A program made the translations under genes and the position numbers. A stretch of 64,000 nt of DNA from Candidatus Jorgensenbacteria bacterium GW2011_GWA1_48_11 (GTDB lineage Bacteria; Patescibacteriota; Minisyncoccia; UBA6257; GWB1-50-10): contig LCPF01000001.1 of assembly GCA_001003475.1 (NCBI GenBank), forward strand, positions 328,549 through 392,548, read 5' to 3'. Positions 1-64,000 of the stretch are shown here, piece after piece; positions within the stretch are counted from its first letter, which is position 1, and every line of letters begins with the position of its first letter. The notes below the pieces were generated by a model. It did no database searches. It worked only from the letters and a program-made list of their open reading frames with translations, and was not told where the DNA came from.

Positions 1-541
1 TGATTTCGCCGACATCAGATCCATTCTGAAAGAAGCCGGTCCGACCCTGGTCGGCGTCGGCACGGCCTCCGGTCAGGATCGAAGCATGAAATCAGTGAAC
101 GCGGCCATCAACTCGCCGCTCCTTGAGGTCTCGATGGAGGGCGCTAAGGGTCTGCTTTTCTCCGTTGCCGGCGGCCGGGATTTGAAGATGTCCGAAATTA
201 ACGATATTGCGAAAGCCATCGCCGCCAACCTCGATTCCAATGCCAAGGTCATTTTCGGCGCTTACCACGACCGCAATTTGAAGGACAAGAGTCTTAAGGT
301 GACGGTGATCGCGACGGGTTTTAACGGCATTTTCAGCAATCCGCGGATCGCGAACTCGGCGCCGACGCTTTTCGTGACCGGTTTGGGAAACAAAAGCGAA
401 GGGGATGAGTCGGATCAGGAAATAAGGGACAGGAAACGCCATGTAACGGTCGAGGAGCCTTCGAAGTCAGCCAAAAGCGGCGAATCCCAAAAGACCGAAG
501 TCTGGGAAGTGCCGGCCTTCCTCCGAAAAAAGAAGCGTTAA
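1..541 (+). CDS. ftsZ: Cell division GTPase FtsZ, C-terminal portion (5' end lies outside the window)
   Basis: Frame 2 reads through from position 2 (DFADIRSILKEAGPTLVGVGTASG...). It contains FtsZ C-domain motifs and the conserved basic C-terminal peptide (PAFLRKKKR). Confidence 0.85.
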   Translation, partial: DFADIRSILKEAGPTLVGVGTASGQDRSMKSVNAAINSPLLEVSMEGAKGLLFSVAGGRDLKMSEINDIAKAIAANLDSNAKVIFGAYHDRNLKDKSLKVTVIATGFNGIFSNPRIANSAPTLFVTGLGNKSEGDESDQEIRDRKRHVTVEEPSKSAKSGESQKTEVWEVPAFLRKKKR

Positions 542-572
542 AGAAAACGAAAAGGAATTTTTGTCAAAAAAG

Positions 573-600
573 CGGCCGTCCCTGGACGGCGTTTTTATTA
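573..600 (+). terminator. Rho-independent terminator after ftsZ
   Basis: A GCCGTCC/GGACGGC stem with a CTG loop is followed by a T-run. Confidence 0.5.
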
Positions 601-813
601 TTTGCGGCAGGAGTTGTCAAAAATAAAAAATTGGTATATTCTGGGGTTTTCTGGGGATAACTCGAGCTTGCCGCCCCCTTTTCAAGTTCGGTCCAGAACC
701 TAGAATGAATTTGTACCTCGTTGGAAAATTTAAAAATCTGAAAGCGGATTATTCGGAGAGCGGTTTGTGAATTTTCTAATGGGGTAAAACGGTCCCAAAT
801 CAATTTTTATTTC

Positions 814-3264
814 ATGAAGAACGGAAAAATCGGTTCTAAGAAAGTGTCGAGAATGAGCGACGATAAAGTCAATGCTTATTTTTCGGAAAACGCCTTAAAG
901 ATGATGCGCAAGCGATATCTGACGATCGACGAAAAGGGCAATCAGGAAATGCCGGCGCAAATGTTTCGCCGAGTCGCCCATTATTTGGCGACCGTGGAGA
1001 AAAATTACAAACACGACGACGAGTTTGTAAAAAATATTGAGCAGGATTTTTTTGAAATTATGGCGCGGCGAGAATATACGCCGGCGGGCCGAACCCTGAC
1101 GAACGCCGGGAGCGCGACGCCTTTGATCGCGAACTGCATTGTCTTGCCGATCCACGACTCGATGGACAGCATCTTTCAAACATTGAAAGACGCGGCGCTT
1201 CTCCAGCAAGCCGGTTCGGGGCTGGGATTCGCAATCGACGAAATGCGACCGGCGATGACGAAGACCGTGAAGTCGCGCGGCAACTCGTCCGGTCCGGTTT
1301 CCTTTTTGAAGATTTATAACGAAGCTTTCGGTACGATCAAGCAGCAGGGCCGGCACGGCGCGAATATGGCGATGATGTCGGTTGATCATCCGGATATTTT
1401 GGATTTCATCAGATCGAAAGAAACGGAAGGCGAGCTCCGGAATTTTAATATTTCCGTGAAGGTTACCGACGAATTTATGCGTCAAGCGACAGAAGCACCG
1501 GACACGCAATGGTACTGCGTTTGGAAAGGCGAAAAAATGAAACCGCACAAGATTTTGCGGCATCCGAACGGCGCGGTTTACGGCGTTGAGGAAATAAACA
1601 TCACCGCTGGTCAGCTTTTTGAAGAACTCGTAAACTATGCCTGGCTGAACGGTGAACCGGGAATTGCTTTTGAAGACGCTTGGCAGAGAACCAATCCCTT
1701 GCCGGGCTTGGGGCCGCTTCGGGCGACCAATCCTTGCGGCGAACAGGTTCTTCATCCTTACGACAATTGTAATTTGGGTTCCATTAACTTGGCGGTTTTT
1801 GCGAAGGGCCGGAGCGTGGATTATGACCGGTTGCGTTTCGTGACAAAGACAGCCGTCCGTCTCATGGACAATGTCATTGACCGTTTTGATTTTCCGGTGC
1901 CGCAAGTGACGGAACTCGCCAAAAAGAATCGCCGGATCGGATTGGGCATCATGGGTTTTGCCGATCTGCTTTACCAATTGGGCATTAGATATAATTCGGA
2001 AGCCGGTTTGGCGGTGGCCGAAAAAGTGATGGGTGTAATTCAGGAGACCGCCCACAAGACCTCGCGGGAATTGGCCAGGGAAAAAGGCGTTTTTCCGAAC
2101 ATCAGCCTCAGTGTTTTCAAGAAAAAACGGCTTAAAATGCGAAATGCCGCCCTCACGACCGTAGCCCCGACCGGTTCCATTTCCATGATGCTTGATACTT
2201 CTTCGGGCGTGGAGCCGAATTTTGCCCTGGCTTACGTGAAACAGGACAAGGACGGCCTGCAGTATCAGTATTTGAACAGGCATTTTGAAAAAGAACTGCA
2301 CCGGCGTCATTTTGACGAGAAGGTGATTGCCCGGATCAAGGAAGAAATTTTGAAGACCGGCAGTATCCAGGCTTTGACGGATTTGCCGAAGGATTTGCGC
2401 GACACTTTCGTGGTGGCGATGGATATGTCCGGCGAAGACCACGTGAAAATACAGGCGGCTTTCCAGCGGCACGTTGATAATTCCATTTCGAAGACGATCA
2501 ATTTTCCAAACAGCGCCACCTACGAAGACGTGCGGCAGGGTTTTGTTCAGGCTTGGAAATTCGGCTGCAAGAGCTGCACGGTTTACCGCGACGGCAGCCG
2601 CAATATCCAGATCTTGAATTTGGGGACGGGCGAAAACATCGTTTCCACCACCGAAGCGCCGACCAAGCTCGTCAAGGAAAAAGCCAATTTGGAAATTGAT
2701 AAAGGCAAGCTTTCGCCGCGGGTGCGGCCGGTTGTGATGAACGGCAAGACTTATAAAGTGAAAACCGGCTACGGCAATCTTTATATTACCGTGAACAACG
2801 ATGAAGTCGGCGCGCCTTTCGAAGTTTTTGCCACCCTGGGCAAGACTGGCGGTTTTTTCCAGGAGCAGACCGAGGGTCTTTGCCGCTTGATCTCCCTCTC
2901 GCTGCGGGCCGGCATTAAAGTGGAAGAAATCATCGATCACCTCAAAGGCATTCGGGGGCCGATGCCGACCTTTACCGAGAAAGGGACGATTCTTTCTCTG
3001 CCGGATGCGATCGCTAAGGTTTTGGAAGAGCACGTGAAAACGAATGGCCACATGAAGACCGATATGACGGTGCAAGAGATCGATAGTTTGAAAAAAGAAG
3101 TCTTGGAACCGGTTGCGGTGCACACGGCCGTGGGCGAAGAAGGAACCGCGAGATCGATGGCCGATTACGGTTTGATGCCCGGTTGTCCGGAATGCGGCGA
3201 AGCCCTGACTTTAAGCGAAGGCTGTTTGAGCTGCAAGCATTGCGGCTATTCGCGGTGCAGCTAA
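814..3264 (+). CDS. nrdJ: Class II (adenosylcobalamin-dependent) ribonucleotide reductase
   Basis: An 816-aa ORF carries the ATNPCGEQ active-site motif typical of class II RNR and a C-terminal CxxC...CxxC zinc ribbon. The antisense ORF 895-3123 is rejected. Confidence 0.9.
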   Translation: MKNGKIGSKKVSRMSDDKVNAYFSENALKMMRKRYLTIDEKGNQEMPAQMFRRVAHYLATVEKNYKHDDEFVKNIEQDFFEIMARREYTPAGRTLTNAGSATPLIANCIVLPIHDSMDSIFQTLKDAALLQQAGSGLGFAIDEMRPAMTKTVKSRGNSSGPVSFLKIYNEAFGTIKQQGRHGANMAMMSVDHPDILDFIRSKETEGELRNFNISVKVTDEFMRQATEAPDTQWYCVWKGEKMKPHKILRHPNGAVYGVEEINITAGQLFEELVNYAWLNGEPGIAFEDAWQRTNPLPGLGPLRATNPCGEQVLHPYDNCNLGSINLAVFAKGRSVDYDRLRFVTKTAVRLMDNVIDRFDFPVPQVTELAKKNRRIGLGIMGFADLLYQLGIRYNSEAGLAVAEKVMGVIQETAHKTSRELAREKGVFPNISLSVFKKKRLKMRNAALTTVAPTGSISMMLDTSSGVEPNFALAYVKQDKDGLQYQYLNRHFEKELHRRHFDEKVIARIKEEILKTGSIQALTDLPKDLRDTFVVAMDMSGEDHVKIQAAFQRHVDNSISKTINFPNSATYEDVRQGFVQAWKFGCKSCTVYRDGSRNIQILNLGTGENIVSTTEAPTKLVKEKANLEIDKGKLSPRVRPVVMNGKTYKVKTGYGNLYITVNNDEVGAPFEVFATLGKTGGFFQEQTEGLCRLISLSLRAGIKVEEIIDHLKGIRGPMPTFTEKGTILSLPDAIAKVLEEHVKTNGHMKTDMTVQEIDSLKKEVLEPVAVHTAVGEEGTARSMADYGLMPGCPECGEALTLSEGCLSCKHCGYSRCS

Positions 3265-3286
3265 TAAATTTATAATAATTAAAAAA

Positions 3287-3310
3287 AGTCGCCTTCTTAG
3301 GCGATTTTTT
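3287..3310 (+). terminator. Terminator hairpin after nrdJ
   Basis: A TCGCCT/AGGCGA stem with a TCTT loop is followed by a T-run. Confidence 0.45.
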
Positions 3311-3311
3311 G

Positions 3312-3384
3312 TCCGCCCACTAGGAATCGAACCTAGAACCTTCTCCTTAAAAGGGAGCTGCTCTGCCAATTGAGCTATGGGCGG
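3312..3384 (-). tRNA. tRNA-Lys (anticodon UUU)
   Basis: The reverse complement folds as a cloverleaf: acceptor CCGCCCA/TGGGCGG, D-arm GCTCAATTGGCAGAGC, anticodon loop CTTTTAA and T-loop TTCGATT. CCA is not encoded. Confidence 0.8.
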
Positions 3385-3523
3385 GTTTAACTTTTAGAGT
3401 TTAACTTATCATTTATTTTAATTCAAGGTTGATTTTTAGAACAGTGTTCAGTTGACCGTTTAAGAATTAGAAATTAAAATGATTCTGCAATTTGATATTC
3501 GAAAAAGCATAAGAAGGTTCAGC

Positions 3524-3784
3524 TCCGCGGTAGCTCAGCGGTAGAGCGGCTCCCTGTCGAGATAATGGCAGCCCCAGGCAGTAATGTTTGGAGGAAAAAC
3601 CGGGCTAATTCGGGGAACTCTTGTATAAAGACAATCCCGAGCTAAATTCGCCCCAGGGCGATAAACGTGTAGAGACTATATACCCGGGCCCCTTAGAAAA
3701 AGGGACATGAGATAGTCCAGCCCCCTTGGCGACAAGGGAAAAACTGTAAGGAGATGGTCGTAGGTTCGAATCCTACCCGCGGAG
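3524..3784 (+). tRNA. tRNA-Asn (inferred anticodon GUU) interrupted by a 189-nt group I intron in the anticodon loop
   Basis: The 5' exon (3524-3557) reads TCCGCGG-TA-GCTCAGCGGTAGAGC-G-GCTCC-CTGT. The 3' exon (3747-3784) reads TAA-GGAGA-TGGTC-GTAGG-TTCGAAT-CCTAC-CCGCGGA-G. The spliced anticodon loop is CUGUUAA. The exon boundary is inferred from a U at the 5' exon end and a G at the intron end. Confidence 0.65.
3558..3746 (+). ncRNA. Group I intron (subgroup IC3-like, tRNA-type) inside the tRNA anticodon loop
   Basis: Core blocks resemble the small bacterial pre-tRNA group I introns (Azoarcus tRNA-Ile-like): GCTAAATTCG, GTGTAGAGACTA and a 3'-terminal G. Length is 189 nt and no ORF is present. 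Confidence 0.6.
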
Positions 3785-3837
3785 CTGAGCCTTTTTGTAT
3801 GGACGTTGAAAGCGGAATAACCAAGTTGCCGGTCAAA

Positions 3838-3868
3838 AATGGCAGGTTCGAATCCTGCTCCCGGAGCC
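3838..3868 (+). other. tRNA-like 3' fragment (T-arm plus acceptor 3' strand with encoded CCA) with no matching 5' half
   Basis: GGCAGGTTCGAATCCTGCTCCCGGAGCCA lies immediately downstream of the tRNA-Asn. No D-arm or complementary 5' acceptor strand was found nearby. Confidence 0.3.
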
Positions 3869-3919
3869 AAGAAGGAAGAGCGGAGACAAAATCCCCGCTT
3901 ATCTTTATCTAACAGTCTC

Positions 3920-4660
3920 TTATTCCGAGGTCTGTAATATCACTTCTTTTGCTCTTTGAGTAAAATGAACAATGAGGTTTTTGGAAAACTTGGATTCCTT
4001 GAGAAAGGCCATGCCGTCGGAAATGGTTGCTCCGAAAAGCAAAAGCCTGTTTAAGGCCGTAGGCCTTACCCGCGCTCGACCCTTGCGGTAATCTTCTTTA
4101 AGATCGATAAAGGTATCGAAACTGTTTGCCGCCCTCCCCAACCTGGTTAAAACTTTCAATAACGCCGGGAATTTTTCGCTCTTGCGGTATTCTTCGGGCA
4201 GAAAAGGAATGAAAACCTTCCCCATTACTTGTCCCTCGAGCCTCGTGAGAGTCGTAAATTTCGAAGATTCTTCTTCTGTTTTGATCTTCTCCGTTATATT
4301 CAAAATCCTCGATATTGAATCAAGGAAGGATTTTCTCTGAACTTCCGACAAACCGTCAACCAAATCTTTCACATTGCCCAAGGCGTTATTAAGCCTCTCG
4401 TCCTGGGAAAAACTTGATACCTCGCCGTTTAAAAAATTCATTACCCCCGATGCGAACTGCTCTCTTTCTTTTTCTTCCGGAATGGCATCAAGCCGGTCAT
4501 CGATGATCCGCACCGCACCCAAAATTGCCCGCCACTTCCCGACCGTTTCCGGAGGGAGAGCCAATCCCGTGATTTGTTCCGTAACCTCCCGAAGCGTATC
4601 CGAAGAATTCTCGTAGTGTTCTTGGGATACATCGAGTCTTGATTCGCCCATTTCTCTCAT
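3920..4660 (-). CDS. Hypothetical protein (246 aa)
   Basis: The long ORF has balanced composition. No recognisable motif. Confidence 0.55.
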   Translation of the reverse strand: MREMGESRLDVSQEHYENSSDTLREVTEQITGLALPPETVGKWRAILGAVRIIDDRLDAIPEEKEREQFASGVMNFLNGEVSSFSQDERLNNALGNVKDLVDGLSEVQRKSFLDSISRILNITEKIKTEEESSKFTTLTRLEGQVMGKVFIPFLPEEYRKSEKFPALLKVLTRLGRAANSFDTFIDLKEDYRKGRARVRPTALNRLLLFGATISDGMAFLKESKFSKNLIVHFTQRAKEVILQTSE

Positions 4661-4746
4661 ATCCGTAATTATACAAGTTTATCGGCCGCCAACAATTTCC
4701 ACTGTGGTAGGCTATTAATCAGCAAACCCTAGCTACGAGGTGAATC

Positions 4747-5172
4747 ATGAAAGCGCTGAAGTTGTGGTGTCTTGCCGGAGCGGCGATCTTCGCCGTCGGT
4801 TGCCGGCTCCCTCTCGAGCCCTTGAGGGAGCACGTGGACGTGACGGTCGGCAGGCTTTCACTTCTGCACCTCACGCTCGGCCTCTCGATCAACGGCGAGC
4901 CCCAGGCTCAAGTCCTCGACGACTCCGTGTCGGAGCGCAGGTTCTCGCCCAGGATCAAGGTGGACCAGCAGTACAACCAGTACGGCATCGGCCAGGTCTA
5001 TTGCGGCTATGTCACGGTGAGCGCCGTGATCGTCGAGACCGGACTGCGTTCCAATCCGAAGACGGCCCACGTCTGTACCAACAACGGCCAGAGCCGGGCC
5101 GGCTACTTCACCTTCGGGCCATACGATTTCCCGGGCTACTTCAGCTCGGTGAACGCCACCGCCAGTCCCTAA
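4747..5172 (+). CDS. Hypothetical secreted/lipoprotein (141 aa) in a GC-rich patch
   Basis: An N-terminal signal peptide with a lipobox-like AVGC is present and an SD (GAGGTGA) lies upstream. The overlapping R/P-rich ORF 4740-5321 is rejected. Confidence 0.5.
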   Translation: MKALKLWCLAGAAIFAVGCRLPLEPLREHVDVTVGRLSLLHLTLGLSINGEPQAQVLDDSVSERRFSPRIKVDQQYNQYGIGQVYCGYVTVSAVIVETGLRSNPKTAHVCTNNGQSRAGYFTFGPYDFPGYFSSVNATASP

Positions 5173-5215
5173 CCGGACTGGCGGTTCCACATTTTACGCA
5201 TCAGTCGTCCGATGT

Positions 5216-5467
5216 TTATCCTTTGGCGTTACCAGTCGGGTTAGTCCCGGCGATTTGGTGGCGAGTTTGGGTTTTGGTCAAGGGCACCGGCACTTGCTCG
5301 GGCTTCGGGCCCGGTTCTTGAGCAGCTTGCGGCGCGGTGTTTTCATCCTTGAGCGAGGTGGAAAAGGGCTCAATGCTGGTTTTAGCGAGGCCGGAAGCGG
5401 CAAAAACAATGCCAATCAGGCTGATCACGCCGAAAATCAAAATAAAATTGGTTTGCAGGAAGTTCAT
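5216..5467 (-). CDS. Small membrane-anchored Pro-rich protein (about 84 aa)
   Basis: Reading from the internal Met (MNFLQTNFILIFGVISLIGIVF...) gives one TM helix followed by a P/Q-rich tail. The longer annotated ORF would run through the promoter of the divergent gene. Confidence 0.35.
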   Translation of the reverse strand: MNFLQTNFILIFGVISLIGIVFAASGLAKTSIEPFSTSLKDENTAPQAAQEPGPKPEQVPVPLTKTQTRHQIAGTNPTGNAKG

Positions 5468-5564
5468 GTGTTTCTCTATAGAATATAACGGGGGAATCGG
5501 GCAAATAGTTTCAAAATAAGCCTCGTTTTTTAAAAAGTCGGCATTTTTCTGGTATAATGTTTCA

Positions 5565-5951
5565 ATGAAAAAAGACACAAAAACCGTTATTGGCGTATTG
5601 GTTTTGATCGTAGCCGCTGTCGTAATTGTCATGGCGGTCTCGGCGAATCGGCCGCGCACCCCGGGCAAACTGGATGCTTTCGCCGCCTGCCTCAAGACGA
5701 GCGGCGTGGTCTTCTACGGCGCTTACTGGTGCTCCCACTGTCAGAATCAAAAAGCCATGTTCGGCAAATCCGAGGATTTATTGCCTTACGTCGAATGCTC
5801 CAATCCCAGCGGTACGGGCCAAACGGCGATTTGCACCCAAAAAGGAATTCAGGGCTATCCCACCTGGATCTTCAAGGACGGGAGCGAGTTGACCGGCGAA
5901 GTGCCGCTCGACCAATTGGCGCAAAAAACCGGCTGCGCCCTGCCCCAATAA
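5565..5951 (+). CDS. Thioredoxin-like membrane-anchored protein (CxxC; DsbB/VKOR-associated type)
   Basis: An N-terminal TM helix is followed by a YGAYWCSHCQNQK CxxC motif. The gene sits immediately upstream of a DsbB-like gene. A paralog lies at 40369-40731. Confidence 0.75.
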   Translation: MKKDTKTVIGVLVLIVAAVVIVMAVSANRPRTPGKLDAFAACLKTSGVVFYGAYWCSHCQNQKAMFGKSEDLLPYVECSNPSGTGQTAICTQKGIQGYPTWIFKDGSELTGEVPLDQLAQKTGCALPQ

Positions 5952-6506
5952 ATGGCGCCTTTCGTTGATTTGGCGACCAAGGTTTTTTCCGGCCTGACTC
6001 TTATCGGGGATATCGGGGTCGCAATCGTTGTTTTCGCCCTGATCTTTAAGGGTTTGGCCTGGGCCAGATTGGTGCTGGGCTTTTTGCGGAGCCAGTCCCT
6101 GTTTTTGGCTTTCGTGATCGCCTTGGGGGCGACCCTGGGCAGCCTTTTTTATTCGGAGGTGGCCGGCTTCGTGCCTTGCTCTTTGTGCTGGTGGCAGCGG
6201 CTTTTCCTTTATCCGCAGGTTCTCATTTTGGGTTTCGGCCTTTGGAAAAAAGACAGCCGGGTTTGGAATTGCGTTCTGGGCTTGTCCGTGATCGGGGCCC
6301 TCATCGCGGTTTACAACACTTACCTGCAGTTCGGCGGATTTTCTTTCTTGCCTTGTCCCCCCTCCGGCGTTTCTTGCGCCCAGCGTTATTTCCTGGAATT
6401 CGGCTACATTACCATTCCCACAATGTCCCTCACCGCCTTTCTTCTGCTCATTGTTCTGGGCTTGGCCGGCAAATCCAAAGCCGAAAAAGAACCCGGTAAT
6501 TCTTAA
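5952..6506 (+). CDS. Disulfide bond formation protein, DsbB/BdbC family
   Basis: A 4-TM protein with a CSLCWWQR motif (compare BdbC CxxCWYQR) and a second Cys pair (PCPPSGVSC). Confidence 0.7.
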   Translation: MAPFVDLATKVFSGLTLIGDIGVAIVVFALIFKGLAWARLVLGFLRSQSLFLAFVIALGATLGSLFYSEVAGFVPCSLCWWQRLFLYPQVLILGFGLWKKDSRVWNCVLGLSVIGALIAVYNTYLQFGGFSFLPCPPSGVSCAQRYFLEFGYITIPTMSLTAFLLLIVLGLAGKSKAEKEPGNS

Positions 6507-6604
6507 AAAATCGTATATAATGGAAAGAGACCACGGTTCCCGTCTCAACAGGCGGGGACGGATGTTGTTCAATAGCATAAGGTCGAAAAAATCAATTATT
6601 CATT

Positions 6605-6910
6605 ATGATGGACGAAAACAAGAAAAATCATCCGGCAGATTGCCGTTGCTGGATGTGCGAGGGGTGCGGCTCGTGTTGCCAGGGCCGGCGCCATTGGGCT
6701 TGGCTTATCGTGAAGATTCTGGTTATCCTGATCGTCTTCTGGTTCGGCGTGAAAGTCGGCGAATTGAAGTCCTTTATCGGTTATTCCTGGGGTTATCCCG
6801 GCGGGTATTCCAATATGCGCTCGATGATGTGGGGCGGCAATTACGGCGCGAACGCCTATGGCCCGGGCATGATGGGCTGGTATTGGAACGCCACTTCTAC
6901 AGAGAAATAA
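6605..6910 (+). CDS. Small Cys-rich membrane protein (101 aa)
   Basis: The N-terminal CRCWMCEGCGSCC cluster is followed by a TM helix and a Gly/Met/Tyr-rich tail. A strong terminator follows. Confidence 0.55.
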   Translation: MMDENKKNHPADCRCWMCEGCGSCCQGRRHWAWLIVKILVILIVFWFGVKVGELKSFIGYSWGYPGGYSNMRSMMWGGNYGANAYGPGMMGWYWNATSTEK

Positions 6911-6924
6911 CGGTTGGAAAACAA

Positions 6925-6955
6925 GACGCCCCTTCGGGGGTGTTTTGTTTTTTTC
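6925..6955 (+). terminator. Rho-independent terminator
   Basis: ACGCCCCTTCGGGGGTG hairpin followed by TTTTGTTTTTTT. Confidence 0.6.
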
Positions 6956-6995
6956 AACCGTTATTTTTTCTTACGTATGTTTATAATTATATGAG

Positions 6996-7367
6996 ATGAA
7001 AAAAGACGAAGAATTAACGCCCGAGCTTTACAAAGTGGCGCGGCAAAAAGGAACCGAGGCGCCTTTTACGGGCAAGTATTGGGATAATCACGGGAAAGGG
7101 ACGTACAAATGCGCGGTTTGCGGCGCCGAATTATTTTCCTCGGAGACGAAATTCGATTCGGGCACGGGCTGGCCGAGTTTTACCGAGCCGTCTGATTCGA
7201 GGAACGTTGAGTTGAAAGAAGATCTGAGTGGCGGCCTGCGCCGTACCGAAGTCGTCTGCAAAAATTGCGGTGCCCATCTGGGTCACGTTTTCGACGACGG
7301 TCCCAAGGAAAAAGGCGGGAAGCGTTTTTGCATCAATTCCGTCTGTTTGGAAATCGAGAAGAAATAA
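6996..7367 (+). CDS. msrB: Peptide methionine-(R)-sulfoxide reductase MsrB
   Basis: Carries the CxxC...CxxC zinc site and the GWPSF / [21 protein letters not shown] catalytic motifs. Confidence 0.9.
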
Positions 7368-7381
7368 GTTAAAATGAATTT

Positions 7382-7705
7382 ATGAAAATTTCTTTGGGCC
7401 TCAGGGCTTTTCTTCAGGCGGCCGGCGTCACAGCCTACGTGATTGTTTTCGCCTTTACGGTGCAGAATGCCGAGGCCTGGTTTACGGCTCATAACTTTCC
7501 GCCGAGCCCGATTTTGTCGATGGTCATCTTTCTTTTGACCTTCATTGTTTCGGCCCTGATCTGCAGTTCGCTGGTTTTTCTCCAGTCGGTCCGCCTTTTC
7601 GCCGAAGGCCAAAAAGACGCCGCTTGGAAATTGTTCTTTGGAAGCGTGGCTTGGCTCGCCTTCTTCCTCGTTTTTTTCGGCGCAATAACCCTGCTTACGC
7701 TTTAG
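7382..7705 (+). CDS. Hypothetical membrane protein (107 aa)
   Basis: Three predicted TM helices. No motif. Confidence 0.5.
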   Translation: MKISLGLRAFLQAAGVTAYVIVFAFTVQNAEAWFTAHNFPPSPILSMVIFLLTFIVSALICSSLVFLQSVRLFAEGQKDAAWKLFFGSVAWLAFFLVFFGAITLLTL

Positions 7706-7772
7706 GCGCTTCGGTTTTTCTCGTGAGCCAGAAGTAGAGATAAACGCCGGCTAATTATGTTAGAATGAAAAT

Positions 7773-7985
7773 ATGATCATTGACGGCCGTACTGTTGAGG
7801 GCGACGCCCGGGGCCTCCGTTATCTCCAGTCTCTGCAGGCGGATGAATCGAAGGTTTTGTTCGATGAGGCTCGCGACCACGGCAAGGCCAAATTCAAATA
7901 TTTGGACAAGCATTACGGTCTCCTCCGAACTTCGGCCGGCACCTACGTCGTCACCGACCTGCACCAGTCTTCCGGATTTTTTTAG
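7773..7985 (+). CDS. Hypothetical small protein (70 aa)
   Basis: Third-position GC bias is consistent with coding, and a TAGAAT -10-like box lies upstream. The antisense ORF 7755-8036 is rejected. Confidence 0.4.
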   Translation: MIIDGRTVEGDARGLRYLQSLQADESKVLFDEARDHGKAKFKYLDKHYGLLRTSAGTYVVTDLHQSSGFF

Positions 7986-7989
7986 GCTT

Positions 7990-8104
7990 ATGGATCCCGT
8001 TAGAAACATCCCCCTACGCCCATTTAAGAATATCAACCAGATGATCGAAGGTAATATAAACGGTCTAAATCAAACGTGGCATTTGTTCCGCTTCTAACGG
8101 GATG
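7990..8104 (+). promoter_or_regulatory. Conserved ~110-nt intergenic element, copy 1, whose 3' end includes the ATG of the downstream gene
   Basis: The 5' arm TCCCGTTAGAAAC pairs with the 3' arm GCTTCTAACGGGA. An internal block AAACGGTCTAAATCAAACGTGGCATTTGTTCC is shared with 50661-50767. Confidence 0.5.
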
Positions 8105-8314
8105 GATTTTTTAAATGCGCATCCGTTTTTGGTGATTCTGGGCGTGATCTGGACCTTGCCTTGGAAAGGCGTGGCGCTCTGGAGGGCCGCGAAACTGAAC
8201 CAGCCAAAATGGTTCGTTGCCCTTCTCATCGTGAATACCTTGGGCATCCTGGAGATCCTCTATATTTACGTCTTCAGCAAGAAGCAGGCGATCAAGAGCG
8301 GCGATTCCCAATAG
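8102..8314 (+). CDS. Small membrane protein (70 aa)
   Basis: Two TM helices. The start codon is embedded in the 3' arm of the conserved element. Confidence 0.5.
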   Translation: MDFLNAHPFLVILGVIWTLPWKGVALWRAAKLNQPKWFVALLIVNTLGILEILYIYVFSKKQAIKSGDSQ

Positions 8315-8317
8315 CCG

Positions 8318-9583
8318 ATGAAAATAAAAAACTTCGAGATTCTGGCCTCGAACGGCTTGCGGCGCAAGGCCTTGGCCGTCATTGAAGCCGGGCTGGAGGC
8401 GATCGATACGCCGACGGTGATCAAGAAAGACGTTTCGTTCGAAAAAGACGTTCTTCGGGTGAAAAACGAGTCTTTCCCGCTCAATTCCTTTGAGCGCGTT
8501 TTTTTTGTGGGGGTGGGCAAGTGCGCCTTGGAGGCCGGCGCCGCAGTCGAGGGGATTTTGGGCGAGCGGCTCTCGGACGGCATTATTTTGGACGTTCATA
8601 GGGGTGAGCTCAAAAAAATAAAAACCTTCGGCGGCACCCATCCTTTGCCGAGCATTGAGAACGAACGGGCGACGCGGGCGATTATCGGGCTTTTGGAAGG
8701 CGCGACCGGAAAAGATTTGGTTATTTTCGCGATTTCGGGCGGCGCCTCGACTCTGCTTTGCCAGCCGCAGGATTTGACCTGTGATGAGGAAGGGGAGATT
8801 TTCAGGATGCTTATGCGGCAGGGGGCGGCCATCGAGGAAATCAATACCGTGCGCAAACATTTGTCCCTGGCCCGCGGCGGCTATCTGGCCAAGCATGCTT
8901 ATCCGGCCAAGGTTCTCTCCTTGATTTTTTCCGACGTGCCGGGCGATGATTTGGAATTCGTCGCTTCCGGGCCGACCGTAAAGGACATAACCACGGTTGC
9001 AGACGCGAAAAAGGTTTTTGAAAAGTTCGGCTTGGAAAAGACGCACGGTCTCATCGAAACGCCCAAAGAAGACAAGTATTTCGAGAAAGTGAAAAATATT
9101 TTGCTTATTTCGAACAAAACAGCCTTGGAAGCGATGGCCGCAAAAGCGCGGACGTCGGGTTTCACGCCCGAAATCTGCACCGACTGCCTGCGCGGCGAAG
9201 CCAGGGAAGAAGGAGAAAAAATTATGGCCGCCCTCCATAAATCGAAACCAGGCGCGGCTCTTCTTTATGGTGGCGAGACCACGGTTACGGTGCGTGGGAA
9301 TGGGAAAGGCGGCCGCAATCAGGAACTCGCCCTTTCGGCCTTGCACTTCGTCAAGGACGGGGAGATTCTTGTTTCGATCGCTTCGGACGGCTGGGACAAC
9401 GGCGAAGCGGCCGGCGCCATTTGTGATAAAATAACGAAAGAAAAAGCCGGTAATTTGGACGTCGAGGATTATCTGGCGCGGAACGATTCCTACGCTTTTT
9501 TTGAAAAAACCGGCGCTCAAATTATGACCGGCGAAACCGGCTCCAATGTTTCGGATTTGATTATTGCAATAAAAACCCGATGA
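8318..9583 (+). CDS. Glycerate kinase, MOFRL family (glycerate 2-kinase / hydroxypyruvate reductase-like)
   Basis: A 421-aa protein with MOFRL-type motifs (GGETTVTVRGNGKGGRNQELAL). The antisense ORF 8111-9595 is rejected. Confidence 0.8.
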   Translation: MKIKNFEILASNGLRRKALAVIEAGLEAIDTPTVIKKDVSFEKDVLRVKNESFPLNSFERVFFVGVGKCALEAGAAVEGILGERLSDGIILDVHRGELKKIKTFGGTHPLPSIENERATRAIIGLLEGATGKDLVIFAISGGASTLLCQPQDLTCDEEGEIFRMLMRQGAAIEEINTVRKHLSLARGGYLAKHAYPAKVLSLIFSDVPGDDLEFVASGPTVKDITTVADAKKVFEKFGLEKTHGLIETPKEDKYFEKVKNILLISNKTALEAMAAKARTSGFTPEICTDCLRGEAREEGEKIMAALHKSKPGAALLYGGETTVTVRGNGKGGRNQELALSALHFVKDGEILVSIASDGWDNGEAAGAICDKITKEKAGNLDVEDYLARNDSYAFFEKTGAQIMTGETGSNVSDLIIAIKTR

Positions 9584-9759
9584 TTTGCATTTCAATATTA
9601 GGAGGCAACAGCCATTTTTTAAGAAAAGTGTGTCGGAGGCCGAGCGGGCATGGTGCCCGAAGGGCGAGCAAGGCCGAGGAACAAGCGGTGATTTTCTCGC
9701 TCCGAAGGAGTCCCTTTGGGACCGGGAAAATCAACCGCGTCTTTTCGTAAAGATGGCTG

Positions 9760-12186
9760 GTGCTGATTAAAACAATGAAATCAAAAAGCCGACAATTTAT
9801 TCTCTGGTTCAAGGATATCCGCTTGAAGGACGTGGCGCTCGTGGGCGGCAAAAACGCGGCTTTGGGCGAAATGTACGGCGAGCTCGTGAAATTGGGGGTG
9901 AATATCCCGAACGGTTTTGCTCTGACCGCGGCGGCTTACCGCTTTTTCCTCAAGAAAACGGGACTGGACAAAGAAATCCGGGAAATTTTGAAGGGCTTGG
10001 ATACGAAGGATTTGAAAAATCTCCAGGCGCGGGGCCAGGCCGTGCGCCAGGCGGTTCTAAGAGCCGAGTTGCCTCGGGAGCTTACGAACGAAATAAAAAA
10101 GTCCTACAAAAAGCTCGAAAAGATTTACGGTGCCGAAACGGACGTGGCCGTGCGTTCCTCGGCTACGGCCGAAGATCTGCCCGGCGCTTCTTTTGCCGGC
10201 CAGCAGGAGACTTATCTGAACGTCCGCGGCCTGGACGAGCTTTTTTTGGCCGTCAAGAAATGCATTGCTTCGCTTTTCACCGACCGGGCCATTTCTTACC
10301 GCGCGGACAAGGGTTTTGGCCAGTTGGACGTCGCGCTTTCGGTCGGCATCCAGAAAATGGTGCGTTCGGATTTGGGCGCGAGCGGCGTCACTTTCACCAT
10401 TGACACCGAATCCGGTTTTGACCAGGTCATTGTCATTGATTCGATTTACGGTTTGGGCGAATACATTGTCCAAGGCAAGGTCGTGCCCGATGAGTTCGTG
10501 GTCTGGAAGCCGGGTTTGGAAAAGGGTTTGAAGTCGATTATTGCGACCGATCTGGGGAAGAAAAACGTGAAGCTCGTTTACGGCCGGATCGGCACCAAGA
10601 TGGCGAAGGTGAGCGAAGCAAGCCAAAACAAATTTTCCCTGAAAGAAAGCGAGGTCCTCATTTTGGCCAAGTGGTCGCTCCAAATCGAAAAGCATTTTTC
10701 AAAACTTCACCGCAAATACACGCCCATGGATATCGAGTGGGCCAAGGACGGGAAAACCAAGGAACTTTTCATTGTCCAAGCCCGGCCCGAAACCGTGCAC
10801 GCCCTCGAGAGCAAAAATATTTACAAAGAGTACCGCTTGAGCGGCAAGGGCCGCGAGCTTTTATCCGGCATTGCCGTGGGCAATCGGATCGGTTCGGGCA
10901 AAGTGCGGGTCATCCTGGATGCGAAGCACATCGGCCAATTCAAAAAAGGCGAAGTGCTGGTGACGAAGATAACCGATCCCGATTGGGAACCGATAATGAA
11001 AATCGCCTCGGCGATCGTGACCGACGAGGGCGGCCGCACGTCGCATGCCGCGATCGTCTCGCGCGAGCTTGGTATTCCCTGCATCGTGGGTGCGGGGAAG
11101 GCCACCCGGGTTTTGAAAACGGGGGGGCCGGTCACCGTTGACTGTTCGGCAGGCGAGCGGGGCCGGGTTTTCTCCGGCCTAGTGCCTTTCCATGAGGTTA
11201 TCCACCGTTTGGACAAATTACCGAGGCCTAGAGCGAAAATAATGGTGAATATTGCCGCGCCGGATGAGGCTTTCAAGAACCACCATCTGCCGGTAGAGGG
11301 CGTGGGCTTGGGCCGGCTTGAGTTTATCATTGCTTCGCACATCCTGATCCATCCGAACGCCCTTTTGAATTTCAAGAAGCTTAAAAAAGGAAAGACAAAG
11401 GACGCGATCGAGAAACTGACTGCCGGTTATGCGGACAAAACCAAATATTACGTCGATGAGCTCGCCGAAGGCATCGCGAAAATCGCCGCCGCCTTTTGGC
11501 CTCACCCGGTCATCATCCGCTTTTCCGATTTCAAGACCAATGAGTATGCCACTCTTCTGGGCGGCGAAGCTTACGAGCCCAAGGAAGAAAATCCCATGCT
11601 CGGGTTTCGCGGCGCCTCGCGCTATTACGACCCGAAATTCGAAAAAGCTTTCGGCCTCGAAGTGAAGGCCATGAAAAAAGTGCGGGAGGCGATGGGGCTT
11701 ACGAACGTCATTCCGATGATCCCTTTCTGCCGCACGCCCGAAGAAGGCGAGAAGGTCATTAAGGTAATGGCCAAATATGGCTTAAAACGTAATCAGCATA
11801 AATCCGCCAAAAATCCGCATGCATCAGCGTTAAAGGTTTACGTCATGGCTGAGATTCCCTCGAATATATTGCTTGCCGACGAGTTTTTGAATATCTTTGA
11901 CGGCATGTCCATTGGTTCGAATGATCTGACCCAATTGGTTTTGGGTTTGGATCGGGACTCTGGCATCGTGACGCACATTGCGAACGAGAATAACCCGGCT
12001 GTTCGAAAAATGATTGCCGAGATTATTGCGAAATGTAAGAAGCGGAAAAAATACATCGGCATTTGCGGTCAAGCGCCGTCGGATTATCCCGATTTCGCCG
12101 CTTTTCTGGTCAAGCAAGGCATCGAAAGCATTTCCCTGAATCCCGACACGGTCATCAAGAATATCCTCGCTTTGGGCAAGCGCTAG
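9760..12186 (+). CDS. ppsA: Phosphoenolpyruvate synthase (pyruvate, water dikinase)
   Basis: An 808-aa protein with the GGKNAALGEM nucleotide-binding region, the phospho-His motif (GGRTSHAAIVSRELGIPCIVG) and a C-terminal PEP-utilising domain. Confidence 0.9.
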   Translation: MLIKTMKSKSRQFILWFKDIRLKDVALVGGKNAALGEMYGELVKLGVNIPNGFALTAAAYRFFLKKTGLDKEIREILKGLDTKDLKNLQARGQAVRQAVLRAELPRELTNEIKKSYKKLEKIYGAETDVAVRSSATAEDLPGASFAGQQETYLNVRGLDELFLAVKKCIASLFTDRAISYRADKGFGQLDVALSVGIQKMVRSDLGASGVTFTIDTESGFDQVIVIDSIYGLGEYIVQGKVVPDEFVVWKPGLEKGLKSIIATDLGKKNVKLVYGRIGTKMAKVSEASQNKFSLKESEVLILAKWSLQIEKHFSKLHRKYTPMDIEWAKDGKTKELFIVQARPETVHALESKNIYKEYRLSGKGRELLSGIAVGNRIGSGKVRVILDAKHIGQFKKGEVLVTKITDPDWEPIMKIASAIVTDEGGRTSHAAIVSRELGIPCIVGAGKATRVLKTGGPVTVDCSAGERGRVFSGLVPFHEVIHRLDKLPRPRAKIMVNIAAPDEAFKNHHLPVEGVGLGRLEFIIASHILIHPNALLNFKKLKKGKTKDAIEKLTAGYADKTKYYVDELAEGIAKIAAAFWPHPVIIRFSDFKTNEYATLLGGEAYEPKEENPMLGFRGASRYYDPKFEKAFGLEVKAMKKVREAMGLTNVIPMIPFCRTPEEGEKVIKVMAKYGLKRNQHKSAKNPHASALKVYVMAEIPSNILLADEFLNIFDGMSIGSNDLTQLVLGLDRDSGIVTHIANENNPAVRKMIAEIIAKCKKRKKYIGICGQAPSDYPDFAAFLVKQGIESISLNPDTVIKNILALGKR

Positions 12187-12214
12187 TCCTGAGCCACGTC
12201 GAAGGAAAACAATA

Positions 12215-12646
12215 ATGCAGAAAACCCTCGAGAAATTCCGCCATCCCAAATCCCTGGTCAAAGAATACGGGCATTGGCTCTTGCTTTGCCGCTACAAACA
12301 GGCGACTCTAGGCTCCTTGATTCTTATTTGCAAGGATAAGGTCTATGCTTTTTCCGAAATTTCCGCCGAAAGCTTCGCCGAATTTCCGAAGATCGTGAAA
12401 GAGATAGAGAAGAATCTCAAAGAGCTCTTCCAAAACGACAAAATAAATTATCTGATGTTCATGATGGCCGACCCCGAAGTGCATTTTCACATCCTGCCGC
12501 GGTATGCGAGCGATCGGAAATTCGAAAACAAGGTCTTTAAGGATGTCGGGTGGCCGAATCCGCCGGACACGAAGGCCGTGAACGAGATAAGCGAGGAGAT
12601 TTTCGAAAAATTAGTGGCGAAATTGAAGGAAAAATTCGCAAATTGA
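12215..12646 (+). CDS. HIT-family hydrolase-like protein
   Basis: Carries a histidine-triad-like motif (VHFHILPRY). Confidence 0.65.
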   Translation: MQKTLEKFRHPKSLVKEYGHWLLLCRYKQATLGSLILICKDKVYAFSEISAESFAEFPKIVKEIEKNLKELFQNDKINYLMFMMADPEVHFHILPRYASDRKFENKVFKDVGWPNPPDTKAVNEISEEIFEKLVAKLKEKFAN

Positions 12647-12801
12647 GTTTTTTGAGGCGAAAAATACGATTTGCGTTGAAGCGCCTGCACCGAGCCGCGT
12701 CGAGGTGTTGATAAAAACGCTTTCAATATTCCCCGGCAGACTTAAAATTAAATCAGCAACTTCCGCAGTCGTGGTCCAACTTCTTCGAGAGGGACGGCGA
12801 A

Positions 12802-13122
12802 TTGAACGGCAAGTCGAGGTTCTTTCGTCTTCACGCCAAACGGCGTCTCTCCAGGCGTTACGGCCTGAACCCCAGCAATGACGATGCCCGCGAATTGCGG
12901 CGTCTCATTACGTCCGGAAAGGCGGACGTGCTGCATGTGAAGAAGAACGGGGTGAACCGAATGACGGTCAGATTCAAAGGGAGGATCCTCTATCTTCTCT
13001 TCGATCCGCTGAAGCAGCAGATATTGACCTTCCTCACGCCGCCGGGTTCGCGGCAGCGCTGCCGGAAGGACAGAAGGACCATGACGTTCGTGAATCAGGG
13101 ACGGCGAGCGATTCGCCGCTAA
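12802..13122 (+). CDS. Hypothetical basic small protein (106 aa, alternative TTG start) in a GC-rich patch
   Basis: Periodic GC3 bias. Followed by a terminator. The antisense ORF 12748-13140 is rejected. Confidence 0.35.
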   Translation: MNGKSRFFRLHAKRRLSRRYGLNPSNDDARELRRLITSGKADVLHVKKNGVNRMTVRFKGRILYLLFDPLKQQILTFLTPPGSRQRCRKDRRTMTFVNQGRRAIRR

Positions 13123-13126
13123 GCCG

Positions 13127-13175
13127 CCGAGAGCCGCCAAGGCATCGGCGGCTCTCTCTTTGTTCTTGGTAACAC
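13127..13175 (+). terminator. Rho-independent terminator
   Basis: A GAGAGCCGCC/GGCGGCTCTC stem followed by TCTTTGTTCTT. Confidence 0.55.
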
Positions 13176-13290
13176 CGAGGGGCTTGTCCTGAATGGCATT
13201 GAAGGATTGTTTCTGTCATAAGTTTCTGATACGCTTTTATCCAGCAGTTCACATTCGGGAAGGACCAAACCAAAAACAAGGGGGACGAAG

Positions 13291-14214
13291 ATGGCTCTGT
13301 CGGCTAGTATTGCCAAGGAGAGTAGGGGCTATCTTCTCATCCCTACGAAGCGCATCCGCCGCTATCCGGGCCAGCCGAGGCTCTACATCGAGCCGCTCGC
13401 TCTCATGGGTCTTGAGGCGAGCATCAGACACATCGGTCAGCGACGGGCGATAACCGTAAAAGCGGTTACCGGTGATCCGGACCACGACTACGAGCTGATC
13501 GACGGCGAACGGCGCTGGCTTTGCTGCAAGCGCATCGGCACCGCGAAGATGAAGGCGGTCGTCGAGGAGCCGGAGAACGACGACGAGCAGTTCATCAGCT
13601 CGGTCATTCTGAACATTCCTTCGCAGGAGCACACGCCGCTCGAGATCGCCCACGCGATCGAGCGGATCCGGAAGAGCGAGAAGTTGAAGAGGATGCCGCG
13701 GACCGAGCAGATGAAGTACATCGGCGCGATGTTCGGCCACGACGAGATCTGGGCTTACCGGTATCTTCGTCTGCTCGAGCTCGATCATCGGGTGCACGTT
13801 CTGATGGACGGCAAGCGGTCCGAGGACGAGCGGTTGAATGTTTCGATCGCGTATTTCCTGCTGGGCTACTCGCCTGAGATCCAGGTGAAGAGTGCCTTGC
13901 GGGCGGTGACGATGGGCTGGAGCCTGCGGCAAGTCGAGGTCTACGCCGCGGGCCTTGCCGCCGAATCCGGGGAGATCAGGTCTGGCGTCCGGCCGAAAAG
14001 GCCCTCCGACAACTACCGGAATCTCCTGAGTTTCTTGAGGAGGCTCCACGAGGGGGCCGAGCTCGTTTTGAGCATGCCGAACCGGTCGTTCGAAGAGATG
14101 TTCCTGGCGCGCGACCCCAAGGATCGGGAGAAGACGATCGGGGAAGTGAGGGCCTGCCGGGCCGATCTCGCGGAGATCGAGCAGGTTCTCGAGCGCCTGA
14201 AGCAGAATGCGTGA
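13291..14214 (+). CDS. ParB-like nuclease (ParB/Srx) domain protein
   Basis: ParB N-terminal motif ELIDGERRWLCCKRIG. A strong SD (AAGGGGGA) lies upstream. The antisense ORF 13249-14049 is rejected. Confidence 0.7.
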   Translation: MALSASIAKESRGYLLIPTKRIRRYPGQPRLYIEPLALMGLEASIRHIGQRRAITVKAVTGDPDHDYELIDGERRWLCCKRIGTAKMKAVVEEPENDDEQFISSVILNIPSQEHTPLEIAHAIERIRKSEKLKRMPRTEQMKYIGAMFGHDEIWAYRYLRLLELDHRVHVLMDGKRSEDERLNVSIAYFLLGYSPEIQVKSALRAVTMGWSLRQVEVYAAGLAAESGEIRSGVRPKRPSDNYRNLLSFLRRLHEGAELVLSMPNRSFEEMFLARDPKDREKTIGEVRACRADLAEIEQVLERLKQNA

Positions 14215-14220
14215 GTAAAG

Positions 14221-14280
14221 CGATTAGCCCTGTTACGGAAAGGCCTAGTAGTCCTTTCCGGGACAGGGCCTTTTCTTTTT
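14221..14280 (+). terminator. Rho-independent terminator
   Basis: An imperfect 16-bp stem (CCCTGTTACGGAAAGG / CCTTTCCGGGACAGGG) followed by CCTTTTCTTTTT. Confidence 0.55.
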
Positions 14281-14323
14281 ATCTTGAACGGCATCGAAGG
14301 ATTTATACGGTGAAAATTCGGGG

Positions 14324-14347
14324 GGTGGTATACTGTAGTATACCACC
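14324..14347. promoter_or_regulatory. Perfect palindrome GGTGGTATAC-TGTA-GTATACCACC, about 80 nt upstream of dinB: candidate SOS/LexA-type operator
   Basis: A 10-bp perfect inverted repeat with a 4-nt spacer contains a TACTGTA half-site resembling CTGT-type SOS boxes. Confidence 0.4.
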
Positions 14348-14426
14348 TGGATTTTTTGATTTTAACTCTGTTTTTGGGGCGGAGTTTTCGGGAAAGGCGT
14401 TCTTTTGACTAAGCGCGGGATGTGGC

Positions 14427-15512
14427 ATGATAACGCCGATGCGCATAATCGGGCATTTGGACATGGATGCTTTCTTTGCCGCTGTCGAGGAGCGGGATAA
14501 TGACCGGTTCCGGGGGAAGCCGATCGTGGTCGGCGCCGATCCCGCGGGGGGCCGGGGCCGGGGCGTGGTTTCGACCGCCAATTACAAAGCGCGCGAATAC
14601 GGCATCCATTCGGCGATGGCTATTTCCGAAGCTTGGCGCCGGGCCGAGGAAGGCAAGCGCAAGGGCGGGCCGGCCGTTATATTTCTCGGCGGCAATTTCA
14701 AAAAATACGGCGCGGTCTCGGCCGAAATAATGGTCATTATCCGCGGGTACGCGCTCCTTGTCGAGGAAGCGAGCATTGACGAGGCTTATTTTGATCTGAG
14801 TTCCTGCGGCAGTTATGAAAAAGCCAGGGAGTTGGCTCTAAAGATCAAAGCCGAGGTTAAGGAAAAGGAAAGGCTCACGGCTACGATCGGCATTGGGCCG
14901 AACAAGTTGATCGCGAAGATCGCAAGCGATATGCAGAAGCCGGACGGCCTTACGGTCGTGAAAGATGATGAGGCCGAAAAATTTCTGGAGCCGCTCGCCA
15001 TTCGGAAAATTCCGGGCATCGGCCCCAAGACCCAAGAGTTTTTCAGGGCGAAGGGCGTGAAAATCGTCCGTGACCTTAAGAAATTCTCCAAAGCCGACCT
15101 TGAAAAATTTATGGGCAAGTGGGGGCTGGAACTTTACGAAAAGATCCGCGGCAAAGATGATTCGCCGATCGTTGAAGATTATGAAGTAAAGTCCATTGGC
15201 GAGCAGGAGACTTTTATGGCCGACACCCGCGACCTGAATTTCATTTCCGAGCGGCTTAGCGGGCTTTGCGAAAGCGTCATTGCCCGCTTCAAAGCAAGCG
15301 GTTTCAAGACCTATAAAACTATCATTTTGAGCGTTCGTTTTGCCGATTTCGAGACCAAGTCTCGCGCTCATACCTTGGAAAAGCCGGCCTGCGACCTTGC
15401 TACGCTCCGCTTCGAGGCCATGCGTCTTTTAGTGCCGTTTTTGGACAAAAGGGAAAACCCGCGCGGCAAGTTGATAAGGCTTATTGGCGTTAGGGTGGAG
15501 AAGCTGGTTTGA
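14427..15512 (+). CDS. dinB: DNA polymerase IV (Y-family translesion polymerase)
   Basis: N-terminal motif HLDMDAFFAAVE plus palm/finger/little-finger domains. 361 aa. Confidence 0.9.
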   Translation: MITPMRIIGHLDMDAFFAAVEERDNDRFRGKPIVVGADPAGGRGRGVVSTANYKAREYGIHSAMAISEAWRRAEEGKRKGGPAVIFLGGNFKKYGAVSAEIMVIIRGYALLVEEASIDEAYFDLSSCGSYEKARELALKIKAEVKEKERLTATIGIGPNKLIAKIASDMQKPDGLTVVKDDEAEKFLEPLAIRKIPGIGPKTQEFFRAKGVKIVRDLKKFSKADLEKFMGKWGLELYEKIRGKDDSPIVEDYEVKSIGEQETFMADTRDLNFISERLSGLCESVIARFKASGFKTYKTIILSVRFADFETKSRAHTLEKPACDLATLRFEAMRLLVPFLDKRENPRGKLIRLIGVRVEKLV

Positions 15513-15518
15513 ATAAAA

Positions 15519-15552
15519 AATCTCCTAAAAAAGGAGATTTCTTTTGTTTTTC
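15519..15552 (+). terminator. Rho-independent terminator after dinB
   Basis: AAATCTCCTAAAAAAGGAGATTT hairpin followed by a T-run. Confidence 0.6.
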
Positions 15553-15621
15553 AATTTTACCCAGCTTAGATTCTAAATTCTGAATTCTATATTCTAGACT
15601 TTGGGTGGTATAATTTAGGTA

Positions 15622-18309
15622 ATGAAAATTGAGGATTTTAGAAGCAAAATAGCTGATCTTATTCAAAAATATGAACGCGCTAAACAGTCAGGTTTAGTGA
15701 AGAAATATAGCGAAGAAGAGACAAAAAAGGATTTTATTTTGCCCCTTTTTGAGGCATTGGGTTGGGACGTTCGCGAAAAAAGAGAAGTTTCTGCTGAGGA
15801 AAAAATATCAGGAGATCGTGTTGATTATGGTTTTTATATCGACGGCCATATTAAATTCTATCTAGAAGCAAAACCATTAAGAGCAGATATACATAAGGAA
15901 GAATACGCTAAGCAAGCCATAAAATATTCTTGGAATAAGGGCGTTACTTGGGCAGTTCTTACCGACTTTGAAAGTCTTATCGTATTTAATACGCAAGACG
16001 TAAAGGCTTCTCTAGCGAGTAAGTTACTTTTTGAGATTCCATACAGTGAATATCTAGAACGATTCGACCAATTATCGCTTTTGTCTCGAGAATCTTTTAA
16101 AGAGAATTCTATCGATGATTGGGCTGAAAAAAATGGTAAAAAGTTTCAAAAAGTCCCGATTACTGCACTTCTGTATAACGATCTAAACGAATGCCGTGAA
16201 ATGCTTACAAAATCACTTGTTGCTTGGAATCCAAATCTCAAAAAAGATAGAAAACTTTTAGACGAAGGCGTCCAGAAATTATTAGATCGCCTTATTTTCT
16301 TGAGGGTAGCAGAAGATCGTGGCATTGAGCCACCTACACTTATTCCACTTTTACGTGAATGGCATTCCCGTAAGGATAAAAATGAAGTTCCATTATACGC
16401 TCATATGGTTAAAAAGTTTAGGGATTTGGACAAAACTTATAACTCTAATTTATTTTCTGAGCATCCATTTGAAAAATGGGAAGAATATGGAGATGCCACA
16501 GAAGAAGTCATTAAAATTTTATATGGTAAACCCGGTTATTATGAATATGATTTTAAAGTTATGCCTGCCGATATTTTGGGTACGGTCTATGAAAATTACC
16601 TCGGCTATAAGCTTTCTCAATCGAAAAAAGGAATTGATGTTCATAAAGATGCGAAGAAGCGCAAAGAACAAGGTATTTATTACACGCCTCATTTTATTGT
16701 TGAGTATATTGTTAAGAATGCACTTGGTCCTGTTTTAGATAGATGTGAAACAATTGAGGATCTAAAAAAAGTTAAGGTTCTGGATCCTGCTTGTGGTTCT
16801 GGTTCTTTTCTTGTTCAGGCACTTGAACTTATTAATGAAAAATATAAGCGGATGGGCGCGCCCGGCAACATTTTTACAAAAACCCAAATTCTTCTCCTAA
16901 ATATTTTTGGCGTTGATTTGGATGAACAAGCGGTTGAAATTGCTCGTCTTAATCTTTTAGTAAGCGCTTTAGATGGTAAAAATCCTTTACCCAAACTTGA
17001 TCAGAATATTAAATGTGGTAATTCTCTTATTTATGGTACTGATGCCGAATTAAAAAAGTATTTTGGTACGACCTTTAAGGATCAAAAACCCTTCAATTGG
17101 GAAGAAGAATTTCCCGATGTATTTGAGAAGGGTGGTTTTACCGTAGTAATTGGGAATCCGCCGTGGGGAGCGAGCATAGATAAGTTTAATAAGAGCTTTT
17201 ATAAAGATTTCTTTGTTTCTGGTAAGGGAATAATAGATACATTCGCATTATTTATAGAGAGATCACTTGGTCTTTTGAAAGAAGAGGGATATTTGGGTTT
17301 TATTCTCCCCGATATCGTTTTGTTGAAAAATTATCCTCAGATAAGAAAATTTATTTTGGATAATTGTCTTATTAAAAATCTTTATTATACAGGTATGGCG
17401 TTCCATGGTGTCAATTTAGATTCTGTGATTGCAATTTTAAAGAAGGAAAAATCAGAGGGAAAAAGGAATGAAAATTATATAGAAATTATTATGGACAGTA
17501 GGGAGAAAAGAATTAAACAACAACTATTTTTAAATAATTCTGATTATAAATTTAATTTATATTTCGATGACTACATCATTAAACTGAAAAATAAAGTAGA
17601 TAGTCAATCAATTAAGTTGGGGGGTTTGTTAGAAATTCATGAAGGAATACACTCTGGAAATATTAGGGATAAATTATTTTTGGATTCGCGATTGTCTAAT
17701 AAGTGCCAAAAACTTTTATTTAAAGGTGTTGAGGTAGAACGATATTTTGAAAAATGGGGAGGAAAATTCGTGAATTATGATAAAAGCATTATCAATAAAA
17801 CGGCAGGTAATTATGCAAACCTAGGTAAAGAAGAATATTTTTTAAGCAAAAAGATATTAGTTAGAAGAACCGGTGATAGGATTATTGCTACGATTGATAA
17901 CGATAAGTATTTCGTGAGTAATAATTTTTTTGTTTTGTATTATAAGAAATCTTTAAAAGAAGAAATTGATTTAAAATGTATTCTAGCGATTCTAAATTCC
18001 AAACTAGGAACATGGTATTTTACTGCAATTCAACCTCGTAAAGGGAAGTTATTTGCTGAAATTAAAATTAATCATTTAGCAGAGATCCCTATTTCTAAAA
18101 AGCGAGAATTCGATAAGATTTTTGTACTAGTTGATCAAATGTCTGAATCGCAGAAGAAATTTCATATCACTAAAGAGAATTCAAACGACTGGGAACGATT
18201 AGAATCCGAAATTGAAAAAACCGACAAGAAAATAGACGAAGAGATATATAAGCTTTACCGCCTTACGCCGGAGGAGATTAAAATAGTAGAAACAACAATA
18301 AAGGATTAA
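15622..18309 (+). CDS. Type IIG (MmeI-like) restriction-modification enzyme: N-terminal nuclease fused to a gamma-class N6-adenine methyltransferase and TRD
   Basis: HsdR-N/Mrr-like N-terminus (EEETKKDFILPLFEALGWDV), MTase motif I (VLDPACGSGSFLV) and motif IV (GNPPWG). 895 aa. Located in a ~33% GC island. Confidence 0.75.
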   Translation: MKIEDFRSKIADLIQKYERAKQSGLVKKYSEEETKKDFILPLFEALGWDVREKREVSAEEKISGDRVDYGFYIDGHIKFYLEAKPLRADIHKEEYAKQAIKYSWNKGVTWAVLTDFESLIVFNTQDVKASLASKLLFEIPYSEYLERFDQLSLLSRESFKENSIDDWAEKNGKKFQKVPITALLYNDLNECREMLTKSLVAWNPNLKKDRKLLDEGVQKLLDRLIFLRVAEDRGIEPPTLIPLLREWHSRKDKNEVPLYAHMVKKFRDLDKTYNSNLFSEHPFEKWEEYGDATEEVIKILYGKPGYYEYDFKVMPADILGTVYENYLGYKLSQSKKGIDVHKDAKKRKEQGIYYTPHFIVEYIVKNALGPVLDRCETIEDLKKVKVLDPACGSGSFLVQALELINEKYKRMGAPGNIFTKTQILLLNIFGVDLDEQAVEIARLNLLVSALDGKNPLPKLDQNIKCGNSLIYGTDAELKKYFGTTFKDQKPFNWEEEFPDVFEKGGFTVVIGNPPWGASIDKFNKSFYKDFFVSGKGIIDTFALFIERSLGLLKEEGYLGFILPDIVLLKNYPQIRKFILDNCLIKNLYYTGMAFHGVNLDSVIAILKKEKSEGKRNENYIEIIMDSREKRIKQQLFLNNSDYKFNLYFDDYIIKLKNKVDSQSIKLGGLLEIHEGIHSGNIRDKLFLDSRLSNKCQKLLFKGVEVERYFEKWGGKFVNYDKSIINKTAGNYANLGKEEYFLSKKILVRRTGDRIIATIDNDKYFVSNNFFVLYYKKSLKEEIDLKCILAILNSKLGTWYFTAIQPRKGKLFAEIKINHLAEIPISKKREFDKIFVLVDQMSESQKKFHITKENSNDWERLESEIEKTDKKIDEEIYKLYRLTPEEIKIVETTIKD

Positions 18310-18338
18310 AATTACGTTTAAGGCTATTAGAAAATAGT

Positions 18339-19232
18339 ATGAAAAACAGAATTCAAAAAATTCAAAAGTATTTAGAAGGAAAGAATATTAAGAACAAGCT
18401 TATTTCTAAAAATAAGTCAGATCATCTTCTTATTAATGGTGATTGTGATGAGGTAATGATGTTATTGCCCGAAAAGAGTGTCGATCTAATCATTACTGAT
18501 CCGCCGTATAATCAATCTCTAGATTACGGATTACGTTTTAATGATAATAAAAGCTGGGCGGAATATTATGCATGGTTGGAGCAAAAGCTTTCACAGATTC
18601 CAAGATTACTAAGTGATAAAGGAAGTTTCTATTTAATAAGTTATCCAGAAATTAACGCGCGAATATTACCATTTCTTGAGGATAGACTAAAGCTAAATTT
18701 CAGACGTTGGATTACTTGGCATTATCCAACAAATATTGGCCATTCATATAAAAATTTTACAAGAAGCCAACGCTCGATACTCTTTTTTACTAAGAGGGGA
18801 AAAGGATACGTTTTTAACCAAAAAGAAATCATACAACCATATAAGAATCCTACTGCTCCCGTAATTAAAGAACGCTACCGTCTGGGTTATAAAGGAAGAG
18901 CCGCTTACGATGCACTAGGTTTAGAGGATTTGATAGAGATAGATTTGCTTAAGAATAACTCTCCAGAAAGATTTCGAAATATTGATTCTAAATTTGTTTC
19001 TTTAGATAACAATAAGGAAAAGCTTAAAAAAATTGATCACCCATGCCAATTGCCGCTTAGTTTATTGGAGCTATTTATAAAAGTTAGTAGTAAATCAAAT
19101 TCTGTGATATTTGATCCTTTTGCTGGCACGTTCACCACGTCAGCCGCCGCAGCGAATTTGGGCAGAAATTCTATAGGAGTGGATTTAAATCCTAAATTTA
19201 TTAAATTTGGTGTTAAGAGATTAAAAAAATAA
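18339..19232 (+). CDS. DNA methyltransferase, beta class (N4-C or N6-A; DPPY before FxGxG)
   Basis: Motif IV (DPPYN) precedes motif I (FDPFAGTFTTSAAA). Confidence 0.8.
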   Translation: MKNRIQKIQKYLEGKNIKNKLISKNKSDHLLINGDCDEVMMLLPEKSVDLIITDPPYNQSLDYGLRFNDNKSWAEYYAWLEQKLSQIPRLLSDKGSFYLISYPEINARILPFLEDRLKLNFRRWITWHYPTNIGHSYKNFTRSQRSILFFTKRGKGYVFNQKEIIQPYKNPTAPVIKERYRLGYKGRAAYDALGLEDLIEIDLLKNNSPERFRNIDSKFVSLDNNKEKLKKIDHPCQLPLSLLELFIKVSSKSNSVIFDPFAGTFTTSAAAANLGRNSIGVDLNPKFIKFGVKRLKK

Positions 19233-19234
19233 AA

Positions 19235-20983
19235 ATGACTGGAGAAGAAGAATTAAAAAGTCTATTAGGATCTCTTGGTTTTAATGTTTTTGTATTTGAT
19301 GAGGGAGATGATAAAAGTGGTATTACCATACAACGCACGAAAGATCAGGAGCCTTGTGAAATAGATGCTATAGCTATACACGAAAACGTTATTATCTTAA
19401 TTAACGCTTATAGAGGTTTACGCAGTAGAAAGGCGTTTGATAAAATACCTGATTTTTTTCGACAACTAAGATATTTAGACACCCCTGATAAACTAAATCT
19501 AGTTGTTAGTAATCAGAAATTACCAGCTGGTAATAAAAATTTAAAATCCATAGGTCTTATCAAAGACCTTATACAAAAAAGTTCTTATGATTGGTTACTT
19601 ATAAAATTAGCATTTTCTCCAAACGTCCATATTCCCATCGGGAAAATTGAACTTAATAATCAGGAGATAATTTTTGATAAAAAACATAACGATTATTTTG
19701 GATATGGTATAGAAAATATAGGAGGAGAATACATGAGACAAGAATTTCTTTATTTTCTTAAGATTAAAATGCGGGAATTCAAACGTTTAAAGGGAAGTAG
19801 AGTTGGTGATGAGCCGGAGTTAACTGCAGATTTTCAAAGTATAGAAACTAAATTGAATGATAATCAGACAATGTATTCAACTAGTGTTTCTGTAAGTGAT
19901 ATTATTCCTTATATTCAGGTGTTGCGAGTTGCCGATGAATATAATGAACAGGCATTTCAACGAATGATAAATGGGGAAATTATAAAAAGAATTTCCAATG
20001 AGTATCTTAATAAAAATAAATCTTTCCCCAATAATATAATTCTTGCCTTTAATCCAGATATATATAATCATGGACGCGCTATTAATTTCGCAGGAGCTAA
20101 AAGAATAAAGTTTTATAAGGAGTTTGGTTCGCTAATCGTCATAGATGGACAACATAGATTACTTGCTCACCTTTTAGAAAAAAATAGAGATTATCTAAAA
20201 TCAGTTTTGGTAAATGTAATTTTATTTGAAACTAAAGATAGAGCTAAAGCATTTGATCAAATGGCTGAGTTGTTTTATCTCATTAATACTAAACAAAAGA
20301 AACTTACATCTCTGGTGTCGTTAAGAATACGTTCCAAAATTATTCCTTCCGATATGGAGTCAATATGGTATAGGGTTTTTGAAAAATTAAATAACATGGA
20401 TCAAAGAGACAATTATCTTTTTGAAAAAATTTCATTTGATGAAAAAGAAATACGTAAAGAGAAAAACGGGATTAATATAAGTAGTATAATATCTTATTCT
20501 GGCCTTAAAAGGATTTCTAATGGAGTAAAGAAAGGGAAAAAGAATTTAATAGGCTTAAAAGATATTTATTTACAGCAGGTCGTATTTAAGAACGAAGAGC
20601 AATTTTACGAAAATTTTGTTAGAAAATATTTCAGTATTATTGGAGAAATAATCGATAGAAATACAAAAATGGCGGCTCGTGATTTCGGTGGTTTATTAAG
20701 AATAGCAATACATTTCTTAAATGATTCTAAAACAAAAGATGTATTTAAAAACTTTGCTTTGGAAAATAATGCATTGCCTACAAAAATCGTTGAAGATATA
20801 AAAAGCTATTTTATTAGGATACCTTTTAATAAACTTGATCAATTAGAATATGGCGCTAATGCGTGGGCAATAATGGAAGGTTTTTTCCTTGGGAATATTC
20901 GAAAACATCATAGAGGATTTGGTATTTCTTCACTGTTGAGTAAAAAAGGACAGGCGGCAATGAAGAAAGGCAAAAAGTTTTAA
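19235..20983 (+). CDS. DGQHR-domain protein (DndB/DpdB-like ParB-fold) with an N-terminal nuclease-like region
   Basis: An exact DGQHR motif (SLIVIDGQHRLLAHL) sits at about residue 300. The start is only 3 nt downstream of the MTase stop. 582 aa. Confidence 0.65.
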   Translation: MTGEEELKSLLGSLGFNVFVFDEGDDKSGITIQRTKDQEPCEIDAIAIHENVIILINAYRGLRSRKAFDKIPDFFRQLRYLDTPDKLNLVVSNQKLPAGNKNLKSIGLIKDLIQKSSYDWLLIKLAFSPNVHIPIGKIELNNQEIIFDKKHNDYFGYGIENIGGEYMRQEFLYFLKIKMREFKRLKGSRVGDEPELTADFQSIETKLNDNQTMYSTSVSVSDIIPYIQVLRVADEYNEQAFQRMINGEIIKRISNEYLNKNKSFPNNIILAFNPDIYNHGRAINFAGAKRIKFYKEFGSLIVIDGQHRLLAHLLEKNRDYLKSVLVNVILFETKDRAKAFDQMAELFYLINTKQKKLTSLVSLRIRSKIIPSDMESIWYRVFEKLNNMDQRDNYLFEKISFDEKEIRKEKNGINISSIISYSGLKRISNGVKKGKKNLIGLKDIYLQQVVFKNEEQFYENFVRKYFSIIGEIIDRNTKMAARDFGGLLRIAIHFLNDSKTKDVFKNFALENNALPTKIVEDIKSYFIRIPFNKLDQLEYGANAWAIMEGFFLGNIRKHHRGFGISSLLSKKGQAAMKKGKKF

Positions 20984-21014
20984 TATTATTATTGTTTCTA
21001 GCTTTAGTTATATC

Positions 21015-21055
21015 GAAGCCTGCGCAAAGTGCGCGGGCTTCATTATTTTATATTT
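21015..21055 (+). terminator. Hairpin terminator at the end of the RM operon
   Basis: A GAAGCCTGCGC/GCGCGGGCTTC stem followed by an A/T-rich run. Confidence 0.4.
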
Positions 21056-21075
21056 TGGCGGCGGATTTGACGATT

Positions 21076-21501
21076 TTATTTTGAATAAGGAATTATATTT
21101 TCTTCCAAGAACATTCTTATTTTTGAAAGATAAAGATCTTTTTCTTTTGGTTTGCTTTCCGCGATTTCAACTGCGAATCGGTAGAGCTCGTTGTTCGAAA
21201 CCTTAAGCCACTTCCGGTTTTTGAAGAGAAAAACCAAAAGCGTCATTACCGCTAACCGCTTATTGCCGTTCTCGAACGGATGATTTTTTATCATCAAATA
21301 AAAAAGGATAGCTGCCTTCCCGGTTAATTTCCGATAAAGCGGCTTGCCGTACGTTTGGAACGGCGTTTGAATGTAGCTTTCAAGAACATTCGGGAACCTC
21401 GTGCCAAAGTCCGGTATTGGCTCATCGAAGGTCATCAATTCCTTGGCTAGCCTGAAAGCAGTATATTCAACCTCTTTTAAGTTGATTATTTTTATCTTCA
21501 T
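21076..21501 (-). CDS. doc: Doc (death-on-curing) family toxin, Fic fold
   Basis: Fic/Doc motif HPFENGNKR. Overlaps the upstream antitoxin gene by 4 nt (ATGA). Confidence 0.85.
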   Translation of the reverse strand: MKIKIINLKEVEYTAFRLAKELMTFDEPIPDFGTRFPNVLESYIQTPFQTYGKPLYRKLTGKAAILFYLMIKNHPFENGNKRLAVMTLLVFLFKNRKWLKVSNNELYRFAVEIAESKPKEKDLYLSKIRMFLEENIIPYSK

Positions 21502-21749
21502 TCCTGGCCGAGTTTTTTGAAAGCCGTTCCATATTCGGTCACGGCTCGCCGCACGGCTTTGTCTATTTCGCTTTTATTTTCTTCGCCGATCGATTTACCG
21601 AGGAGTTTCAAGACTTCTTCTTTGGGGATGACATAGTTCCGACCGATCTTGCTGGCCTTAATCTGGCCATTCACTATTTTTTTATGGATGGCTATTCGGC
21701 TGACTTTAAGCGCTTTCGCGACTTCGGCGGTGGAAAGGAAATCCGTCAT
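21498..21749 (-). CDS. HTH (MerR/excisionase-like) DNA-binding antitoxin
   Basis: N-terminal HTH (TAEVAKALKVSRIAIHKKI). The 83-aa gene is co-oriented and translationally coupled with doc. Confidence 0.7.
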   Translation of the reverse strand: MTDFLSTAEVAKALKVSRIAIHKKIVNGQIKASKIGRNYVIPKEEVLKLLGKSIGEENKSEIDKAVRRAVTEYGTAFKKLGQE

Positions 21750-21750
21750 A

Positions 21751-21780
21751 TTTATAGGTTAACATATGTTAACCTATAAA
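21751..21780. promoter_or_regulatory. 30-bp perfect palindrome TTTATAGGTTAACATATGTTAACCTATAAA abutting the antitoxin start: candidate TA autoregulatory operator
   Basis: Perfect dyad symmetry located 1 nt upstream of the antitoxin ATG. Confidence 0.6.
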
Positions 21781-21917
21781 TTCAAGACCGCAAGTAGATT
21801 TATGCCCTTAGAACCTGGACGACTGGCGTCGGCTTTGCCGGTTTTTTTTGGAGATTTACTTGACGAGAAGTGTAAAGAGTGCCATCCTTTTTAACAGTAC
21901 GAAAGGTGGTGATACCG

Positions 21918-22115
21918 ATGAAGGAAGAGCTGATTGGTTTGGTCCTTCTACTCGTCTACTGGGGCGTCTTCGTGGCCGTAGTGGTCTACCCGTACTTCAG
22001 ACAGCGGCGGGAGACAGAAGCGCTCCGGAGAACGGCATGCACGCTCATGGGCTTGCCGCCGGATACGAGCATTAAGGAGTTGAGGGAGATGCACCGGAAG
22101 ATGACGGAGAAGTAG
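21918..22115 (+). CDS. Small membrane protein (65 aa)
   Basis: SD AAGGTGGTGA is 6 nt before the ATG. One TM helix. Confidence 0.4.
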   Translation: MKEELIGLVLLLVYWGVFVAVVVYPYFRQRRETEALRRTACTLMGLPPDTSIKELREMHRKMTEK

Positions 22116-22310
22116 TATCACCATAGAACAATGGAATAGAAGCGGGATTCGTCCCCGCCCGGAGAAAGCGAAATTTCTCCCGTGAGACCCCTGCCCGGGC
22201 AATTACTCGGGTTAACCGTTAAGGGGTCTTTTTTTTCGACTAAATGGCGGCGGCTTTGCCCCCAGATCGTTATGTTTCAGTCGTCTCATTTCATCCGTCC
22301 CGCCACCCGC

Positions 22311-22340
22311 CTCAAAATCGCGTATATACGCGATTTTGAG
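22311..22340. promoter_or_regulatory. 30-bp perfect palindrome CTCAAAATCGCGTATATACGCGATTTTGAG upstream of tspO
   Basis: Perfect dyad. It is followed by a second 10-bp palindrome (GGATGCATCC) and a T-run. Confidence 0.4.
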
Positions 22341-22401
22341 GATGCATCCTTGTCTGGTTTTTATTGGCGGCGCCGTGTTTTGAAAATGATAGAATGAATT
22401 T

Positions 22402-22797
22402 ATGCAAACCTACGCGCAATTTTACGAAGCGATAAAAAAGCCGTTCTTTGCCCCGCCGGGGTGGGTTTTCGGGACGGCCTGGGGGATCATCTACCCGCTC
22501 ATCACGATCGCTTTCATCTATACCTGCGTTCTCGTGATCCGGAAAAGGGTTCCGACCAATCTCCTTTGGGTCTTGATCGCAAACCTCATTGCCAATTTTC
22601 TCTTTACGCCCATTCAACTCGGGTTCGCCGCTCTATGGCCGGCGTCTTTGGTCATTCTCTTCATTTTCGGCACGCTCGCTTTCTTCGAATACAAAATTTG
22701 GCGTCATTCGAAAGTCGTTTTCTTCCTCCTTCTGCCGTATCTTTTGTGGGGCGCCTTCGCGACGATTTTGCAGATCACGATAACTTTCATAAACTAA
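22402..22797 (+). CDS. tspO: TspO/MBR family tryptophan-rich sensory protein (short form)
   Basis: A Trp/Pro-rich 4-5 TM protein (PPGWVFGTAWGIIYPLI). Confidence 0.7.
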   Translation: MQTYAQFYEAIKKPFFAPPGWVFGTAWGIIYPLITIAFIYTCVLVIRKRVPTNLLWVLIANLIANFLFTPIQLGFAALWPASLVILFIFGTLAFFEYKIWRHSKVVFFLLLPYLLWGAFATILQITITFIN

Positions 22798-22950
22798 AAG
22801 CGACTCTCTGAAAAAAGAAGCCCTAGTTCTATTTTTTAATTCGAGCGCCTGCCTGCGCAGGCAGGAATAGAAGAATAGATGGTTTTCGAAAGTGAAACGA
22901 GCCCGTTGCTTTTGGCGCGGGGCCCGTTTGCGGTTCTGGCCGGCGAAAGG

Positions 22951-23097
22951 TCATTCGTCCTGGTCTCCCAGTTCGAGCGCGATATCGGCCAGGCGGACTT
23001 CGTCTTCGTCATCGAAACACTCCCCGACTTCGTCATCGAAACACTCTTCGCCTTCGTCGTCGAGGCATTCCTCGTTCTTTTCTCCCGGACCGAGCAC
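22951..23097 (-). CDS. Candidate 48-aa highly acidic Cys-containing repeat peptide (GTG start)
   Basis: SD GGGGAGGTG is 6 nt before the GTG. The sequence is M-LGPGEKNEECLDDEGEECFDDEVGECFDDEDEVRLADIALELGDQDE. It contains a tandem 24-bp nucleotide repeat. A TGcTATAAT extended -10 lies upstream. Confidence 0.3.
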   Translation of the reverse strand: MLGPGEKNEECLDDEGEECFDDEVGECFDDEDEVRLADIALELGDQDE

Positions 23098-23232
23098 GCG
23101 AATCACCTCCCCGGTTCTGGTTCTGCCATAATTATAGCATTTTTCCGGGTTTTTAAGCGGTTAATAATCCAGCTTTGACGGACTTTGGCCTTAGTGCTAT
23201 ATTCATTTTGGTAATTCCAACCAGGAGAGGGA

Positions 23233-23433
23233 ATGCGCTGCGATGATAAAATCGAGAGGGGCAGGACTTGCTTGCGTTGCGGCAAGTACTACTACGGCGG
23301 CAACGAGCATCTGAACTGCCCGGCTCGACGGAAACGGACCGCTTCATCGCGTTCGATCGATGACATTCTTCTTACTCCTGTTCCGCCGCGGGAACCGAAC
23401 ACGGTTGAAGGCCGGTTCGTCCTCCGGCGCTGA
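23233..23433 (+). CDS. Small zinc-ribbon protein (66 aa)
   Basis: SD AGGAGAGGGA. CxxC...C...C pattern (CLRCGKYYYGGNEHLNCP). A sigma70-like promoter (TTGACG-17-TATATT) lies at about 23176-23205. Confidence 0.45.
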   Translation: MRCDDKIERGRTCLRCGKYYYGGNEHLNCPARRKRTASSRSIDDILLTPVPPREPNTVEGRFVLRR

Positions 23434-23585
23434 GTTCGCATCGCCGCCCGAGAAGCCGCCCGCTCTCCGGGCGGCTTCTCTTTAATAAATTTCTTGACAT
23501 AAAACCGTTTTTATTTTAGACTTTCAGGTAGTTCCAAGGGGTATTCCCGAAAAAAAATCCAACGGATAAGGAAAGGAGGCGGACC

Positions 23586-24479
23586 GTGAGAGACGGAAGT
23601 CTTTTCCTCGGACTCATCGGAGTACTGGGAATCTGGTTGGGCAACGGGATCGGCCTGCCTCTGGTTCAGAGGTTCAAGGGTGAATTTTCTTCCCGCCAGC
23701 TGATGATCCTGCGCGGCGCAATGACGGCAATGATCGCGATGGGAATCCTGGGCGGCAGCCTCGAGGCGCCGTCCTGGGGCGTCGTCTGGATCGGCGTTAC
23801 GTTCGCCGTCGCCTGCCTCGCTCTCTACGAAGGCATCCATGCCTGGGGAGCAAACCTCACGATCGCGGTCATTACGACGACGCCGGTCGTGAACTTCGTC
23901 GCGGCCTTGCGCGACCGCCGGCCGGTGGCCGCGGTCGAGATCGCAAGCCTCGCCGTGATGTTCTTCGGCGTCGGCCTGGTCGTTTATTACGCCGAGCGCG
24001 AGTCGCGAACCGAAGCTTGCCGTTCCGGCAAGGAAAAGCCGAAGCGGAATTTCCGCGCCGGTCTTTTCTGGAGCGGGCTCGGGGTCTTGATGAACGGCCT
24101 TTATTACGAGGCGCTCCGTTCGACCCAGGGCGTGCCGTGGCTCGAACGTTGCTTCTGGCAGGCGGTGGTGCTTTTCCTCATCGGATTCGCGATGAGCCGG
24201 CGCGCCGACTGGTCGCCGCTCTGGTCGGGCTGGCGGAAACTCTCCGCCGTCGCCACCTTTGCGCTTCTCACCGGCTTCTTCTACTTCTGGGCGAACATCG
24301 CCGCCTTCGACAATTTGTCGACGACGGTGGCGAGCGTTCTGGCTCAGGGCGAGACGCCGGCGGTGATGCTCCTGGCCTATTTCCTGGTCGGCGAGCGCCT
24401 CAATCTTGTCCAGAAGTTCGGGGTCGCCGTCGCCCTCCTTGGCGCCGGATACCTCAGTTTCGTCTATGCCGGGGCCTGA
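23586..24479 (+). CDS. EamA/DMT-superfamily transporter
   Basis: A 10-TM, 297-aa protein with two EamA-like halves. Located in a GC-rich patch. The antisense ORF 23511-24482 is rejected. Confidence 0.7.
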   Translation: MRDGSLFLGLIGVLGIWLGNGIGLPLVQRFKGEFSSRQLMILRGAMTAMIAMGILGGSLEAPSWGVVWIGVTFAVACLALYEGIHAWGANLTIAVITTTPVVNFVAALRDRRPVAAVEIASLAVMFFGVGLVVYYAERESRTEACRSGKEKPKRNFRAGLFWSGLGVLMNGLYYEALRSTQGVPWLERCFWQAVVLFLIGFAMSRRADWSPLWSGWRKLSAVATFALLTGFFYFWANIAAFDNLSTTVASVLAQGETPAVMLLAYFLVGERLNLVQKFGVAVALLGAGYLSFVYAGA

Positions 24480-24493
24480 CACGTGTCAGGCCC
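24468..24493 (+). terminator. Strong hairpin GGGGCCTGACACGTGTCAGGCCCC overlapping the stop codon
   Basis: An 11-bp perfect inverted repeat. Confidence 0.5.
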
Positions 24494-24606
24494 CATTGCT
24501 TTTAAAAAGAGAACGGGCCAGTTGATGTTATCGCAGAGCTCAGTTTGAAGCGTCGGGCATGAGGCCGGAGAAGCGGCAAGTTTCGATTTTGAGGTAGAAT
24601 GTTCGT

Positions 24607-24984
24607 ATGGATCGTGAACGATTTGAGGAATTGGTGGCAGTCGGTCTAAAACGGATACCGGCCCGGTTTCTGGAAAAATTGAAGAATGTGGCGATTATGG
24701 TGGAGGACGAGCCGACCGCAGAACAGCTCCTAAGCGTGGGGATAAGGAAAGATGGCGGCGATACGCTTCTCGGCCTTTACGAGGGCGTCTCGAATCTTGA
24801 AGGCGGCCACACCCACCGGATTTTTCCGGACCGCATCACTATTTTTCGTTTTCCGATCCTTGAGCAAGCCGGGCGCGACGAAGAAATATCGATTATCGTC
24901 GCCGATACTATCCGGCACGAGATCGCCCACCATTTCGGCATGAGCGAGGACGAAGTGGCGCGCGCCGAGCGCGGCCGCCGTTAA
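24607..24984 (+). CDS. Minimal zinc metallopeptidase-like protein (HExxH)
   Basis: HEIAHHFG motif. 125 aa. Confidence 0.6.
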   Translation: MDRERFEELVAVGLKRIPARFLEKLKNVAIMVEDEPTAEQLLSVGIRKDGGDTLLGLYEGVSNLEGGHTHRIFPDRITIFRFPILEQAGRDEEISIIVADTIRHEIAHHFGMSEDEVARAERGRR

Positions 24985-25050
24985 AGTGACGGCCCGAATG
25001 GTAGAATTGAAAATTTTGACCGCTATAAAAATAAGGATTAGAATTTATTT

Positions 25051-25725
25051 ATGAAAAAAAGCGTAAAGTTTTTTCTCGATACCGCTAACTTAGACGATAT
25101 TAAGGGGGGTATAACTCTGGGAGTTTTTTCGGGCGTAACAACAAATCCAGTTATTGTTTCTAAGGAAACACACAACTACAAGGATTTTCTCATCAAAATA
25201 TTGGATACGATTCCCAAAAATTGGGAGTTAAGCGCAGAAGTGAAGGCGGGGAACACAGCAGATATGGTAAAACAGGCGAAGTTGTTGGCTGTTATGGATA
25301 AGCGGATTCGCGTGAAACTGCCGACAAACGTGGAAGGTCTTAAGGCTGCAGAGCAGTTGATCGAAAAGATTCCTTTGAACATGACTGTTGTAAAGCTTCC
25401 TGCGCAAGCCATGATGTGTCAGGCGTTGGCCGCGCGACATAAACCGAAAGACATCTTACTTTCCGTATTTTGCGGCCGAATCAATCAAGCCGGCTATGAC
25501 TGGAGGCCTATCCTTGAGAAAATATCACAGGTAGATTGGCCCGGAAAAATTTTGGCCGCATCTATAAAAACTCCGTTCGATATTGCGGAAGCCGTGGCTC
25601 ATGGCGCAGAAATCGTTACGGCACCGCTTGATGTTTATCAAACATCCCTCAGTTCGAAATTAGTTCAGGAGGACGTTGATTTGTTCAATAAGCCGTTTGA
25701 CGGCAAGGATTTTGAGGTCCGGTAA
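25051..25725 (+). CDS. Transaldolase / fructose-6-phosphate aldolase family protein (short TalC/FSA type)
   Basis: N-terminal FLDTANLDDIK...GVTTNP motif. 224 aa. Confidence 0.8.
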   Translation: MKKSVKFFLDTANLDDIKGGITLGVFSGVTTNPVIVSKETHNYKDFLIKILDTIPKNWELSAEVKAGNTADMVKQAKLLAVMDKRIRVKLPTNVEGLKAAEQLIEKIPLNMTVVKLPAQAMMCQALAARHKPKDILLSVFCGRINQAGYDWRPILEKISQVDWPGKILAASIKTPFDIAEAVAHGAEIVTAPLDVYQTSLSSKLVQEDVDLFNKPFDGKDFEVR

Positions 25726-25726
25726 A

Positions 25727-26605
25727 ATGAAATGTCTTCTGTGTAAAAACACGGAATTTGACCAAATTGCTCATTCACTCCGAGGAGGAGAGTTAATAAA
25801 TGTAAAAAAGTGTCTAAAATGCGGACACGTGCAGTTATATCCATTGCCAACCGAAAAAGAAATACAGGAGCGATACGAGACCGCGGCCGTATCAATACCG
25901 CAATCGGAAAAGAAAAGATTGAGCGATAAAGAGGTATTTTCTCTTCGAGATACTATTTATAATGCCGATCTTGTTTCTTCTCTCATCCCCAAAGGAGCAA
26001 CTGTTCTTGATTATGGATGCGGCTACGGCTTCTTTCTTAAAGAAATGAAAAAAAGGAAATATAATATAAGCGGAGTGGATATTTCTACAATCCGTACTGC
26101 CGTAGCAAAAAAAAATGCATCGAAGATAGAAATTAAACAAAATCTTACGGATCTTTCGCAAAAATCTTTTGACTGTATTACTGCTTTTCATGTTCTTGAA
26201 CATGTTCGTGATCCAATTGGTTTACTTATAACGCTGAAATCATATTTAAAACCGGGAGGCAGATTGATCATTGAGGTGCCAAACCTCGACGACCATTTGA
26301 TATCTCTCGTCCCGGAATATAAAGATTTTTATTGGAAAATAGAACATTTGTCGTACTTTAACGCGAAAACGCTAGCTTATTGTGTTCGTAAGGCCGGTCT
26401 TAAATTGCAAAAGACTTTTTACTACCAACGTTGGGATATTTTCAATTTGATGAATTGGGTATTACGGCGAGCGCCTCAACCGCCAGCCGAAGTCGTTTAT
26501 TTTGCCGAACGGCCGAAATTAATCAGCTGGTTGCAAAATCATTACAAGGAATATTTATCCAAGAATAAAACGGCGGACGCGGTTTTCATGGTGATAAAAT
26601 CGTGA
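25727..26605 (+). CDS. Class I SAM-dependent methyltransferase with N-terminal zinc ribbon
   Basis: CLLCKN...CLKCGH zinc ribbon followed by methyltransferase motif I (VLDYGCGYGFF). The start is 1 nt after the upstream stop. Confidence 0.75.
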   Translation: MKCLLCKNTEFDQIAHSLRGGELINVKKCLKCGHVQLYPLPTEKEIQERYETAAVSIPQSEKKRLSDKEVFSLRDTIYNADLVSSLIPKGATVLDYGCGYGFFLKEMKKRKYNISGVDISTIRTAVAKKNASKIEIKQNLTDLSQKSFDCITAFHVLEHVRDPIGLLITLKSYLKPGGRLIIEVPNLDDHLISLVPEYKDFYWKIEHLSYFNAKTLAYCVRKAGLKLQKTFYYQRWDIFNLMNWVLRRAPQPPAEVVYFAERPKLISWLQNHYKEYLSKNKTADAVFMVIKS

Positions 26606-27213
26606 CTAACGTAAAAAAAGACTTTTATGTAGTTGGGCTATACGGAATAAATTCTGCCGGTAAGACCGCTATTTCTCGGTTGCTTATGAAAGAAATCCCC
26701 ATATGCGAAATACAATCTACCGACAATTTAATGAAATTGTTTAAGTCTTATCACAAGGATCCAAAATACGTCGGCCTTTCGAGTCGTACGGCGTGGAAGC
26801 TTATCGGCGAAGAGAACGAAACTAACATTATTGAAGGGTTTAAAATATACAGGAGTATTGTTTCGTCCGATATAGATGTTTTAATAAACCGGGTGCCGAC
26901 AGAAAATTTTACAATGATATTTGAGGGAATCCATTTTTCGCCAAAGAATAGAGAAGCGGATAAAGCCGTAAAGATAATTCCCATATTACTTACCCTTCAG
27001 GACAAAGAGGCGCATAAGAGAAGAATTATTGAAAAATGCAATGGAAGAAACGAACTAGAACAGAGGTTGCTTGACGGCATGAAAACAGCAAGATTAATTC
27101 AGGAATTCCTTATAAGAGAAGCAAAAGAAAACGGGACGATTGTTGTGGATACAAGTTTTGATATCGTAAAACAAACTCTTAATAAAATTCTTAAAATTAT
27201 CAGTGATTACTGA
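26602..27213 (+). CDS. P-loop NTPase / predicted kinase
   Basis: Walker A motif GLYGINSAGKTAIS. Confidence 0.55.
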   Translation: MTNVKKDFYVVGLYGINSAGKTAISRLLMKEIPICEIQSTDNLMKLFKSYHKDPKYVGLSSRTAWKLIGEENETNIIEGFKIYRSIVSSDIDVLINRVPTENFTMIFEGIHFSPKNREADKAVKIIPILLTLQDKEAHKRRIIEKCNGRNELEQRLLDGMKTARLIQEFLIREAKENGTIVVDTSFDIVKQTLNKILKIISDY

Positions 27214-28162
27214 TCATACGCATATACTGACAAAGTGGGGAGATATAGTAACCGCAAGGGGTTTTAACGACGGTGATTTAATTTATGTAGTGCCTCTTTA
27301 TTTCCTTTCAGATAAAGGTAGCCGCACTTATAGCGGGGAAAAATACGAAAAATACGTCGATGAATTTGCAGAACGTTATCGGCATTTTCACCCGGAATTG
27401 GTTCGGTCTACGCCTTACGGCCAGCGAGTAGCGATACGGGAGGACCAGATTACGCGCGCCTTCGATCCTTTTGCAAACCCTCGGCTTATTTATGATTCTT
27501 TTGACAAAAAAATTTATCGGCGGGTTGTCGATATTCTTACTAAATTTGTCCCCAGAGAGAGCATTGGATTTATCGGGTCGAGCCTGGTCGGTTTCCAGAC
27601 GGCTGGTTCCGATTTGGATATAGTAATTCGCGGTCTAGAGAATTACCGGACCTTACGCGGCCAGTTCAAGGATTTTCTGAATGCTTTAGGGGCATGCGCC
27701 ACGATAACCAGGGAACAGTTTTATAAATCTGTTGTAAAATACGAACGGTTATTCAATGGAGTCAATAACGATTTCGCGACAATGATTAAAAACCGTTGGC
27801 CCACAATTCATATGCCAGGTGAATTGTTTTGTAAAATCCGTTTCACGTTGAATCCGGCCAATGACGTTATTTTCTCCGCACCTTCCAACCTTTCTTTAAG
27901 GGAAGGATCGGTCAATGGGAAAGTTATAGAGGACGAGGGCGTCGCTTTCATGCCCAGACATTTTCGATTACGTCTGAACGAAGGTGCAGAATACGAGACC
28001 ATTACTTACCATTGGGATTATTCTTACTGCGTAATGGTAGGCGACGAAGTGACGGTTAGAGGAGCAATTGATGAGAGCGAGAAAATTATAGTCGTTAGTG
28101 ATCGGAAGAATCACGGCATAACTTTTAAAAAACAGAATAATATTGCCTGTGCTATTGTATAA
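27203..28162 (+). CDS. Nucleotidyltransferase (Pol-beta superfamily) domain protein
   Basis: GS...D.D motif (IGSSLVGFQTAGSDLDIVI). Confidence 0.55.
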   Translation: MITDHTHILTKWGDIVTARGFNDGDLIYVVPLYFLSDKGSRTYSGEKYEKYVDEFAERYRHFHPELVRSTPYGQRVAIREDQITRAFDPFANPRLIYDSFDKKIYRRVVDILTKFVPRESIGFIGSSLVGFQTAGSDLDIVIRGLENYRTLRGQFKDFLNALGACATITREQFYKSVVKYERLFNGVNNDFATMIKNRWPTIHMPGELFCKIRFTLNPANDVIFSAPSNLSLREGSVNGKVIEDEGVAFMPRHFRLRLNEGAEYETITYHWDYSYCVMVGDEVTVRGAIDESEKIIVVSDRKNHGITFKKQNNIACAIV

Positions 28163-28166
28163 ATTT

Positions 28167-29138
28167 ATGGAAACACAAACCCTTTATAGAACTTTCGATA
28201 CGAGATTTGAAAAGGAAGTACTGCCTTACATTGAGAAAAAGCTTCCACGGGATTATTTTTCAGAACCGATTTATTACTATATTGATAATTTTCAAATGCG
28301 TCGTTTCCGCGCAGTATTGCCTCTTATTATCGCCGAACATACCGGCGTCAATTATGAAGACGCTTTGGCGCTTGGAGCGGCATCCGAGCTCATCTTTACC
28401 ATCGCCTTAGTTCAGGACGACTTTATAGACGGCGATAAGATGAGGGGTGATATTTTAGCAGCTCACGAGAAATACGGCGCAGGGCGAGTCTTAGCATCGG
28501 CTGATTATGCGTATGGTGCGGTCTACGATATGATTTCGGATTTATCTCGTGGCGATGTGCCTGCGGCCGCTTTTAAAACAATCCTGGAAGGATTTCAGAA
28601 ATCCCATAGAGATCTTTATCAGAGTTTTATTATGGAATTAGGCTTTCAATTTCCCACCATTGAGATTACCAAAGAATATGTGAGGAAGGTGCATTTAGCG
28701 AAAACGGCACAGGGAATTAACGCTCTTTATTGTATCGGGGTACTAGCAGAACAAAAATCGGCCGGAAAGTTATCTCGAATATTTAAACGCTACGCGGAAC
28801 TGTTGGGAAGCGCCGGACAGATTAAAAATGATGTTTATGATTTCACGCGATATGCCGAATCAAGGGGATTATCCGATTTTCGCAATGGATATATCACATA
28901 CCCTCTCGCATATCTTGCAGAAGTAGTCGATCGAGTTCATTTAAGCGATATTCTTAAGAAGAAAGACGTGGATGGTTTTATGGATTTAATGAAGGAATAT
29001 AATGTAGTTGAAATATTGCGTAAAGAGATAAATGATCTTGCCGATCAAGCGATTTCAATTATCAAAGAAATTCCTTTGCCGATGCCGCTTAAGGAGATCT
29101 TAGAGTGTTGGGCGGAAGGCAATAGATTTACTCGTTAA
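28167..29138 (+). CDS. Isoprenoid (polyprenyl/terpene) synthase-fold protein
   Basis: First Asp-rich motif DDFIDGDKMRG (DDxxD...RRG-like) and a second motif NDVYD. Confidence 0.55.
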   Translation: METQTLYRTFDTRFEKEVLPYIEKKLPRDYFSEPIYYYIDNFQMRRFRAVLPLIIAEHTGVNYEDALALGAASELIFTIALVQDDFIDGDKMRGDILAAHEKYGAGRVLASADYAYGAVYDMISDLSRGDVPAAAFKTILEGFQKSHRDLYQSFIMELGFQFPTIEITKEYVRKVHLAKTAQGINALYCIGVLAEQKSAGKLSRIFKRYAELLGSAGQIKNDVYDFTRYAESRGLSDFRNGYITYPLAYLAEVVDRVHLSDILKKKDVDGFMDLMKEYNVVEILRKEINDLADQAISIIKEIPLPMPLKEILECWAEGNRFTR

Positions 29139-30301
29139 TTTTCTTGATTAAAATAATGTTCATTCCTTAAAAGATTTTTATTAAAAATATCTAAGACTTG
29201 TCTTGCTCGGTTACGCCATTCATAACTTTTAACGTCAATTATTGCTTGTTTCGCTAGAGAACTAGCCAATTTTTTATCTTGAATAAGTTTTGCAATACCA
29301 TCAGCCAGTATTTTTGGATTATTCGGTTCAACCAAGAGAGCATTAGCATCATTTAATACTTCACGTATTGATGGCAAATTGCTAGCTATTATTGGTGTGT
29401 TGCTGGCCATATACTCAAAAAGTTTTAACGGAGAAGTCAGTTTTTCCGAGATTTGATTCCCCTTTTTATTAGGTAGTATCAGAATATCGGCTGCTTTAAG
29501 ATAGAGAGGGATTGAGGCGTGTGGCTGACGACCAACACATAAGACGTTTTCGGGCAAGAATTCTCCGGTAGATTTTTCCGCGTCCGACGAATTTCCACCC
29601 ACGACTACGAAAATAAAATCATTGGTGAAAAATTTCGCGGCTTTGATAAAAACATCTTCTCCTTTCCAATCCTTGTAAAATCCTACACTACCGCTATATA
29701 GGATAATTTTCTTGTTTAAGGGCAGATTTGTGATTTTTCTGGCTTCCAAATGATTTGTATTTAGGTCAAATTTTTTCAAATCGACCCCATCTGGAAGAAG
29801 AGAGATTTTTTGCGGTGAGATATAATACTGATTCTTAATTATTTCAACCATCGCTTTTGTAATGGTTACGATAAGATCGACTCGAGGAAAAACATATCGA
29901 TCAAGCGGAAAAGGTACGTGAGCTTCCATAACAATTCTAATGTTGCTGGAAAAAAGTTTTTTCCAAATCAAGGCGTAAGTCGCAAGACGCGTGTCTTTAA
30001 AATACAGAATGGTTTGGGAAACGGTTGATCGATTTGAGATCAATAAAAAAGGCATCCATAAAAAATAATAGTAGATGGAGAAAAAGCGTTTAAAGAAAGG
30101 GGGGTTTACGATATGGTGCGGTATTTTTGAAAGATTTTCATTTTCTTCTCCAGAGCAGACAAGAATAAATCCGTTACCGAGTAGTTGGCTGAAGGCTTGA
30201 GCCATCGAGAGTACTTGGATTTGGTTGGCAAAGCACGTCCTAAAGTTGAGAGGTGTAATATAAATAAGTTTTTTATTCTCCAGCATATCAATTATTTCCA
30301 T
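29135..30301 (-). CDS. Glycosyltransferase family 1 (GT-B, GT4-like)
   Basis: C-terminal EX7E-type motif region (EYMASNTPIIASNLPSIREVL). 388 aa. Confidence 0.8.
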   Translation of the reverse strand: MEIIDMLENKKLIYITPLNFRTCFANQIQVLSMAQAFSQLLGNGFILVCSGEENENLSKIPHHIVNPPFFKRFFSIYYYFLWMPFLLISNRSTVSQTILYFKDTRLATYALIWKKLFSSNIRIVMEAHVPFPLDRYVFPRVDLIVTITKAMVEIIKNQYYISPQKISLLPDGVDLKKFDLNTNHLEARKITNLPLNKKIILYSGSVGFYKDWKGEDVFIKAAKFFTNDFIFVVVGGNSSDAEKSTGEFLPENVLCVGRQPHASIPLYLKAADILILPNKKGNQISEKLTSPLKLFEYMASNTPIIASNLPSIREVLNDANALLVEPNNPKILADGIAKLIQDKKLASSLAKQAIIDVKSYEWRNRARQVLDIFNKNLLRNEHYFNQEN

Positions 30302-30422
30302 TTAGTAATTTATTTAATTTCATAAGATATGTTGTTTTTGGAATTCTAACCATCGATTTATAGATACTATACAATTCTCAAAGTACTATTCCAATTGGGG
30401 AATTCCGGGCGGGTTTGCTAGA

Positions 30423-30890
30423 ATGAATCTTATGTGGGAATTTCTGAAGCAGACTCATCTTGGATTAAAGGCGAAGAAAAGAAAGGAGCAGTTTCTTATT
30501 TTTTTGAGTTTTCTCGTTACTTTCATTGTCGCGCGGTTCGTCGCCGATCTGCAGGATTCCGGCTATCTTTCCTTTCTTTTCGTGGGCGGCGTCCACATCC
30601 ATCATTTGGTTTTCGGGATTTTCTTCCTGATCATGAGCGGCTACCTGGCCATTTCTTACAGCCACAAGGAAGATTTCAAATCATTTACGGCCGTGCTCTT
30701 CGGCATCGGCGCCGCTCTGACCGTGGACGAGTTCACGCTCTGGCTTTTCTTGGACAACAATTATTGGGATCGGGTTGGTCGCTACAATGTCGACGCCATG
30801 ATAGTACTCGCCGGCGTTTTTTTCATCATCTACCTTTTGGGCGAGGCCCACGACTGGAAGCTTTCGAAAAAGATAAAAAGCGGAGTTTGA
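30423..30890 (+). CDS. Hypothetical membrane protein (155 aa)
   Basis: Four TM helices. No motif. Confidence 0.5.
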   Translation: MNLMWEFLKQTHLGLKAKKRKEQFLIFLSFLVTFIVARFVADLQDSGYLSFLFVGGVHIHHLVFGIFFLIMSGYLAISYSHKEDFKSFTAVLFGIGAALTVDEFTLWLFLDNNYWDRVGRYNVDAMIVLAGVFFIIYLLGEAHDWKLSKKIKSGV

Positions 30891-30918
30891 GGAACTTTGG
30901 CAATGTTAGAATTGATTA

Positions 30919-32010
30919 ATGACTGAAAAGCAGTGGCGTTCGACGATTCTGGCTCTTGTGGCGGTGTTCCTCGTTGTGTTTTTTTTCATTCCCGGCGAAG
31001 GGAAGCGGCCAGCCCAAACCGAGGAGACGGTTTCTTTTATTCCTCCTCTTTCGATCCCGATGGCTTCGGTCGACGACGTCCGGGCGATCTATCTTACGGC
31101 TCAGACGGCGGCCAGGCCCGAACGGGTTCAGGCCCTGATCGATCTCGTGAAGACCACGGAATTGAATGCGGTCGTCATTAACGTCAAGGACAGTGACGGC
31201 ATTTATCTCGACGGGAACATGAGGCGGGTGGTCGAGAAACTTTTGGCGAACGGCATTTACCCGATCGCCCGGATGGTGGTTTTCCAAGACAACTTTTTGG
31301 CGAGAACCCGGCCGGAACTGGCTTTAAAGAACCGGGACAATTCCCTTTGGCGGGGCAATAACGGCGCTTTATGGATCGACCCCGCGAGCATCGCGGTCTG
31401 GGATTACAATGCCAATATCGCCGAAGAAGCGCTCGCCATCGGTTTCAAGGAAATAAACCTTGACTACATCCGTTTTCCCTCGGACGGCGACGTTTCGGAG
31501 ATAGTTTATCCTTTTTACAACGCCTCAAGCTCGAAGAGCGCGGTCATGCGGGATTTTTTCGATTATTTTTCTTCGCGTCTCAAAGCCGACCGGCCGCAAG
31601 CCGTTCTTTCGGCGGATCTTTTCGCTTTCAGTTTCATTCAGGATGACGGTTTGGGCGTAGGCCAAAGAGTGCCCGTGGCCGCCGAATATTTCGACGTTCT
31701 TTCGCCGATGATCTACCCTTCGCACTACACGCCCGGCAATTTCGGCTTCGAGAACCCGGCCGAGCACCCTTACGAGGTCGTCTCGAGCACCTTGGCTTCC
31801 GGCCAAAAGTTTTTTCCGGATTCTTTGAAGAAGGCGATCGTCCGACCCTGGCTCCAAAGTTTTAATTTGGGGGCCGAATATACGCCGGCAATGGTGCGGC
31901 AGGAAATTCAAGCTTTGCTCGATCGGGGTTTCCGCAACAGCTGGATGCTGTGGAATCCGAATAATGTCTATAATCCGGACAATTTTTTGAAACGCCGGGA
32001 GTATAATTAA
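30919..32010 (+). CDS. Putative glycoside hydrolase-like TIM-barrel protein (GHL/DUF4015-type), membrane-anchored
   Basis: An N-terminal TM helix. The central region resembles GHL-family putative glycosidases. Confidence 0.5.
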   Translation: MTEKQWRSTILALVAVFLVVFFFIPGEGKRPAQTEETVSFIPPLSIPMASVDDVRAIYLTAQTAARPERVQALIDLVKTTELNAVVINVKDSDGIYLDGNMRRVVEKLLANGIYPIARMVVFQDNFLARTRPELALKNRDNSLWRGNNGALWIDPASIAVWDYNANIAEEALAIGFKEINLDYIRFPSDGDVSEIVYPFYNASSSKSAVMRDFFDYFSSRLKADRPQAVLSADLFAFSFIQDDGLGVGQRVPVAAEYFDVLSPMIYPSHYTPGNFGFENPAEHPYEVVSSTLASGQKFFPDSLKKAIVRPWLQSFNLGAEYTPAMVRQEIQALLDRGFRNSWMLWNPNNVYNPDNFLKRREYN

Positions 32011-32013
32011 TTC

Positions 32014-32598
32014 ATGCGCAGGGTTTTTTTGATTCACGGCTGGATGGGTTCGCCGCACGGCGACTGGTTGCCGTGGCTGAAGAGGGAGCTTGAGAAAAAA
32101 GGTTTTGACGCCTTCGCGCCGCATATGCCCGAACCGGCCAAGCCGGAAATCAAATCTTGGATCTCGCAAATAGACGGTGCGGTCGGTTTGCCCGATGCAG
32201 AAACCTATTTCGTGGGCCATAGCGTCGGCTGTCAGGCCGTCCTGCGGTATTTGGCTGCGACGGGCGGCGAAATCGGCGGCGCCGTGCTCATCGCGCCCTG
32301 GTTTTCGCTCGCGGCCGGCGCCCTCGAGACTGCGGAAGACGAAGCGATCGCCGAGCCGTGGCTTAAGACGCCGATCGATTTCGAAAAGATCCGCGAAGCG
32401 ACCGGCAAATTCACGGCTATTTTTTCCGACAACGACCCTTGGGTGGATTGGCAGGAAAATTCGGAGATCGTGAAGGAAAAACTCGGCGCCAAGACCGTTA
32501 TTCTGCACGAGCAGGGGCATTTTTCCGAGATGGTTGGCGGCGTTTTGGAATTGCCGGTTGTTTTAGCCGAAATCCTGAAAATCGCCGGTAGGGTATAA
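32014..32598 (+). CDS. Alpha/beta hydrolase (RBBP9/YdeN-like serine hydrolase)
   Basis: Nucleophile elbow GHSVG. 194 aa. Confidence 0.65.
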   Translation: MRRVFLIHGWMGSPHGDWLPWLKRELEKKGFDAFAPHMPEPAKPEIKSWISQIDGAVGLPDAETYFVGHSVGCQAVLRYLAATGGEIGGAVLIAPWFSLAAGALETAEDEAIAEPWLKTPIDFEKIREATGKFTAIFSDNDPWVDWQENSEIVKEKLGAKTVILHEQGHFSEMVGGVLELPVVLAEILKIAGRV

Positions 32599-32607
32599 TA
32601 AAAACGT

Positions 32608-33621
32608 ATGCGGGGGATGAAAATCGCTTTTTTTGAGCTTGAAGGCTGGGAAGAAAAGATCATCCGAGCCAATTTTCCGAACGAAGAACTCTCATTTTTC
32701 GATGGGCATTTCGACGACCTGACGCCGCCGCCGAAAAACGAGTTCGACGTCGTCTCTATTTTCGTCGATTCCAAGATCACGCCCAAAACCCTGGCTCGGT
32801 TCCCGAACTTGAAATTTTTAACCACCCGTTCGACGGGTTATGACCATATTGATCTGAAAGCCCTGAAAAAAAGGAACGTTCAGGCGGCTTACGTGCCGGG
32901 CTACGGCGACAACACCGTGGCCGAGTTCGCCTTCGGCCTGATCCTGAACTTGACCCGCAAGATCTATCTGGCGATCGATCAGGTCAAGGAAATCGAATCA
33001 TTCGATTTGAAAAATCTGCGGGGCATGGATTTGAAGAATAAGACGATCGGCGTCGTCGGCACCGGCCGCATCGGCAAAGAGGTGATCAGGATCGCGAAGG
33101 GGTTCGGCCTGAACGTGCTGGCCTACGATCCTTTCCCGAAGAACGACTTGGCGAAGCTCATTGGTTACGAATATGTGAGCCTTACGGATTTGCTCAAGAA
33201 TTCGGACATCGTGACCATTCACTGTCCTTACAACAGGAAAACCCGCCACCTGCTGAATAAAAAGAACATTAAGTTCGTGAAACGCGGCGCCTATCTCGTG
33301 AATACCGCTCGGGGCGGCATTGTCGAAACCGAGGCTCTGGTTTTGGCACTGAACGAGGGGATTTTGGCCGGCGCGGCCTTGGACGTGCTTGAGGAAGAGG
33401 GCGAAACCAAGGACGAAATGAAATTTTTGAGCGCGATCGGCGGGCACGGCGAGAATCTCCGGACCATCCTCGAAAACCACATTTTGATGAAAATGCCGAA
33501 CGTTTTGATCACGCCCCACAACGCTTTCAATTCCCAGGAAGCGCTGGAGCGGATTCTGAATACGACGATCCAGAATATCAAAAGCTTCCTCGCCGGCCGG
33601 CCGGAAAACCTCGTGCCTTAA
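32608..33621 (+). CDS. D-isomer-specific 2-hydroxyacid dehydrogenase (NAD-dependent)
   Basis: GxGxxG motif (VVGTGRIGKEV) and a catalytic R/E/H region. Confidence 0.85.
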   Translation: MRGMKIAFFELEGWEEKIIRANFPNEELSFFDGHFDDLTPPPKNEFDVVSIFVDSKITPKTLARFPNLKFLTTRSTGYDHIDLKALKKRNVQAAYVPGYGDNTVAEFAFGLILNLTRKIYLAIDQVKEIESFDLKNLRGMDLKNKTIGVVGTGRIGKEVIRIAKGFGLNVLAYDPFPKNDLAKLIGYEYVSLTDLLKNSDIVTIHCPYNRKTRHLLNKKNIKFVKRGAYLVNTARGGIVETEALVLALNEGILAGAALDVLEEEGETKDEMKFLSAIGGHGENLRTILENHILMKMPNVLITPHNAFNSQEALERILNTTIQNIKSFLAGRPENLVP

Positions 33622-33691
33622 ATGAATTCAGAAACAAGGAATTGTCAGAATTGCCAGCCCAAGGCTGGTCCGCCTCGGGCGGACAAACATC

Positions 33692-35398
33692 ATGGCTGAA
33701 TCACAAACTAAAGTTTGTCAGAATTGTCATGGTTCATTCGTCATTGAACCGGAGGATTTCCAGTTTTACGAAAAAATCCAGGTCCCGCCGCCCACCTGGT
33801 GCCCGGAGTGTCGTAATCAGAGGCGCTTGGCTTTCCGAAACGAGCGTAGTTTGCACAAAAGAAAATGCGATTTTTCTGGAGAAAATATGATTTCGTTGTA
33901 TCCACCGAATACCCCATTCCCCGTTTATCAACAAAAATATTGGTGGAGCGACAAGTGGGACCCCCTTTCGTATGGAAAGGAAATAAATTGGAATGAGCCG
34001 TTTTTGAAACAGATACAAGAATTAAGAAACAGAACCCCGCGCATGAACCTAATCGGTTTGCATCAAACACTTGAGAATAGCGAATACGTGAATATGGCTC
34101 ATAATTTGAAGAATTGCTATCTTATTTTCAACTCCGACTATAACGAGAATTGTTTATATGGTTCTGAAATAGAAAGTTCCAAGGATTGCATTGATAACCT
34201 GATGATCGATTCTTGTACGCTCTGTTACGAATGCATTAATTGCAACAAGTGTTATAAAACTTTTTTCTCCGAGGACTGTAATGAATGCAACGACGTCTAT
34301 TTCTCAAAAGATTGCATCGGGTGCAATAATTGTTTCGGTTGCGTCAATCTCCGGAAAAAAAGCCATCACATTTTTAACAAACCTTATACGAGGGAAGAAT
34401 ATGAAGCAAGAATTAAGGAGTATAACCTGTCGTCTCGAGCGTCGCTTAGGGGTTGGCAAAAGAAAACCCAAGATTTTTGGGAAACCAAGGGAAAATATAA
34501 ACACTTTCACGGTTTACAAAACGATGACGTTTCCGGCGACTATATTAATAATTCAAAGAACATTCACAATTGCTTCATTGTTCGGGGGTCGAAGAATTGT
34601 AAATACTGCATGTGGTTGATTGTTGGAAACAATGAAGATTGTTACGACTATGCCCAATTTGGTCAGAATACAGAACTCATGTACGAAGTGATGCAAGCCG
34701 GATACCAAACCTCCAATGTGAAGTTTAGTTATCTTGTTGCCGCGATGAGCTCAAGTATCGAATACTCCGACTCTGTTTATGGTTCTTCCAACTGTTTCGG
34801 TTGCAGCAATCTGAGAGATAAGGAGTACTGCATTCTGAACAAGCAATATTCTAAAGAAGAATATAACGAATTTATTCCGAAGATTAAAAAGCATATGAAC
34901 GAAAAACCCTATGTTGATAAAAAGGGCAGGGTTTATAAATACGGCGAATTTTTCCCCATCGAGTTAAGTGTAATTCCGTACAATCAATCATCGGCTCAAG
35001 ATTTTTATCCTCTTTCCGAAAAAGACGCCGAAGAAAAAGGGTATTCTTGGAGCGAGATAAAGCTAACCGAGCACGAAATTTCACTATCGTTTGATAAGAT
35101 CCCGGATACAATCGATAAAACCGACGACACCATTATTAAAGAAGTAATTGCTTGTCGTGAATCGGGCAAAGCTTTTCGGATAGTTCCCGATGAACTCAGA
35201 TTGCATCGAGTTTTTAATCTGCCTCTTCCTGATTGTTTGCCAGAAGTGCGCCAAAAGAGAAGAATAGGGAGGCGGAACAAGCCCGTTCTTTACAATCGTG
35301 CCTGTGCCAAGTGCGGCAAGGGGATTCAAACTTCCTACGCTTCCGAGAGGCCGGAGGTAGTGTACTGTGAGCAGTGTTACAACGCCGAAGTGGTATGA
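33692..35398 (+). CDS. Cys-rich repeat protein with duplicated N- and C-terminal zinc-ribbon modules (568 aa)
   Basis: The N-terminus (CQNCHGSF...PPPTWCPECRNQRRLAFRNERSLHKRKCDFSG) is mirrored at the C-terminus (CRESGKAF...LPDCLPEVRQKRRIGRRNKPVLYNRACAKCG). The central region carries 11-12-residue repeats with regularly spaced Cys. Confidence 0.6.
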   Translation: MAESQTKVCQNCHGSFVIEPEDFQFYEKIQVPPPTWCPECRNQRRLAFRNERSLHKRKCDFSGENMISLYPPNTPFPVYQQKYWWSDKWDPLSYGKEINWNEPFLKQIQELRNRTPRMNLIGLHQTLENSEYVNMAHNLKNCYLIFNSDYNENCLYGSEIESSKDCIDNLMIDSCTLCYECINCNKCYKTFFSEDCNECNDVYFSKDCIGCNNCFGCVNLRKKSHHIFNKPYTREEYEARIKEYNLSSRASLRGWQKKTQDFWETKGKYKHFHGLQNDDVSGDYINNSKNIHNCFIVRGSKNCKYCMWLIVGNNEDCYDYAQFGQNTELMYEVMQAGYQTSNVKFSYLVAAMSSSIEYSDSVYGSSNCFGCSNLRDKEYCILNKQYSKEEYNEFIPKIKKHMNEKPYVDKKGRVYKYGEFFPIELSVIPYNQSSAQDFYPLSEKDAEEKGYSWSEIKLTEHEISLSFDKIPDTIDKTDDTIIKEVIACRESGKAFRIVPDELRLHRVFNLPLPDCLPEVRQKRRIGRRNKPVLYNRACAKCGKGIQTSYASERPEVVYCEQCYNAEVV

Positions 35399-36597
35399 AT
35401 ATAAAAGATTTAAATATTAAAGAGATTAAGGATTCGCGGGGCAACCCGACGATCGAGGTCGGTCTTGTGAGCGAAACAGGCGATTTTTTCAACGCTCAAG
35501 TTCCTTCGGGCAAGAGCGTGGGCGAGCGGGAGGCCATTGTTCTGCCTTTTGGGAAAGCGCGGGAAGTTTTGGACGGCCTTCTCAAAAAAGAGCTGATCGG
35601 CCGCGATTTCGGCGGTGTGAAAGAACTGGACGCGTTCTTGCTCCAGCTCGACCCCACTTCCCAAAAAGAAAGGCTGGGCGGCAATCTGACGCTGGGCCTT
35701 TCCTTGGCTTTCGCCCGGGCCTTGGCCGGGGAGAAAAAATTGGAGCTTTGGGAAATTCTGCGGGGAGAATTTTTTCCGGGTGAAACCGGCAAAATTCTGC
35801 CGCGGATTTTCTCAAACCTCATTAACGGCGGCGTCCACGCCGAAAACAATCTCGATTTCCAGGAATTTTTGGCGGTCGTTGAGCCGAAAGATTCGGTCGA
35901 GGCGGCCGTGGCCAAACTCGGGGATTTTTACGAAAAACTCGGCGAATGGTTCAAGAACGAAAGTGGCTTGGCAAACACTCGCTTGGGCGACGAGGGCGGC
36001 TATGCGCCGAATTTCAAGGACAATTTCGAGCCGTTCCGGATCTTGGGCGAGAGGATTGCGGCTGAAAACCTGGAAGGGGAATTTTCTTTGGGGATGGACG
36101 CGGCCGCCTCGGAACTCTGGAGCGAAGGCAAATACCGGTTCGAAAACCAGCGTCTTTCGGCCGATGAATTGAAACAGGTTTATTTGAACTATTTCCGCCG
36201 GGCACCGTTCCTGTTTTCGCTGGAAGATCCGTTCGACGAGGACGACGGCCAAAGCTTCGGCAATCTTCTGGCGCAGGCGCCGGGCAAGCTCATTATCGGC
36301 GACGATCTCACGACTACGCGGCCGGAAATGATCCAGTCCTGCGCCAGCCACAAATTCGTGAACGGCGTGATCATCAAAGCCAATCAGATCGGCACCCTGA
36401 AGGAGACCTGCGAAGCGGTCAAGGCGGCCAAGGAATCGAAAGTAGATGTGATCGTTTCCCATCGTTCCGGCGAAACAGCGGATAATTTTCTGATCCACAT
36501 CGCCCGGGCCGGGAACGCCCAAGGGGTGAAGATCGGCTCGCCTTACGGCGACCGACTCAGTAAATTTAAGGAACTGGTGAGGGTTTTTTCCCGATGA
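35395..36597 (+). CDS. eno: Enolase (phosphopyruvate hydratase)
   Basis: SRGNPTIEV motif. Overlaps the upstream stop by ATGA. Confidence 0.9.
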   Translation: MNIKDLNIKEIKDSRGNPTIEVGLVSETGDFFNAQVPSGKSVGEREAIVLPFGKAREVLDGLLKKELIGRDFGGVKELDAFLLQLDPTSQKERLGGNLTLGLSLAFARALAGEKKLELWEILRGEFFPGETGKILPRIFSNLINGGVHAENNLDFQEFLAVVEPKDSVEAAVAKLGDFYEKLGEWFKNESGLANTRLGDEGGYAPNFKDNFEPFRILGERIAAENLEGEFSLGMDAAASELWSEGKYRFENQRLSADELKQVYLNYFRRAPFLFSLEDPFDEDDGQSFGNLLAQAPGKLIIGDDLTTTRPEMIQSCASHKFVNGVIIKANQIGTLKETCEAVKAAKESKVDVIVSHRSGETADNFLIHIARAGNAQGVKIGSPYGDRLSKFKELVRVFSR

Positions 36598-36606
36598 AAA
36601 GACAAA

Positions 36607-36632
36607 CCCGCCCGATGATTTCGGGCGGGTCG
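36607..36632. terminator. Hairpin CCCGCCCGA-TGATT-TCGGGCGGG between convergent genes
   Basis: A 9-bp perfect stem. Confidence 0.5.
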
Positions 36633-36649
36633 GCGCTCAGGCGCCGCTT

Positions 36650-36853
36650 TTAGGCGAATTTCTTCTTGAAGATGGGACCCTTAGTGTTTCCTTCGACGAG
36701 CACGTAGAGCCAGAGGAGTTTCGGCCGGAGCTTGTCCCGGACGTCGAGGAGGAGCGAAGCGCAGATGCCGGCTCCCGAGGCCATTTTCTCCAGCCGTTCG
36801 CCGAAAGCGGCGAGAGCTTCGTCTAGGGTCTTGAAGAGGTCGGTCCGCTCCAT
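36650..36853 (-). CDS. Hypothetical small protein (67 aa from the internal ATG)
   Basis: The ATG lies 10 nt after the stop of the upstream ORF, in a different frame. GC-rich patch. Confidence 0.35.
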   Translation of the reverse strand: MERTDLFKTLDEALAAFGERLEKMASGAGICASLLLDVRDKLRPKLLWLYVLVEGNTKGPIFKKKFA

Positions 36854-36863
36854 GGCCCAGCGG

Positions 36864-37232
36864 TCAAGCCAGGGGTTCAGGACGATGAATCTCCGGGCCA
36901 GGAACGCCAAGCGCGTGGTTCACGAGGGTCTGGCCGGTTTCGAGGTCGAGCAAGAATTTCGTCTCGTTCGACGGACCCGGCTTCTGGAGGTCTTCCCAGG
37001 CCTCGCCGCGGATCGGGTAGAACTGGATGTTGGAGATGATGCTGTTCGGCCCGCTGTTGATGACGCGGACAATGGCCCAGTCCCCCCAGGGAAATATCTC
37101 CCCCAGCCGCTCGAGGATTTGCGACTCCTGGCCGAAGAACGGCTCGTCCAGCTGGACCTTTACCCGGCTGTCGGGGTAGCCCAAGCTGTTCACCGTTCCG
37201 AAACCGAATCTGGTAATCACTCTCATGTTCAC
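36864..37232 (-). CDS. Hypothetical protein (122 aa)
   Basis: SD AGAGGTGA upstream. Balanced composition. Confidence 0.5.
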   Translation of the reverse strand: MNMRVITRFGFGTVNSLGYPDSRVKVQLDEPFFGQESQILERLGEIFPWGDWAIVRVINSGPNSIISNIQFYPIRGEAWEDLQKPGPSNETKFLLDLETGQTLVNHALGVPGPEIHRPEPLA

Positions 37233-37378
37233 GGGTCACCTCTTTCGGAAGAATTGCCATGTATCAGGGCCGGAAGGAATTATCGGCTTCTATCGGGGAA
37301 TTTGCAAATTTCCGGGCGCTCATTGCTTTTATCCGGCGGCGGGTCTATAAAGTAAGCAGACCCTTTCCCGGAGCGTAT

Positions 37379-37639
37379 ATGGCCGATGCGGGCGAAGACC
37401 GGAATCCGCTGCCGATCCCGGCAGGGGTGACGCAGCAGAAGATCGAGGCGATGCTCGTGACCGACGGCAATTGGCGGCCGGCCAAAGGCTTCGTCTGCCT
37501 CAAGTGCGACGGTCCGGCCATGAAGAACCCCTACACGGACCAGATCTGGGGCTGCGGGCAGTGCGGTCGGACCACTCATTTGCCGGACGTATTCTTCGTG
37601 CCGGCGTCGACCGAGGTGCCCGCCGCCACTCCCGCCTAG
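37379..37639 (+). CDS. Small zinc-ribbon protein (about 87 aa from the internal Met; 126 aa from 37259)
   Basis: CLKCDG...CGQCG motif. Followed by a terminator. Confidence 0.35.
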   Translation: MADAGEDRNPLPIPAGVTQQKIEAMLVTDGNWRPAKGFVCLKCDGPAMKNPYTDQIWGCGQCGRTTHLPDVFFVPASTEVPAATPA

Positions 37640-37651
37640 CCGGAGGAGGTA

Positions 37652-37690
37652 TACCGCCGAGAACCGCTTGCGTTTCCGGCGGTTCTCTTT
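37652..37690 (+). terminator. Rho-independent terminator
   Basis: GAGAACCGC/GCGGTTCTC stem followed by TTTTTT. Confidence 0.6.
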
Positions 37691-38074
37691 TTTGACAAAC
37701 AGCGCCGGAAAGTGCTATTTTTATTTCCAGCATCAGGAAAGGATTTGGCAGATGCTGGCGCGCAGCTGGCAAGTGACCGACAGTGGGCGCTTGTGAGATT
37801 GTCCCGGTGGCCTTCTTCTTCGCCAACCATCGCCAAGCGTGGTGGCGCCGCTAACAGAGCCGGGGCTGCTCGCTTCCCGAAACAGTCTGCCTCGGGCCGG
37901 TGGCGCCTCGAGGAAAGCGGATGCCGATGATCTCGGCGATATCCGCGGCCGCCAGCCTGCCAAATCCGCTTTGCTCCCGGGACACGCCCATCCCGGGAGA
38001 ATCCAGTGAGCCGCTCGGTCGCCCGGCGGCTCATTTTATTCCCACTTCTTTACAAAAAAAGTTCGCGGTTTATA

Positions 38075-38482
38075 ATGAAACCAATGAAAACCTTGTTCAC
38101 CCCGTTCGTTGTTCTGATTTTCCTTGGAATTTCGGTTTTCGGCTTTGCGGCCCTGCATAACGGCATGCACGGCGCGAGTTGCCTGGCTTCCACCTTGGGC
38201 GGCGGCGTTTGCGTGCCCTCGGGCGACGGGTTTGGCTTCGCTTCTTTCCATCTGAACGCTTTTAAGATCTTTTCCAACGCCACTTTTGAACTGGCCTTGA
38301 TCGTACTCGTCATTTTTTTGATCGTGAGCTTGGCTTTGGTCTTCGCTCCGGGCGGCAGCGGCGGTCTTTTGAATCCGTCCGGGGAAATCAATTTCCGTCC
38401 GAGGGAGGTAAGACCGGACAATTCGAGCTTGAGGCAATGGCTAACGCTTTTTGAGAAGCGTGATCCGGCCCTTTCTTTCTGA
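38075..38482 (+). CDS. Hypothetical membrane protein
   Basis: The internal start MKPMKTLF follows an A-rich leader. Two TM helices and a Cys-containing loop. Confidence 0.5.
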   Translation: MKPMKTLFTPFVVLIFLGISVFGFAALHNGMHGASCLASTLGGGVCVPSGDGFGFASFHLNAFKIFSNATFELALIVLVIFLIVSLALVFAPGGSGGLLNPSGEINFRPREVRPDNSSLRQWLTLFEKRDPALSF

Positions 38483-38576
38483 GGTTATTCTGACAACTCT
38501 TCCTAGGAACGAATTTTTCGTCAGAAGAACCTTGATTTGGGAAAGGGCGTTTTTATTTGTCGAAAAAATCAAAAAC

Positions 38577-39080
38577 ATGAAAAAAAACAAAGATATAGTT
38601 ATAGGAATATTGGCCAGTTTGGCGATCGTGGCCGGCTTGATCGCCTGGTCGCAGTCAGCCGAGACCGGCGAAACAGCAGCCTTGAAAAACCTGGGGCCGA
38701 GCCAGCTTGTGGCCAATGAGTCCAGTTTCGATTTCGGCACGATTTCCATGGCCCGCGGCAAGGTGAGCCGCGTCTTCAAGTTCAGGAATGACGGGAGCGG
38801 CCCGGCTGTCCTAAGCCGGGTCTACACCTCCTGTATGTGCACGGAAGCGAGTCTTATTTCGGCGGCTGGCCGGCTCGGACCGTTCGGCATGCTGGGAATG
38901 GGCTTTAATCCGCCGATTAGGGAGACTATCCCGCCCGGCGGCGAAGGCGAGGTGGAAGTTGTTTTCGATCCGGCGGCGCACGGTCCGGCCGGCGTCGGCC
39001 GCATCAATCGGGTCGTCAGTTTGGAGCAGGCGTCGGCCGCGCCCCTCGAATTCAGCTTCACGGCCAACGTCATTCCCTAA
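38577..39080 (+). CDS. DUF1573 domain protein, membrane-anchored
   Basis: FDFGTI...FKFRNDGSGPAVLSRVYTSCMCT signature. Sits upstream of ccdA. Confidence 0.7.
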   Translation: MKKNKDIVIGILASLAIVAGLIAWSQSAETGETAALKNLGPSQLVANESSFDFGTISMARGKVSRVFKFRNDGSGPAVLSRVYTSCMCTEASLISAAGRLGPFGMLGMGFNPPIRETIPPGGEGEVEVVFDPAAHGPAGVGRINRVVSLEQASAAPLEFSFTANVIP

Positions 39081-39082
39081 CC

Positions 39083-39865
39083 ATGACCAGAAGATTCATC
39101 GTTCTCGTGTCTTTTGCAGTCGTGCTTTTGGCCGGCGTTCTTTTCTTCAAGCTGAGCGGTTTTGGCACGCAGGCCCTTTGGGGAATTTCGAACGGCGGCC
39201 AGTGGTTTTTCCCGCTGGTCCTCGTGGCGGCCCTGATTGATAGCGTAAATCCCTGCGCTTTCTCGATTCTGGTCCTTACGATTGCTTTTCTTTTCAGCTT
39301 GGGCCGCCTGCGGCAGGATATTCTGAAGATCGGTGGATTCTACATTCTGGGAATTTTCCTGGTTTATGTCCTGATCGGGCTGGGTATTGTGGGCACTCTT
39401 CATCTCTTTTCCATCCCGCATTTCATGGCTAAAGTCGGCGCCGTCCTGCTTATCGCTTTCGGCGCGATCAATCTCGTGAACGAATTTTTCCCGGCTTTTC
39501 CGGTGAAGCTGAGGATTCCGCACGCGGCCCATCGGAAAATCGCCGAGCTCATGGAAAAAGCCTCGCTGCCGACCGCTTTCCTCTTGGGCGTCCTGGTCGG
39601 GCTTTGCGAATTTCCCTGCACCGGCGGACCGTACCTGATGATCTTGGGATTCTTGCACGACCAGGCCCGGTTTTGGAGCGGTTTTGCCTACCTCGTTTTC
39701 TACAACGTCGTTTTCGTCCTGCCGCTCGCGATCATTCTTTTGATCGGCAGCGATAAAAACCTGTTAGAAAAGGTCCAAGCCTGGCGGAAATCGGAGACCG
39801 GCAAAATGCGCCTGTGGAGCGGAGTGGCCATGGTCGTTTTAGGTCTTTTGGTCTTCGCGATATAA
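39083..39865 (+). CDS. ccdA: Cytochrome c-type biogenesis / thiol-disulfide electron transporter CcdA (DsbD TM domain)
   Basis: NPCAFSIL and CEFPCTGGPYL motifs. 6-8 TM helices. Confidence 0.85.
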   Translation: MTRRFIVLVSFAVVLLAGVLFFKLSGFGTQALWGISNGGQWFFPLVLVAALIDSVNPCAFSILVLTIAFLFSLGRLRQDILKIGGFYILGIFLVYVLIGLGIVGTLHLFSIPHFMAKVGAVLLIAFGAINLVNEFFPAFPVKLRIPHAAHRKIAELMEKASLPTAFLLGVLVGLCEFPCTGGPYLMILGFLHDQARFWSGFAYLVFYNVVFVLPLAIILLIGSDKNLLEKVQAWRKSETGKMRLWSGVAMVVLGLLVFAI

Positions 39866-39875
39866 TTAAATCGAC

Positions 39876-40376
39876 ATGACTCAAGATAGAAAAAGTTTCG
39901 ACGCGCTTCTCGAAAAGATCGAGGGCTTGAAGAAGGCGGGCCAGATCGATTTGTCCATGGACGAGGACTTGTCGATCGCAGTCATGAATCTTTTGAGTTT
40001 GGAGGAACACTTCTTTTTCACGGCCGAGAAAACCGGCAAGACCGATTATTTCGATCTCTTGAAGGAAGTAAGGGAAGCGAGAAAGGTCTTGATGGGCCGT
40101 TTGATCCCGAGCCATGAGGGCGAGACTTGGTGCATTTCGAAGCACTTGCTTGCCACGACCATGCGCCTCATCGAAGTCGGCACCAAGCTCCATAAAGAAG
40201 GGAAGCCGGCCGAAGCCAAAGAGACGTTCGATTACGCCTACAAAATGTACTCGTTCTTCTGGGGTTTGCGTTTGAATTTGATCAAGACTGCGGATTTCAA
40301 GGAAACGGCGGCAAAAGACAAGCCTTGGACCTTGGGCGATATCGTGGATAAGCTGGTGGATTGTTGCGATGAATAA
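39876..40376 (+). CDS. Hypothetical protein (166 aa) with C-terminal CCDE
   Basis: Balanced composition. Overlaps the next gene. Confidence 0.5.
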   Translation: MTQDRKSFDALLEKIEGLKKAGQIDLSMDEDLSIAVMNLLSLEEHFFFTAEKTGKTDYFDLLKEVREARKVLMGRLIPSHEGETWCISKHLLATTMRLIEVGTKLHKEGKPAEAKETFDYAYKMYSFFWGLRLNLIKTADFKETAAKDKPWTLGDIVDKLVDCCDE

Positions 40377-40731
40377 AGACAAGAAAGCGGTCGTAACCCT
40401 CCTTGTTTTGGCGGTCGTCGTACTGGCGGTTTATCTTTTTTACAGGCGGGGACCGGTCTTCGGCCAGTACGACGATTTCGCCAAATGCCTCGCCTCAAAA
40501 CCAGTGACGATGTACGGCGCTTACTGGTGCGCGCATTGCGAGAGCCAAAAAAATGCTTTCGGCGGTTCTTTCAAGTACGTGCCTTATGTTGAGTGCACGC
40601 GGGACGTCCAGGAATGCCTGGTTCAGAAGATCAACGGTTATCCGACCTGGATTTTTCCCGACGGCAGGAGACTGGAAGGCGAAATGAGTTTGAACGATTT
40701 GTCGGCGCAAAGCGGGTGCGTGTTGAATTAA
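40369..40731 (+). CDS. Thioredoxin-like membrane-anchored protein (paralog of 5565-5951)
   Basis: YGAYWCAHCESQK. Same architecture as 5565-5951. Confidence 0.75.
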   Translation: MNKDKKAVVTLLVLAVVVLAVYLFYRRGPVFGQYDDFAKCLASKPVTMYGAYWCAHCESQKNAFGGSFKYVPYVECTRDVQECLVQKINGYPTWIFPDGRRLEGEMSLNDLSAQSGCVLN

Positions 40732-40764
40732 GTCAGATAACTGATAACAAATAACCAATAACAT

Positions 40765-41679
40765 ATGACTAATAACACAGAAGAGGAAATTAAAAATAAA
40801 AAAGACAGGTTTTTGCCAGTAAGCATTGTTTTGGCGGCGATATTGATCGCTGGCGCTTTTGTGTACAAAACCGGCGTCAATACGAATAACATCACGGCGC
40901 AGTCGAGCGATTTCGAGGCTGATAGTCTGGCGGCGATGCTTTTCGCGACAGACGGCATTCAACTGCCGGTAAGGTGGGGGGATTTGGGAAAGCAGCTTAT
41001 CGCGAAAGGCGTAATCGATGCCGACAAATTCGAAGCGATTTATGCCAACCGGGGCGGACTCACGCCTGAAGAGAAACAGCTGCTTTACGGCGCGGCTAAC
41101 GGCAATTTGACCATTAATGCCCGAAATTCCGGCGTTATCCTCAATTTGCTCTGGGCTTTCGGTTTGGCTAATAAGAATGAAATCCTTGAAAACGGGCCGA
41201 TGACGGATCCGCGCTACGGCGGTGCGGGGAATTTCGCCTCGACCGGCGGCTGGACCATTGCCAAAGGCGGCGCCATGGATCATTACAGCAAGTATTCTTT
41301 GGTGGTTTTGAATTCCGAGCAGCAGAAATTGGTGGAGGCGGTGAGTGGGGGTATTTACCGGCCCTGCTGCGGCAATTCCGCTTATTTTCCGGACTGCAAC
41401 CACGGCATGGCCATGCTGGGACTCTTGGAACTCATGGCGAGCCAGGGCGCGAGCGAGGCCGACATGTACAAAGCGGCCTTGGTCGTCAATTCTTTCTGGT
41501 TCTCGGACACTTATCTTACGATCGAAAAATACTTGCAAAGCAAGGGCATCGGTTGGCAGAGCGTTGACCCGAAACAGGTTTTGGGAGTGGATTTTTCGAG
41601 CGGTTCCGGCTTCCAAAACATCTTGAAGCAAATTGCGCCAGTCCAGAATTCAACCGGCGGCGGCTGCAGTGTGCAGTGA
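40765..41679 (+). CDS. Hypothetical membrane-anchored extracytoplasmic protein (304 aa) with PCCGNS/PDCNHG Cys motifs
   Basis: An N-terminal TM helix. No recognised family. Confidence 0.5.
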   Translation: MTNNTEEEIKNKKDRFLPVSIVLAAILIAGAFVYKTGVNTNNITAQSSDFEADSLAAMLFATDGIQLPVRWGDLGKQLIAKGVIDADKFEAIYANRGGLTPEEKQLLYGAANGNLTINARNSGVILNLLWAFGLANKNEILENGPMTDPRYGGAGNFASTGGWTIAKGGAMDHYSKYSLVVLNSEQQKLVEAVSGGIYRPCCGNSAYFPDCNHGMAMLGLLELMASQGASEADMYKAALVVNSFWFSDTYLTIEKYLQSKGIGWQSVDPKQVLGVDFSSGSGFQNILKQIAPVQNSTGGGCSVQ

Positions 41680-41733
41680 TTTTTGAACGAATTTACTTTG
41701 GTTAGGCTGTGGATGATCGCGACTTGATTTTAA

Positions 41734-41750
41734 ATACCCCCAGGGGGTAT
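41734..41750. promoter_or_regulatory. CsoR-type operator ATACCCCCAGGGGGTAT overlapping the -10 region upstream of csoR
   Basis: A GC-rich 8-1-8 palindrome of the kind bound by CsoR-family repressors. It is 11 nt upstream of the csoR ATG. Confidence 0.6.
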
Positions 41751-41760
41751 CATATAAGGC

Positions 41761-42030
41761 ATGAGGAGGCAAATCAAGAAAAAAGTTCTGCGGCGACTTC
41801 AAATTATCAAGGGTCAGGTGAACGGTTTGGAAAGAATGGTTGATGATGAAAAATATTGCATTGATATTATTACTCAATCCTCTGCCGTAAGGCAGGCGCT
41901 TTCTGGTTTTGAAAACTTGATTTTGGAAAACCATTTAGCCAGTCACGTCGTGGAACAGGTTAAGCTCGGTCAAAAATCAAAAGCCATGCGAGAAATCCTT
42001 TCTGTTTATAAACTTTCGCAAAGAAAATGA
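41761..42030 (+). CDS. csoR: CsoR/RcnR-family metal-sensing transcriptional repressor
   Basis: RLQIIKGQVNGLERMVDDEKYCIDIITQSSAVRQAL signature (C...H...C ligands). Confidence 0.85.
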   Translation: MRRQIKKKVLRRLQIIKGQVNGLERMVDDEKYCIDIITQSSAVRQALSGFENLILENHLASHVVEQVKLGQKSKAMREILSVYKLSQRK

Positions 42031-42072
42031 AAATCTTGAATCCAAAGGTCGCGTTAAATGTATTGTAAAAAT

Positions 42073-42327
42073 ATGGAACTAAACAAAAAAAGATTCGCTT
42101 TAGCGGCCACTGAAGTCATAGGCGTTTGGTACGTCATTTGTGCGTTATTGGTAGCTATCGTTCCCGATTTAGCCATGAAGCTTTTCAGTTGGATGGTCCA
42201 TTTGGTGAATCTTCAAGCGGGCGTGAGTTTTCCGGAGGCCATTTATGGATTTTTGGAGGTGGTGATATTGACTTATGCGACGGCTTATATTTTCGCCTGG
42301 CTGCACAATAGATCAATTACGAAGTAG
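42073..42327 (+). CDS. Small membrane protein
   Basis: Two TM helices. In the csoR-copA operon. Confidence 0.4.
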   Translation: MELNKKRFALAATEVIGVWYVICALLVAIVPDLAMKLFSWMVHLVNLQAGVSFPEAIYGFLEVVILTYATAYIFAWLHNRSITK

Positions 42328-42381
42328 TTTCTGAACGGCAGTATTGTCGGGTTTTTATCCGGCAATTTTAGATTAAATCAT

Positions 42382-43101
42382 ATGCAATATGCTTGGTTAA
42401 TTTGGAGTTTGCTTTTTCTGGTTCTTTGGGCGGTGTTTTATTTTTCTCTCAAAAACAAAGAAAGCAAAAAAGAAATGTTTAGAGTGAGCTTATGGACAAT
42501 GCTTGCCGGTTTCACCGAACCTTTTTTCGTGCCCCGATATTGGAATCCGCCATCACTCTTCGATTTGACCCAGAGGACCGGTTTTGACATAGAAAGCTTC
42601 ATTTTCGCCTTTGCGGTCGGCGGCCTGGCCGTCGTGATTTACGAGGGACTGTTTAGAACTGAGCATCAGCCGATGCGGCCGGCCGAAAAGCATGAAGTGC
42701 GTCACAAATACCACCTTTGGGCGCTTGTTTCCGGGCCGGTCTTATTTGTCGCGTTCGTGATTTTTACCGATTGGAATCCGATTTATTCGGCTTTTATCGC
42801 TCTCATGGCCGCCGGACTTTTCGCCTGGTATTGCCGCCCCGATTTGAAAAAGAAAATGATCGTAAGCGCTTTCTTGTTCCTGGGCCTGTACGTTTTTTAT
42901 TTTTTAACTCTTATTATTTTGTACCCCGGTTATGTCGAGCGGGTTTGGAACCTAAAAGCCTTATCAGGCATTTTGATATTGGGTATTCCGCTTGAAGAGT
43001 TGATGTTCGCTTTTGGGGTGGGGTTTTTGTGGTCGAGCTATTACGAGCATTTTACCTGGCATAAAGTAAGATTAAATATAAATAATCGTCATGAATCATA
43101 A
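42382..43101 (+). CDS. Hypothetical polytopic membrane protein (239 aa)
   Basis: Six TM helices. No motif. Confidence 0.5.
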   Translation: MQYAWLIWSLLFLVLWAVFYFSLKNKESKKEMFRVSLWTMLAGFTEPFFVPRYWNPPSLFDLTQRTGFDIESFIFAFAVGGLAVVIYEGLFRTEHQPMRPAEKHEVRHKYHLWALVSGPVLFVAFVIFTDWNPIYSAFIALMAAGLFAWYCRPDLKKKMIVSAFLFLGLYVFYFLTLIILYPGYVERVWNLKALSGILILGIPLEELMFAFGVGFLWSSYYEHFTWHKVRLNINNRHES

Positions 43102-45304
43102 TCATTGTCATCACGACCATTCGGCTGGGCATCACGAAGAGGCGGCCGGCACCGGGAAAATTTACATTTGTCCCATGCATCCCAACGTCAGATCGGACAA
43201 GCCGGGGCTTTGTTCGGAGTGCGGAATGAACTTACTGCCGCAGAAAGCCGGCAAAAAAGAGAGTCACGAGCATCATGGGGGCGGCGAAAACGGTTTCGAC
43301 AAGCATGCCGGCCACAACGTAAATATTTTCGCCAAAAAATTCTGGCTGAGTTTGGTTTTGACCGTACCGATCGTTTTGTATTCGGATTTGTTTTTCAATT
43401 TGTTCGGTTGGACCGCGCCGGCTTTTCCCGGGTCAGCTTATTTGCCGTTTTTCCTGGGATCCATCGTTTTCTTTTACGGCGGCTGGGTTTTCATCGGCAG
43501 CGCTTGGCGCGAGCTCAAGGCGAAATTGCCGGGCATGATGACCCTGATCGCTTTGGCCATTACGACGGCTTACGTTTGGAGCGTTTATGAAATAATCGTC
43601 GGCGAAACGCATACGCTTTTCTGGGAATTGGCGACCCTGATTACCATCATGCTTTTGGGCCATTGGGTGGAAATGAAAGCCGTCCAGGGCGCCCAAGGCG
43701 CTTTGAAAGAACTTTCGAAACTCCTGCCTGACAAAGCCGAAATAATCCGCGACGGCCAGAACGTCGTCGTAAATTTGAGCGAGCTTAAAACCGGCGACAT
43801 TGTCGTCGTGCGGCCGGGTGCGAAAATCCCCGCCGACGGCGTGATTACGGACGGCCGTTCCCAGGTAAACGAGTCGATGATCACCGGCGAATCGAAACCG
43901 GTCGAAAAGAACGTCGGGAACGAAGTCATTGCCGGCACCATTAACGGCGACGGCGCTTTCAAAGCGAAAGTGACGAAAATCGGCGAAGGGACTTTCCTGG
44001 CCGGCGTGATGCGCCTCGTTGCCGAAGCCCAGGCTTCGAAATCGCGTTTGCAGATTCTTTCGGACAGAGCCGCTTTTTACCTGACTTTGGTGGCCGTGGG
44101 CGTGGGCGCCCTGACTTTGGTTTTATGGCTTTTGGCGAAAGCCACACCGTCTTTCGCTCTGGAACGGCTGGTGGCGGTTCTCGTGATCGCCTGCCCGCAT
44201 GCCTTGGGCCTGGCTATCCCTCTCGTGGCTTCGATCTCCACGACTCTCGCGGCCAAAAACGGATTTCTGGTGCGAAACCGCCTGGCCTTGGAACTTGCGA
44301 GGAAAATTGACGTGGTTCTTTTCGATAAAACTGGCACTTTGACCAAGGGCGAATACGGCGTGGAAAAAATCCGGGTGATCGAAGGAAGCGAAGAAGAGAT
44401 TCTGCGTTTGGCGGCTTCGGTTGATTTTCATTCCGAGCATTTCGTGGCCAAGGCCATCGTGGCCAAGGCTAAAGAAAAAAATCTAAGCTTGTTCGACGTG
44501 AAGAATTTCAGCCGTCTAGCCGGCAAAGGGACGCAGGGTGACATCGGGAATGAAAGAATTTCCGTGGGCGGGCTGGGGATGCTGGTTCAGCCGCTGCCGC
44601 CGCCGATCGAAGACGAAGTCGGGGCCGAAGGCCGGAAGGGCAAAACCGTCATTTTCGTTTTGAAGAACGGGAAGTTACTGGGTTTTTTCGCGCTGGCCGA
44701 TTTGATTCGGGAAGAATCGAGAGCGGCCATAAAAACCCTGACGCAAATGGGCGTAAAAACGGCCATGGTGACCGGCGATTCGGAAGAAGTCGCTAAACGG
44801 GTAGCTGGGGAATTGGGAATCGATTTTTACTTTGCTAGGGTGTTACCGGACGGAAAAGCGAAAATAGTAAAGGAACTCCAAGAGAAAAAATTTGAAAATT
44901 GGAAATTAGAAATTGAAAATTCCAGCCGGCGACTGACCGTGGCTATGGTCGGCGACGGCATTAATGATGCGCCGGCCCTGACCCAGGCCGATTTGGGGAT
45001 TGCCATCGGTGCCGGCACGAACGTGGCCATTGAATCGGCTGGTATCATTCTGGTTCGGAACGACCCGCGCGACATCGCGAAGATCTTCGAGCTTTCCAAA
45101 GCCACCTACAATAAAATGGTTCAGAATCTGTTCTGGGCGACGGGCTACAACGTCATTGCCATGCCTTTGGCCGCCGGCATTCTGGCCTCGAAGGGGATTT
45201 TGCTCCAGCCGGCTTTGGCGGCGGTTTTCATGTCTTTAAGCACGGTCATTGTGGCTTTTAACGCCCTCCTGTTGAAAAAAGTCGGAGGTAAATTAAAATC
45301 ATAA
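43091..45304 (+). CDS. copB: Copper-translocating P1B-type ATPase (CopB-like: His-rich N-terminus, CPH motif)
   Basis: His-rich N-terminus HNHCHHDHSAGHH, metal-binding CPMH...CSECGM, CPH motif, DKTGTLT and GDGINDAPAL. Confidence 0.9.
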   Translation: MNHNHCHHDHSAGHHEEAAGTGKIYICPMHPNVRSDKPGLCSECGMNLLPQKAGKKESHEHHGGGENGFDKHAGHNVNIFAKKFWLSLVLTVPIVLYSDLFFNLFGWTAPAFPGSAYLPFFLGSIVFFYGGWVFIGSAWRELKAKLPGMMTLIALAITTAYVWSVYEIIVGETHTLFWELATLITIMLLGHWVEMKAVQGAQGALKELSKLLPDKAEIIRDGQNVVVNLSELKTGDIVVVRPGAKIPADGVITDGRSQVNESMITGESKPVEKNVGNEVIAGTINGDGAFKAKVTKIGEGTFLAGVMRLVAEAQASKSRLQILSDRAAFYLTLVAVGVGALTLVLWLLAKATPSFALERLVAVLVIACPHALGLAIPLVASISTTLAAKNGFLVRNRLALELARKIDVVLFDKTGTLTKGEYGVEKIRVIEGSEEEILRLAASVDFHSEHFVAKAIVAKAKEKNLSLFDVKNFSRLAGKGTQGDIGNERISVGGLGMLVQPLPPPIEDEVGAEGRKGKTVIFVLKNGKLLGFFALADLIREESRAAIKTLTQMGVKTAMVTGDSEEVAKRVAGELGIDFYFARVLPDGKAKIVKELQEKKFENWKLEIENSSRRLTVAMVGDGINDAPALTQADLGIAIGAGTNVAIESAGIILVRNDPRDIAKIFELSKATYNKMVQNLFWATGYNVIAMPLAAGILASKGILLQPALAAVFMSLSTVIVAFNALLLKKVGGKLKS

Positions 45305-45307
45305 TAT

Positions 45308-45784
45308 ATGACTAAATCGCAAAAATCGTCTTTGTTCATTTTGAGGATCGTTCTCGGCTGGCTTTATTTTTACGCCGGCATCACCAAGGTTTTGAATCCG
45401 GCCTGGTCAGCGGGCGGTTATTTGGAAAAAGCGAAAACTTTCCCTGACTTTTATCACTGGCTAGCCGGTCCCTCGATCCTGCCGGTCATTAATTTTTTGA
45501 ATGCTTGGGGGCTAACCCTGATCGGGGCGGCTTTGATTCTGGGGGTATTCGTCAGGTTAAGTTCTTTTTCCGCGATCATCTTAATGGTTCTTTACTATTT
45601 GCCGGTTTTGGATTTTCCCTACCCCAATACCAATTTTTTCATCGTTGACGAGCATATAATTTTTATCGGCGCCCTGATCGTGCTCGCGGTTTTCCGGGCC
45701 GGCCGGGCTTGGGGCTTGGAAAATTGGTGCGCGAACCTGCCGCTTTGCCGCAAATTTCCGAAATTGCGCGAGTGGTTGGGTTAA
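45308..45784 (+). CDS. DoxX-family membrane protein
   Basis: A 4-TM DoxX-like protein. 158 aa. Confidence 0.65.
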   Translation: MTKSQKSSLFILRIVLGWLYFYAGITKVLNPAWSAGGYLEKAKTFPDFYHWLAGPSILPVINFLNAWGLTLIGAALILGVFVRLSSFSAIILMVLYYLPVLDFPYPNTNFFIVDEHIIFIGALIVLAVFRAGRAWGLENWCANLPLCRKFPKLREWLG

Positions 45785-45816
45785 TCCGGAAAAATTGATA
45801 TAATGAAGGCGTTTCG

Positions 45817-47259
45817 ATGAACTTTCTAAAGCGAAAATGGTTTATTGTTGCCGGCCTGGTTCTGATCGTCGTTCTGGGCGGTTATTTTTTGTTCAGCGGT
45901 AAAGACAAATCGGCGTTCCAGACCGTGACCGTGGTCCGGGGCGATGTTTCCGAGGAGGTTTCGGTGACCGGCCAGGTCGAACCGATCAAAAGCGTCGATT
46001 TGGCTTTCGAGCAGTCGGGCCGGATCGCCGGCGTTTACGCCGAAGTCGGGGACAAGGTTTATGCGGGCGAGGCCTTGGTGACCCTGGATAAATCCGCTCT
46101 CGCGGCCCAACTGGCCAAGGCCGAGGCGGACTTGGCCACCCAAGAGGCCGATTTGAACAAAGATAACGTCGATCTGGCGAATTACTACGGCGTCATCCCG
46201 AATCTCTTGAACGACGCTTATGCCAAGGCCGATGACGCAACGAGAAAACAACTGGACGGACTTTTCAATAACGACGAATCGCGGAACCCGACGTTGACTT
46301 TCGTGGTCGCGGATATCGCCGTCGATAACGACGTGAGGGGTTTAAGACTTAATGCGACGGGTATTTTAAACCAGTGGGCCGGCGAGCTCAAGGGAATCAG
46401 TGGCGTTTCCGTGCCGGCGGATTTGCGGGTCGAGCTCGACAAGGCCGAAGGTTATTTGCTGACCATCCGTTCCCTGCTTTCGCGATCAATGGATGCGGTC
46501 GTGGGCGCGGCCAGCGGCGGATCATTGAGTTCTTCCACCGCCGACGCTTATAAAGCGAACATCAATACGGCCCGGACCAATGTCAATGCGGCCCTGTCCG
46601 ATCTGACGGCCCAATCCCAGTCCATCGCCGCCCAGGAAGCGACGATCGCCTCGGTTCGGGCCGGCGTCAAATCTTACGAAGCCAGCATTGATAATATCAA
46701 GGCCCAGATGGCGAAGATGACGATTCATTCTCCCATAAACGGCGTGGTCACCGTCGAGAATGCCAAGGTCGGCGAAATCGCGGCGGCCAATACCGCGATG
46801 GTTTCGGTGATTTCCGGGAGTAAGTTCGAAGTGGAAGCGAACGTGGCCGAAGCCGACATTGCCAAAGTGAAAGTCGGCGATTCCGCCCAGATCACCCTCG
46901 ACGCTTACGGCAACGACGTAATTTTTGACGCCGCGGTTTCTTCGATCGATCCCGGCGAAACAATGATCGAGGGCGTCGCCACCTACAGAACGAAATTTCA
47001 ATTCGTCAAATCGGACGACCGGGTAAAATCCGGCATGACGGCCAATATCGATATTTTCACGAATAAAAAAGAAAACGTTTTGGTCATTCCCCAGCGGGCG
47101 GTCACGACCAAGAACGGCATCAGAAGCGTGACAGTGGATTTAGGCAAGGGTTTTTCCGAAGAAAGGCAGATCGAGATAGGCCTCAGGGGCGCGGACGGCA
47201 GCGTGGAAGTGCTCGGGGGCCTCCAGGAAGGCGATAAAGTCATTGTCAACAATTCCTGA
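45817..47259 (+). CDS. Efflux transporter periplasmic adaptor / membrane-fusion protein (HlyD/MacA-like)
   Basis: An N-terminal TM helix, long coiled-coil region and a beta-barrel C-terminus. Confidence 0.8.
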   Translation: MNFLKRKWFIVAGLVLIVVLGGYFLFSGKDKSAFQTVTVVRGDVSEEVSVTGQVEPIKSVDLAFEQSGRIAGVYAEVGDKVYAGEALVTLDKSALAAQLAKAEADLATQEADLNKDNVDLANYYGVIPNLLNDAYAKADDATRKQLDGLFNNDESRNPTLTFVVADIAVDNDVRGLRLNATGILNQWAGELKGISGVSVPADLRVELDKAEGYLLTIRSLLSRSMDAVVGAASGGSLSSSTADAYKANINTARTNVNAALSDLTAQSQSIAAQEATIASVRAGVKSYEASIDNIKAQMAKMTIHSPINGVVTVENAKVGEIAAANTAMVSVISGSKFEVEANVAEADIAKVKVGDSAQITLDAYGNDVIFDAAVSSIDPGETMIEGVATYRTKFQFVKSDDRVKSGMTANIDIFTNKKENVLVIPQRAVTTKNGIRSVTVDLGKGFSEERQIEIGLRGADGSVEVLGGLQEGDKVIVNNS

Positions 47260-47262
47260 TTC

Positions 47263-47979
47263 ATGGCTCTGATCGAAGTCAGCCGTCTTGAAAAGATATA
47301 TGCCGACGACGGCGTCATGACGCCGGCGGTGCGGGGCGTGACTTTTGAAGTTCAAAAAGGGGAATTTGTGGCGATCATGGGTCCGTCGGGTTCCGGCAAA
47401 TCGACCCTGCTCCACGTCCTGGGTTTTCTGGACCGGCAGACCGCCGGTTCTTACCGTTTTAGCGGCAAAACCATCGATGATTATTCGTCCAAAGAATTGG
47501 CTCGAGTGCGCAACAAGGAAATGGGTTTTGTTTTCCAGACTTTCAATTTATTGGCGCGGATAAACGTTTTGGAAAACGTGAAACTGCCTTTGCTTTATTC
47601 GGGCATCAAAGAATCGTTGTGGGATCACATGGCTAAGGAAGCCATTGAAGCCGTCGGCCTTTCCCACCGGCTGGAACACGAATCAGCGAAGCTCTCGGGC
47701 GGCGAAAAGCAGCGGGTGGCGATCGCCCGAGCCCTGGTCCTGAATCCGCAGGTGATTTTCGCGGATGAGCCGACCGGCAACCTCGATTCCAAATCCGGCC
47801 AGGCGATCATGGAAACCCTCCAGCATTTGAACGAGGAGCACGGCCACACCGTGATCCTCATTACCCACGAGACTTACACGGCGGAACACGCCCAAAGGAT
47901 CATCCATATTTTGGACGGAAAAATAGACAGCGATGAAAAAGTCGACCGGCGCCGCAAAAGCAACGAATTTTCAAAATGA
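47263..47979 (+). CDS. ABC transporter ATP-binding protein (MacB/LolD-type)
   Basis: Walker [13 protein letters not shown] signature [15 protein letters not shown] and Walker B. Confidence 0.9.
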
Positions 47980-49217
47980 CGCTGAAATACAGTTTTAAAA
48001 CAGCCTTAAACGGCCTCAAAACCCACAAGTCGCGTTCGGTTTTGACGATTTTGGGCATCGTGATAGGCATCATGGCCATAATCCTCGTGATGTCTTTGGG
48101 CCAGGGCGCGCAAGACCTGATATTGGGCCAGATACAGGGCCAGGTCAGTTCGAGCGTCATCGAAATCGCTCCGGGCCGGCAGCCGAAAGGACCGACGGAT
48201 TTTCTATCCATGTTTTCCGACTCTTTGAAGCAAAAAGACCTTGAAGCGCTCATGAAAAAAAGCAACGTGCCCCACGCGGAAAAGATCATGCCCTTGGTTT
48301 TTGGCAGCGAGAGCGCCGTTTACGGCAGTGAGACTTACCAGGCGACGCTTTACGGAATGACCGACGCCGCCGGCACGATGTACAACGTTTATCCGGGCGA
48401 CGGCCGATTCATTACCGAAGAAGACGTGAAGAGCTATGCCGATGTCGTAGTCCTGGGTTCGAAGGTGAAAGAGGAGCTTTTCGGCAACGATAGCGCCGTC
48501 GGCCAGAAAATAAAGATAAAAGGAAGAAATTTCAATGTCGTCGGCATTCTGGCCAGCAAGGGGCAGGGGATGATCATTAGTTTTGACGATACGGTGATCG
48601 TCCCGTACACCACGGCCCAACGCTACATCTTGGGCATAAAGTATTTCAATCACATAATCATTCAGGCTGACTCCGACGCCAACGTTCCGGAGACCGTGAA
48701 CGACATAAAAATCACCTTGAGGAATTCCCATAACATTACCGATCCGGCCAAAGACGACTTTAACGTGAACAGCCAAGCCGATGCCTTGAAGATGGTCAGT
48801 ACGATTACCGATGCGCTCACGCTTTTTCTGGCGGCCATCGCCACGATTTCGCTTTTGGTTGGCGGCATCGGCATCATGAATATCATGCTTGTTTCGGTGA
48901 CCGAACGGACGCGGGAAATCGGTTTGCGCAAGGCCTTGGGAGCGACCGAAAGCGACGTTTTAACCCAATTTCTTTTGGAAGCCGTGATTTTAACGGCCAT
49001 CGGCGGCATTATCGGGATTTTCTTGGGCGCATCGCTTTCATTTTTGACTTCCTTGGTGCTGAGCAATGTTTTGGCCACGAATTGGGCTTTTACTTTTCCG
49101 GTCGGTGCGGCGATCCTGGGCTTGGGCGTGGCGGCTTTGGTCGGCTTGATCTTCGGCCTTTATCCGGCCCGCCAAGCCTCCCGCAAGAGTCCCATTGAGG
49201 CTTTAAGATATGAGTAA
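47976..49217 (+). CDS. ABC transporter permease (FtsX/MacB family)
   Basis: An N-terminal TM helix, a large periplasmic domain and three C-terminal TM helices. Overlaps the ATPase gene by 4 nt. Confidence 0.85.
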   Translation: MTLKYSFKTALNGLKTHKSRSVLTILGIVIGIMAIILVMSLGQGAQDLILGQIQGQVSSSVIEIAPGRQPKGPTDFLSMFSDSLKQKDLEALMKKSNVPHAEKIMPLVFGSESAVYGSETYQATLYGMTDAAGTMYNVYPGDGRFITEEDVKSYADVVVLGSKVKEELFGNDSAVGQKIKIKGRNFNVVGILASKGQGMIISFDDTVIVPYTTAQRYILGIKYFNHIIIQADSDANVPETVNDIKITLRNSHNITDPAKDDFNVNSQADALKMVSTITDALTLFLAAIATISLLVGGIGIMNIMLVSVTERTREIGLRKALGATESDVLTQFLLEAVILTAIGGIIGIFLGASLSFLTSLVLSNVLATNWAFTFPVGAAILGLGVAALVGLIFGLYPARQASRKSPIEALRYE

Positions 49218-49249
49218 AATTATTTTTCATGGAAGTCTGGTTCGACTTG

Positions 49250-49280
49250 CCCCGTACCAACGCGTAGCTTCGGTGCGGGG
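49250..49280. repeat. Short GC-clamped palindromic element (CCCCGTACC...GGTGCGGGG), a member of the family seen at the uvr locus
   Basis: The ends match the termini of the elements at 54981, 56990 and 60161. Confidence 0.4.
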
Positions 49281-49302
49281 TTGAAGCTTTGCGCTACGAA
49301 CA

Positions 49303-50106
49303 ATGCTTTACAAAAAAACAGCCATCGCCGCGTTTTCCCTTTTAGTCGTTCTGGCTTTGGCTTTGATATTGGTTTTTAATCTCCGGGAAAAAACCTCGGC
49401 CGAAGTGACGGTTTCCGTGACGCCGAACCAAATCATCGAGAGTCCGTTGGCCGTGAGCGGCGAGGCGCGGGGGTATTGGTTTTTCGAAGCGAGTTTTCCG
49501 GCCAAGGTTTTTGACGGCAACGGCCGCGAACTTGGGGTGGGCATCATGCAGGCTAAAAGTGACTGGATGACGGAAAATTTCGTGCCGTTTTCCGGCACGA
49601 TCGAGTTTCAGCCGCCGGTTACGGCGACCGGCAAGCTGGTTATCCAAAAAGACAATTCCTCAGGTCTCCCGGAAAACGACAAACAGATCGAAATCCCGAT
49701 CCGTTTCAATAAAACCGAATCGCAAACGATCCAGGCGTTTTTCAACAACAGCCGGCTTGATCCGGAATTTTCCTGCAACAGGGTTTTTAGCGTGACGAGA
49801 ACAATTCCGAAAACGCAAAGCGTGGGCCAAGCCGCCCTGAACGAGCTCTTGAACGGCCCGACCCAAGCCGAAAAAGACAATGGTTTTTTCACGAGTTTCA
49901 ACCCGGGCGTCCGGCTCCAGAGCCTGGTTATAACCGGCGGTTTGGCCAAGGCTGATTTCGATGAGGCTTTGGAGTGGGCCGTGGGCGGATCCTGCCGCGT
50001 TTCGGCTATCCGCGCCCAGATTACGGAAACCCTGAAACAGTTTCCGACCGTGCGCGACGTGATTATATCCATAAACGGTCGGACCGAGGATATTCTGCAG
50101 CCGTAA
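49303..50106 (+). CDS. GerMN-domain (plus Gmad2-like Ig) lipoprotein-like protein
   Basis: C-terminal GerMN signature (LNELLNGPTQAEKDNGFFTSF). An N-terminal TM/signal sequence. Confidence 0.6.
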   Translation: MLYKKTAIAAFSLLVVLALALILVFNLREKTSAEVTVSVTPNQIIESPLAVSGEARGYWFFEASFPAKVFDGNGRELGVGIMQAKSDWMTENFVPFSGTIEFQPPVTATGKLVIQKDNSSGLPENDKQIEIPIRFNKTESQTIQAFFNNSRLDPEFSCNRVFSVTRTIPKTQSVGQAALNELLNGPTQAEKDNGFFTSFNPGVRLQSLVITGGLAKADFDEALEWAVGGSCRVSAIRAQITETLKQFPTVRDVIISINGRTEDILQP

Positions 50107-50165
50107 CGGTCCCCAGGGAAACCCGGGATGTTGAAAGTTTGCCGCCGGAAAGTTAAAATTAACCA

Positions 50166-50654
50166 ATGATCGATTCAAATCCGCTCAAAACCTCGCCCAA
50201 GGATTTTTTCCTTCACCTCTTGAGCATCATCGCCCTTTATACGAGCGCGACGGCTTTTTTGGTTTTGATTTTCCAGTACGTGAACATTTGGTTCCCGGAC
50301 GTCCTTGAAGGGGGCGGTTACTACGCCCGCTTTGCCAATTACGGCCCGATTCGTTGGTCTTTGGCGACGCTTCTGGTTTTCTTTCCGATTTACCTTTTCG
50401 TCGGCCGGTTCTTGAATAAGAACTACGAATCTAATCCAGCCAAGAGAAATCTTCGCATCCGGAAGTGGCTTTTGTATTTCACGCTTTTTGCGGCGGCCCT
50501 GATCATCATCGGCGACCTCGTTGTCCTGATCAACAACTTTTTGGAAGGGGGATTGACCATTAGGTTCATCTTGAAGGTTCTGGCCGTGTTTTTCGTCGCC
50601 GGTTCGGTTTTTTACTACTATTTTTCCGATTTGAAAAAGCACGGTACGGAATGA
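50166..50654 (+). CDS. Hypothetical membrane protein (DUF5671-like)
   Basis: Four TM helices. Confidence 0.5.
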   Translation: MIDSNPLKTSPKDFFLHLLSIIALYTSATAFLVLIFQYVNIWFPDVLEGGGYYARFANYGPIRWSLATLLVFFPIYLFVGRFLNKNYESNPAKRNLRIRKWLLYFTLFAAALIIIGDLVVLINNFLEGGLTIRFILKVLAVFFVAGSVFYYYFSDLKKHGTE

Positions 50655-50660
50655 CATGAA

Positions 50661-50767
50661 TCCCGTTAGAAGCGGCCCCAATATCCAAAAAATACTTGCA
50701 AGATGATTCATCATAATTTAAACGGTCCAAACCAAATGCGGAATTTTGTTCCGTTTCTAACGGGATG
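50661..50767 (+). promoter_or_regulatory. Conserved ~110-nt intergenic element, copy 2, ending at the ATG of the downstream gene
   Basis: The 5' arm TCCCGTTAGAAGC pairs with the 3' arm GTTTCTAACGGGA. The internal block AAACGGTCCAAACCAAATGCGGAATTTTGTTCC is shared with copy 1. Confidence 0.5.
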
Positions 50768-51226
50768 AAATTCTTCGTTTATGCCGTTATTTTGATAGTT
50801 GCGGCGGCCGTCGTCGCCGGTTTTTTTATGGTCGGTTCGCCGCAGGAAGAAAGACTGAGGCGGTTCGACGACAAACGGGTGAGCGATCTGCAGTTCCTGC
50901 AGTCGGAAATAATAAGTTATTGGCAGAATAAGAACAAATTGCCGGACGATCTCGTTGCCCTGCGCGACGACATCCGCGGCATTTACCCGCCTAACGATCC
51001 CGAAAGCGGCGCCGCTTACGGTTACGAAGTCCGGGGGCCGCTTTCTTTTTCGCTCTGTGCGAATTTTGTTTTGCCCAGCCTTGACCGGAACGAACCGGCC
51101 GTCGCCGCTCCCTATGGCCCAACCTCCTATTACGCCAGCCAGAATTGGACCCATGATGCCGGCAGCGTTTGCTTCGAACGGACGATCGACAAGGATATTT
51201 ACGGTTTGAAGACGTTAAGGCAATGA
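50765..51226 (+). CDS. Hypothetical membrane-anchored protein (153 aa)
   Basis: An N-terminal TM helix. Unrelated in sequence to the protein downstream of copy 1. Confidence 0.5.
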   Translation: MKFFVYAVILIVAAAVVAGFFMVGSPQEERLRRFDDKRVSDLQFLQSEIISYWQNKNKLPDDLVALRDDIRGIYPPNDPESGAAYGYEVRGPLSFSLCANFVLPSLDRNEPAVAAPYGPTSYYASQNWTHDAGSVCFERTIDKDIYGLKTLRQ

Positions 51227-51978
51227 ACGGAAAAACGAACGGTCAGCGCACGAAAAATCTCTTTAATCCCTCCTCTGACGAACCATTCAAACTGAGCCGT
51301 TCCAAGCTGGAGCTTTTTACCGAATGCCCGCGCTGTTTTTACCTGGACCGCCGACTGGGCGTGGGCCGGCCTCAGGGCCCGGGTTTCACTTTGAATGCGG
51401 CCGTTGACCATCTTTTAAAGAAAGAATTTGACGTTCATCGCGCCGCCGGCTCCGCCCACCCCTTGATGGAAGCTTACGGCATCGACGCCGTGCCATTCCA
51501 GCACGAGATGCTGGCTGAGTGGCGGGAAAATTTTAAAGGCGTCCAATATTTGGACCGCGACAACAATCTGATTATTACCGGGGCGATTGACGACGTTTGG
51601 ATCAATCCCAAAAAAGAACTGATGGTCGTTGATTATAAGGCGACGAGCATTCAAGGCGAGATTACCCTTGAGACCGAATATCGCCAGTCTTACAAGCGGC
51701 AAATGGAGATCTATCAGTGGCTCTTGCGCCGCAACGGTTTTAAGGTTTCGGATACGGGTTATTTTGTTTATGCGAACGGCCGGAAAGACAAGGAGGCTTT
51801 CGATGCTAACCTTGAATTCAGGGTTCAGATCATTCCTTATAAGGGCGATGATAAATGGGTGCCGGTGACGATTTTGGCCGCCAAAAAATGCTTGTTGGGC
51901 GACTTGCCGCCGCCGGGCGCGCGTTGCGAGTACTGCTTTTACCGTTCGGCCGCCGAAAAATACGAAAATCAGTTATAA
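51223..51978 (+). CDS. PD-(D/E)xK nuclease superfamily protein (Cas4/RecB-like, Cys-containing)
   Basis: Catalytic motifs D...IDDVW...VVDYK, N-terminal ECPRC and C-terminal CEYC cysteines. Confidence 0.6.
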   Translation: MNGKTNGQRTKNLFNPSSDEPFKLSRSKLELFTECPRCFYLDRRLGVGRPQGPGFTLNAAVDHLLKKEFDVHRAAGSAHPLMEAYGIDAVPFQHEMLAEWRENFKGVQYLDRDNNLIITGAIDDVWINPKKELMVVDYKATSIQGEITLETEYRQSYKRQMEIYQWLLRRNGFKVSDTGYFVYANGRKDKEAFDANLEFRVQIIPYKGDDKWVPVTILAAKKCLLGDLPPPGARCEYCFYRSAAEKYENQL

Positions 51979-51986
51979 TCAAAAAA

Positions 51987-52289
51987 ATGGCCATCATTTC
52001 CAAGGTTCATCGCGGTCTGCTCGGTCTTTTGGAGAAAGTCTTGATTTTCGTGGAAGTCATTTTGGCCTTGCGGTTGGTCTTGAAGTTTTTGACGGCCAAT
52101 CCCGATGCCTGGATCGTGAATCTCCTTTATCAAACGACGCAAATTTTGATCTGGCCGTTTAATTTCATTTTTCCGAACGCTTATTTGGGCCGGCATCTTT
52201 TTGACGTCGTCGCTCTTTCAGCCATGATCGGTTACCTGATACTTTTTTTCCTCGCGCAGTGGTTCTTAAGACTGATCTGGAAAGAATGA
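51987..52289 (+). CDS. YggT-like small membrane protein
   Basis: About 100 aa and two TM helices, YggT-family-like. Confidence 0.45.
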   Translation: MAIISKVHRGLLGLLEKVLIFVEVILALRLVLKFLTANPDAWIVNLLYQTTQILIWPFNFIFPNAYLGRHLFDVVALSAMIGYLILFFLAQWFLRLIWKE

Positions 52290-52298
52290 TTCAAACCG

Positions 52299-52640
52299 AT
52301 GATCTCTCTGGAAGATTTTAAAAAGCTGGATTTGCGGGTGGCCCGGATTCTTGCGGCGGAAAAAGTAGAGGGAGCCGATAAGCTCCTGAAATTGCAATTG
52401 GATTTGGGCGACCCTGCGACGGGCTCGGGGCTGGGTCAAAAACAGATCGTTTCCGGCATCGCCGGATCTTACGCGCCCGATGATTTAATCGGACGGGAAA
52501 TCATCGTGATTGCCAATTTGGAGCCTCGCGTCCTGCGGGGCGTGGAAAGCCAAGGCATGCTCTTGGCTGCAAGCGACAACGGCCAAATAATATTGCTTCA
52601 GCCCGACAGGGAAGCGGCGCCCGGCAGCAAAGTCAGTTAA
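52299..52640 (+). CDS. tRNA-binding domain protein (CsaA/Trbp111-like OB fold)
   Basis: DLRVARI...VESQGMLLAAS signature of the MetG-C/EMAP tRNA-binding domain. Confidence 0.8.
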   Translation: MISLEDFKKLDLRVARILAAEKVEGADKLLKLQLDLGDPATGSGLGQKQIVSGIAGSYAPDDLIGREIIVIANLEPRVLRGVESQGMLLAASDNGQIILLQPDREAAPGSKVS

Positions 52641-52973
52641 TTAACTTTGTATCATTTTCTCGCTAGATCTCCAAGGCAAATAAATAATATTCGTGCCGCT
52701 GGATTTTCCGGCTAAATCTTGTGTCATCGGAAAATCATCGCCTCACTCATTTATTTATTATTGCCTTTCCGGCATTCGTTCGAAAACAATACGAAGTTAA
52801 TTTTAGTTGAGAGTTATAAAGAAGGCTTCTTCGGAAAGAAAAAGGTTTTTCGGACGTATGAAAAACCGGGTCTTGGAAATTATTGGAAGAGAGGTTTGAC
52901 TTTTCGGCTTTAGAAAACTAGATTGGAGTAAAGGTTCTCCGGAGGCAAGACTTCCGGAGGTTTTGGATTTTAA

Positions 52974-54980
52974 TTGCAGATGGATAAATTTAAACTGATT
53001 TCAAAAAATAAGCCCGCTGGGGATCAACCCAGGGCAATAAAAGAGCTGGTTAACGGCCTCTCGAAAGGTTTGAATCGTCAAACGCTTTTGGGCGTGACCG
53101 GTTCGGGCAAGACCTTTACTGTGGCGAACGTGATTGCCGAAACCAATCGGCCGACATTGGTTATTGCTCATAACAAAACCCTGGCGGCCCAGCTTACGAA
53201 CGAATTCCGAGAGCTTTTTCCCCAAAATTCCGTGAATTATTTCGTTTCTTACTATGATTATTACCAGCCCGAGGCTTACATTCCCACGACCGACACTTAT
53301 ATCGGCAAGGAAGCGATGATCAACGATGAGATTGACAAGCTGCGGCATGCGGCGACAACGGCCCTGCTCACGCGGCGGGACGTAATCGTGGTGGCCTCGG
53401 TTTCCTGCATTTACGGCTTGGGCGCGCCCGAGGTTTACGCCGAAAACATCTTTCATTTCAAGATTGGTGACAGGATTAAACGGGCGGAATTCGCCAAAAA
53501 ACTGATTGAACTGCAGTTCAGCCGGACCAACGCCGATCTCACGCGCGGCACCTTCCGTCTGCGGGGCGATAACTGGGAGATCATGCCGCCGGACAGGGAA
53601 TTGATTTACAATTTCGAGCTCAAGGACGATACGATTCGGAAGATCTACGAGATCGATCCGGTTTTGGGCTTCGTTCCGGAAAAGACGAAAACCTTGCCTA
53701 AGCTTTACATTTCGCCGGCCAAACATTTCATTACTCTCACGCCGGAGCGGGAACGGGCTATCAAGGCTATTAGGGAGGAATTGAAAGAGCGGCTGAAATA
53801 TTTCGAGAAGAACGGCAAATTATTGGAAGCCGAAAGGCTGGAGCGCCGGACAAAATTCGACCTGGCTATGATCAAGGAGGTCGGCTACTGCCACGGTATC
53901 GAGAATTATTCCCGCCCCTTGTCGGGCCGGGCGCCCGGCGCGCCGCCGGACACGCTTCTGGATTATTTCCCCGATGGTTTTTTGACGGTGATCGACGAAT
54001 CACACGTTTCAGTGCCCCAGATCCGGGGAATGTATGAGGGGGACGCTTCGCGCAAGAAGACGCTTATCGAATACGGTTTCCGGCTGCCTTCGGCCGCCGA
54101 TAACCGGCCTTTGCGCTTCGCTGAATTCGAGAAAAGAATCGGCCAGACCGTTTTCACCTCGGCCACGCCCGGCCCTTATGAAAGAAAAACGAGCGCGAAA
54201 GTGGTGGAGCAGATCATTCGGCCGACCGGCCTCATTGACCCCGAAATCGTGATGAAGCCGGTGAAGGGCCAGGTGCCGGATTTGATCGCGAGAATAAAAG
54301 AAAGAGCCGACAAAAAGGAAAGGGTGCTCGTGACGACCCTGACCAAGCGGATGGCCGAGGATTTATCGGCTTATCTCGAGGATTTGAAAATCAAGGTTAC
54401 TTATTTGCACAGCGACGTGAAGACTTTGGATCGGATCAGGATTTTGACCAGTTTGCGGAAAGGGGATTTTGACGTTTTGGTCGGCGTGAATTTGTTGCGG
54501 GAAGGCTTGGACTTGCCCGAGGTGTCCCTGGTGGCGATTCTGGATGCGGATAAGGAGGGGTTTTTGCGAAGCGAGACTTCCTTGATCCAAACGATCGGCC
54601 GGGCGGCCCGGAATGTTCGCGGCCAGGTTCTGATCTACGCCGACCATATCACCGGCTCGATCGAGCGGGCAGTCGGTGAGACCGAACGCCGGCGAAAAAT
54701 CCAGCTTGCCTACAATAAAAGGCACCGGATCACGCCCAAGACCATTATTCGGGCGATTACCGATATTTTGCCGACCGAGGAGATTTTGAAATTGGAAATG
54801 AAACCGATTCCGAAATCCAAGAAGGCTCTAGAGCAAACAATAAAAGACAAAGAAAGGGAGATGAGAAATGCTGCAAAACGTTTGGATTTTGAGTTAGCTA
54901 CTATATTGAGAGATGAAATTAGGGCTTTGTCTAAAAATTTGAGTCCAGCTGGACGAAAAATTTTTAGTAACAAAATCTAA
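52974..54980 (+). CDS. uvrB: Excinuclease ABC subunit B. The probable true start is 52980 (MDKFKLIS). The last ~37 codons are AT-rich relative to the gene body.
   Basis: Helicase motifs ([10 protein letters not shown]), beta-hairpin and a C-terminal UVR domain. Confidence 0.9.
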
Positions 54981-55058
54981 CCCCGTCACTAAAAGAGCAT
55001 TATTAAAAATCGCTCCGAGCGGAAGCTCGCAGAGCACAATGCTCTTTTTGGTGCGGGG
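54981..55058. repeat. GC-clamped palindromic element, copy 1
   Basis: Arms CCCCGTCACTAAAAGAGCATT ... AATGCTCTTTTTGGTGCGGGG. They are exact reverse complements of the arms of the copy at 56990-57066. Confidence 0.6.
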
Positions 55059-55060
55059 TG

Positions 55061-55144
55061 CGGGAAGCGGCTAAGCGGCTGGATTTCGAACTGGCGGCGA
55101 TTTTGCGGGATGAGCTTAAGGAATTAAGCAGGAAAATAAAATAA
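55061..55144 (+). pseudogene. Displaced duplicate of the uvrB 3' end (27 codons plus stop) with its own terminator
   Basis: Translates to [27 protein letters not shown]. It matches the current UvrB C-terminus ([22 protein letters not shown]) but uses GC-richer codons. The terminator at 55148-55180 follows. Confidence 0.6.
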
Positions 55145-55147
55145 AAC

Positions 55148-55180
55148 TCCGCCGCTCAAGAGAGCGGCGGTGAGACGTTT
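55148..55180. terminator. Terminator hairpin CCGCCGCTC-AAGA-GAGCGGCGG, bidirectional between the uvrB remnant and a minus-strand gene
   Basis: A 9-bp perfect stem. Confidence 0.55.
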
Positions 55181-55189
55181 GCGGCGGCG

Positions 55190-55558
55190 TTAGGCATTGC
55201 AGTAGCGGGTATACCAGGCCCGAGCCGCCTTTTCGATGATCTCGCGATCGGCCCGCTCTTCGAGAAGCTGGTGGGCGGCAAGAGGAGAAAAGGAAAGGTC
55301 AAGCGTCCGGAAGTGCGGCGACCGCCAGGCGCAGAAGCCGAGCGCTTGCGCCTGGGAGAGGGTAGTGTGAAATTCCTTGTAGCGTCCGGTGACGGGGTCG
55401 CGGTAGAAGAAAGCTAATTCGTCGCGCAGAATTTCGAGGGCGGCCGGGAGCGCTTTTTCCAGTTTGTCCCCGTCAAGGCCCATTCTCCCGCTGAGTTTCG
55501 CCATTGCGGCCAGGAGAGCGAGCACGATGTCGACATTCTGCTGTTCTGGAGTCGGCAT
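55190..55558 (-). CDS. Hypothetical protein (122 aa), GC-rich cargo gene
   Basis: Ends at the bidirectional terminator. No motif recognised. Confidence 0.5.
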   Translation of the reverse strand: MPTPEQQNVDIVLALLAAMAKLSGRMGLDGDKLEKALPAALEILRDELAFFYRDPVTGRYKEFHTTLSQAQALGFCAWRSPHFRTLDLSFSPLAAHQLLEERADREIIEKAARAWYTRYCNA

Positions 55559-55716
55559 TCTGACCTCACGGAAGAACGTGGGAACGTCAAGATGGCTGAT
55601 TTCATTATTCGATTTTTTTCAAAAAAGACAAGCTTTTAAAAGCGAAAATCTCCCGGCAGAGGGCCTGCCGGGAGATTCGGATGCGGTGGGAAATTCGTTT
55701 AAGCGGCGGTCCGGTT

Positions 55717-56649
55717 CTAAACCATTTCCGGCTTGAAGCCGGTGGCCCAGCCGGATTGCCCGGAGCCGCCGCCGAAAAGGCAGAGCTCGAGCGAAAGCGT
55801 CTTCTCGCGCTTGAGGTAGCTGAAGCAGACGGTGCGTCTCGGTCCGTTTCCGTCCGTGACGATCTGGTTGCCGCCGCAGCCGACCGTGAGATTCCGGCCG
55901 TTCACGAGCCGTTCGGGGTGGGTGAGGAGCGTGGCGGTGACGCACACCAAGTCCAGGTGAAACTCGTTCTCCATGAACCTGGCGATGCTGCCCTTGGCCG
56001 AGTCGCCGCCGTGCTGACGGCCGAATTGGCCGTCGATGACGAGGATCGGGTTGCCTTCCTGATCGTCGGCGACGGCATCCAGGGCTTCGGCGGTTTCGGG
56101 CGCGATGAAGATCTGGTCCGGCGTGATCGTCATGTCCGGATCGATCTCGAGTCCCCGCTTCTTGCCGAGAATTTCGACCAGGTGCCGGACGACGGCGCAG
56201 TAGCGGCTCCGCGGGTCGCGGAATCGGTTGAAGAAGGTGCCGCTGAGGTGTTGATGCCAGGGGACGGCGAACTTGCCTTCGGCGCCGATCGAAACGTCTG
56301 CCGCGAGCCTGTTCTCGATGAAGGCGAGGGTGCCCTCGACCGGGAGGTCGAGAAGCTGGCCGAGTTGGATCGCCTGCTCGGCGATGTCCCGCAGGCGGTA
56401 GCTCGCGGGGTAGGCGTTGGGGACCATCTGCTGGATCGCGTCGAATGGTCTCGATACGCCGAGGTTCGCGATCTCCCTTCTCACGATGGCGGCGAGTGCG
56501 GGGAAGTGCTTGAGGACGTTTCGGATCTGGCTGTCGTGGCCAGCCAGATCCTTCTCGGCTTGCCGGCCGAGGCCCTCCATGAGCTCGCTCAGGGTTGCTT
56601 CGGTCGCGATGCCTTCGAGGGTGGGGGCTAGCGTGGCGGTCATTATCAC
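55717..56649 (-). CDS. Hypothetical protein (310 aa), GC-rich cargo gene
   Basis: The minus-frame composition is diverse. The plus-strand ORF 55681-56631 is Ala/Gly/Asp/Arg-rich and is rejected as antisense. Confidence 0.5.
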   Translation of the reverse strand: MIMTATLAPTLEGIATEATLSELMEGLGRQAEKDLAGHDSQIRNVLKHFPALAAIVRREIANLGVSRPFDAIQQMVPNAYPASYRLRDIAEQAIQLGQLLDLPVEGTLAFIENRLAADVSIGAEGKFAVPWHQHLSGTFFNRFRDPRSRYCAVVRHLVEILGKKRGLEIDPDMTITPDQIFIAPETAEALDAVADDQEGNPILVIDGQFGRQHGGDSAKGSIARFMENEFHLDLVCVTATLLTHPERLVNGRNLTVGCGGNQIVTDGNGPRRTVCFSYLKREKTLSLELCLFGGGSGQSGWATGFKPEMV

Positions 56650-56950
56650 CAGTCCTTTATATGGGTGGTTGGGCGGACGACTGCCGTTAGAATTCCCTTT
56701 TACCTTATTGTCAAATCAAAGAGCGGTAATATTATATTTCTAATTCACGTTTTTGTCAAATCAATTTCTCTTTTTTGCTTTGACTTTCCCGGTTTCGAAC
56801 CTTAAACTGGTGATACTACCCCCCGTGACCTTAAGAAGGGGGACGGTTTCTTGTTTAGTCGTCCGCCTTCTCTAAAAGCTTCGGCGGGATGCTCATAATT
56901 GTAGTGAAATTTTCTTCGCTATAAACTATGAGCTAGAAAATTTCAACAAT

Positions 56951-56992
56951 TATGGCACAGGATAAAATAATCATTAAAGGCGCCCGCGAGCA
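56951..56992 (+). pseudogene. Displaced duplicate of the uvrA 5' end (ATG plus 13 codons)
   Basis: Translates to [14 protein letters not shown], against the current uvrA start [13 protein letters not shown]. It is GC-rich in codon use and abuts element copy 2. Confidence 0.55.
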
Positions 56993-57066
56993 CCCCGCAC
57001 CAAAAAGAGCATTGCTTGCTTCGGCTACCGCCGGCAAGCCTTTGAAAATGCTCTTTTAGTGACGGG
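56990..57066. repeat. GC-clamped palindromic element, copy 2 (inverted relative to copy 1)
   Basis: Arms CACCCCGCACCAAAAAGAGCATT ... AATGCTCTTTTAGTGACGGGG. Confidence 0.6.
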
Positions 57067-57084
57067 GCAGGCAATCTTAAACAT

Positions 57085-59601
57085 ATGCAAGATAAAATCA
57101 TTATAAAAGGAGCAAGAGAACATAACCTGAAAAATATAAATCTCGAGATCCCGCGCGATAAGATGGTGATTTTTACGGGTCTTTCCGGTTCGGGCAAGTC
57201 TTCTTTGGCCTTCGACACGATTTTTGCCGAAGGCCAGCGCCGCTATATCGAGTCGCTCTCGGCTTATGCCCGGCAGTTTTTGGGCCGGCTCGACAAGCCG
57301 GACGTGGATGAGATTGACGGCTTATCGCCCGCGATCTCGATTGACCAAAAAAGCCATTCTTCGAACCCGCGCTCGACCGTGGCGACGATCACGGAAATCT
57401 ACGATTATCTGCGGGTGCTTTTTGCCCGGGCCGGCAAGCCGCATTGCCCGATTTGCGGTCTCGAGATTAAAAAAATGACGAATGAGGAGATAGTGGACGT
57501 CGCCACCGAGGTGTACAAAGAAAATGTTTCCCGGAAAAACATGGTGGTTTTGGCGCCGGTCGTGCGCGGCCGCAAAGGCGAGTATTACCAGATGCTTTAC
57601 GATTTTTTGGGCGCCGGGTTTTCCGAAGTGCGGGTGGACGGCATTTTCATGTCGTTGCGCGACCGAATCGAGCTCAGCCGTTACAAGATCCACAGCATTG
57701 ATTTGGTCGTGGATCGGTTGCCGGCCGGACTTGATTTCGGGACCAAGGAAAACCGTTTGCGTTTGGCCGAAGCCGTGGAGACGGGGTTGAAATATGGCCA
57801 CGACGTCGTGACCCTGATTACCGACAAAGAAACCTCCCTTTCGGCCAAATTCACCTGCCCCCACGACGGTTTTTCTTTTCCGGAGATCGAGCCGCGGCTT
57901 TTCTCTTTCAATAGTCCCTACGGGGCGTGCCCGGCCTGCAACGGCTTGGGTACGGAAACCGTCTGGTCGGAAAAGATCTGCCCGGTTTGTTTGGGAAAAA
58001 GATTGCGGCCTGAAGCCCTGAACGTCCTCATTAATAAGAAGAACATCGCGGCGACCACGGCTTTTTCCATCGCCGAGGCTTATGATTTTTTCAACAAGCT
58101 GGAATTGACCGGCAAAAACACTTTTAAGGAGATTTCGGAAGTGCCTTTGCGCGAGATTAAGAACCGTTTGAAATTCATGATCGACGTCGGTTTGGATTAT
58201 TTGACCCTGGCCCGCAAGGCCGGCACCCTTTCGGGCGGCGAAGCCCAGCGTATCAGGCTGGCTTCCCAGATCGGTTCGCGCTTGACCGGCACCCTATATA
58301 TCCTGGACGAACCGACGATCGGTCTCCACCAGCGGGATAACGCCAAATTGATCCGGACGCTTCATGATTTGCGCGATTTGGGCAATACCGTGATTGTCGT
58401 GGAGCATGACGAGGAGACCATCTGTTCCGGCGATTATCTGGTGGACATCGGCCCGGCGGCCGGGGTCCACGGCGGAAAAATCGTGGCGTACGGCAAAATG
58501 CCGGAGATTATAAAAGACAAAAACCAAAATTCGCTTACCCTGGAATACCTCCGTGGCAAGCGTTTTATTGAAGTGCCGTCACGTAGGCGGAAAGTGACGA
58601 AAGACCACGATTTTTTGAAGATCAAGGGCGCCGCCGAAAATAATCTTCAGAACATCGACGTCAACGTTCCTTTGCGGCGGTTCACGGCCGTGACCGGCGT
58701 TTCCGGCTCGGGCAAAAGCACTTTGGTTTACGACGTGCTCTATAAGACTTTGGCCAATAAATTCAACGGCGCGGCTTACAAGGCCGGTGTTCATAAAACC
58801 ATGACCGGTCTCGAATACGTCAATCGGGTGGTGAATATTGACCAGTCTCCGATCGGCCGCACGCCCCGTTCCAATCCAGCGACCTATGTCGGCGCCTGGA
58901 CCTTCATTCGGGATCTGTTTGCTTCGACTGAAGACGCCCGCGTCCGCGGCTATAAGCCCGGCCGGTTCAGTTTCAACGTCAAGGGCGGCCGCTGCGAAAA
59001 CTGCGAAGGCCACGGCTTGATTGCGATCGAGATGCATTTCCTGCCCACGGTTTACGTGGTTTGCGACATTTGCAAAGGCAAGCGTTTCGACCGGGAAACC
59101 TTGGCCGTGGAATACAAAGGCAAAAATATTTATGACGTGCTTCAAATGACGGTTGAGGAAGCGGTTAGTTTTTTCGAGGACATTCCCTGGCTGCATGACC
59201 GGCTGCGGGTTTTGAACGAAGTGGGCTTGGGCTATCTGGAACTCGGCCAGTCGGCCACGACCCTCTCCGGCGGCGAAGCCCAGCGTATTAAGCTTACGGC
59301 CGAGCTCGGCAAGCGCGACACCCGAAAAACGATCTATCTTTTGGATGAACCGACGACGGGCCTTCATTTCGCCGACGTGGACAATTTATTGAACGTTTTG
59401 AACCGGCTCGTGGAGCGGGGGAATACAATTGTCGTGATCGAGCATAATTTGGACGTGATCAAAACCGCGGATTGGGTGATCGATCTGGGGCCCGAGGGCG
59501 GGGACAAGGGTGGCCGGATCGTGGCCCAAGGTACGCCCGAGGACATTTCCAAAAAAAACGGCAGCTTTACGGCCGAATATTTGAGGAAAGTTCTAAAATA
59601 A
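57085..59601 (+). CDS. uvrA: Excinuclease ABC subunit A (838 aa; the insertion domain between the zinc-finger pairs appears to be absent)
   Basis: Two ABC modules ([24 protein letters not shown]), zinc fingers and the UvrB-binding region are present. The protein is about 100 aa shorter than typical UvrA. Confidence 0.9.
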
Positions 59602-59738
59602 TCCCTCACCCTTCAAAGATAAGAAGCTTAATCGATAAACCGATTTATGAACTCATTAGAAAACAATATTAGTCTAAAAAGGTCTTTATTGATCAAAGAT
59701 TACTTCCTTAGAAGTGTAATCTTTGAAGGGTGAGGGAT
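59601..59738. repeat. 138-bp MITE-like element with perfect 20-bp terminal inverted repeats, lying exactly between the uvrA stop and the uvrC ATG
   Basis: ATCCCTCACCCTTCAAAGAT at 59601-59620 is the reverse complement of 59719-59738. The right terminus supplies GAAGGGTGAGGG and then the ATG of uvrC. Confidence 0.55.
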
Positions 59739-61098
59739 GGAAAAGCTTTATAAAAATTTGCCTGAGACGCCCGGCGTTTATCTGATGAAAGACGCCGCCG
59801 GCCGGATTTTATACGTCGGCAAGGCCGTCAATCTGCGGCGGCGGGTGGCGAGTTATTTCACGTTTACCCGCCGAAGCGAAGGCGAAGGAGGGCGGTCCCC
59901 CGCCGTCGCTTACGCTTTGGCGGGCAAGCATGATTTGCGCTTGGAAAAATTGGTCCGGGAGATAAAAAAAATAGATCTTAAGAAAACCGATACGGCTTTG
60001 GAAGCATTGATTCTGGAGTCGGCGCTCATAAAAAAACACCAGCCGCCCTGGAATATCCGGGAAAAGGACGATACGAGTTTCCTCTATGTCGGCATCACTG
60101 ATGATTATTTCCCGAGAGTAATTTTGGTACGAGGTAAGGTTATAAAAGGGAAGGCGCTTGCCCCGTCACTAACCGAGCGCTACCAAAATCGCTTCGCGCG
60201 GAAGCGCGAAGAGCGCGGTGCTCGGTTTAGTGCGGGGTTCGGGCCGTATACTTCAGCTTCGGATATCCGGGAGGCCCTAAGGATCATCCGCCGGATTTTT
60301 CCCTTTAGTACTCATTCGGCCGAAGCCATCGGTAAATTTAAAAGACCTTGCTTTGACTATCAGTTGGGTTTGTGCCCGGGTACTTGTATCGGCATCATTG
60401 ACCGTGGGGATTATCTCAAGAACATCAAAAACATAATTTTGCTTTTCCAGGGTAAAAAAAAGGAAATTTTGAAAAATCTTCAGTCGGCCATGAAATCGGC
60501 TAGCAAAAAGCTGGAATTCGAAAAAGCCGGGAAAATCCGCCGTCAGATCTTCGCCTTGCAGCATATTCAGGATACTGCGCTCATCACGGATGGGCGAATT
60601 CAAAATTTAAAATTTAAAATTCAAAATTCCTTCCGGATTGAAGGGTATGACATATCGAATATTTCGGGGCTCTCGGCCGTGGGGAGCATGGTGGTTTTTT
60701 CCGCCCAAGGCGGACCAGCCTCGGGCAGGATATTAAAGCCGGACAAAAACCAATATCGGAAATTCAAAATCGGCACGGTTTTTGGCTCTAATGACACGGC
60801 TATGCTTGCGGAAATGCTGGGTCGCCGGTTGAACCACCGCGAATGGCCCTTGCCGGATCTGTTCCTGATCGACGGCGGCAAGCCCCAAGTGAACGCCGTT
60901 CGCTCGGTTTTGGACGAATTTGGATTGCAACTGCCCGTCGTGGGCATTGCGAAGGGCGCAAAGAGGAAGAAAAACGAATTTATCGGTCCGGTGCCGAAAG
61001 AAATCGGTGAAAAAACCCTGATTCAGGTTCGGGATGAAGCTCATCGTTTCGCCGTGAGTTATCACAAAAAATTAAGAAGTTATAGCTCTCTGTTATAA
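59737..61098 (+). CDS. uvrC: Excinuclease ABC subunit C, short form (453 aa: GIY-YIG, UVR and RNase H-like endonuclease domains, no C-terminal (HhH)2), with an in-frame palindromic-element insertion
   Basis: GIY-YIG motif (GVYLMKD...YVGKA), UVR motif (FEKAGKIRRQIFALQ), endonuclease motifs (IEGYDISN, LIDGGK). Confidence 0.8.
   Translation: MEKLYKNLPETPGVYLMKDAAGRILYVGKAVNLRRRVASYFTFTRRSEGEGGRSPAVAYALAGKHDLRLEKLVREIKKIDLKKTDTALEALILESALIKKHQPPWNIREKDDTSFLYVGITDDYFPRVILVRGKVIKGKALAPSLTERYQNRFARKREERGARFSAGFGPYTSASDIREALRIIRRIFPFSTHSAEAIGKFKRPCFDYQLGLCPGTCIGIIDRGDYLKNIKNIILLFQGKKKEILKNLQSAMKSASKKLEFEKAGKIRRQIFALQHIQDTALITDGRIQNLKFKIQNSFRIEGYDISNISGLSAVGSMVVFSAQGGPASGRILKPDKNQYRKFKIGTVFGSNDTAMLAEMLGRRLNHREWPLPDLFLIDGGKPQVNAVRSVLDEFGLQLPVVGIAKGAKRKKNEFIGPVPKEIGEKTLIQVRDEAHRFAVSYHKKLRSYSSLL
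60161..60237. repeat. GC-clamped palindromic element, copy 3, inserted in-frame within uvrC
   Basis: CCCCGTCACTAACCGAGCG...CGCTCGGTTTAGTGCGGGG. It is translated as APSLTERYQNRFARKREERGARFSAGF with no stop. Confidence 0.55.
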
Positions 61099-61105
61099 TT
61101 AGGAA

Positions 61106-62743
61106 ATGCTTGCAGGCGAAATTAAGAAGTTTTTCAGCGGCGACGTTTCAAACGACGAGAAAACCCTAAATCTTTACAGCGAGGACTATTCAATTTTTAA
61201 GGTCAGGCCCGAGGTCGTGGTTTTTCCCAAAAACGCCGAAGATTTGAAAAAACTTGTCAAATTCGCCGCAGAGAAAGCCAAAACCGGAGAAAAAGTATCC
61301 CTGACCGGCCGGGCGGCCGGCACGGACATGAGCGGCGGTCCTTTGAACGATTCGATCATCGTTTCTTTCACCAAATATTTCAACCATATCAGGGAAATCG
61401 GCAAGGATTACGCCGTGGTCGAGCCGGGCGTTTATTTTCGGGATTTTGAAAAAGAACTCGCGAAGCGGGAGTTGCTCTACCCGCCTTATCCGGCCTCGAA
61501 AGACTTGTGCGCTTTAGGCGGCATGATCAATAATAATTCCGGCGGCGAAAAAACCCTCTTCTACGGCAAAACCGAAGATTATGTGGAGGGTATTGATATT
61601 GTTTTGGCCGACGGCGAAGAGCATCGTTTCGAGCCTCTCGAAGGCGAAGAACTACGGGCCAAGCTCAGGAAAAAAAGTTTTGAAGGCGACATTTACCGCC
61701 AACTTTACAAGCTCATCGAAGACAATTACGAAATGATCCAAAAGGCCAAGCCGGGGGTTTCCAAGAACTCGGCTGGCTATTATTTATGGAACGTTTGGGA
61801 CAGGAAAACCTTTGATATCACGAAGTTGCTCGTGGGCTCCCAGGGTACGCTGGGGCTTTTAACCGCGGCCCGTCTGAAGCTTGTGCCGGCAAAGAGATAT
61901 TCGAGGCTCGTCGTGGTTTTTAGCAAAAGCCTTGCGCCAATTCCAGATTTGGTCAGGGATTTGCTAAAAATGGATCCGGAAAGCATCGAATCTTATGACG
62001 ATAAGACTTTCGGTTTGGCACTGAGATTTTTCCCGGCCATGTTGAAGCTGATGAAAGGAGATGTTTTTAAATTGGCTTTCAGGTTCCTGCCGGAGCTTTG
62101 GATGTTCATCCGCGGCGGCAATCCCAAGATGGTGCTTTTAATATCGCTCACGGCGGACAACGAAAAGGATTTGGAGGAAAAAGCCGCCGCCGCCACAGTC
62201 GTCGCCAAAAAATACCCGGTTCTGGCGCGGAACGTTAAAAACGATGCCGAAGCCCAGGAATATTGGACGATCCGGCGGCAGAGTTTCAACCTTCTCCACA
62301 GTCACGTCAAGGGCCTTTACGCCGCGGCTTTCATAGACGACATTATCGTGGACCCGAAATACATGCCCGAGTTTTTGCCGCAAGTGAACGCGATTCTGGA
62401 TAAATACAAAAAACAGCTGATTTACACCATTGCCGGCCATCCGGGCAACGGCAATTTCCACATCATCCCGCTCGTGAAGCTCAGCGATCCGGAGACGAGA
62501 AGGATTATTCCGATCGTGACCGAAGAGATCTACCAATTGGTTTTCAAATATCACGGCTCGATTACGGCTGAACACAACGACGGCCTGATTCGGACGCCTT
62601 ATTTGGCGGAAATGTACGGCGATAAGATCGTCGCTTTATTCGAAAAGGTCAAGAATATTTTCGATCCCCTGAATATCATGAATCCCGGAAAAAAGGTTTT
62701 TGCCGGCCTGAATTATTCCCTGGATCACATCAAAAACGCCTGA
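61106..62743 (+). CDS. FAD-linked oxidase (PCMH-type FAD-binding; GlcD/D-lactate dehydrogenase-like)
   Basis: N-terminal FAD-binding domain (GRAAGTDMSGG) and a C-terminal oxidase domain. 545 aa. Confidence 0.8.
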   Translation: MLAGEIKKFFSGDVSNDEKTLNLYSEDYSIFKVRPEVVVFPKNAEDLKKLVKFAAEKAKTGEKVSLTGRAAGTDMSGGPLNDSIIVSFTKYFNHIREIGKDYAVVEPGVYFRDFEKELAKRELLYPPYPASKDLCALGGMINNNSGGEKTLFYGKTEDYVEGIDIVLADGEEHRFEPLEGEELRAKLRKKSFEGDIYRQLYKLIEDNYEMIQKAKPGVSKNSAGYYLWNVWDRKTFDITKLLVGSQGTLGLLTAARLKLVPAKRYSRLVVVFSKSLAPIPDLVRDLLKMDPESIESYDDKTFGLALRFFPAMLKLMKGDVFKLAFRFLPELWMFIRGGNPKMVLLISLTADNEKDLEEKAAAATVVAKKYPVLARNVKNDAEAQEYWTIRRQSFNLLHSHVKGLYAAAFIDDIIVDPKYMPEFLPQVNAILDKYKKQLIYTIAGHPGNGNFHIIPLVKLSDPETRRIIPIVTEEIYQLVFKYHGSITAEHNDGLIRTPYLAEMYGDKIVALFEKVKNIFDPLNIMNPGKKVFAGLNYSLDHIKNA

Positions 62744-62745
62744 AC

Positions 62746-63681
62746 ATGACGGATTTTATTTTACTCATTTTATCGTTGTTCATCGTCGTGAAGAGCGCCC
62801 AGTTTGCCGTCCGTTACTCCTCGCGGATTGGAAGGAGTTTTCAAATCACCGAATACATCATTGGTTTTCTGGTCGTGGCCGTCATCTCCATACTGCCGGA
62901 AGCGTTCATTTCGATCATCTCCGCCCTCAAGGGCGTTCCCGAATTCGGGTTGAGCGTTCTCTTCGGTTCCAACGTGGCTGATTTGGCTTTGGTTTTCGCC
63001 ATCGTCGTTTTAGCTTCGCGACATAAAGGACTGCGGGTGCAAAGCAGCGTTTTGAAGGAAAGTAGCTTTTTTCTTTATCTTCTGGCGTTGCCGATCGCGT
63101 TGGGACTGAACGGCTATTATTCGCGTCTCGACGGGTTTATTTTGGTGTCGGCCGGCATCTTTTTCTACCTTCGGCTTTTGAGAAATGATCACAAGTTTCT
63201 AGCTGGCAATCGCGGCTTGAGGCCGCCGCAAAATTTTTCGAACTTTGTTTTTCTATTGATCAGTTTGGGAGTGATGCTTTTTGGCGCCTATCTCACCGTT
63301 CGCTTCGGCAACTCGTTAGCCCGCGTTATCGCCATTAATCCGGCTTTCATCGGCTTGCTTTTTGTCGGGTTAAGCACGACCATGCCCGAACTTTTCTTTT
63401 CGCTCCGGGCATCCCGCGTGCGGCACGACGAACTGGCCTTGGGCGACATTTTGGGAACGGTTATCAGCGACGCCGTCATCGTGGTGGGCGTGATGGCGTT
63501 GATCCATCCTTTCGACTTTAACCCGCGCATCGTCTACGTCACCGGCATTTTCATGCTTTTGGCCGGTTTGATTCTGTTCCGTTTCATGAAAACCGGCCGC
63601 TTGATCACGAAAAGAGAAGGCGTGGCATTGCTCGCTTTTTATTTGATTTTCATAATCGTTGAATATATTTTCAACCATTAA
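62746..63681 (+). CDS. CaCA-family cation/Ca2+ antiporter (YrbG-like)
   Basis: Two alpha-repeat motifs (ISILPEAF, LSTTMPELFFSL). About 10 TM helices. Confidence 0.7.
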   Translation: MTDFILLILSLFIVVKSAQFAVRYSSRIGRSFQITEYIIGFLVVAVISILPEAFISIISALKGVPEFGLSVLFGSNVADLALVFAIVVLASRHKGLRVQSSVLKESSFFLYLLALPIALGLNGYYSRLDGFILVSAGIFFYLRLLRNDHKFLAGNRGLRPPQNFSNFVFLLISLGVMLFGAYLTVRFGNSLARVIAINPAFIGLLFVGLSTTMPELFFSLRASRVRHDELALGDILGTVISDAVIVVGVMALIHPFDFNPRIVYVTGIFMLLAGLILFRFMKTGRLITKREGVALLAFYLIFIIVEYIFNH

Positions 63682-63704
63682 CCATTCTCTGCTGTTTGGC
63701 CGTT

Positions 63705-64000
63705 ATGTTTCAGGTAATAAAATCCGCCGATGATTCAAGGGCTCGTTTGGGTTTGTTAAAGATTGGACACGGCGTTGTGGAAACGCCGGCTTACGTGGTT
63801 GTCGGCACCCACGCCGCCGTGCGGACTTTGGCGCCGGCGGATCTGGTCGCCACGAAGATCCAGGTCGTTATCGCGAACACCTATCATCTTTGGCGGACAT
63901 TGGGAGATGAGCTCGATCGTTTCGAGGGCTTGCATAAGAAAATGGATTGGCCGGGACCGATCATGACCGACAGCGGCGGGTTTCAAGTTTTTAGTTTGGG
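63705..64000 (+). CDS. tgt: Queuine tRNA-ribosyltransferase, N-terminal part (3' end lies outside the window)
   Basis: ETPAYVVVGTHAAVRTLAP...NTYHL...GLHKKMDWPGPIMTDSGGFQVFSL. Confidence 0.85.
   Translation, partial: MFQVIKSADDSRARLGLLKIGHGVVETPAYVVVGTHAAVRTLAPADLVATKIQVVIANTYHLWRTLGDELDRFEGLHKKMDWPGPIMTDSGGFQVFSL

Follow-up and report, generated by a model that had tools for sequence, protein, structure and literature searches.

The window, by which we mean the whole stretch of 64,000 nucleotides analysed here, very probably contains at positions 3524–3784 a functional tRNA-Asn(GUU) gene that a compact group I intron without open reading frame (ORF), of the class Asn.4Ug, splits between U35 and U36, to judge by comparative sequence analysis. 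This split gene is a genuine, widespread and typical member of a class that is already catalogued, and not a rarity.

When the exons are joined by cutting at CTGT/CGAG and ACTG/TAAG (table 1), ARAGORN calls a tRNA-Asn(GTT) of 72 nt with a 7-nt anticodon loop, CTGTTAA. This loop is restored only by the junction G3746/TAA, and the insertion point accordingly reads CUGU/UAA. An earlier note on this DNA, made from the letters and a list of ORFs, had given the same coordinates, an intron length of 189 nt, a canonical tRNA with loop CUGUUAA and an insertion at position 35/36; all of these proved exact. Exon 2 does not encode the CCA end, and the 27-43 pair of the tRNA is G.A; 22 of 40 homologues likewise have a non-canonical pair there. 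On the raw 64-kb window, ARAGORN missed the split gene, called a tRNA-Lys(UUU) next to it, on the minus strand, and found no second tRNA-Asn. The promoter-like consensus upstream of the gene occurs once, against an expectation of 0.5. The genes around the locus include FtsA, FtsZ, NrdJ, DUF5652 and numerous small unknown ORFs, a set that suits a genome of the Candidate Phyla Radiation (CPR)/Patescibacteria.

Table 1. Features of the split tRNA-Asn gene and its surroundings. Positions are those of the window; intron helices follow a hand-built P1–P9 model.
Feature	Position	Strand	Remarks
Sigma-70-like promoter candidate TTGACC-17-TAAAAT	3452–3480	+	44 nt upstream of tRNA 5' end; consensus match only
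tRNA-Asn exon 1	3524–3557	+	34 nt; ends CTGT; from reading and joined-exon call; acceptor 5' strand, D arm, anticodon-stem 5' strand, loop bases C32 U33 G34 U35
P1 5' strand: exon CUGU + intron CG	3554–3559	+	5' splice site after U3557 (U-1)
Group I intron	3558–3746	+	189 nt; starts CGAGAT, ends ACTG; ORF-less
Internal guide sequence UGGCAG (P1 3' strand)	3566–3571	+	G3568 pairs with U-1 (U.G wobble)
P2 hairpin CCAGGCA-GUAA-UGUUUGG	3574–3591	+	GNRA tetraloop L2 at 3581–3584
P3 CCGGG / CCCGG	3600–3604 / 3683–3687	+	3' strand makes pseudoknot with P7
P4 UCGGGG / UCCCGA	3610–3615 / 3635–3640	+	
J4/5 AAC; J5/4 CAA	3616–3618; 3632–3634	+	adenines invariant or nearly so
Minimal P5 UCUU-GUAUA-AAGA	3619–3631	+	
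P6 GC / GU	3641–3642 / 3667–3668	+	
P6a hairpin UCGCC-CCAG-GGCGA	3648–3661	+	
P7 5' strand G(A)GACUA, bulged A	3672–3678	+	partner UAGUCC 3713–3718; presumed guanosine-binding helix
P8 hairpin CCCUU-AGAAA-AAGGG	3690–3704	+	
P7 3' strand UAGUCC	3713–3718	+	J8/7 CAUGAGA directly before
P9 hairpin CCCUUG-GCGA-CAAGGG	3723–3738	+	GNRA tetraloop L9 at 3729–3732
Terminal guanosine (omega-G)	3746	+	3' splice site after it
tRNA-Asn exon 2	3747–3784	+	38 nt; begins TAAGGAG; U36 A37 A38, anticodon-stem 3' strand, variable loop, T arm, acceptor 3' strand, G73
Orphan tRNA-Asn 3' end	3842–3869	+	57 nt downstream; T arm, acceptor 3' strand, G73, CCA

The intervening sequence belongs to the group I family of Rfam, as the earlier note had claimed. 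Indeed, the covariance model RF00028 (Intron_gpI), one of only two Rfam families above threshold across the 64-kb window, reaches 56.7 bits (gathering score 50; E about 1e-11). Its alignment begins at 3438, approximately 116 nt too early, and ends 7 nt short of the terminal G. We rejected the 5' third of this alignment (3438–3528) as a forced match to sequence that precedes the tRNA; the true P1 and P2 are found at 3554–3591. Both this misplacement and a score just 6.7 bits over the threshold would suit the notion that the region holds no intron and results from chance resemblance or a chimeric assembly. However, this notion, to which we give a probability close to nil, is refuted by the exact exon reconstruction, the covariation described below, the at least 100 homologues with the same site and the independent assemblies: six groundwater-metagenome contigs (PRJNA268031), each assembled independently, agree at 100% of the 601 bases around the split gene, so that the gene is not an assembly artefact.

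The hand-built model comprises P1 to P9, with P2 present and without P2.1, P5abc or P7.1/P7.2, none of which appears in the minimum free energy fold either. RNAfold, applied to the intron alone, recovered P2, P3, P4, P5, P6a, P8 and P9 (z = -2.9). Only 4 nt separate P7 from the 3' strand of P3, and the P7 5' strand aligns to the P7 annotation in the seed alignment of Williams (2020). Of the two core blocks that had been quoted in the earlier note, GTGTAGAGACTA at 3667–3678 is identical to the Azoarcus-type seed, whereas GCTAAATTCG at 3641–3650 had been misassigned, since it sits in P6; the stretch that corresponds by position to the J3/4-P4 block of Azoarcus, UCAAAUUCGGCG, is GCTAATTCGGGG at 3604–3615.

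The model, including the P3/P7 pseudoknot, was scored on a MAFFT alignment of 40 precursors. Standard pairs occupy 89.2% of cells versus 69.2% in shuffled alignments, a value that 0 of 500 shuffles reached, and the covariation score falls from 0.534 to 0.165 on shuffling; the shuffle control inflates significance, as homologues share ancestry, which leaves unaffected both the slide control and the count of independent pair types. In the former, sliding the 3' partner by one to three columns drops pairing to 35–50%; in the latter, 51 of the 73 pairs change on both sides among the 40 homologues. The CUGU/GCAG pairing of P1 is invariant, with the U.G wobble in 40/40 sequences, and the first intron base covaries fully with its partner before GCAG (CG in 20 sequences, AU in 8, GC in 7, UA in 2, UG in 2 and GU in 1). 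Covariation extends to P2 (all 7 pairs, 94% paired), P4 (5/6 pairs, 96% paired) and P9 (5/6 pairs), P3 shows changes on both sides at three of its five pairs (85% paired), and in P6 the GC/GU of the window becomes GG/CC in 17 sequences. Pairing in P5, P6a and P8 is lower (62–79%), which reflects the alignment more than the model, since MAFFT misaligned the distal parts of these helices. P7 and J8/7 never vary in the 40 sequences, and covariation is therefore uninformative on both.

In the exons, the acceptor, D and T helices are paired in 100% of cells across the 40 homologues, with many compensatory changes. At least 100 species share the site with intact, compensating exon helices, which implies selection on the spliced product. 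It is very unlikely that the locus is a decaying pseudogene in turnover, whose intron no longer splices and whose function is served by a tRNA-Asn gene outside the window, as the tRNA-Asn 3' fragment downstream might suggest; all core elements and tRNA helices are intact save the 27-43 G.A pair, the six assemblies agree, and ARAGORN found no second tRNA-Asn within the 64 kb, tRNAs being usually single-copy in CPR genomes.

Among 80 short homologues, L2 is a GNRA tetraloop in 75 and L9 in at least 62. The loops are associated with their expected receptors in one case: an 11-nt-type receptor (CCUAAG...UAUGG) is found in P8 in 17 of the 41 sequences with a GAAA L2 but in 0/34 with other L2 loops (Fisher p about 8e-6), and the cross-controls, L2 with P5 and L9 with P8, are both flat. 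Such an association supports a predicted L2-P8 clamp at the family level. The corresponding test of L9 against P5 was not significant with the motif used (p = 0.21), and a stricter motif was also weak. In the Azoarcus structure, the tertiary clamps are L2-P8 and L9-P5. The window copy has GUAA in L2 and GCGA in L9, and its candidate receptors are plain helices, CC:GG in P8 and CU:AG in P5, a combination that presumably agrees with the published loop/receptor rules.

For the window copy itself we infer catalysis, autonomous splicing and tertiary contacts, along the following lines. The precursor would be transcribed, possibly from the promoter-like site at 3452–3480. The guide GCAG (3568–3571) would then pair with C32 U33 G34 U35 to form P1, with U35 in the U.G wobble. 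The core would fold through P3-P8, the P4-P6 stack and P7 with its bulged A, the GNRA loops L2 and L9 acting as clamps, and the conserved adenines of J4/5 and J5/4 would be the expected site of the wobble receptor. A free guanosine bound in P7 would attack after U3557, the terminal G3746 would replace it, and the 3'-OH of exon 1 would attack after G3746, so that ligation of ...CUGU to UAA... would yield the 72-nt tRNA-Asn. The earlier note had made the construction of P1 and P10 a check on the intron. P1 could be built, but not a conserved P10 pairing of the guide region with the 3' exon: only two pairs are possible in the window copy, and the relevant base varies among homologues. The 3' exon is therefore probably positioned by the anticodon stem; this is also how the 3' exon of the Anabaena pre-tRNA is aligned, as Zaug and colleagues are said to have found in 1993.

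A different view of the same intron is that it is real but non-autonomous, its excision in vivo needing a protein cofactor or chaperone of the host because the peripheral stabilizing elements are reduced in the 189-nt copy. Indeed, P5 has 4 bp, P8 has 5 bp and neither carries an 11-nt receptor, while 17 relatives have the receptor in P8; the absence of a conserved P10 would point the same way. However, L2 and L9 have remained GNRA loops, the helices opposite them contain tandem C-G / U-A pairs, 38 of the 100 listed family members measure less than 205 nt, and the Azoarcus intron, which is similarly small, self-splices efficiently. We thus regard an obligate cofactor as unlikely and prefer a self-splicing intron, even though the window copy may need protein or high Mg2+, given its minimal P5 and P8 without 11-nt receptors.

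Relatives were sought by a pattern scan of species-representative genomes that demanded two core motifs, the junction G/TAA and a T arm at short-variable-loop spacing. At least 120 loci were retrieved, and the 5' exon was placeable in 109 among the matches listed. A tRNA-Asn(GUU) with loop CTGT/TAA, split at the identical position, is found in at least 100 species-level genomes; two of the matches listed (L052 and L114) are tRNA-Lys(CUU) genes split at the same position (CTCT/TAA). The terminal G precedes TAA in all homologues listed, as the pattern required; more generally, the conservation of motifs, junction and T arm is partly circular, since the search demanded them, and the sample leans to compact forms. 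About 66 of the loci among the matches listed are labelled CPR/Patescibacteria, in many classes, the other labels being Omnitrophota (12), Chloroflexota (7), Planctomycetes (5), some Proteobacteria metagenome-assembled genomes (MAGs) and a few others. We assigned the window intron to sub-family a of these homologues. The same pattern applied to viral contigs gave a single match, on a 470-kb contig, and hence no support for carriage by phages.

This distribution contradicts the view of the earlier note that the tRNA-Asn host and the insertion site are uncommon. Its remark on size stands in part. With 189 nt the intron is indeed small for group I, compared with the 205 nt of the Azoarcus intron; among the matches listed, however, lengths range from 180 to 561 nt (median 210.5), and of the 100 listed Asn members 11 measure at most 189 nt, 38 less than 205 nt and 13 more than 450 nt. 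Since 38 of 100 fall below 205 nt, small size is the norm in this family and the window copy is not unusual in this respect.

The class itself has been described: in a survey of 5292 intron-split tRNA genes, Williams (bioRxiv 2020, doi 10.1101/2020.01.27.920355) raised the number of types from the classical four to 21, with a seed alignment that includes Pam37.Asn.4Ug, Wba81.Asp.4Ug, Mba143.Tyr.4Ug and Mpe6.Lys.4Ug. The window gene is a tRNA-Asn(GUU) with an intron after the fourth anticodon-loop base, U-1 and a terminal G; as Asn.4Ug is exactly CUGU/UAA, its class is one already on record. In the same work, Asp.4Ug, Tyr.4Ug and Lys.4Ug share the loop position with Asn.4Ug, and the Asn, Asp and Tyr seeds share the same CUGU...GCAG P1. 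In the tRNAscan-SE 2.0 paper, at least where it deals with such introns, only the fMet and Ile2 cases are mentioned, and according to Lui et al. (2021) closed CPR genomes have full tRNA sets only when tRNAs split by group I introns are counted. As standard tRNA finders miss the split gene, genomes like the source of the window seem to lack tRNA-Asn. This apparent loss distorts completeness estimates as well as inferences on auxotrophy and translation in CPR bacteria, an error that recognition of the class removes. A preprint of 2025 by Nakagawa and colleagues reportedly describes a novel insertion site in tRNA genes of Patescibacteria, which, judged by its title, concerns elements of the same kind in the same phylum.

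The earlier note had further called the intron IC3-type and Azoarcus-like, a claim that holds for its architecture but not for its sequence. Against Williams' seeds, transcribed by hand from the Stockholm file with small copying errors possible, the window intron has a core identity of 0.61 with Asp.4Ug and of 0.56 with Asn.4Ug, versus 0.485–0.53 (about 0.51) with the classical IC3 seeds, which share 0.64 among themselves; the difference in mean identity is not significant (CI -0.02 to +0.07). By bootstrap, the closest seed is Asp.4Ug in 83% of replicates and any classical seed in about 2%. Neighbour joining (NJ) groups the window intron with Asp.4, Asn.4, Tyr.4, Phe.2, Lys.2 and the tmRNA intron, and it did not cluster by sequence with the classical IC3 introns (Leu.3Ug, fMet.2Ug, Arg.5Ug, Ile2.5Ug). 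Its J7/3 and J8/7 signatures likewise follow the non-classical group, with GACUA-UAUA-CC and AUGAGAUAGUCC where the classical set has GACUR-GA-C-GG and AAGGGAYAGUCC. In the portion of PMC11835236 that treats the subgroup, P5(a-d) is absent in IC3, and the validation database of Williams (2020), taken to be GISSD, holds, as it is described there, four classical bacterial tRNA types only, all of them IC3. Some relatives that group with the window intron, the Pam37 Asn.4Ug seed among them, have a P7.1-like hairpin. We therefore do not assign the intron to IC3, although it resembles a compact IC3 intron in architecture and in its presumed way of working.

The Pam37 seed of Asn.4Ug has the same tRNA, CUGU/UAA site, U-1, terminal G and GCAG guide as the window; unlike the window intron, it is longer, with an extra P7.1-like hairpin between P7 and the 3' strand of P3 and an extra 5' hairpin, and its core resembles sub-family c rather than a. 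Closer in size is Wba81.Asp.4Ug (196 nt), which shares CUAAUUCGGGGAA, UAAUCCCGAGCUAAAU, AAAUGUGUAGAGACUAUAUACC and the CUGU/GGCAG P1 with the window and has equally simple P8 and P9, but resides in a tRNA-Asp GUC whose 3' exon begins with CAC instead of UAA. The Azoarcus pre-tRNA-Ile(CAU) intron (Aol6.Ile2.5Ug, 205 nt) is, like that of the window, a compact, ORF-less inhabitant of a bacterial anticodon loop with P1–P9 only; both have GNRA loops L2 and L9 and an identical GUGUAGAGACUA, and the Azoarcus P4 (UUCGG.G/C.CCGAG) follows the same design. However, its insertion point lies one base more to the 3' side (after position 36, hence '5Ug'), its core identity to the window intron is 0.485, and it differs in J7/3 (GA-C versus UAUA), J8/7 (AAGGCAUAGUCC versus the window signature given above), P6 (GCC-AAG versus GC-UAAAU) and the possession of an 11-nt receptor in P5. 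The P8 of Azoarcus also carries an 11-nt receptor, unlike P8 of the window. Finally, the cyanobacterial and plastid tRNA-Leu(UAA) intron (Leu.3Ug, classical IC3) is an anticodon-loop group I intron with the same core motifs and, reportedly, a 3' exon that the anticodon stem aligns (Zaug et al. 1993), but is located at site 34/35, has about 220–250 nt and a compound P9, and shows about 0.50 core identity to the window intron.

The introns that target CUGU ('.4Ug' of Asn, Asp and Tyr) could conceivably form a distinct, unclassified lineage of minimal group I ribozymes outside the classical IC3, with many members of 180–200 nt, which would spread among GUN-anticodon tRNA genes by means of the GCAG guide and an occasional HNH endonuclease and would also have crossed into Archaea (locus L031, below); we advance this proposal tentatively, and with more doubt than belief. 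If it were true, the window copy would rank with the smallest self-splicing RNAs in nature and would serve well as a minimal model. As an instance it is ordinary and of modest interest. The family, many members of which are shorter than the Azoarcus intron, may interest researchers on ribozymes and mobile elements; it is also of note for a guide that matches the CUGU common to GUN-anticodon tRNAs and for its apparent archaeal member.

No intron-encoded endonuclease ORF was found in the window copy, the plus-strand ORFs of which, of 26 and 29 aa, are mechanical frames only, in line with the earlier note. The copy seems to be a derivative that no longer moves and is inherited vertically. About ten long introns, in relatives of 510–560 nt, encode a conserved ORF of approximately 80–127 aa with the motif C..C..HH..CANCHRE.H. 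This ORF matches the Pfam HNH profile across its full length, just under the cutoff, and probably specifies an HNH homing endonuclease.

The orphan tRNA-Asn 3' end downstream of the split gene differs from the window's own tRNA-Asn at four positions and represents a different allele; it is identical at 25/25 positions to the end of exon 2 of a Saccharibacteria MAG (L058). It has no matching 5' half within the window and no counterpart at about 100 other listed loci. Upstream of the T arm the similarity is gappy and not significant. The fragment matches neither tmRNA nor another Rfam family, and it is probably not part of the functional gene.

One locus of the scan, L031, carries the same intron (Rfam 97.2 bits) in a tRNA-Asn of archaeal type, whose acceptor has a G1-C72 pair and whose T-loop reads TTCAAAT. 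In the sections that concern Archaea, Nawrocki et al. (2018) place archaeal group I introns in rRNA genes only, and Williams (2020) set aside a single archaeal tRNA case as mis-binning. The contig of L031 (8.9 kb) also encodes an MCM with an archaeal winged helix, a TBP and a Dim2-type KH protein, and L031 is an apparent archaeal member of the intron family.

The intron that splits tRNA-Asn falls into three sequence sub-families, as judged from the alignment of homologous intron-split precursors (A1) and the 80 short homologues. These are defined by co-varying strands of P3, P4 and P6, namely CGGGCUAAUUCGGGG (a), UUCGGGAUAACGGUG (b) and UGGGUGAAUUGCGGG (c). Because sub-families a, b and c are intermixed among CPR classes and other phyla, their distribution suggests either lateral movement or an ancient polymorphism. 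Among the same 80 short homologues, an 11-nt-type receptor in P8 goes with a GAAA sequence in L2 (p about 8e-6). At least 13 matches lie in MAGs labelled Gammaproteobacteria/Pseudomonadales, and one of these matches sits on a contig of 1.0 Mb. The tRNA-Asn exons and introns of this group are interspersed among CPR sequences; the taxonomic labels of these 13 MAGs may be unreliable.

Long tRNA-Asn introns at ten loci share a conserved ORF of approximately 80–127 aa, which starts 15–140 nt from the beginning of the intron and carries the motif C..C..HH..CANCHRE.H. The Pfam HNH profile is covered in full, at 17–19 bits, just under the cutoff of 21.4, and the product is probably a homing endonuclease. 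One such intron, in locus L031, interrupts a tRNA-Asn gene of archaeal type, with a G1-C72 acceptor and a TTCAAAT T-loop. Archaeal group I introns published so far all lie within rRNA genes (PMC6125680); if the L031 contig is non-chimeric, it would provide an archaeal tRNA gene with a group I intron. In the viral collection, the pattern of intron plus tRNA-Asn was retrieved from one contig only (L127, IMGVR_UViG_3300028840_006907; 469,617 nt), which could come from a huge phage or else be cellular DNA wrongly called viral.

Two further loci, in an Acidobacteriota MAG (L052) and a Chloroflexi MAG (L114), have a tRNA-Lys(CUU) gene interrupted at the loop position where tRNA-Asn is split (CUCU|UAA). 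The L052 intron groups with the Lys.4Ug and classical IC3 seed introns of Williams, apart from the Asn introns.

In the window, model positions 1–46 of Rfam Intron_gpI are aligned to sequence upstream of the tRNA (3438–3528), and the alignment ends 7 nt short of the intron's terminal G, so that intron bounds read directly from cmscan are wrong by more than 100 nt.

Beyond the functional gene, 57 nt further downstream, lies an orphan tRNA-Asn 3' end. No 5' half for it was found in the 64-kb window, and none of approximately 100 other loci has a counterpart among the matches listed. It differs at four positions from the window's own tRNA-Asn gene and is identical (25/25) to the gene end in a Saccharibacteria MAG (L058). 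A likeness of the sequence upstream of it to the P9 tail and 3' exon is gappy and unproven. The orphan may be what remains of an old integration site or of a locus replacement.

Features of the split gene's surroundings and of related loci
Feature	Location	Strand	Remarks
tRNA-Lys(UUU)	window 3311-3384	minus	divergent, 140 nt upstream of tRNA-Asn
Promoter-like site TTGACC-17-TAAAAT	window 3452-3480		faces tRNA-Asn; between tRNA-Lys(UUU) and tRNA-Asn
Orphan tRNA-Asn 3' end	window 3842-3869, start possibly ~3807		T arm, acceptor 3' strand, G73, encoded CCA
Candidate terminator hairpin	window 3879-3899	minus	scored as terminator for 246-aa ORF at 3920-4660
Intron-split tRNA-Asn	L031:64-647	minus	same intron as the window's, Rfam 97.2 bits; HNH-like ORF inside
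Neighbour genes in L031	L031:1774-7560		MCM with archaeal winged helix; TBP; Dim2/PNO1-type KH protein
ORF-bearing long tRNA-Asn introns	L020, L023, L031, L035, L081, L083, L095, L118, L123, L125		510-560 nt
MAGs labelled Gammaproteobacteria/Pseudomonadales	L007, L010, L016, L045, L050, L064, L072, L073, L091, L099, L101, L109, L119

Follow-up and report, generated by a model that had tools for sequence, protein, structure and literature searches.

MITEs are recognised by terminal inverted repeats, a target duplication, small size, the lack of a transposase, a stem-loop and the existence of filled and empty sites (PMC3184786). The repeats described here resemble bacterial MITEs such as Correia of Neisseria and Nezha of cyanobacteria in being about 100 nt long, in having terminal inverted repeats and target-site duplications without a transposase, and in occurring at many unrelated loci; bacterial MITEs are also known for folding into long stem-loops, for filled and empty orthologous sites and for co-transcription with their neighbours. 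Correia elements duplicate TA, have 26-bp repeats and are confined to one genus. Unlike them, the present elements have a 4-bp TNNA duplication, 11-13 conserved terminal bases and lineage-specific interiors, are spread over many phyla and lie overwhelmingly at start codons.

Some repeats come closer in their relation to translation. As Supply et al. reportedly described in 1997, MIRUs lie between operon genes and contain small ORFs that overlap the stop and start codons of their neighbours, and Ogata et al. are said to have found in 2000 that Rickettsia palindromic elements (RPE) enter genes without breaking the reading frame and are translated. In both cases translation makes a selfish repeat tolerable. 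MIRUs, however, are direct repeats with neither terminal inverted repeats nor target-site duplications, RPEs sit inside coding regions, and neither duplicates a start codon or spans phyla. A precedent for repeats that donate a start codon is given by Neisseria REP2 and by inverted-repeat units of Borrelia (PMC3184786). Those units bring a complete initiation region of their own and lack the signature of terminal inverted repeats and target-site duplication, whereas here the start is rebuilt from the last base of the element together with duplicated host bases, and the original start is kept upstream.

REP and REPIN sequences, which go with RAYT, are likewise short hairpins outside genes, conserved in the stem and variable in the loop, and their doublets form hairpins of ~100 nt. 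They differ from the present elements on three counts, namely a 5' GTAG-type motif, the lack of a target duplication and a species-specific sequence. IS1380 elements end in CC and make 4-5 bp duplications (ISfinder). The piggyBac transposons, for which IS1380 has served as prokaryotic outgroup, duplicate TTAA, with the variants TAAA, TCAA, CTAA and TATG, and have the terminal repeats CCCTT, CCCTC and CCCAT (PMC10813416). The elements described here are like both in their 4-bp T..A target duplication and CC(C) termini, and we put forward a kinship with piggyBac/IS1380-type cut-and-paste transposons as a hypothesis only. To our knowledge, the terminal sequence CCCGTTAGAA matches no known repeat. 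Our literature search found no family in which duplication of the start codon, occurrence across phyla and selection for an open frame come together; full-text matches to the arm sequence were primers or unrelated papers, and the same held for searches on MITEs in CPR or groundwater phyla. The family thus appears to be undescribed so far.

Here we analyse two repeats in one window, the whole 64,000-nt stretch of DNA from Candidatus Jorgensenbacteria bacterium GW2011_GWA1_48_11, and conclude that they belong to a large family of MITE-like mobile elements, non-autonomous in kind, and are not riboswitches. Taken as a whole, the explanation that we favour, a MITE-like family placed at start codons with translation passing across the insert, is in our judgement likely to be right. 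If so, very common mobile hairpins of uncultivated bacteria (Candidate Phyla Radiation, Omnitrophota, Planctomycetota, Desulfobacterota) have been missed by current annotation; gene calling would be affected, as start codons can be misassigned. It would also mean that compact genomes host a distinct strategy of transposon tolerance, in which the start codon of an essential gene is hit, the codon is duplicated and translational coupling is relied on. In organisms where translation has scarcely been studied, the elements would then allow termination-reinitiation and uORF relays to be examined in a natural setting, and they would provide a compact natural coupling cassette.

Two copies of a short inverted-repeat element

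An earlier note on this DNA had described an element of ~110 nt in two places, with 13-nt terminal inverted repeats, a shared internal block and unrelated flanks, each copy lying just past the stop codon of the upstream gene. This description was confirmed (Table 1). The copies are ~105 nt long; their arms are complementary at 12/13 positions in each, the exception being A.C in copy 1 and G.T in copy 2; and the 22-mers AAACGGTCYAAAYCAAAYGYGG and TTGTTCCGYTTCTAACGGGATG (8058-8079/50720-50741 and 8083-8104/50746-50767) occur only in these two places, against an expectation of 0.00 from shuffles. The upstream genes stop at 7985 and 50654. As the sequence outside the elements is dissimilar, the two copies are not a segmental duplication. 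The note had further placed the downstream ATG together with its ribosome-binding region inside the long-range stem. Of this, only the A of the ATG stands, as one half of the closing T-A pair; there is no ribosome-binding region within the stem. What the note overlooked was the 4-bp direct repeat that flanks each element and the second start codon at the left end (7990 and 50656), so that the hexamer contexts read ATGGAT|element|ATGGAT for copy 1 and ATGAAT|element|ATGAAA for copy 2.

The left ATG follows the upstream stop codon by only 4 nt in copy 1 and 1 nt in copy 2, and both elements therefore sit in operon junctions that were once tightly coupled. A degenerate third copy near the start of the window lacks an intact 4-bp repeat; 3' of it, at 786-802 and upstream of a gene that starts at 814, lies a further copy of the interior block (AAACGGTCCCAAATCAA).

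Table 1. Positions of the elements, their parts and the neighbouring reading frames in the window
Feature	Position	Strand	Remark
Degenerate third copy, CCTCGTTGGAA...TTCTAATGGG	717..783	+	without intact 4-bp repeat
Gene upstream of copy 1, 70 aa	7773..7985	+	stop codon 4 nt before left ATG
uORF of copy 1, 35 codons, MDPVRN...HLFRF*	7990..8097	+	from left ATG across the whole element to the right-arm TAA, 4 nt before gene ATG
Copy 1 target-site duplication TGGA, left	7991..7994	+	duplicated original ATG at 7990-7992
Element copy 1 (108 nt)	7995..8102	+	closing T to closing A; closing A is the A of the downstream ATG
Copy 1 left terminal inverted repeat TCCCGTTAGAAAC	7995..8007	+	
Interior block of copy 1, common to copy 2	8058..8089	+	limited to this genome's subfamily
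Local RNA hairpin over copy 1 gene AUG	8081..8107	+	predicted; 10 pairs, 4 G.U
Copy 1 right terminal inverted repeat GCTTCTAACGGGA	8090..8102	+	in-frame TAA at 8095-8097
Gene downstream of copy 1, 70-aa DUF5652 membrane protein	8102..8314	+	start codon rebuilt by element
Copy 1 target-site duplication TGGA, right	8103..8106	+	
DUF5671 gene upstream of copy 2	50166..50654	+	stop codon 1 nt before left ATG
uORF1 of copy 2, 16 codons, MNPVRSGPNIQKILAR*	50656..50706	+	TGA overlaps uORF2 ATG (ATGA)
Copy 2 target-site duplication TGAA, left	50657..50660	+	duplicated ATG at 50656-50658
Element copy 2 (105 nt)	50661..50765	+	
Copy 2 left terminal inverted repeat TCCCGTTAGAAGC	50661..50673	+	
uORF2 of copy 2, 21 codons, MIHHNLNGPNQMRNFVPFLTG*	50703..50768	+	TGA overlaps gene ATG at 50765 (ATGA)
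Interior block of copy 2, common to copy 1	50720..50752	+	
Local RNA hairpin over copy 2 gene AUG	50740..50774	+	predicted; ~-17.8 kcal/mol, 4 G.U
Copy 2 right terminal inverted repeat GTTTCTAACGGGA	50753..50765	+	
Gene downstream of copy 2, 153 aa, hydrophobic N-terminus	50765..51226	+	no Pfam match on record
Copy 2 target-site duplication TGAA, right	50766..50769	+	

The arms define a family that spans many phyla

The wider motif search that the earlier note had suggested, run on one genome per species with the pattern CCCGTTAGAA-N65-95-TTCTAACGGG, yielded at least 119 loci with the exact arm pair. Their hosts are Patescibacteria of many classes, Omnitrophota, Planctomycetota, Desulfobacterota, Nitrospirota and others. 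When one mismatch per arm and any spacing were allowed at the same loci, the matches listed comprised 158 arm pairs of 24-128 nt, including bare hairpins with loops of 4-7 nt. The element can be written Y-CCCGTTAGAA...TTCTAACGGG-R, each end consisting of 11 conserved bases and 2 bases that vary but are complementary to those of the opposite end. A sibling arm family, CCCGCNCYTTCT.../...AGAARGNGCGGG, has the same closing pair and the same flanking repeat.

The interiors are a different matter: among the matches listed they are lineage-specific, range from 4 to ~100 nt and are unrelated to one another and to the block shared by the window copies. The elements encode only short ORFs with unrelated peptides, with no transposase gene inside, and no autonomous element or transposase bounded by these termini was found among arm pairs 0.3-5 kb apart in ~0.9 Mb of fetched loci. 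BLAST against plasmids returned chance fragments only. Among viral contigs, one phage lineage carries a 91-nt hairpin with the same arms and no target duplication, and this is probably not the same kind of insertion. Shine-Dalgarno-like purine motifs were counted as well; in the matches listed there are 63 on the sense strand and 12 on the antisense strand, concentrated 20-40 nt before the right end.

The ends pair with each other and abut a short direct repeat

In 96% of the copies listed, compared with 45% in controls, the bases just outside CCCG and CGGG are complementary to each other, and positions 0-12 of the inverted repeat, counted from the ends, pair in 89-100% of the listed copies. 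Arm positions 11 and 12 vary in sequence, yet within an element they are complementary in 89% and 98% of the copies listed, respectively, as against 42-46% between elements. Directly adjoining the closing pair is a 4-bp direct repeat, perfect in 86/156 copies listed (permutations: mean 13, maximum 22). It is mostly TNNA, the commonest forms among the matches listed being TGAA (17), TTCA (15), TAAA (13), TTTA (11) and TGAG (7). Control hairpins with other 4-nt ends have a flanking repeat in 0/104 cases. To see what the outer T and A contribute, we can turn to those listed copies that lack one of them: at these positions a direct repeat is more frequent than an extension of the inverted repeat (8/13 and 13/20), which favours a 4-bp duplication over a 2-bp one.

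Nested, repeated and empty sites reveal insertion

That the flanking repeat is a product of insertion is best seen at lysS. In one genome (L054) an element at 2262-2371 parts ATGAGT from ATGAGC-GAACAAG. In two orthologues, L136 (87% amino-acid identity) and L138 (90%), ATGAGC occurs once, immediately behind a -10 box, and there is no element; a third, L145 (75%), is empty too. In a further orthologue, L137 (88%), an element of the sibling family with the arms TCCCGCCCTTTCT/AGAAAGAGCGGGA occupies the same nucleotide and is flanked by the same TGAG repeat. Since TGAG is single in the empty orthologues, the repeated TGAG is host sequence that was duplicated on insertion. Elsewhere, one element lies inside another (L034, 264-363 within 180-383), and at another locus (L089) three near-identical 110-nt copies and a fourth, shorter one occur at four different genes within 8 kb.

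The features that mark MITEs are therefore found together in this family: terminal inverted repeats, target-site duplication, small size, no transposase gene, stem-loop folding and occurrence at many unrelated loci with nesting, along with filled and empty orthologous sites at lysS. A MITE whose terminus donates a start codon was one of the two readings offered by the earlier note, and the target-site duplications, nesting and filled and empty orthologous sites support it. Insertion is well supported for the family, and it is from the family that we infer the insertion and mobility of the window copies.

Insertion one base into the start codon

The geometry of the start-codon copies is A|TGNA|[Y...R]|TGNA, with insertion one base into the start codon. 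The original ATG and its upstream signals stay on the left, and the last purine of the element joins the duplicated TG to make a new ATG, or GTG if the closing pair is C-G. Among the matches listed, 67/155 copies coincide exactly with the first codon of an ORF that is 50 aa or longer. For listed copies with a TGAA or TTCA duplication, the figure rises to 29/32, whereas an even spread of insertions would place 9.2% there if drawn from non-disruptive TGAA sites (p = 3e-27) and 2.5% if drawn from all TNNA sites. The left start codon is missing in 19/68 of the start-codon copies listed. The downstream genes, surveyed through 18 proteins judged by eye, are diverse and include topA, atpA, lysS, murB, glmU, ftsK, priA, dnaJ, secF, fmt, a uvrD-like helicase and glycosyltransferases. 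We also considered a preference for leaderless genes or transcription bubbles and rejected it, as left flanks have -10-like motifs in 35% of cases compared with a background of 30%, and SD-like motifs in 20% compared with 18%.

Selection, and not targeting, could account for the excess of copies at start codons, while the presence of two arm families at the identical lysS position would seem to argue for targeting. A more ambitious reading, which we regard as possible though short of probable, is that start codons are actively sought out by a cross-phylum transposon superfamily (YCCCG...CGGGR, with at least the two arm families CCCGTTAGAA and CCCGCNCYTTCT) to which these elements belong. The ends of such a transposon would have evolved to neutralise the insert, through the rebuilding of ATG or GTG, the stop, overlap and open frames of the right arm and an interior kept open to ribosomes. 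Essential genes could then be hit with almost no harm, and termination-reinitiation would sustain the insertions. If this reading is true, the two arm families at the same lysS nucleotide represent independent homing events.

Reading frames across the element

Each of the three frames of the right arm (TTC TAA CGGG ATG) meets the downstream gene in its own way. The first stops 4 nt 5' of the gene ATG, the second has a TGA that overlaps the gene start wherever the context is ATGA, and the third is open and in frame with the gene. From the other side, the frame set by the left ATG has a stop-free interior in 20/48 copies among the matches listed, compared with 15% of control frames (p = 8e-6) and 12.6% of shuffles (p = 5e-7). 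When restarts near stops are allowed, a relay reaches the gene start in 35/48 of the listed copies, compared with 56% of shuffles (p = 0.013). The lysS elements of L054 and L137, when translated, each contain one uORF that ends in an ATGA overlap, and translating the window sequence confirmed a single ORF in copy 1 and a two-ORF relay in copy 2.

These frames suggest, with moderate support, that expression of the interrupted gene may be kept by termination and reinitiation across the insert. Ribosomes would start at the left ATG, where in the window they would be coupled to termination of the preceding gene, and would read a short ORF through the element; they would terminate at the right-arm TAA, or at the TGA overlapping the gene start in ATGA, and then reinitiate on the gene. 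In copy 1 the single 35-codon ORF would carry ribosomes all the way across, and in copy 2 two ORFs joined by ATGA overlaps would act as a relay. Such a relay would preserve coupling at the former operon junctions. The left-ATG frame contains internal stops in 28/48 copies among the matches listed, and 13/48 have no plausible relay. Together with the missing left start codons, these internal stops and missing relays mean that other expression routes must exist.

Alternative explanations

The earlier note had also raised a riboswitch or attenuator, and the general form of that explanation is a cis-regulatory RNA (riboswitch, attenuator or translational operator) in which a stem occludes the downstream start codon and the repeats are conserved for that function. 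A long-range stem can indeed form (+ strand: copy 1 -25.7 kcal/mol, z -0.87; copy 2 -32.3 kcal/mol, z -3.65), although the predicted folding is exceptional for copy 2 only, and in both window copies a local hairpin could cover the AUG (Table 1). Orientation is fixed relative to the gene: among the matches listed, start-codon pairs with similar interiors have the same orientation in 15 cases against 1, and that one is a single element counted on both strands. The stem covariation that the note had proposed to look for is present at arm positions 11-12, as would also be expected of a hairpin with a function of its own, but it comes without an RNA-specific excess of G-U pairs, mismatches in the sense-strand stem being 5 G.U and 7 A.C among the matches listed. 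A hairpin that masks the start throughout the family was rejected, since sense and antisense strands are about equally structured at the 3' end (-8.9 versus -9.7 kcal/mol, p = 0.33, family copies among the matches listed). Rfam gives no match at gathering score or at E<=10, the interior is unconserved between lineages with the window block found in this genome only, the downstream genes are functionally unrelated housekeeping genes, and target duplications, nesting and empty orthologous sites show insertion. We consider a regulatory RNA quite improbable, and the lack of an Rfam match, the unrelated interiors, the diverse housekeeping genes and the absence of G-U bias leave the note's proposal unsupported. 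Equally centred on what the element encodes is the idea that the functional unit is a small protein gene, for instance that of the 35-aa MDPVRN... peptide, with incidental inverted repeats. The frame from the left ATG stays open through the element more often than chance would have it, and its peptides all start with M-[NSD]-P-V-R and in many cases finish with F, but these common termini are the translated arms, the peptide interiors are unrelated, and of 4 substitutions in the conserved block only 1 is synonymous. The peptides have nothing but the translated arms in common, and a frameshift separates the two window copies; any importance of the ORFs would therefore lie in carrying ribosomes across rather than in a protein product, and we give the idea of a small protein gene almost no credence.

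Two further explanations call on other enzymes. HUH elements (IS200/IS605, REP) insert beside a fixed target without duplicating it. Under the first explanation, the repeats would be REP/REPIN-like hairpins moved through single-stranded DNA by an HUH enzyme (RAYT or IS200/IS605-type) in place of a DDE transposase, and the flanking repeat would be a tetranucleotide recognised for cleavage or as target rather than the duplication of a staggered cut. Sizes that run from 24 nt, for bare hairpins, up to 128 nt, with the stem alone conserved, would agree with this, as would the covarying arms; a single-copy RAYT-like gene acting in trans would likewise leave no transposase bounded by the same ends, and none was found. 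The flanking tetranucleotide, however, varies and is duplicated from the host, as the single TGAG of the empty lysS orthologues makes clear. There is no GTAG-type 5' motif, the flanks being RTNNAY with a duplicated core; the arms themselves are not palindromic REP units; and the stem sequence is common to several phyla, whereas REPs are species-specific. We therefore hold this mode of movement to be unlikely. Less likely still, and in our view very much so, is that a site-specific recombinase (Xer/dif-like, integron attC-like or an invertase) uses the arms as its half-sites and that the element is an integrated mini-cassette or an invertible promoter. A right arm, a hexamer and a left arm in a row would make up a perfect arm-6 bp-arm palindrome, a full site of this form is present at the junction of two abutting elements (L015, 7780), and the arms contain GTT and AAC triplets. 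Against this, the core varies between copies and is host-derived, the GTT box precedes the AAC box in reverse of attC (RYYYAAC ... GTTRRRY), no cassette arrays lie beside an integrase, the interior keeps a fixed orientation relative to the gene with no sign of inversion, and viral contigs contain no full sites. On anatomy, we rejected a bulge-helix-bulge intron, attC, a dif/Xer site and an inverton.

The window copies in related strains

The MITE-like elements of the window are old and fixed, as the copies are identical in all readable strains and the next relatives are distant and without synteny. Both copies are present in every readable strain contig that bears the neighbouring proteins, and no empty site for either was found among these contigs. 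In the glycerate-kinase neighbourhood, the next relatives are only 60-65% identical, and the GTDB loci contained no orthologous flanks of the window copies. The exact 26-mer expected of an empty copy 1 site gave 0 matches in metagenome contigs, which is uninformative, as the subfamily pattern also gave 0 though it is present in a JGI contig (L123). A scan of the + strand predicted no promoter inside either window copy; one candidate, TTGCAA...CATAAT, was dropped because its spacer is only 10 nt. In public contigs, different gene callers put a spurious reverse-strand ORF over copy 1.

Main-family arms and motifs within elements

Among the start-codon copies at loci L001-L119, which carry the main arm pair, Shine-Dalgarno (SD)-like purine motifs such as GGAGG and AAGGA show a strong strand bias, numbering 63 in the sense orientation versus 12 in the antisense. 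These sense-biased motifs sit 20-40 nt upstream of the element's right end, which leaves a distance to the gene's ATG too great for an ordinary ribosome-binding site. In one phage lineage (IMG/VR viral contigs L139-L143), an orthologous intergenic site contains a 91-nt hairpin whose 12-nt arms are those of the main family; it lacks the 4-bp flanking repeat.

A sibling arm family and adjoining or embedded elements

A sibling family (arms CCCGCNCYTTCT.../...AGAARGNGCGGG) differs from the main family in its arms but matches it in the closing pair, the 4-bp repeat and the position on the start codon. Its element at the lysS site of locus L137 lies at the exact position held by a CCCGTTAGAA-family element in the lysS locus L054. 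At L015, two adjoining elements have a single hexamer in common; because their abutting ends give a perfect palindrome around it (TTCTAACGGG-ATTCAT-CCCGTTAGAA), this arrangement suggests a new insertion beside the end of an element already present. In MAG DX4.bin27, an element is contained in a longer inverted repeat that is present on three contigs (L007, L004 and L048); the 2.7-kb segment enclosed by this repeat encodes a secreted protein of 686 aa.

Sequence context within the window

A degenerate third copy, CCTCGTTGGAA...TTCTAATGGG, has no intact 4-bp repeat and is directly followed at its 3' side by AAACGGTCCCAAATCAA, which duplicates the interior block shared by copies 1 and 2 and lies 12 nt upstream of the ATG at 814; together they may represent a rearranged or nested older insertion. 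Judging from a repeated motif, TAnAAT-GAAnnT-ATG, which places a -10 box ~7 nt upstream of the start codon, many genes of the source genome look leaderless or nearly so.

In place of the 70-aa forward gene upstream of copy 1, several public assemblies of this region (L120, L122, L123) call an 84-aa reverse-strand ORF that spans this gene together with the left half of copy 1, probably a mis-annotation caused by the element. A pattern contained in one of these, JGI contig Ga0209210_1001868 (L123), gave no match in the metagenome contig scan, which shows that the collection does not cover all JGI data.

Features of the window and of fetched loci
Feature	Sequence	Position	Strand	Remark
Degenerate third element with block copy	window	717-802		
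tRNA gene	window	3312-3384	-	
Free-standing group I intron match	window	3438-3739	+	Rfam, 56.7 bits
TAnAAT-GAAnnT-ATG	window	7347-7382		
TAnAAT-GAAnnT-ATG	window	7754-7779		
TAnAAT-GAAnnT-ATG	window	22383-22408		
TAnAAT-GAAnnT-ATG	window	50131-50166		
Public gene calls with the 84-aa ORF (equivalent region)	window	7755-8036	-	
Three tandem 24-nt repeats	window	23001-23072		CGTCTTCGTCATCGAAACACTCCC-like
Sibling-family copy	L105	713-816		
Sibling-family copy	L105	5853-5960		
Sibling-family copy	L105	7146-7253		
Sibling-family copy	L106	5901-5947		
Sibling-family copy	L066	4143-4201		
Sibling-family copy	L137	1406-1500		lysS site
Abutting pair	L015	7674-7895		
Inverted repeats with 2.7-kb segment	L007	2167-5033		

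Elsewhere in the window, the tRNA gene and the group I intron match lie ~50 nt apart, both directly downstream of a large gene (814-3264).

Follow-up and report, generated by a model that had tools for sequence, protein, structure and literature searches.

Introduction

DndI, SspE and GmrSD/BrxU combine a ParB-fold NTPase bearing DGQ(Q/H)R, QR and FxxxN motifs with a helical DNA-binding region that follows it and a nuclease domain in the same polypeptide, and the phosphorothioate-sensing effectors DndI and SspE work alongside a distinct DNA-modification module, which labels the cell's own DNA. Eco57I-type Type IIG enzymes carry an N-terminal PD-(D/E)xK nuclease, a gamma-class N6-adenine methyltransferase (MTase; motif NPPW) and a TaqI-like target recognition domain (TRD) in one chain, and in the Phd-Doc pair of phage P1 the toxin, which has an HxFx(D/N)(A/G)NKR-type motif, is preceded by an antitoxin gene that overlaps its own, and the operator is a palindrome. 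Each of these architectures has a counterpart in an AT-rich block within the 64,000-nucleotide stretch of DNA analysed here (the whole of which we call the window): a DGQHR protein of 582 aa, a Type IIG enzyme of 895 aa and a Doc/HTH gene pair. The DGQHR gene is preceded by a gene for a beta-class MTase, and these two together look like an undescribed kind of restriction-modification (RM) system.

Results

In 500-nt windows, GC content drops from 0.50–0.62 before 15.5 kb to 0.27–0.36 at 15.5–21.0 kb, is 0.40–0.46 at 21.0–21.8 kb and is again about 0.50 beyond 21.8 kb. The core of the block (15.5–21.05 kb) has 30–33% GC as against 50.6% for the remaining window, which contains only one further dip (38–40% at 26–30 kb). 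The sequence-only reading had described a sharp departure over 6.2 kb; this is true of 15.5–21.05 kb, where the Type IIG, MTase and DGQHR genes have 32.8%, 32.8% and 29.7% GC, but not of the distinct Doc/HTH pair (42%). GC3 is 21–27% in those three genes, compared with 66% in dinB, 67% in tspO and 83% in a ParB-like gene among the flanking genes. The block does lie, as had been stated, between dinB (14427–15512) and a TspO-family gene (22402–22797), and some 600 nt with small ORFs, none matching any family, separate the toxin-antitoxin pair from the latter. All five ORFs of the block are intact, and the packing is as tight as had been claimed, with gaps of 29 nt (Type IIG to MTase) and 2 nt (MTase to DGQHR gene) rather than 30 and 3 nt. 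The GC drop begins at the hairpin that follows dinB, which forms the left edge of the block, and the hairpin at 21015..21041 is the right edge of its sharply AT-rich part. The features are as follows.

15518..15540, plus strand: terminator-like hairpin, 9-bp stem then T run, directly 3' of the dinB stop codon
15622–18309, plus strand: stand-alone Type IIG restriction-modification enzyme, 895 aa (Pfam, PADLOC, motifs, PDB relatives)
18339–19232, plus strand: beta-class amino-methyltransferase, 297 aa (PF01555, PADLOC MTase_II, solved structures)
19235–20983, plus strand: DGQHR protein, 582 aa (ORF with three domains)
19235..19819, plus strand: its PD-(D/E)xK-fold nuclease-like domain, residues 1–195 (AlphaFold/Foldseek, weak profile matches, motif conservation)
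19820..20314, plus strand: its ParB/Srx-fold DGQHR NTPase domain, residues 196–360 (TIGR03187, invariant motifs, Foldseek)
20315..20983, plus strand: its helical C-terminal domain, residues 361–582, and stop codon (model, clade conservation)
21015..21041: GC-rich hairpin, 12-bp stem, where the DGQHR and Doc genes converge
21076–21501, minus strand: Doc (Fic-fold) toxin, 141 aa, motif HPFENGNKR (TIGR01550, Fic, PDB)
21498–21749, minus strand: HTH_17 (excisionase/MerR-type) antitoxin candidate, 83 aa (HTH_17, TIGR01764)
21750..21781: palindrome, 16+16 nt, ATTTATAGGTTAACAT/ATGTTAACCTATAAAT, an inverted repeat with 100% complementarity and no spacer

Profile searches reproduced all the domain calls made from the sequence: the Type IIG fusion of nuclease and methyltransferase, the separate MTase of the beta class, the DGQHR domain and, convergent to these, the Doc toxin and its HTH antitoxin. 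The 895-aa protein matches Eco57I (1e-33), N6_Mtase (7e-24), TaqI_C (3e-23) and HSDR_N (9e-8) in Pfam and REase_MTase_IIG in PADLOC (2.6e-102). Its translation reads as an N-terminal PD-(D/E)xK nuclease (D68...E82-A-K84) and a gamma-class N6-adenine MTase (DPACGSGSF and NPPW), followed by a C-terminal TaqI-like specificity domain. The label MmeI-like did not survive: a profile search of this protein with the N-terminal, helical, TRD and C-terminal models of MmeI gave no match, the generic MmeI MTase-domain model (43.9 bits) is outscored by Eco57I (117 bits) as well as by N6_Mtase and TaqI_C, and the nearest solved relatives in the PDB are BREX PglX, CamA and M.TaqI, not MmeI. On these profile scores and structural relatives we replaced the MmeI family by the Eco57I type, and the enzyme would be a single polypeptide that cuts and methylates at its own asymmetric site. 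Its identity to the plasmid-borne relatives searched is at most 30%.

The 297-aa MTase (PF01555, 2.3e-43; PADLOC MTase_II, 1.5e-45) has motif IV (DPPY) ahead of motif I (FDPFAGTFTT) and probably modifies N6-adenine; M.MboIIA (2.3e-25) and M.RsrI are its nearest solved structures. Its orthologues, with 50–62% identity in full-length BLASTP, lie directly upstream of DGQHR orthologues elsewhere.

For the 582-aa DGQHR protein there is no specific model in PADLOC, Pfam, NCBIfam or the PDB, and none of the PADLOC REase models matches it. The AlphaFold model of the N-terminal domain (pLDDT 94) has PD-(D/E)xK nucleases as all of its top Foldseek PDB matches (Can2, R2 endonuclease, AF1548, the R.BspD6I small subunit, Bax1, Hjc and NucS), at weak scores (E ~2e-3, TM-scores 0.3–0.38), and there are weak profile matches to Can2, Hjc, NERD and HSDR_N_2. 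The motif residues are D22, E42-x-D44, N57-x-Y59 and K70. Among 123 family members, D44 is found in 120, E/D42 in 113 and E57 in 102; in the window's clade, N/S/T-x-Y (N-x-Y in the window) stands at beta-3 in place of the canonical E-x-K (E-x-T/K in the family), and across the family the Lys position is mostly Thr. Because of these substitutions the site is non-canonical and could be inactive. The central domain carries Q242-R243, D304-G-Q-H-R308 and F347xxxN351; all of the same 123 members have DGQHR, R243 and N351, and 122 have Q242. TIGR03187 scores the protein at 58.7 bits (cutoff 58.85), and Foldseek matches the central domain to the N-domain of pNOB8 ParB. The C-terminal domain, all-helical in the model and with 55% mean identity within the clade, may bind DNA in a ParBDB-like manner, by analogy with DndB, GmrSD, SspE and NsnA, in which a helical domain comes after ParB-DUF262 (PMC12065111).

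The description of this protein as DndB/DpdB-like holds for its central DGQHR ParB-fold domain, which DndB and DpdB have in common with it, and not for the protein as a whole. Its best family-level matches, DpdB (PADLOC 3.3e-8; 37 bits in NCBIfam) and DndB (19.9 bits), fall well short of the family cutoffs (300 and 29.1 bits); it is about 200 residues longer than either because of the N-terminal nuclease-fold domain and, unlike them, is paired with an MTase; and no dnd or dpd genes were found near its gene.

The toxin matches TIGR01550 DOC_P1 (53.8 bits, cutoff 38.65), Fic (7e-9) and, in the PDB, the death-on-curing protein 9vzc. The HTH gene overlaps its start by 4 nt and encodes a protein matching HTH_17 (2e-9) and TIGR01764 (1.5e-9), with a weak C-terminal 'doc_partner' match (0.0084). 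The 32-bp palindrome directly upstream of the HTH gene is probably, judging from its sequence, an autoregulatory operator; the HTH antitoxin would neutralise the Doc kinase toxin and repress its own promoter there.

We counted 22 distinct contexts of the DGQHR family, the window being one, and in 19 of them an N6_N4 MTase adjoins a long DGQHR protein (about 560–620 aa). The MTase is directly upstream, with a 4–10 nt overlap or 1–18 nt gap, in the window and at loci L001, L006, L007, L126, L092, L097, L128, L129, L102, L107, L112, L117, L132 and L133; it is downstream, divergent, convergent or fragmentary at L122, L005, L113 and L124, and no MTase is adjacent at L003, L099 and L100. Short DGQHR proteins of DndB size, encoded in viral contigs, lack a neighbouring MTase. 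Beyond the pair, the surroundings differ between contexts and include a BcgI-like or Type I-like system, a Type III system, a HaeIII pair and GmrSD with an EcoRI methylase; a Type IIG gene was found, among the 22 contexts, in the window alone. In two Rhizobiales, Rhizobium ruizarguesonis and Phyllobacterium zundukense, plasmids carry the MTase-DGQHR pair by itself. L007 and L126 do not differ as far as the middle of the MTase gene (100% identity), then fall to 67–72% identity and are finally unrelated through the DGQHR gene; this recombination breakpoint within the MTase gene shows that its 3' part travels with the DGQHR gene. The MTase of the window shares 62% identity with that of L126, the DGQHR protein 27%; M genes are usually more conserved than their R partners. 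The cassette is AT-rich (26–40% GC) in 12/12 metagenome loci measured.

Discussion

The best explanation, and in our judgement a probable one, is that the block is cargo of foreign composition in which three independent selfish or defence modules lie side by side, rather than one system: the Type IIG enzyme, an RM-like MTase-DGQHR cassette of which the 297-aa MTase would be the modification half, and the Doc/HTH pair. The cassette would be a mobile, two-gene defence unit in which the MTase marks host DNA and the DGQHR protein restricts, combining a nuclease domain, an NTPase that serves as a nucleotide-driven switch or sensor, and a helical domain that binds DNA. We infer, by analogy with DndI, SspE and GmrSD, that restriction is carried out by an NTP-gated nuclease for which methylation identifies self; NTP binding and hydrolysis would link recognition of the methyl mark to one of two outcomes, letting go of self DNA or cutting DNA that lacks the mark. 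Mechanistic precedent is offered by DndI (PMC11662687) and by ParB-DUF262 sensors (PMC12065111), and ParB-fold NTP binding has been described, a DndB-like protein included (bioRxiv 10.1101/2025.10.10.680097).

Other precedents count against restriction: fusions of ParB-fold domains to N6_N4 MTases are common in phages, and no nuclease function has been proposed for them (bioRxiv 10.1101/2025.10.10.680097), and DpdB is an ATPase required for base insertion, and so assists modification. Like DpdB for DpdA, or like the phage fusions, the DGQHR protein could be a nucleotide-dependent loader or regulator of the MTase in a module that only modifies, its N-terminal domain being a degenerate, non-catalytic DNA-binding remnant. 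The N-x-Y of the window's clade would fit, the position being E, G, N, C, A or D in the closest subfamily, as would the three family members without a neighbouring MTase, since lacking one would be dangerous for a classical restriction enzyme. We nevertheless think this unlikely, for the family conserves E/D42 and E57 and almost never varies D44, the clade has kept the N-terminal domain (49% identity), gene order, overlap and location in RM islands are typical of M-R pairs, and at L129 the pair adjoins a complete HaeIII-type M+R pair; small beta-class MTases are not known to require a helper. Alternatively, one could envision a Type IV-like modification-dependent nuclease, functionally unrelated to the MTase and brought beside it by defence-island clustering, as the loci are RM islands and a ParB-fold NTPase with a nuclease is the architecture of GmrSD/BrxU. 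Overlapping frames and adjacency to one MTase family in 19/22 contexts, however, go far beyond loose clustering; together with the plasmids on which the pair stands alone, and with a breakpoint that leaves the 3' half of the MTase gene joined to the DGQHR gene, they make this highly improbable.

The Type IIG gene raises a further question of grouping, the three plus-strand genes having been taken as one functional system. They are co-directional, have no terminator between them and may be co-transcribed, and Eco57I-type enzymes have separate methylases; the beta-class MTase could be to the Type IIG enzyme what M.Eco57I is to R.Eco57I, a companion methylase, and the DGQHR protein a DndB-like regulator or accessory. 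DndB is reported to repress its modification operon (PMC4507180). Such a three-gene system is nonetheless very unlikely, given that elsewhere the MTase pairs with the DGQHR gene and never with the Type IIG gene: the pair occurs in 18 other contexts without a Type IIG orthologue, alone on the two plasmids, and with different RM genes as neighbours every time. At the window locus itself a functional link is conceivable because the 29-nt gap contains no terminator. As to origin, the foreign composition suggests horizontal acquisition; the claim that the block had been inserted fared less well, as we found neither an empty site (dinB-tspO without the block) nor a close relative, and the island lacks an integrase, a tRNA, a transposase and direct repeats at its flanks. 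These missing mobility features, and the same arrangement in both assemblies carrying the locus, would suit a native, long-resident AT-rich locus rather than a recent acquisition, but such residence is scarcely credible given GC3 values of 21–27% versus 66–83% in the flanking genes, homologous cassettes in low-GC contigs elsewhere, and no trace of block genes at the best dinB relatives.

Compared with known systems, the window's antitoxin has an HTH_17/excisionase-type fold, whereas that of phage P1 has the Phd/YefM fold. The DGQHR protein resembles Shedu type 1D (ParB/Srx NTPase with a DUF4263 nuclease) in that one defence protein contains both a ParB-superfamily NTPase and a PD-(D/E)xK-type nuclease, but the domain order is opposite, Shedu has no obligatory methylase partner, and profile searches gave no DUF4263 match. 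It differs from the DndI/SspE/GmrSD group in having an N-terminal PD-(D/E)xK-fold nuclease instead of a C-terminal HNH/DUF1524 domain (no Pfam match to GmrSD or HNH) and a central domain of the DGQHR type (TIGR03187) instead of DUF262, and its partner is a simple amino-methyltransferase where DndI and SspE have the Dnd or Ssp sulfur-insertion machinery. With classical Type II pairs (MboII, RsrI, HaeIII-type) the cassette shares a small beta-class amino-MTase translationally coupled to a larger PD-(D/E)xK-fold protein, a mobile and AT-rich character, a location in RM islands and the greater conservation of the M gene; in contrast to Type II enzymes, its presumed restriction partner includes an NTPase switch domain and has a non-canonical catalytic motif.

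Results

Taken as a whole, the AT-rich block at 15.5-21.05 kb, which lies between genes for DNA polymerase IV (dinB; NF002677, 315 bits) and a TspO/MBR protein, is an ordinary island in which restriction and addiction genes sit in foreign AT-rich DNA. The sharp compositional break described in the sequence-only reading is real: measured in 500-nt windows, GC drops at 15.5 kb from 0.50-0.62 to 0.27-0.36, rises at 21.0 kb to 0.40-0.46 and is back at ~0.50 past 21.8 kb, and at 2-kb resolution the block (0.32-0.36) is the GC minimum of the 64-kb window, approached only at 26-30 kb (0.38-0.40). The five ORFs were reproduced as that reading had called and described them, with intergenic gaps of 29 nt and 2 nt among the plus-strand genes and a terminator-like hairpin at each end of that gene set (15518-15540 and 21015-21041).

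Genes of the island and its flanks, with GC and GC3
13291-14214, ParB-like gene, GC 62%, GC3 83%
14427-15512, dinB, GC 54%, GC3 66%
15622-18309, plus strand, Type IIG gene, 895 aa, GC 32.8%, GC3 26%
18339-19232, plus strand, methyltransferase gene, 297 aa, GC 32.8%, GC3 27%
19235-20983, plus strand, DGQHR gene, 582 aa, GC 29.7%, GC3 21%
21076-21501, minus strand, predicted Doc gene, 141 aa, GC 39%, GC3 49%
21498-21749, minus strand, HTH gene, 83 aa, GC 47%, GC3 55%
Doc and HTH pair combined, GC 42%
22402-22797, tspO, GC 50%, GC3 67%
Rest of the window, GC 50.6%

Composition argues strongly that the 15.5-21.05 kb block is of horizontal origin; for the toxin-antitoxin pair, at 42% GC, a history of its own is probable. 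No integrase, transposase, tRNA (within 12 kb) or convincing flanking direct repeat was found at the island. Only two assemblies have the locus, and the island is present in both; no empty site was found among the GTDB representative genomes scanned with the dinB protein, where the best matches (58-65% identity) were not syntenic, were taxonomically mixed (Deltaproteobacteria, Paceibacteria, Saccharibacteria and Nitrospirota) and had neither the ParB-like nor the TspO gene of the window nearby. Elsewhere in the window, a second lower-GC region (25700-30300; 37-40%) may be an envelope or glycan cluster gained by horizontal transfer: its products are a class I SAM methyltransferase, an unknown protein of 203 aa, a nucleotidyltransferase-like protein, a polyprenyl synthetase and a GT4 glycosyltransferase. 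At 3438-3739 (plus strand), Rfam RF00028 matches over the full length of the model (56.7 bits) and marks a group I catalytic intron; 54 nt away, at 3312-3384 on the minus strand, is a tRNA-Lys(UUU) gene.

The 895-aa protein is predicted to be an intact Type IIG enzyme: its Pfam matches (in order, HSDR_N, Eco57I/N6_Mtase and TaqI_C) place nuclease, methyltransferase and target recognition in a single polypeptide, PADLOC identifies it as REase_MTase_IIG (2.6e-102), and the catalytic motifs are intact in the translation (D68...E82-A-K84, VLDPACGSGSF and GNPPW). It had been called MmeI-like, a label that we do not retain, since PF20473 (MmeI_Mtase) is the sole MmeI model to match, at 43.9 bits, and the Eco57I and N6_Mtase matches that it overlaps are stronger. 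None of the Pfam models for the MmeI-specific N-terminal, helical-spacer, TRD and C-terminal regions matches at E≤0.01, and there is no MmeI chain among the PDB matches, the nearest solved structures being BREX PglX, CamA and M.TaqI; plasmid-borne relatives share at most 30% identity. At the start of this gene, the first of the island, an extended -10 element (TGGTATAAT; window 15590-15624) ends just 12 nt ahead of the ATG, with no evident Shine-Dalgarno sequence and with a poor -35 element, owing to which the site was not listed by the consensus promoter scan; a nearly leaderless transcript may be its mode of expression.

Beyond the plus-strand genes, the 141-aa protein is a predicted Doc toxin (TIGR01550, 53.8 bits against a cutoff of 38.65; motif HPFENGNKR), and the 83-aa upstream gene, which overlaps it by 4 nt, encodes an HTH_17/excisionase-type DNA binder, an antitoxin candidate that by Pfam does not belong to the Phd/YefM family. 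The perfect 16+16-nt palindrome directly upstream of the HTH gene (21750-21781) is the obvious candidate operator; a second perfect 16+16-nt palindrome (22310-22341; CCTCAAAATCGCGTAT/ATACGCGATTTTGAGG), ~60 nt upstream of the tspO start, is likewise a candidate operator. Three same-strand copies of a 16-nt motif, TGGCG(G/T)CGG(A/C)TTTG(A/C)C, lie within 1.2 kb (21056-21071, 21824-21839 and 22245-22260), bracketing the Doc/HTH module and then the small-ORF segment ahead of tspO; allowing up to three mismatches, the window holds nine matches where 1.1 are expected. Examined as a possible att-like repeat, the copies show no similarity outside the 16 nt; the motif may have a regulatory role or be left over from sites of module insertion.

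The 297-aa protein is a predicted beta-class amino-methyltransferase, in which PF01555 scores 149 bits (cutoff 26.7) and motif IV (DPPY, ~residue 54) lies N-terminal to the motif I FxGxG (FDPFAGTFTT, ~residue 258). Because the closest structures are M.MboIIA and M.RsrI, its target is probably N6-adenine.

Residues ~196-360 of the neighboring 582-aa protein probably form a DGQHR ParB-fold domain, scoring slightly below the TIGR03187 cutoff (58.7 vs 58.85 bits) and having all the motifs named for it in the literature, namely the QR pair, the DGQHR pentapeptide and FxxxN (PMC4619093); across 123 full-length relatives there is no variation at R243, at DGQHR 304-308 or at N351, and Q242 and F347 are each conserved in 122. 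The protein had been likened to DndB and DpdB, but scores fall well short for both (DndB: PF14072, 19.9 vs 29.1 bits, and TIGR04172, 26.5 vs 450; DpdB: NF041060, 37 vs 300 bits), and neither dnd nor dpd genes occur nearby. No specific Pfam or NCBIfam family covers it, RefSeq naming it only "DGQHR domain-containing protein", and PDB searches with the single sequence and with a profile returned no sequence-related solved structure.

In the structure model, residues 1-195 form an alpha-beta-beta-beta-alpha-beta core (pLDDT 94), for which nearly all of the top 50 Foldseek matches in the PDB are PD-(D/E)xK nucleases, with probabilities up to 0.99 and modest scores (E≥1.8e-3, TM 0.3-0.38); its neighbors include Can2, R2 endonuclease, AF1548, the R.BspD6I small subunit, Bax1, Card1, Hjc, NucS and Cas4. 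Weak independent profile matches were obtained to Can2 (E=0.023), Hjc, NERD and HSDR_N_2. As modeled, the N-terminal domain has the PD-(D/E)xK core fold. In an alignment to Hjc, D44 falls on the catalytic Asp, and the E-x-K motif falls at residues 57-59. Of the 123 family members, 120 have D at position 44, 113 have E or D at position 42 and 102 have E at position 57; at position 59, T predominates (79 members), the alternatives including Y (13) and K (6). Position 70, which lies on the following helix, is occupied by H or K in 107 members and might serve as a catalytic substitute. The window protein has N57-x-Y59 where the family has E and T/Y/K, and its clade, marked by a clade-specific invariant D22 and D148-K149, has N/S/T-x-Y; the putative nuclease site is therefore non-canonical. 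Active restriction endonucleases with N or S in place of the acidic residue exist, MspI and Cfr10I among them.

Residues 361-582 are all-helical in the model and correspond by position to the helical "ParBDB" DNA-binding domain that follows the ParB-DUF262 domain in DndB, GmrSD, SspE and NsnA (PMC12065111), so that DNA binding by this region is putative. Several other assignments were considered and rejected. A HEPN domain has been reported in DndB (Makarova 2013), and here R489-x3-H493 misfits Rx4-6H, with R in 52 and H in 43 of the 123 members; Shedu (DUF4263) identity of the nuclease domain was dismissed in the absence of such a Pfam match, and membership in GmrSD, SspE or DndI because no GmrSD_N, DUF1524 or HNH match was found and the nuclease-fold domain is N-terminal and PD-(D/E)xK-like.

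A word-indexed search yields few close relatives of the 582-aa protein (13 matches), and the family did not grow when such a search was run with a 59-sequence alignment. An exhaustive profile/HMM search did enlarge it, to 776 representatives (50% clustering) at E<1e-10, of which 45 reach E<1e-30; these proteins are of similar length and range from uncultured low-GC lineages to Rhizobiales plasmids. An N6_N4 methyltransferase adjoins the family member in 19 of the 22 distinct genomic contexts recovered, and in 15 of those 19 (the window, L001, L006, L007, L126, L092, L097, L128, L129, L102, L107, L112, L117, L132 and L133) a methylase of 266-317 aa lies immediately upstream on the same strand, with an overlap of 4-10 nt or a gap of 1-18 nt. 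Other arrangements are a larger methylase downstream (L122), two larger, divergent methylases (L005), one convergent methylase (L113/L119) and a methylase called as a fragment (L124); three contexts (L003, L099 and L100) have no adjacent methylase. Viral-contig DGQHR proteins of DndB size have no such methylase adjoining.

The other neighbors of this cassette differ each time, being a Type III-like pair in L001, an EcoRI methylase with GmrSD-HNH in L006, an HSDR_N-N6_Mtase gene with an S subunit in L007 and L126, Type I genes in L097 and a complete HaeIII-type M and R pair in L129. An orthologue of the window's Type IIG gene occurs in none of the other contexts, and the earlier grouping of these genes as one functional unit is therefore only partly right, the cassette being separate. 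In Rhizobium ruizarguesonis NZLR24, where the pair is WP_130774219.1/WP_130774220.1, and in Phyllobacterium zundukense Tri-48, it is plasmid-borne and has none but unrelated genes around it, its methylase having SPPY instead of DPPY.

Two metagenome loci, L007 and L126 (contigs Ga0210057_1015993 and Ga0210018_1003463), are 100% identical over more than 5 kb of RM genes, as far as mid-methylase (region of interest, L007 5290-5704); past the breakpoint, identity is 67-72% up to the methylase stop, after which the DGQHR genes are unrelated (26% protein identity). The 3' half of the methylase and the DGQHR gene were therefore swapped jointly and recently; placement of the breakpoint within that gene, by sliding-window comparison, led us to reject a description of these loci as the same methylase with two different partners. 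Between the window and L126, identity is 62% for the methyltransferase and 27% for the DGQHR protein, and between the window and L092 it is 55% and 32%; as is usual for M and R genes, conservation is consistently higher in the methylases than in the partner proteins. Each of the 12 metagenome loci for which GC was measured has an AT-rich cassette (26-40% GC), the contigs being mostly low-GC as well, so a low-GC donor would fit for the window's copy.

At L008 (8727-9500 and 10001-11251; assembly ERZ27254732), both cassette genes are truncated in the public gene calls, which give a methyltransferase of 257 aa and a DGQHR protein of 416 aa and so hide the N-terminal nuclease-fold domain; homologue alignments back the full 297-aa and 582-aa ORFs from the first ATG. 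In the PLSDB RGI layer, the DGQHR gene of the P. zundukense plasmid NZ_CP017943.1 (L133 4869-6695) bears the label "lmrP, MFS antibiotic efflux pump", a resistance-gene prediction that is almost certainly false. Other, shorter proteins with a DGQHR domain are encoded by the filamentous Pf phage PfAC19 (Pseudomonas; OR863248.1, 2995-3519), by clinical Providencia plasmids and by Burkholderia glumae plasmids (H1-H19); their match is limited to the central domain, at 27-31% identity.

Discussion

The adjacency in 19 of 22 contexts, the joint recombination and the stand-alone plasmid pairs show that the methylase and the nuclease-fold protein are genetically linked and inherited together. From this linkage we infer, as the best-supported reading, that the two would form an autonomous RM-like unit. 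The architecture is not conceptually new, because fusions of ParB-like COG1479/DGQHR domains to PD-(D/E)xK nucleases near RM systems have already been noted in general terms (PMC3632139); in the literature searched, we found neither this family nor its obligatory methylase partner described or tested. The cassette is a widespread, uncharacterized module, probably of the restriction type.

In the main rival reading, the 582-aa protein would cut no DNA and would instead assist or regulate the methylase, in the manner of DpdB with DpdA or of phage ParB-MTase fusions; in its favor are the degenerate E-x-K motif of the clade to which the window belongs and the lack of an adjacent methylase in three contexts. 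It is unlikely that the methyltransferase is the companion methylase of the Type IIG enzyme, or that the 582-aa protein is a Type IV enzyme placed beside a methylase by chance, as the comparative data argue against both.

If the pair is indeed an autonomous RM-like unit, the DGQHR domain would gate or direct the N-terminal nuclease according to methylation status. This proposal is drawn from NTP binding by ParB-fold domains and from DndI and SspE, the closest working models, each of them a single chain with a ParB-fold NTPase (DGQQR) and a nuclease. The self mark raises ATP hydrolysis by DndI and frees the enzyme from self DNA (PMC11662687), and in SspE cleavage is activated by the self mark (PMC12065111). 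ParB-fold domains, including that of a DndB-like protein, bind ATP, GTP or CTP via a Box II arginine (bioRxiv 10.1101/2025.10.10.680097), which corresponds to R308 in the 582-aa protein. We suggest, tentatively and as somewhat short of probable, that the beta-class methyltransferase and the PD-(D/E)xK/DGQHR-ParB-fold protein may constitute an undescribed RM class, in which an NTPase switch couples the reading of m6A or m4C to cleavage.

The cassette is missed by PADLOC, which returned only a weak DpdB match for the 582-aa protein, and the methylase would look like an orphan; if our reading is true, many apparent "orphan" beta-class methylases in annotations would be reclassified. Were the cassette a restriction system, it would bring a new nuclease type to RM systems, and the use of ParB-fold NTPases as sensors of epigenetic marks would extend from phosphorothioate and glucosyl-hmC to plain methylation. 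The cultured carriers, R. ruizarguesonis NZLR24 and P. zundukense Tri-48, make the question directly testable. Compared with other RM systems, the proposed class would have a ParB-fold NTPase switch where those have a helicase motor or nothing, and it would stand to methylation as the effectors DndI and SspE stand to phosphorothioates, which they sense.
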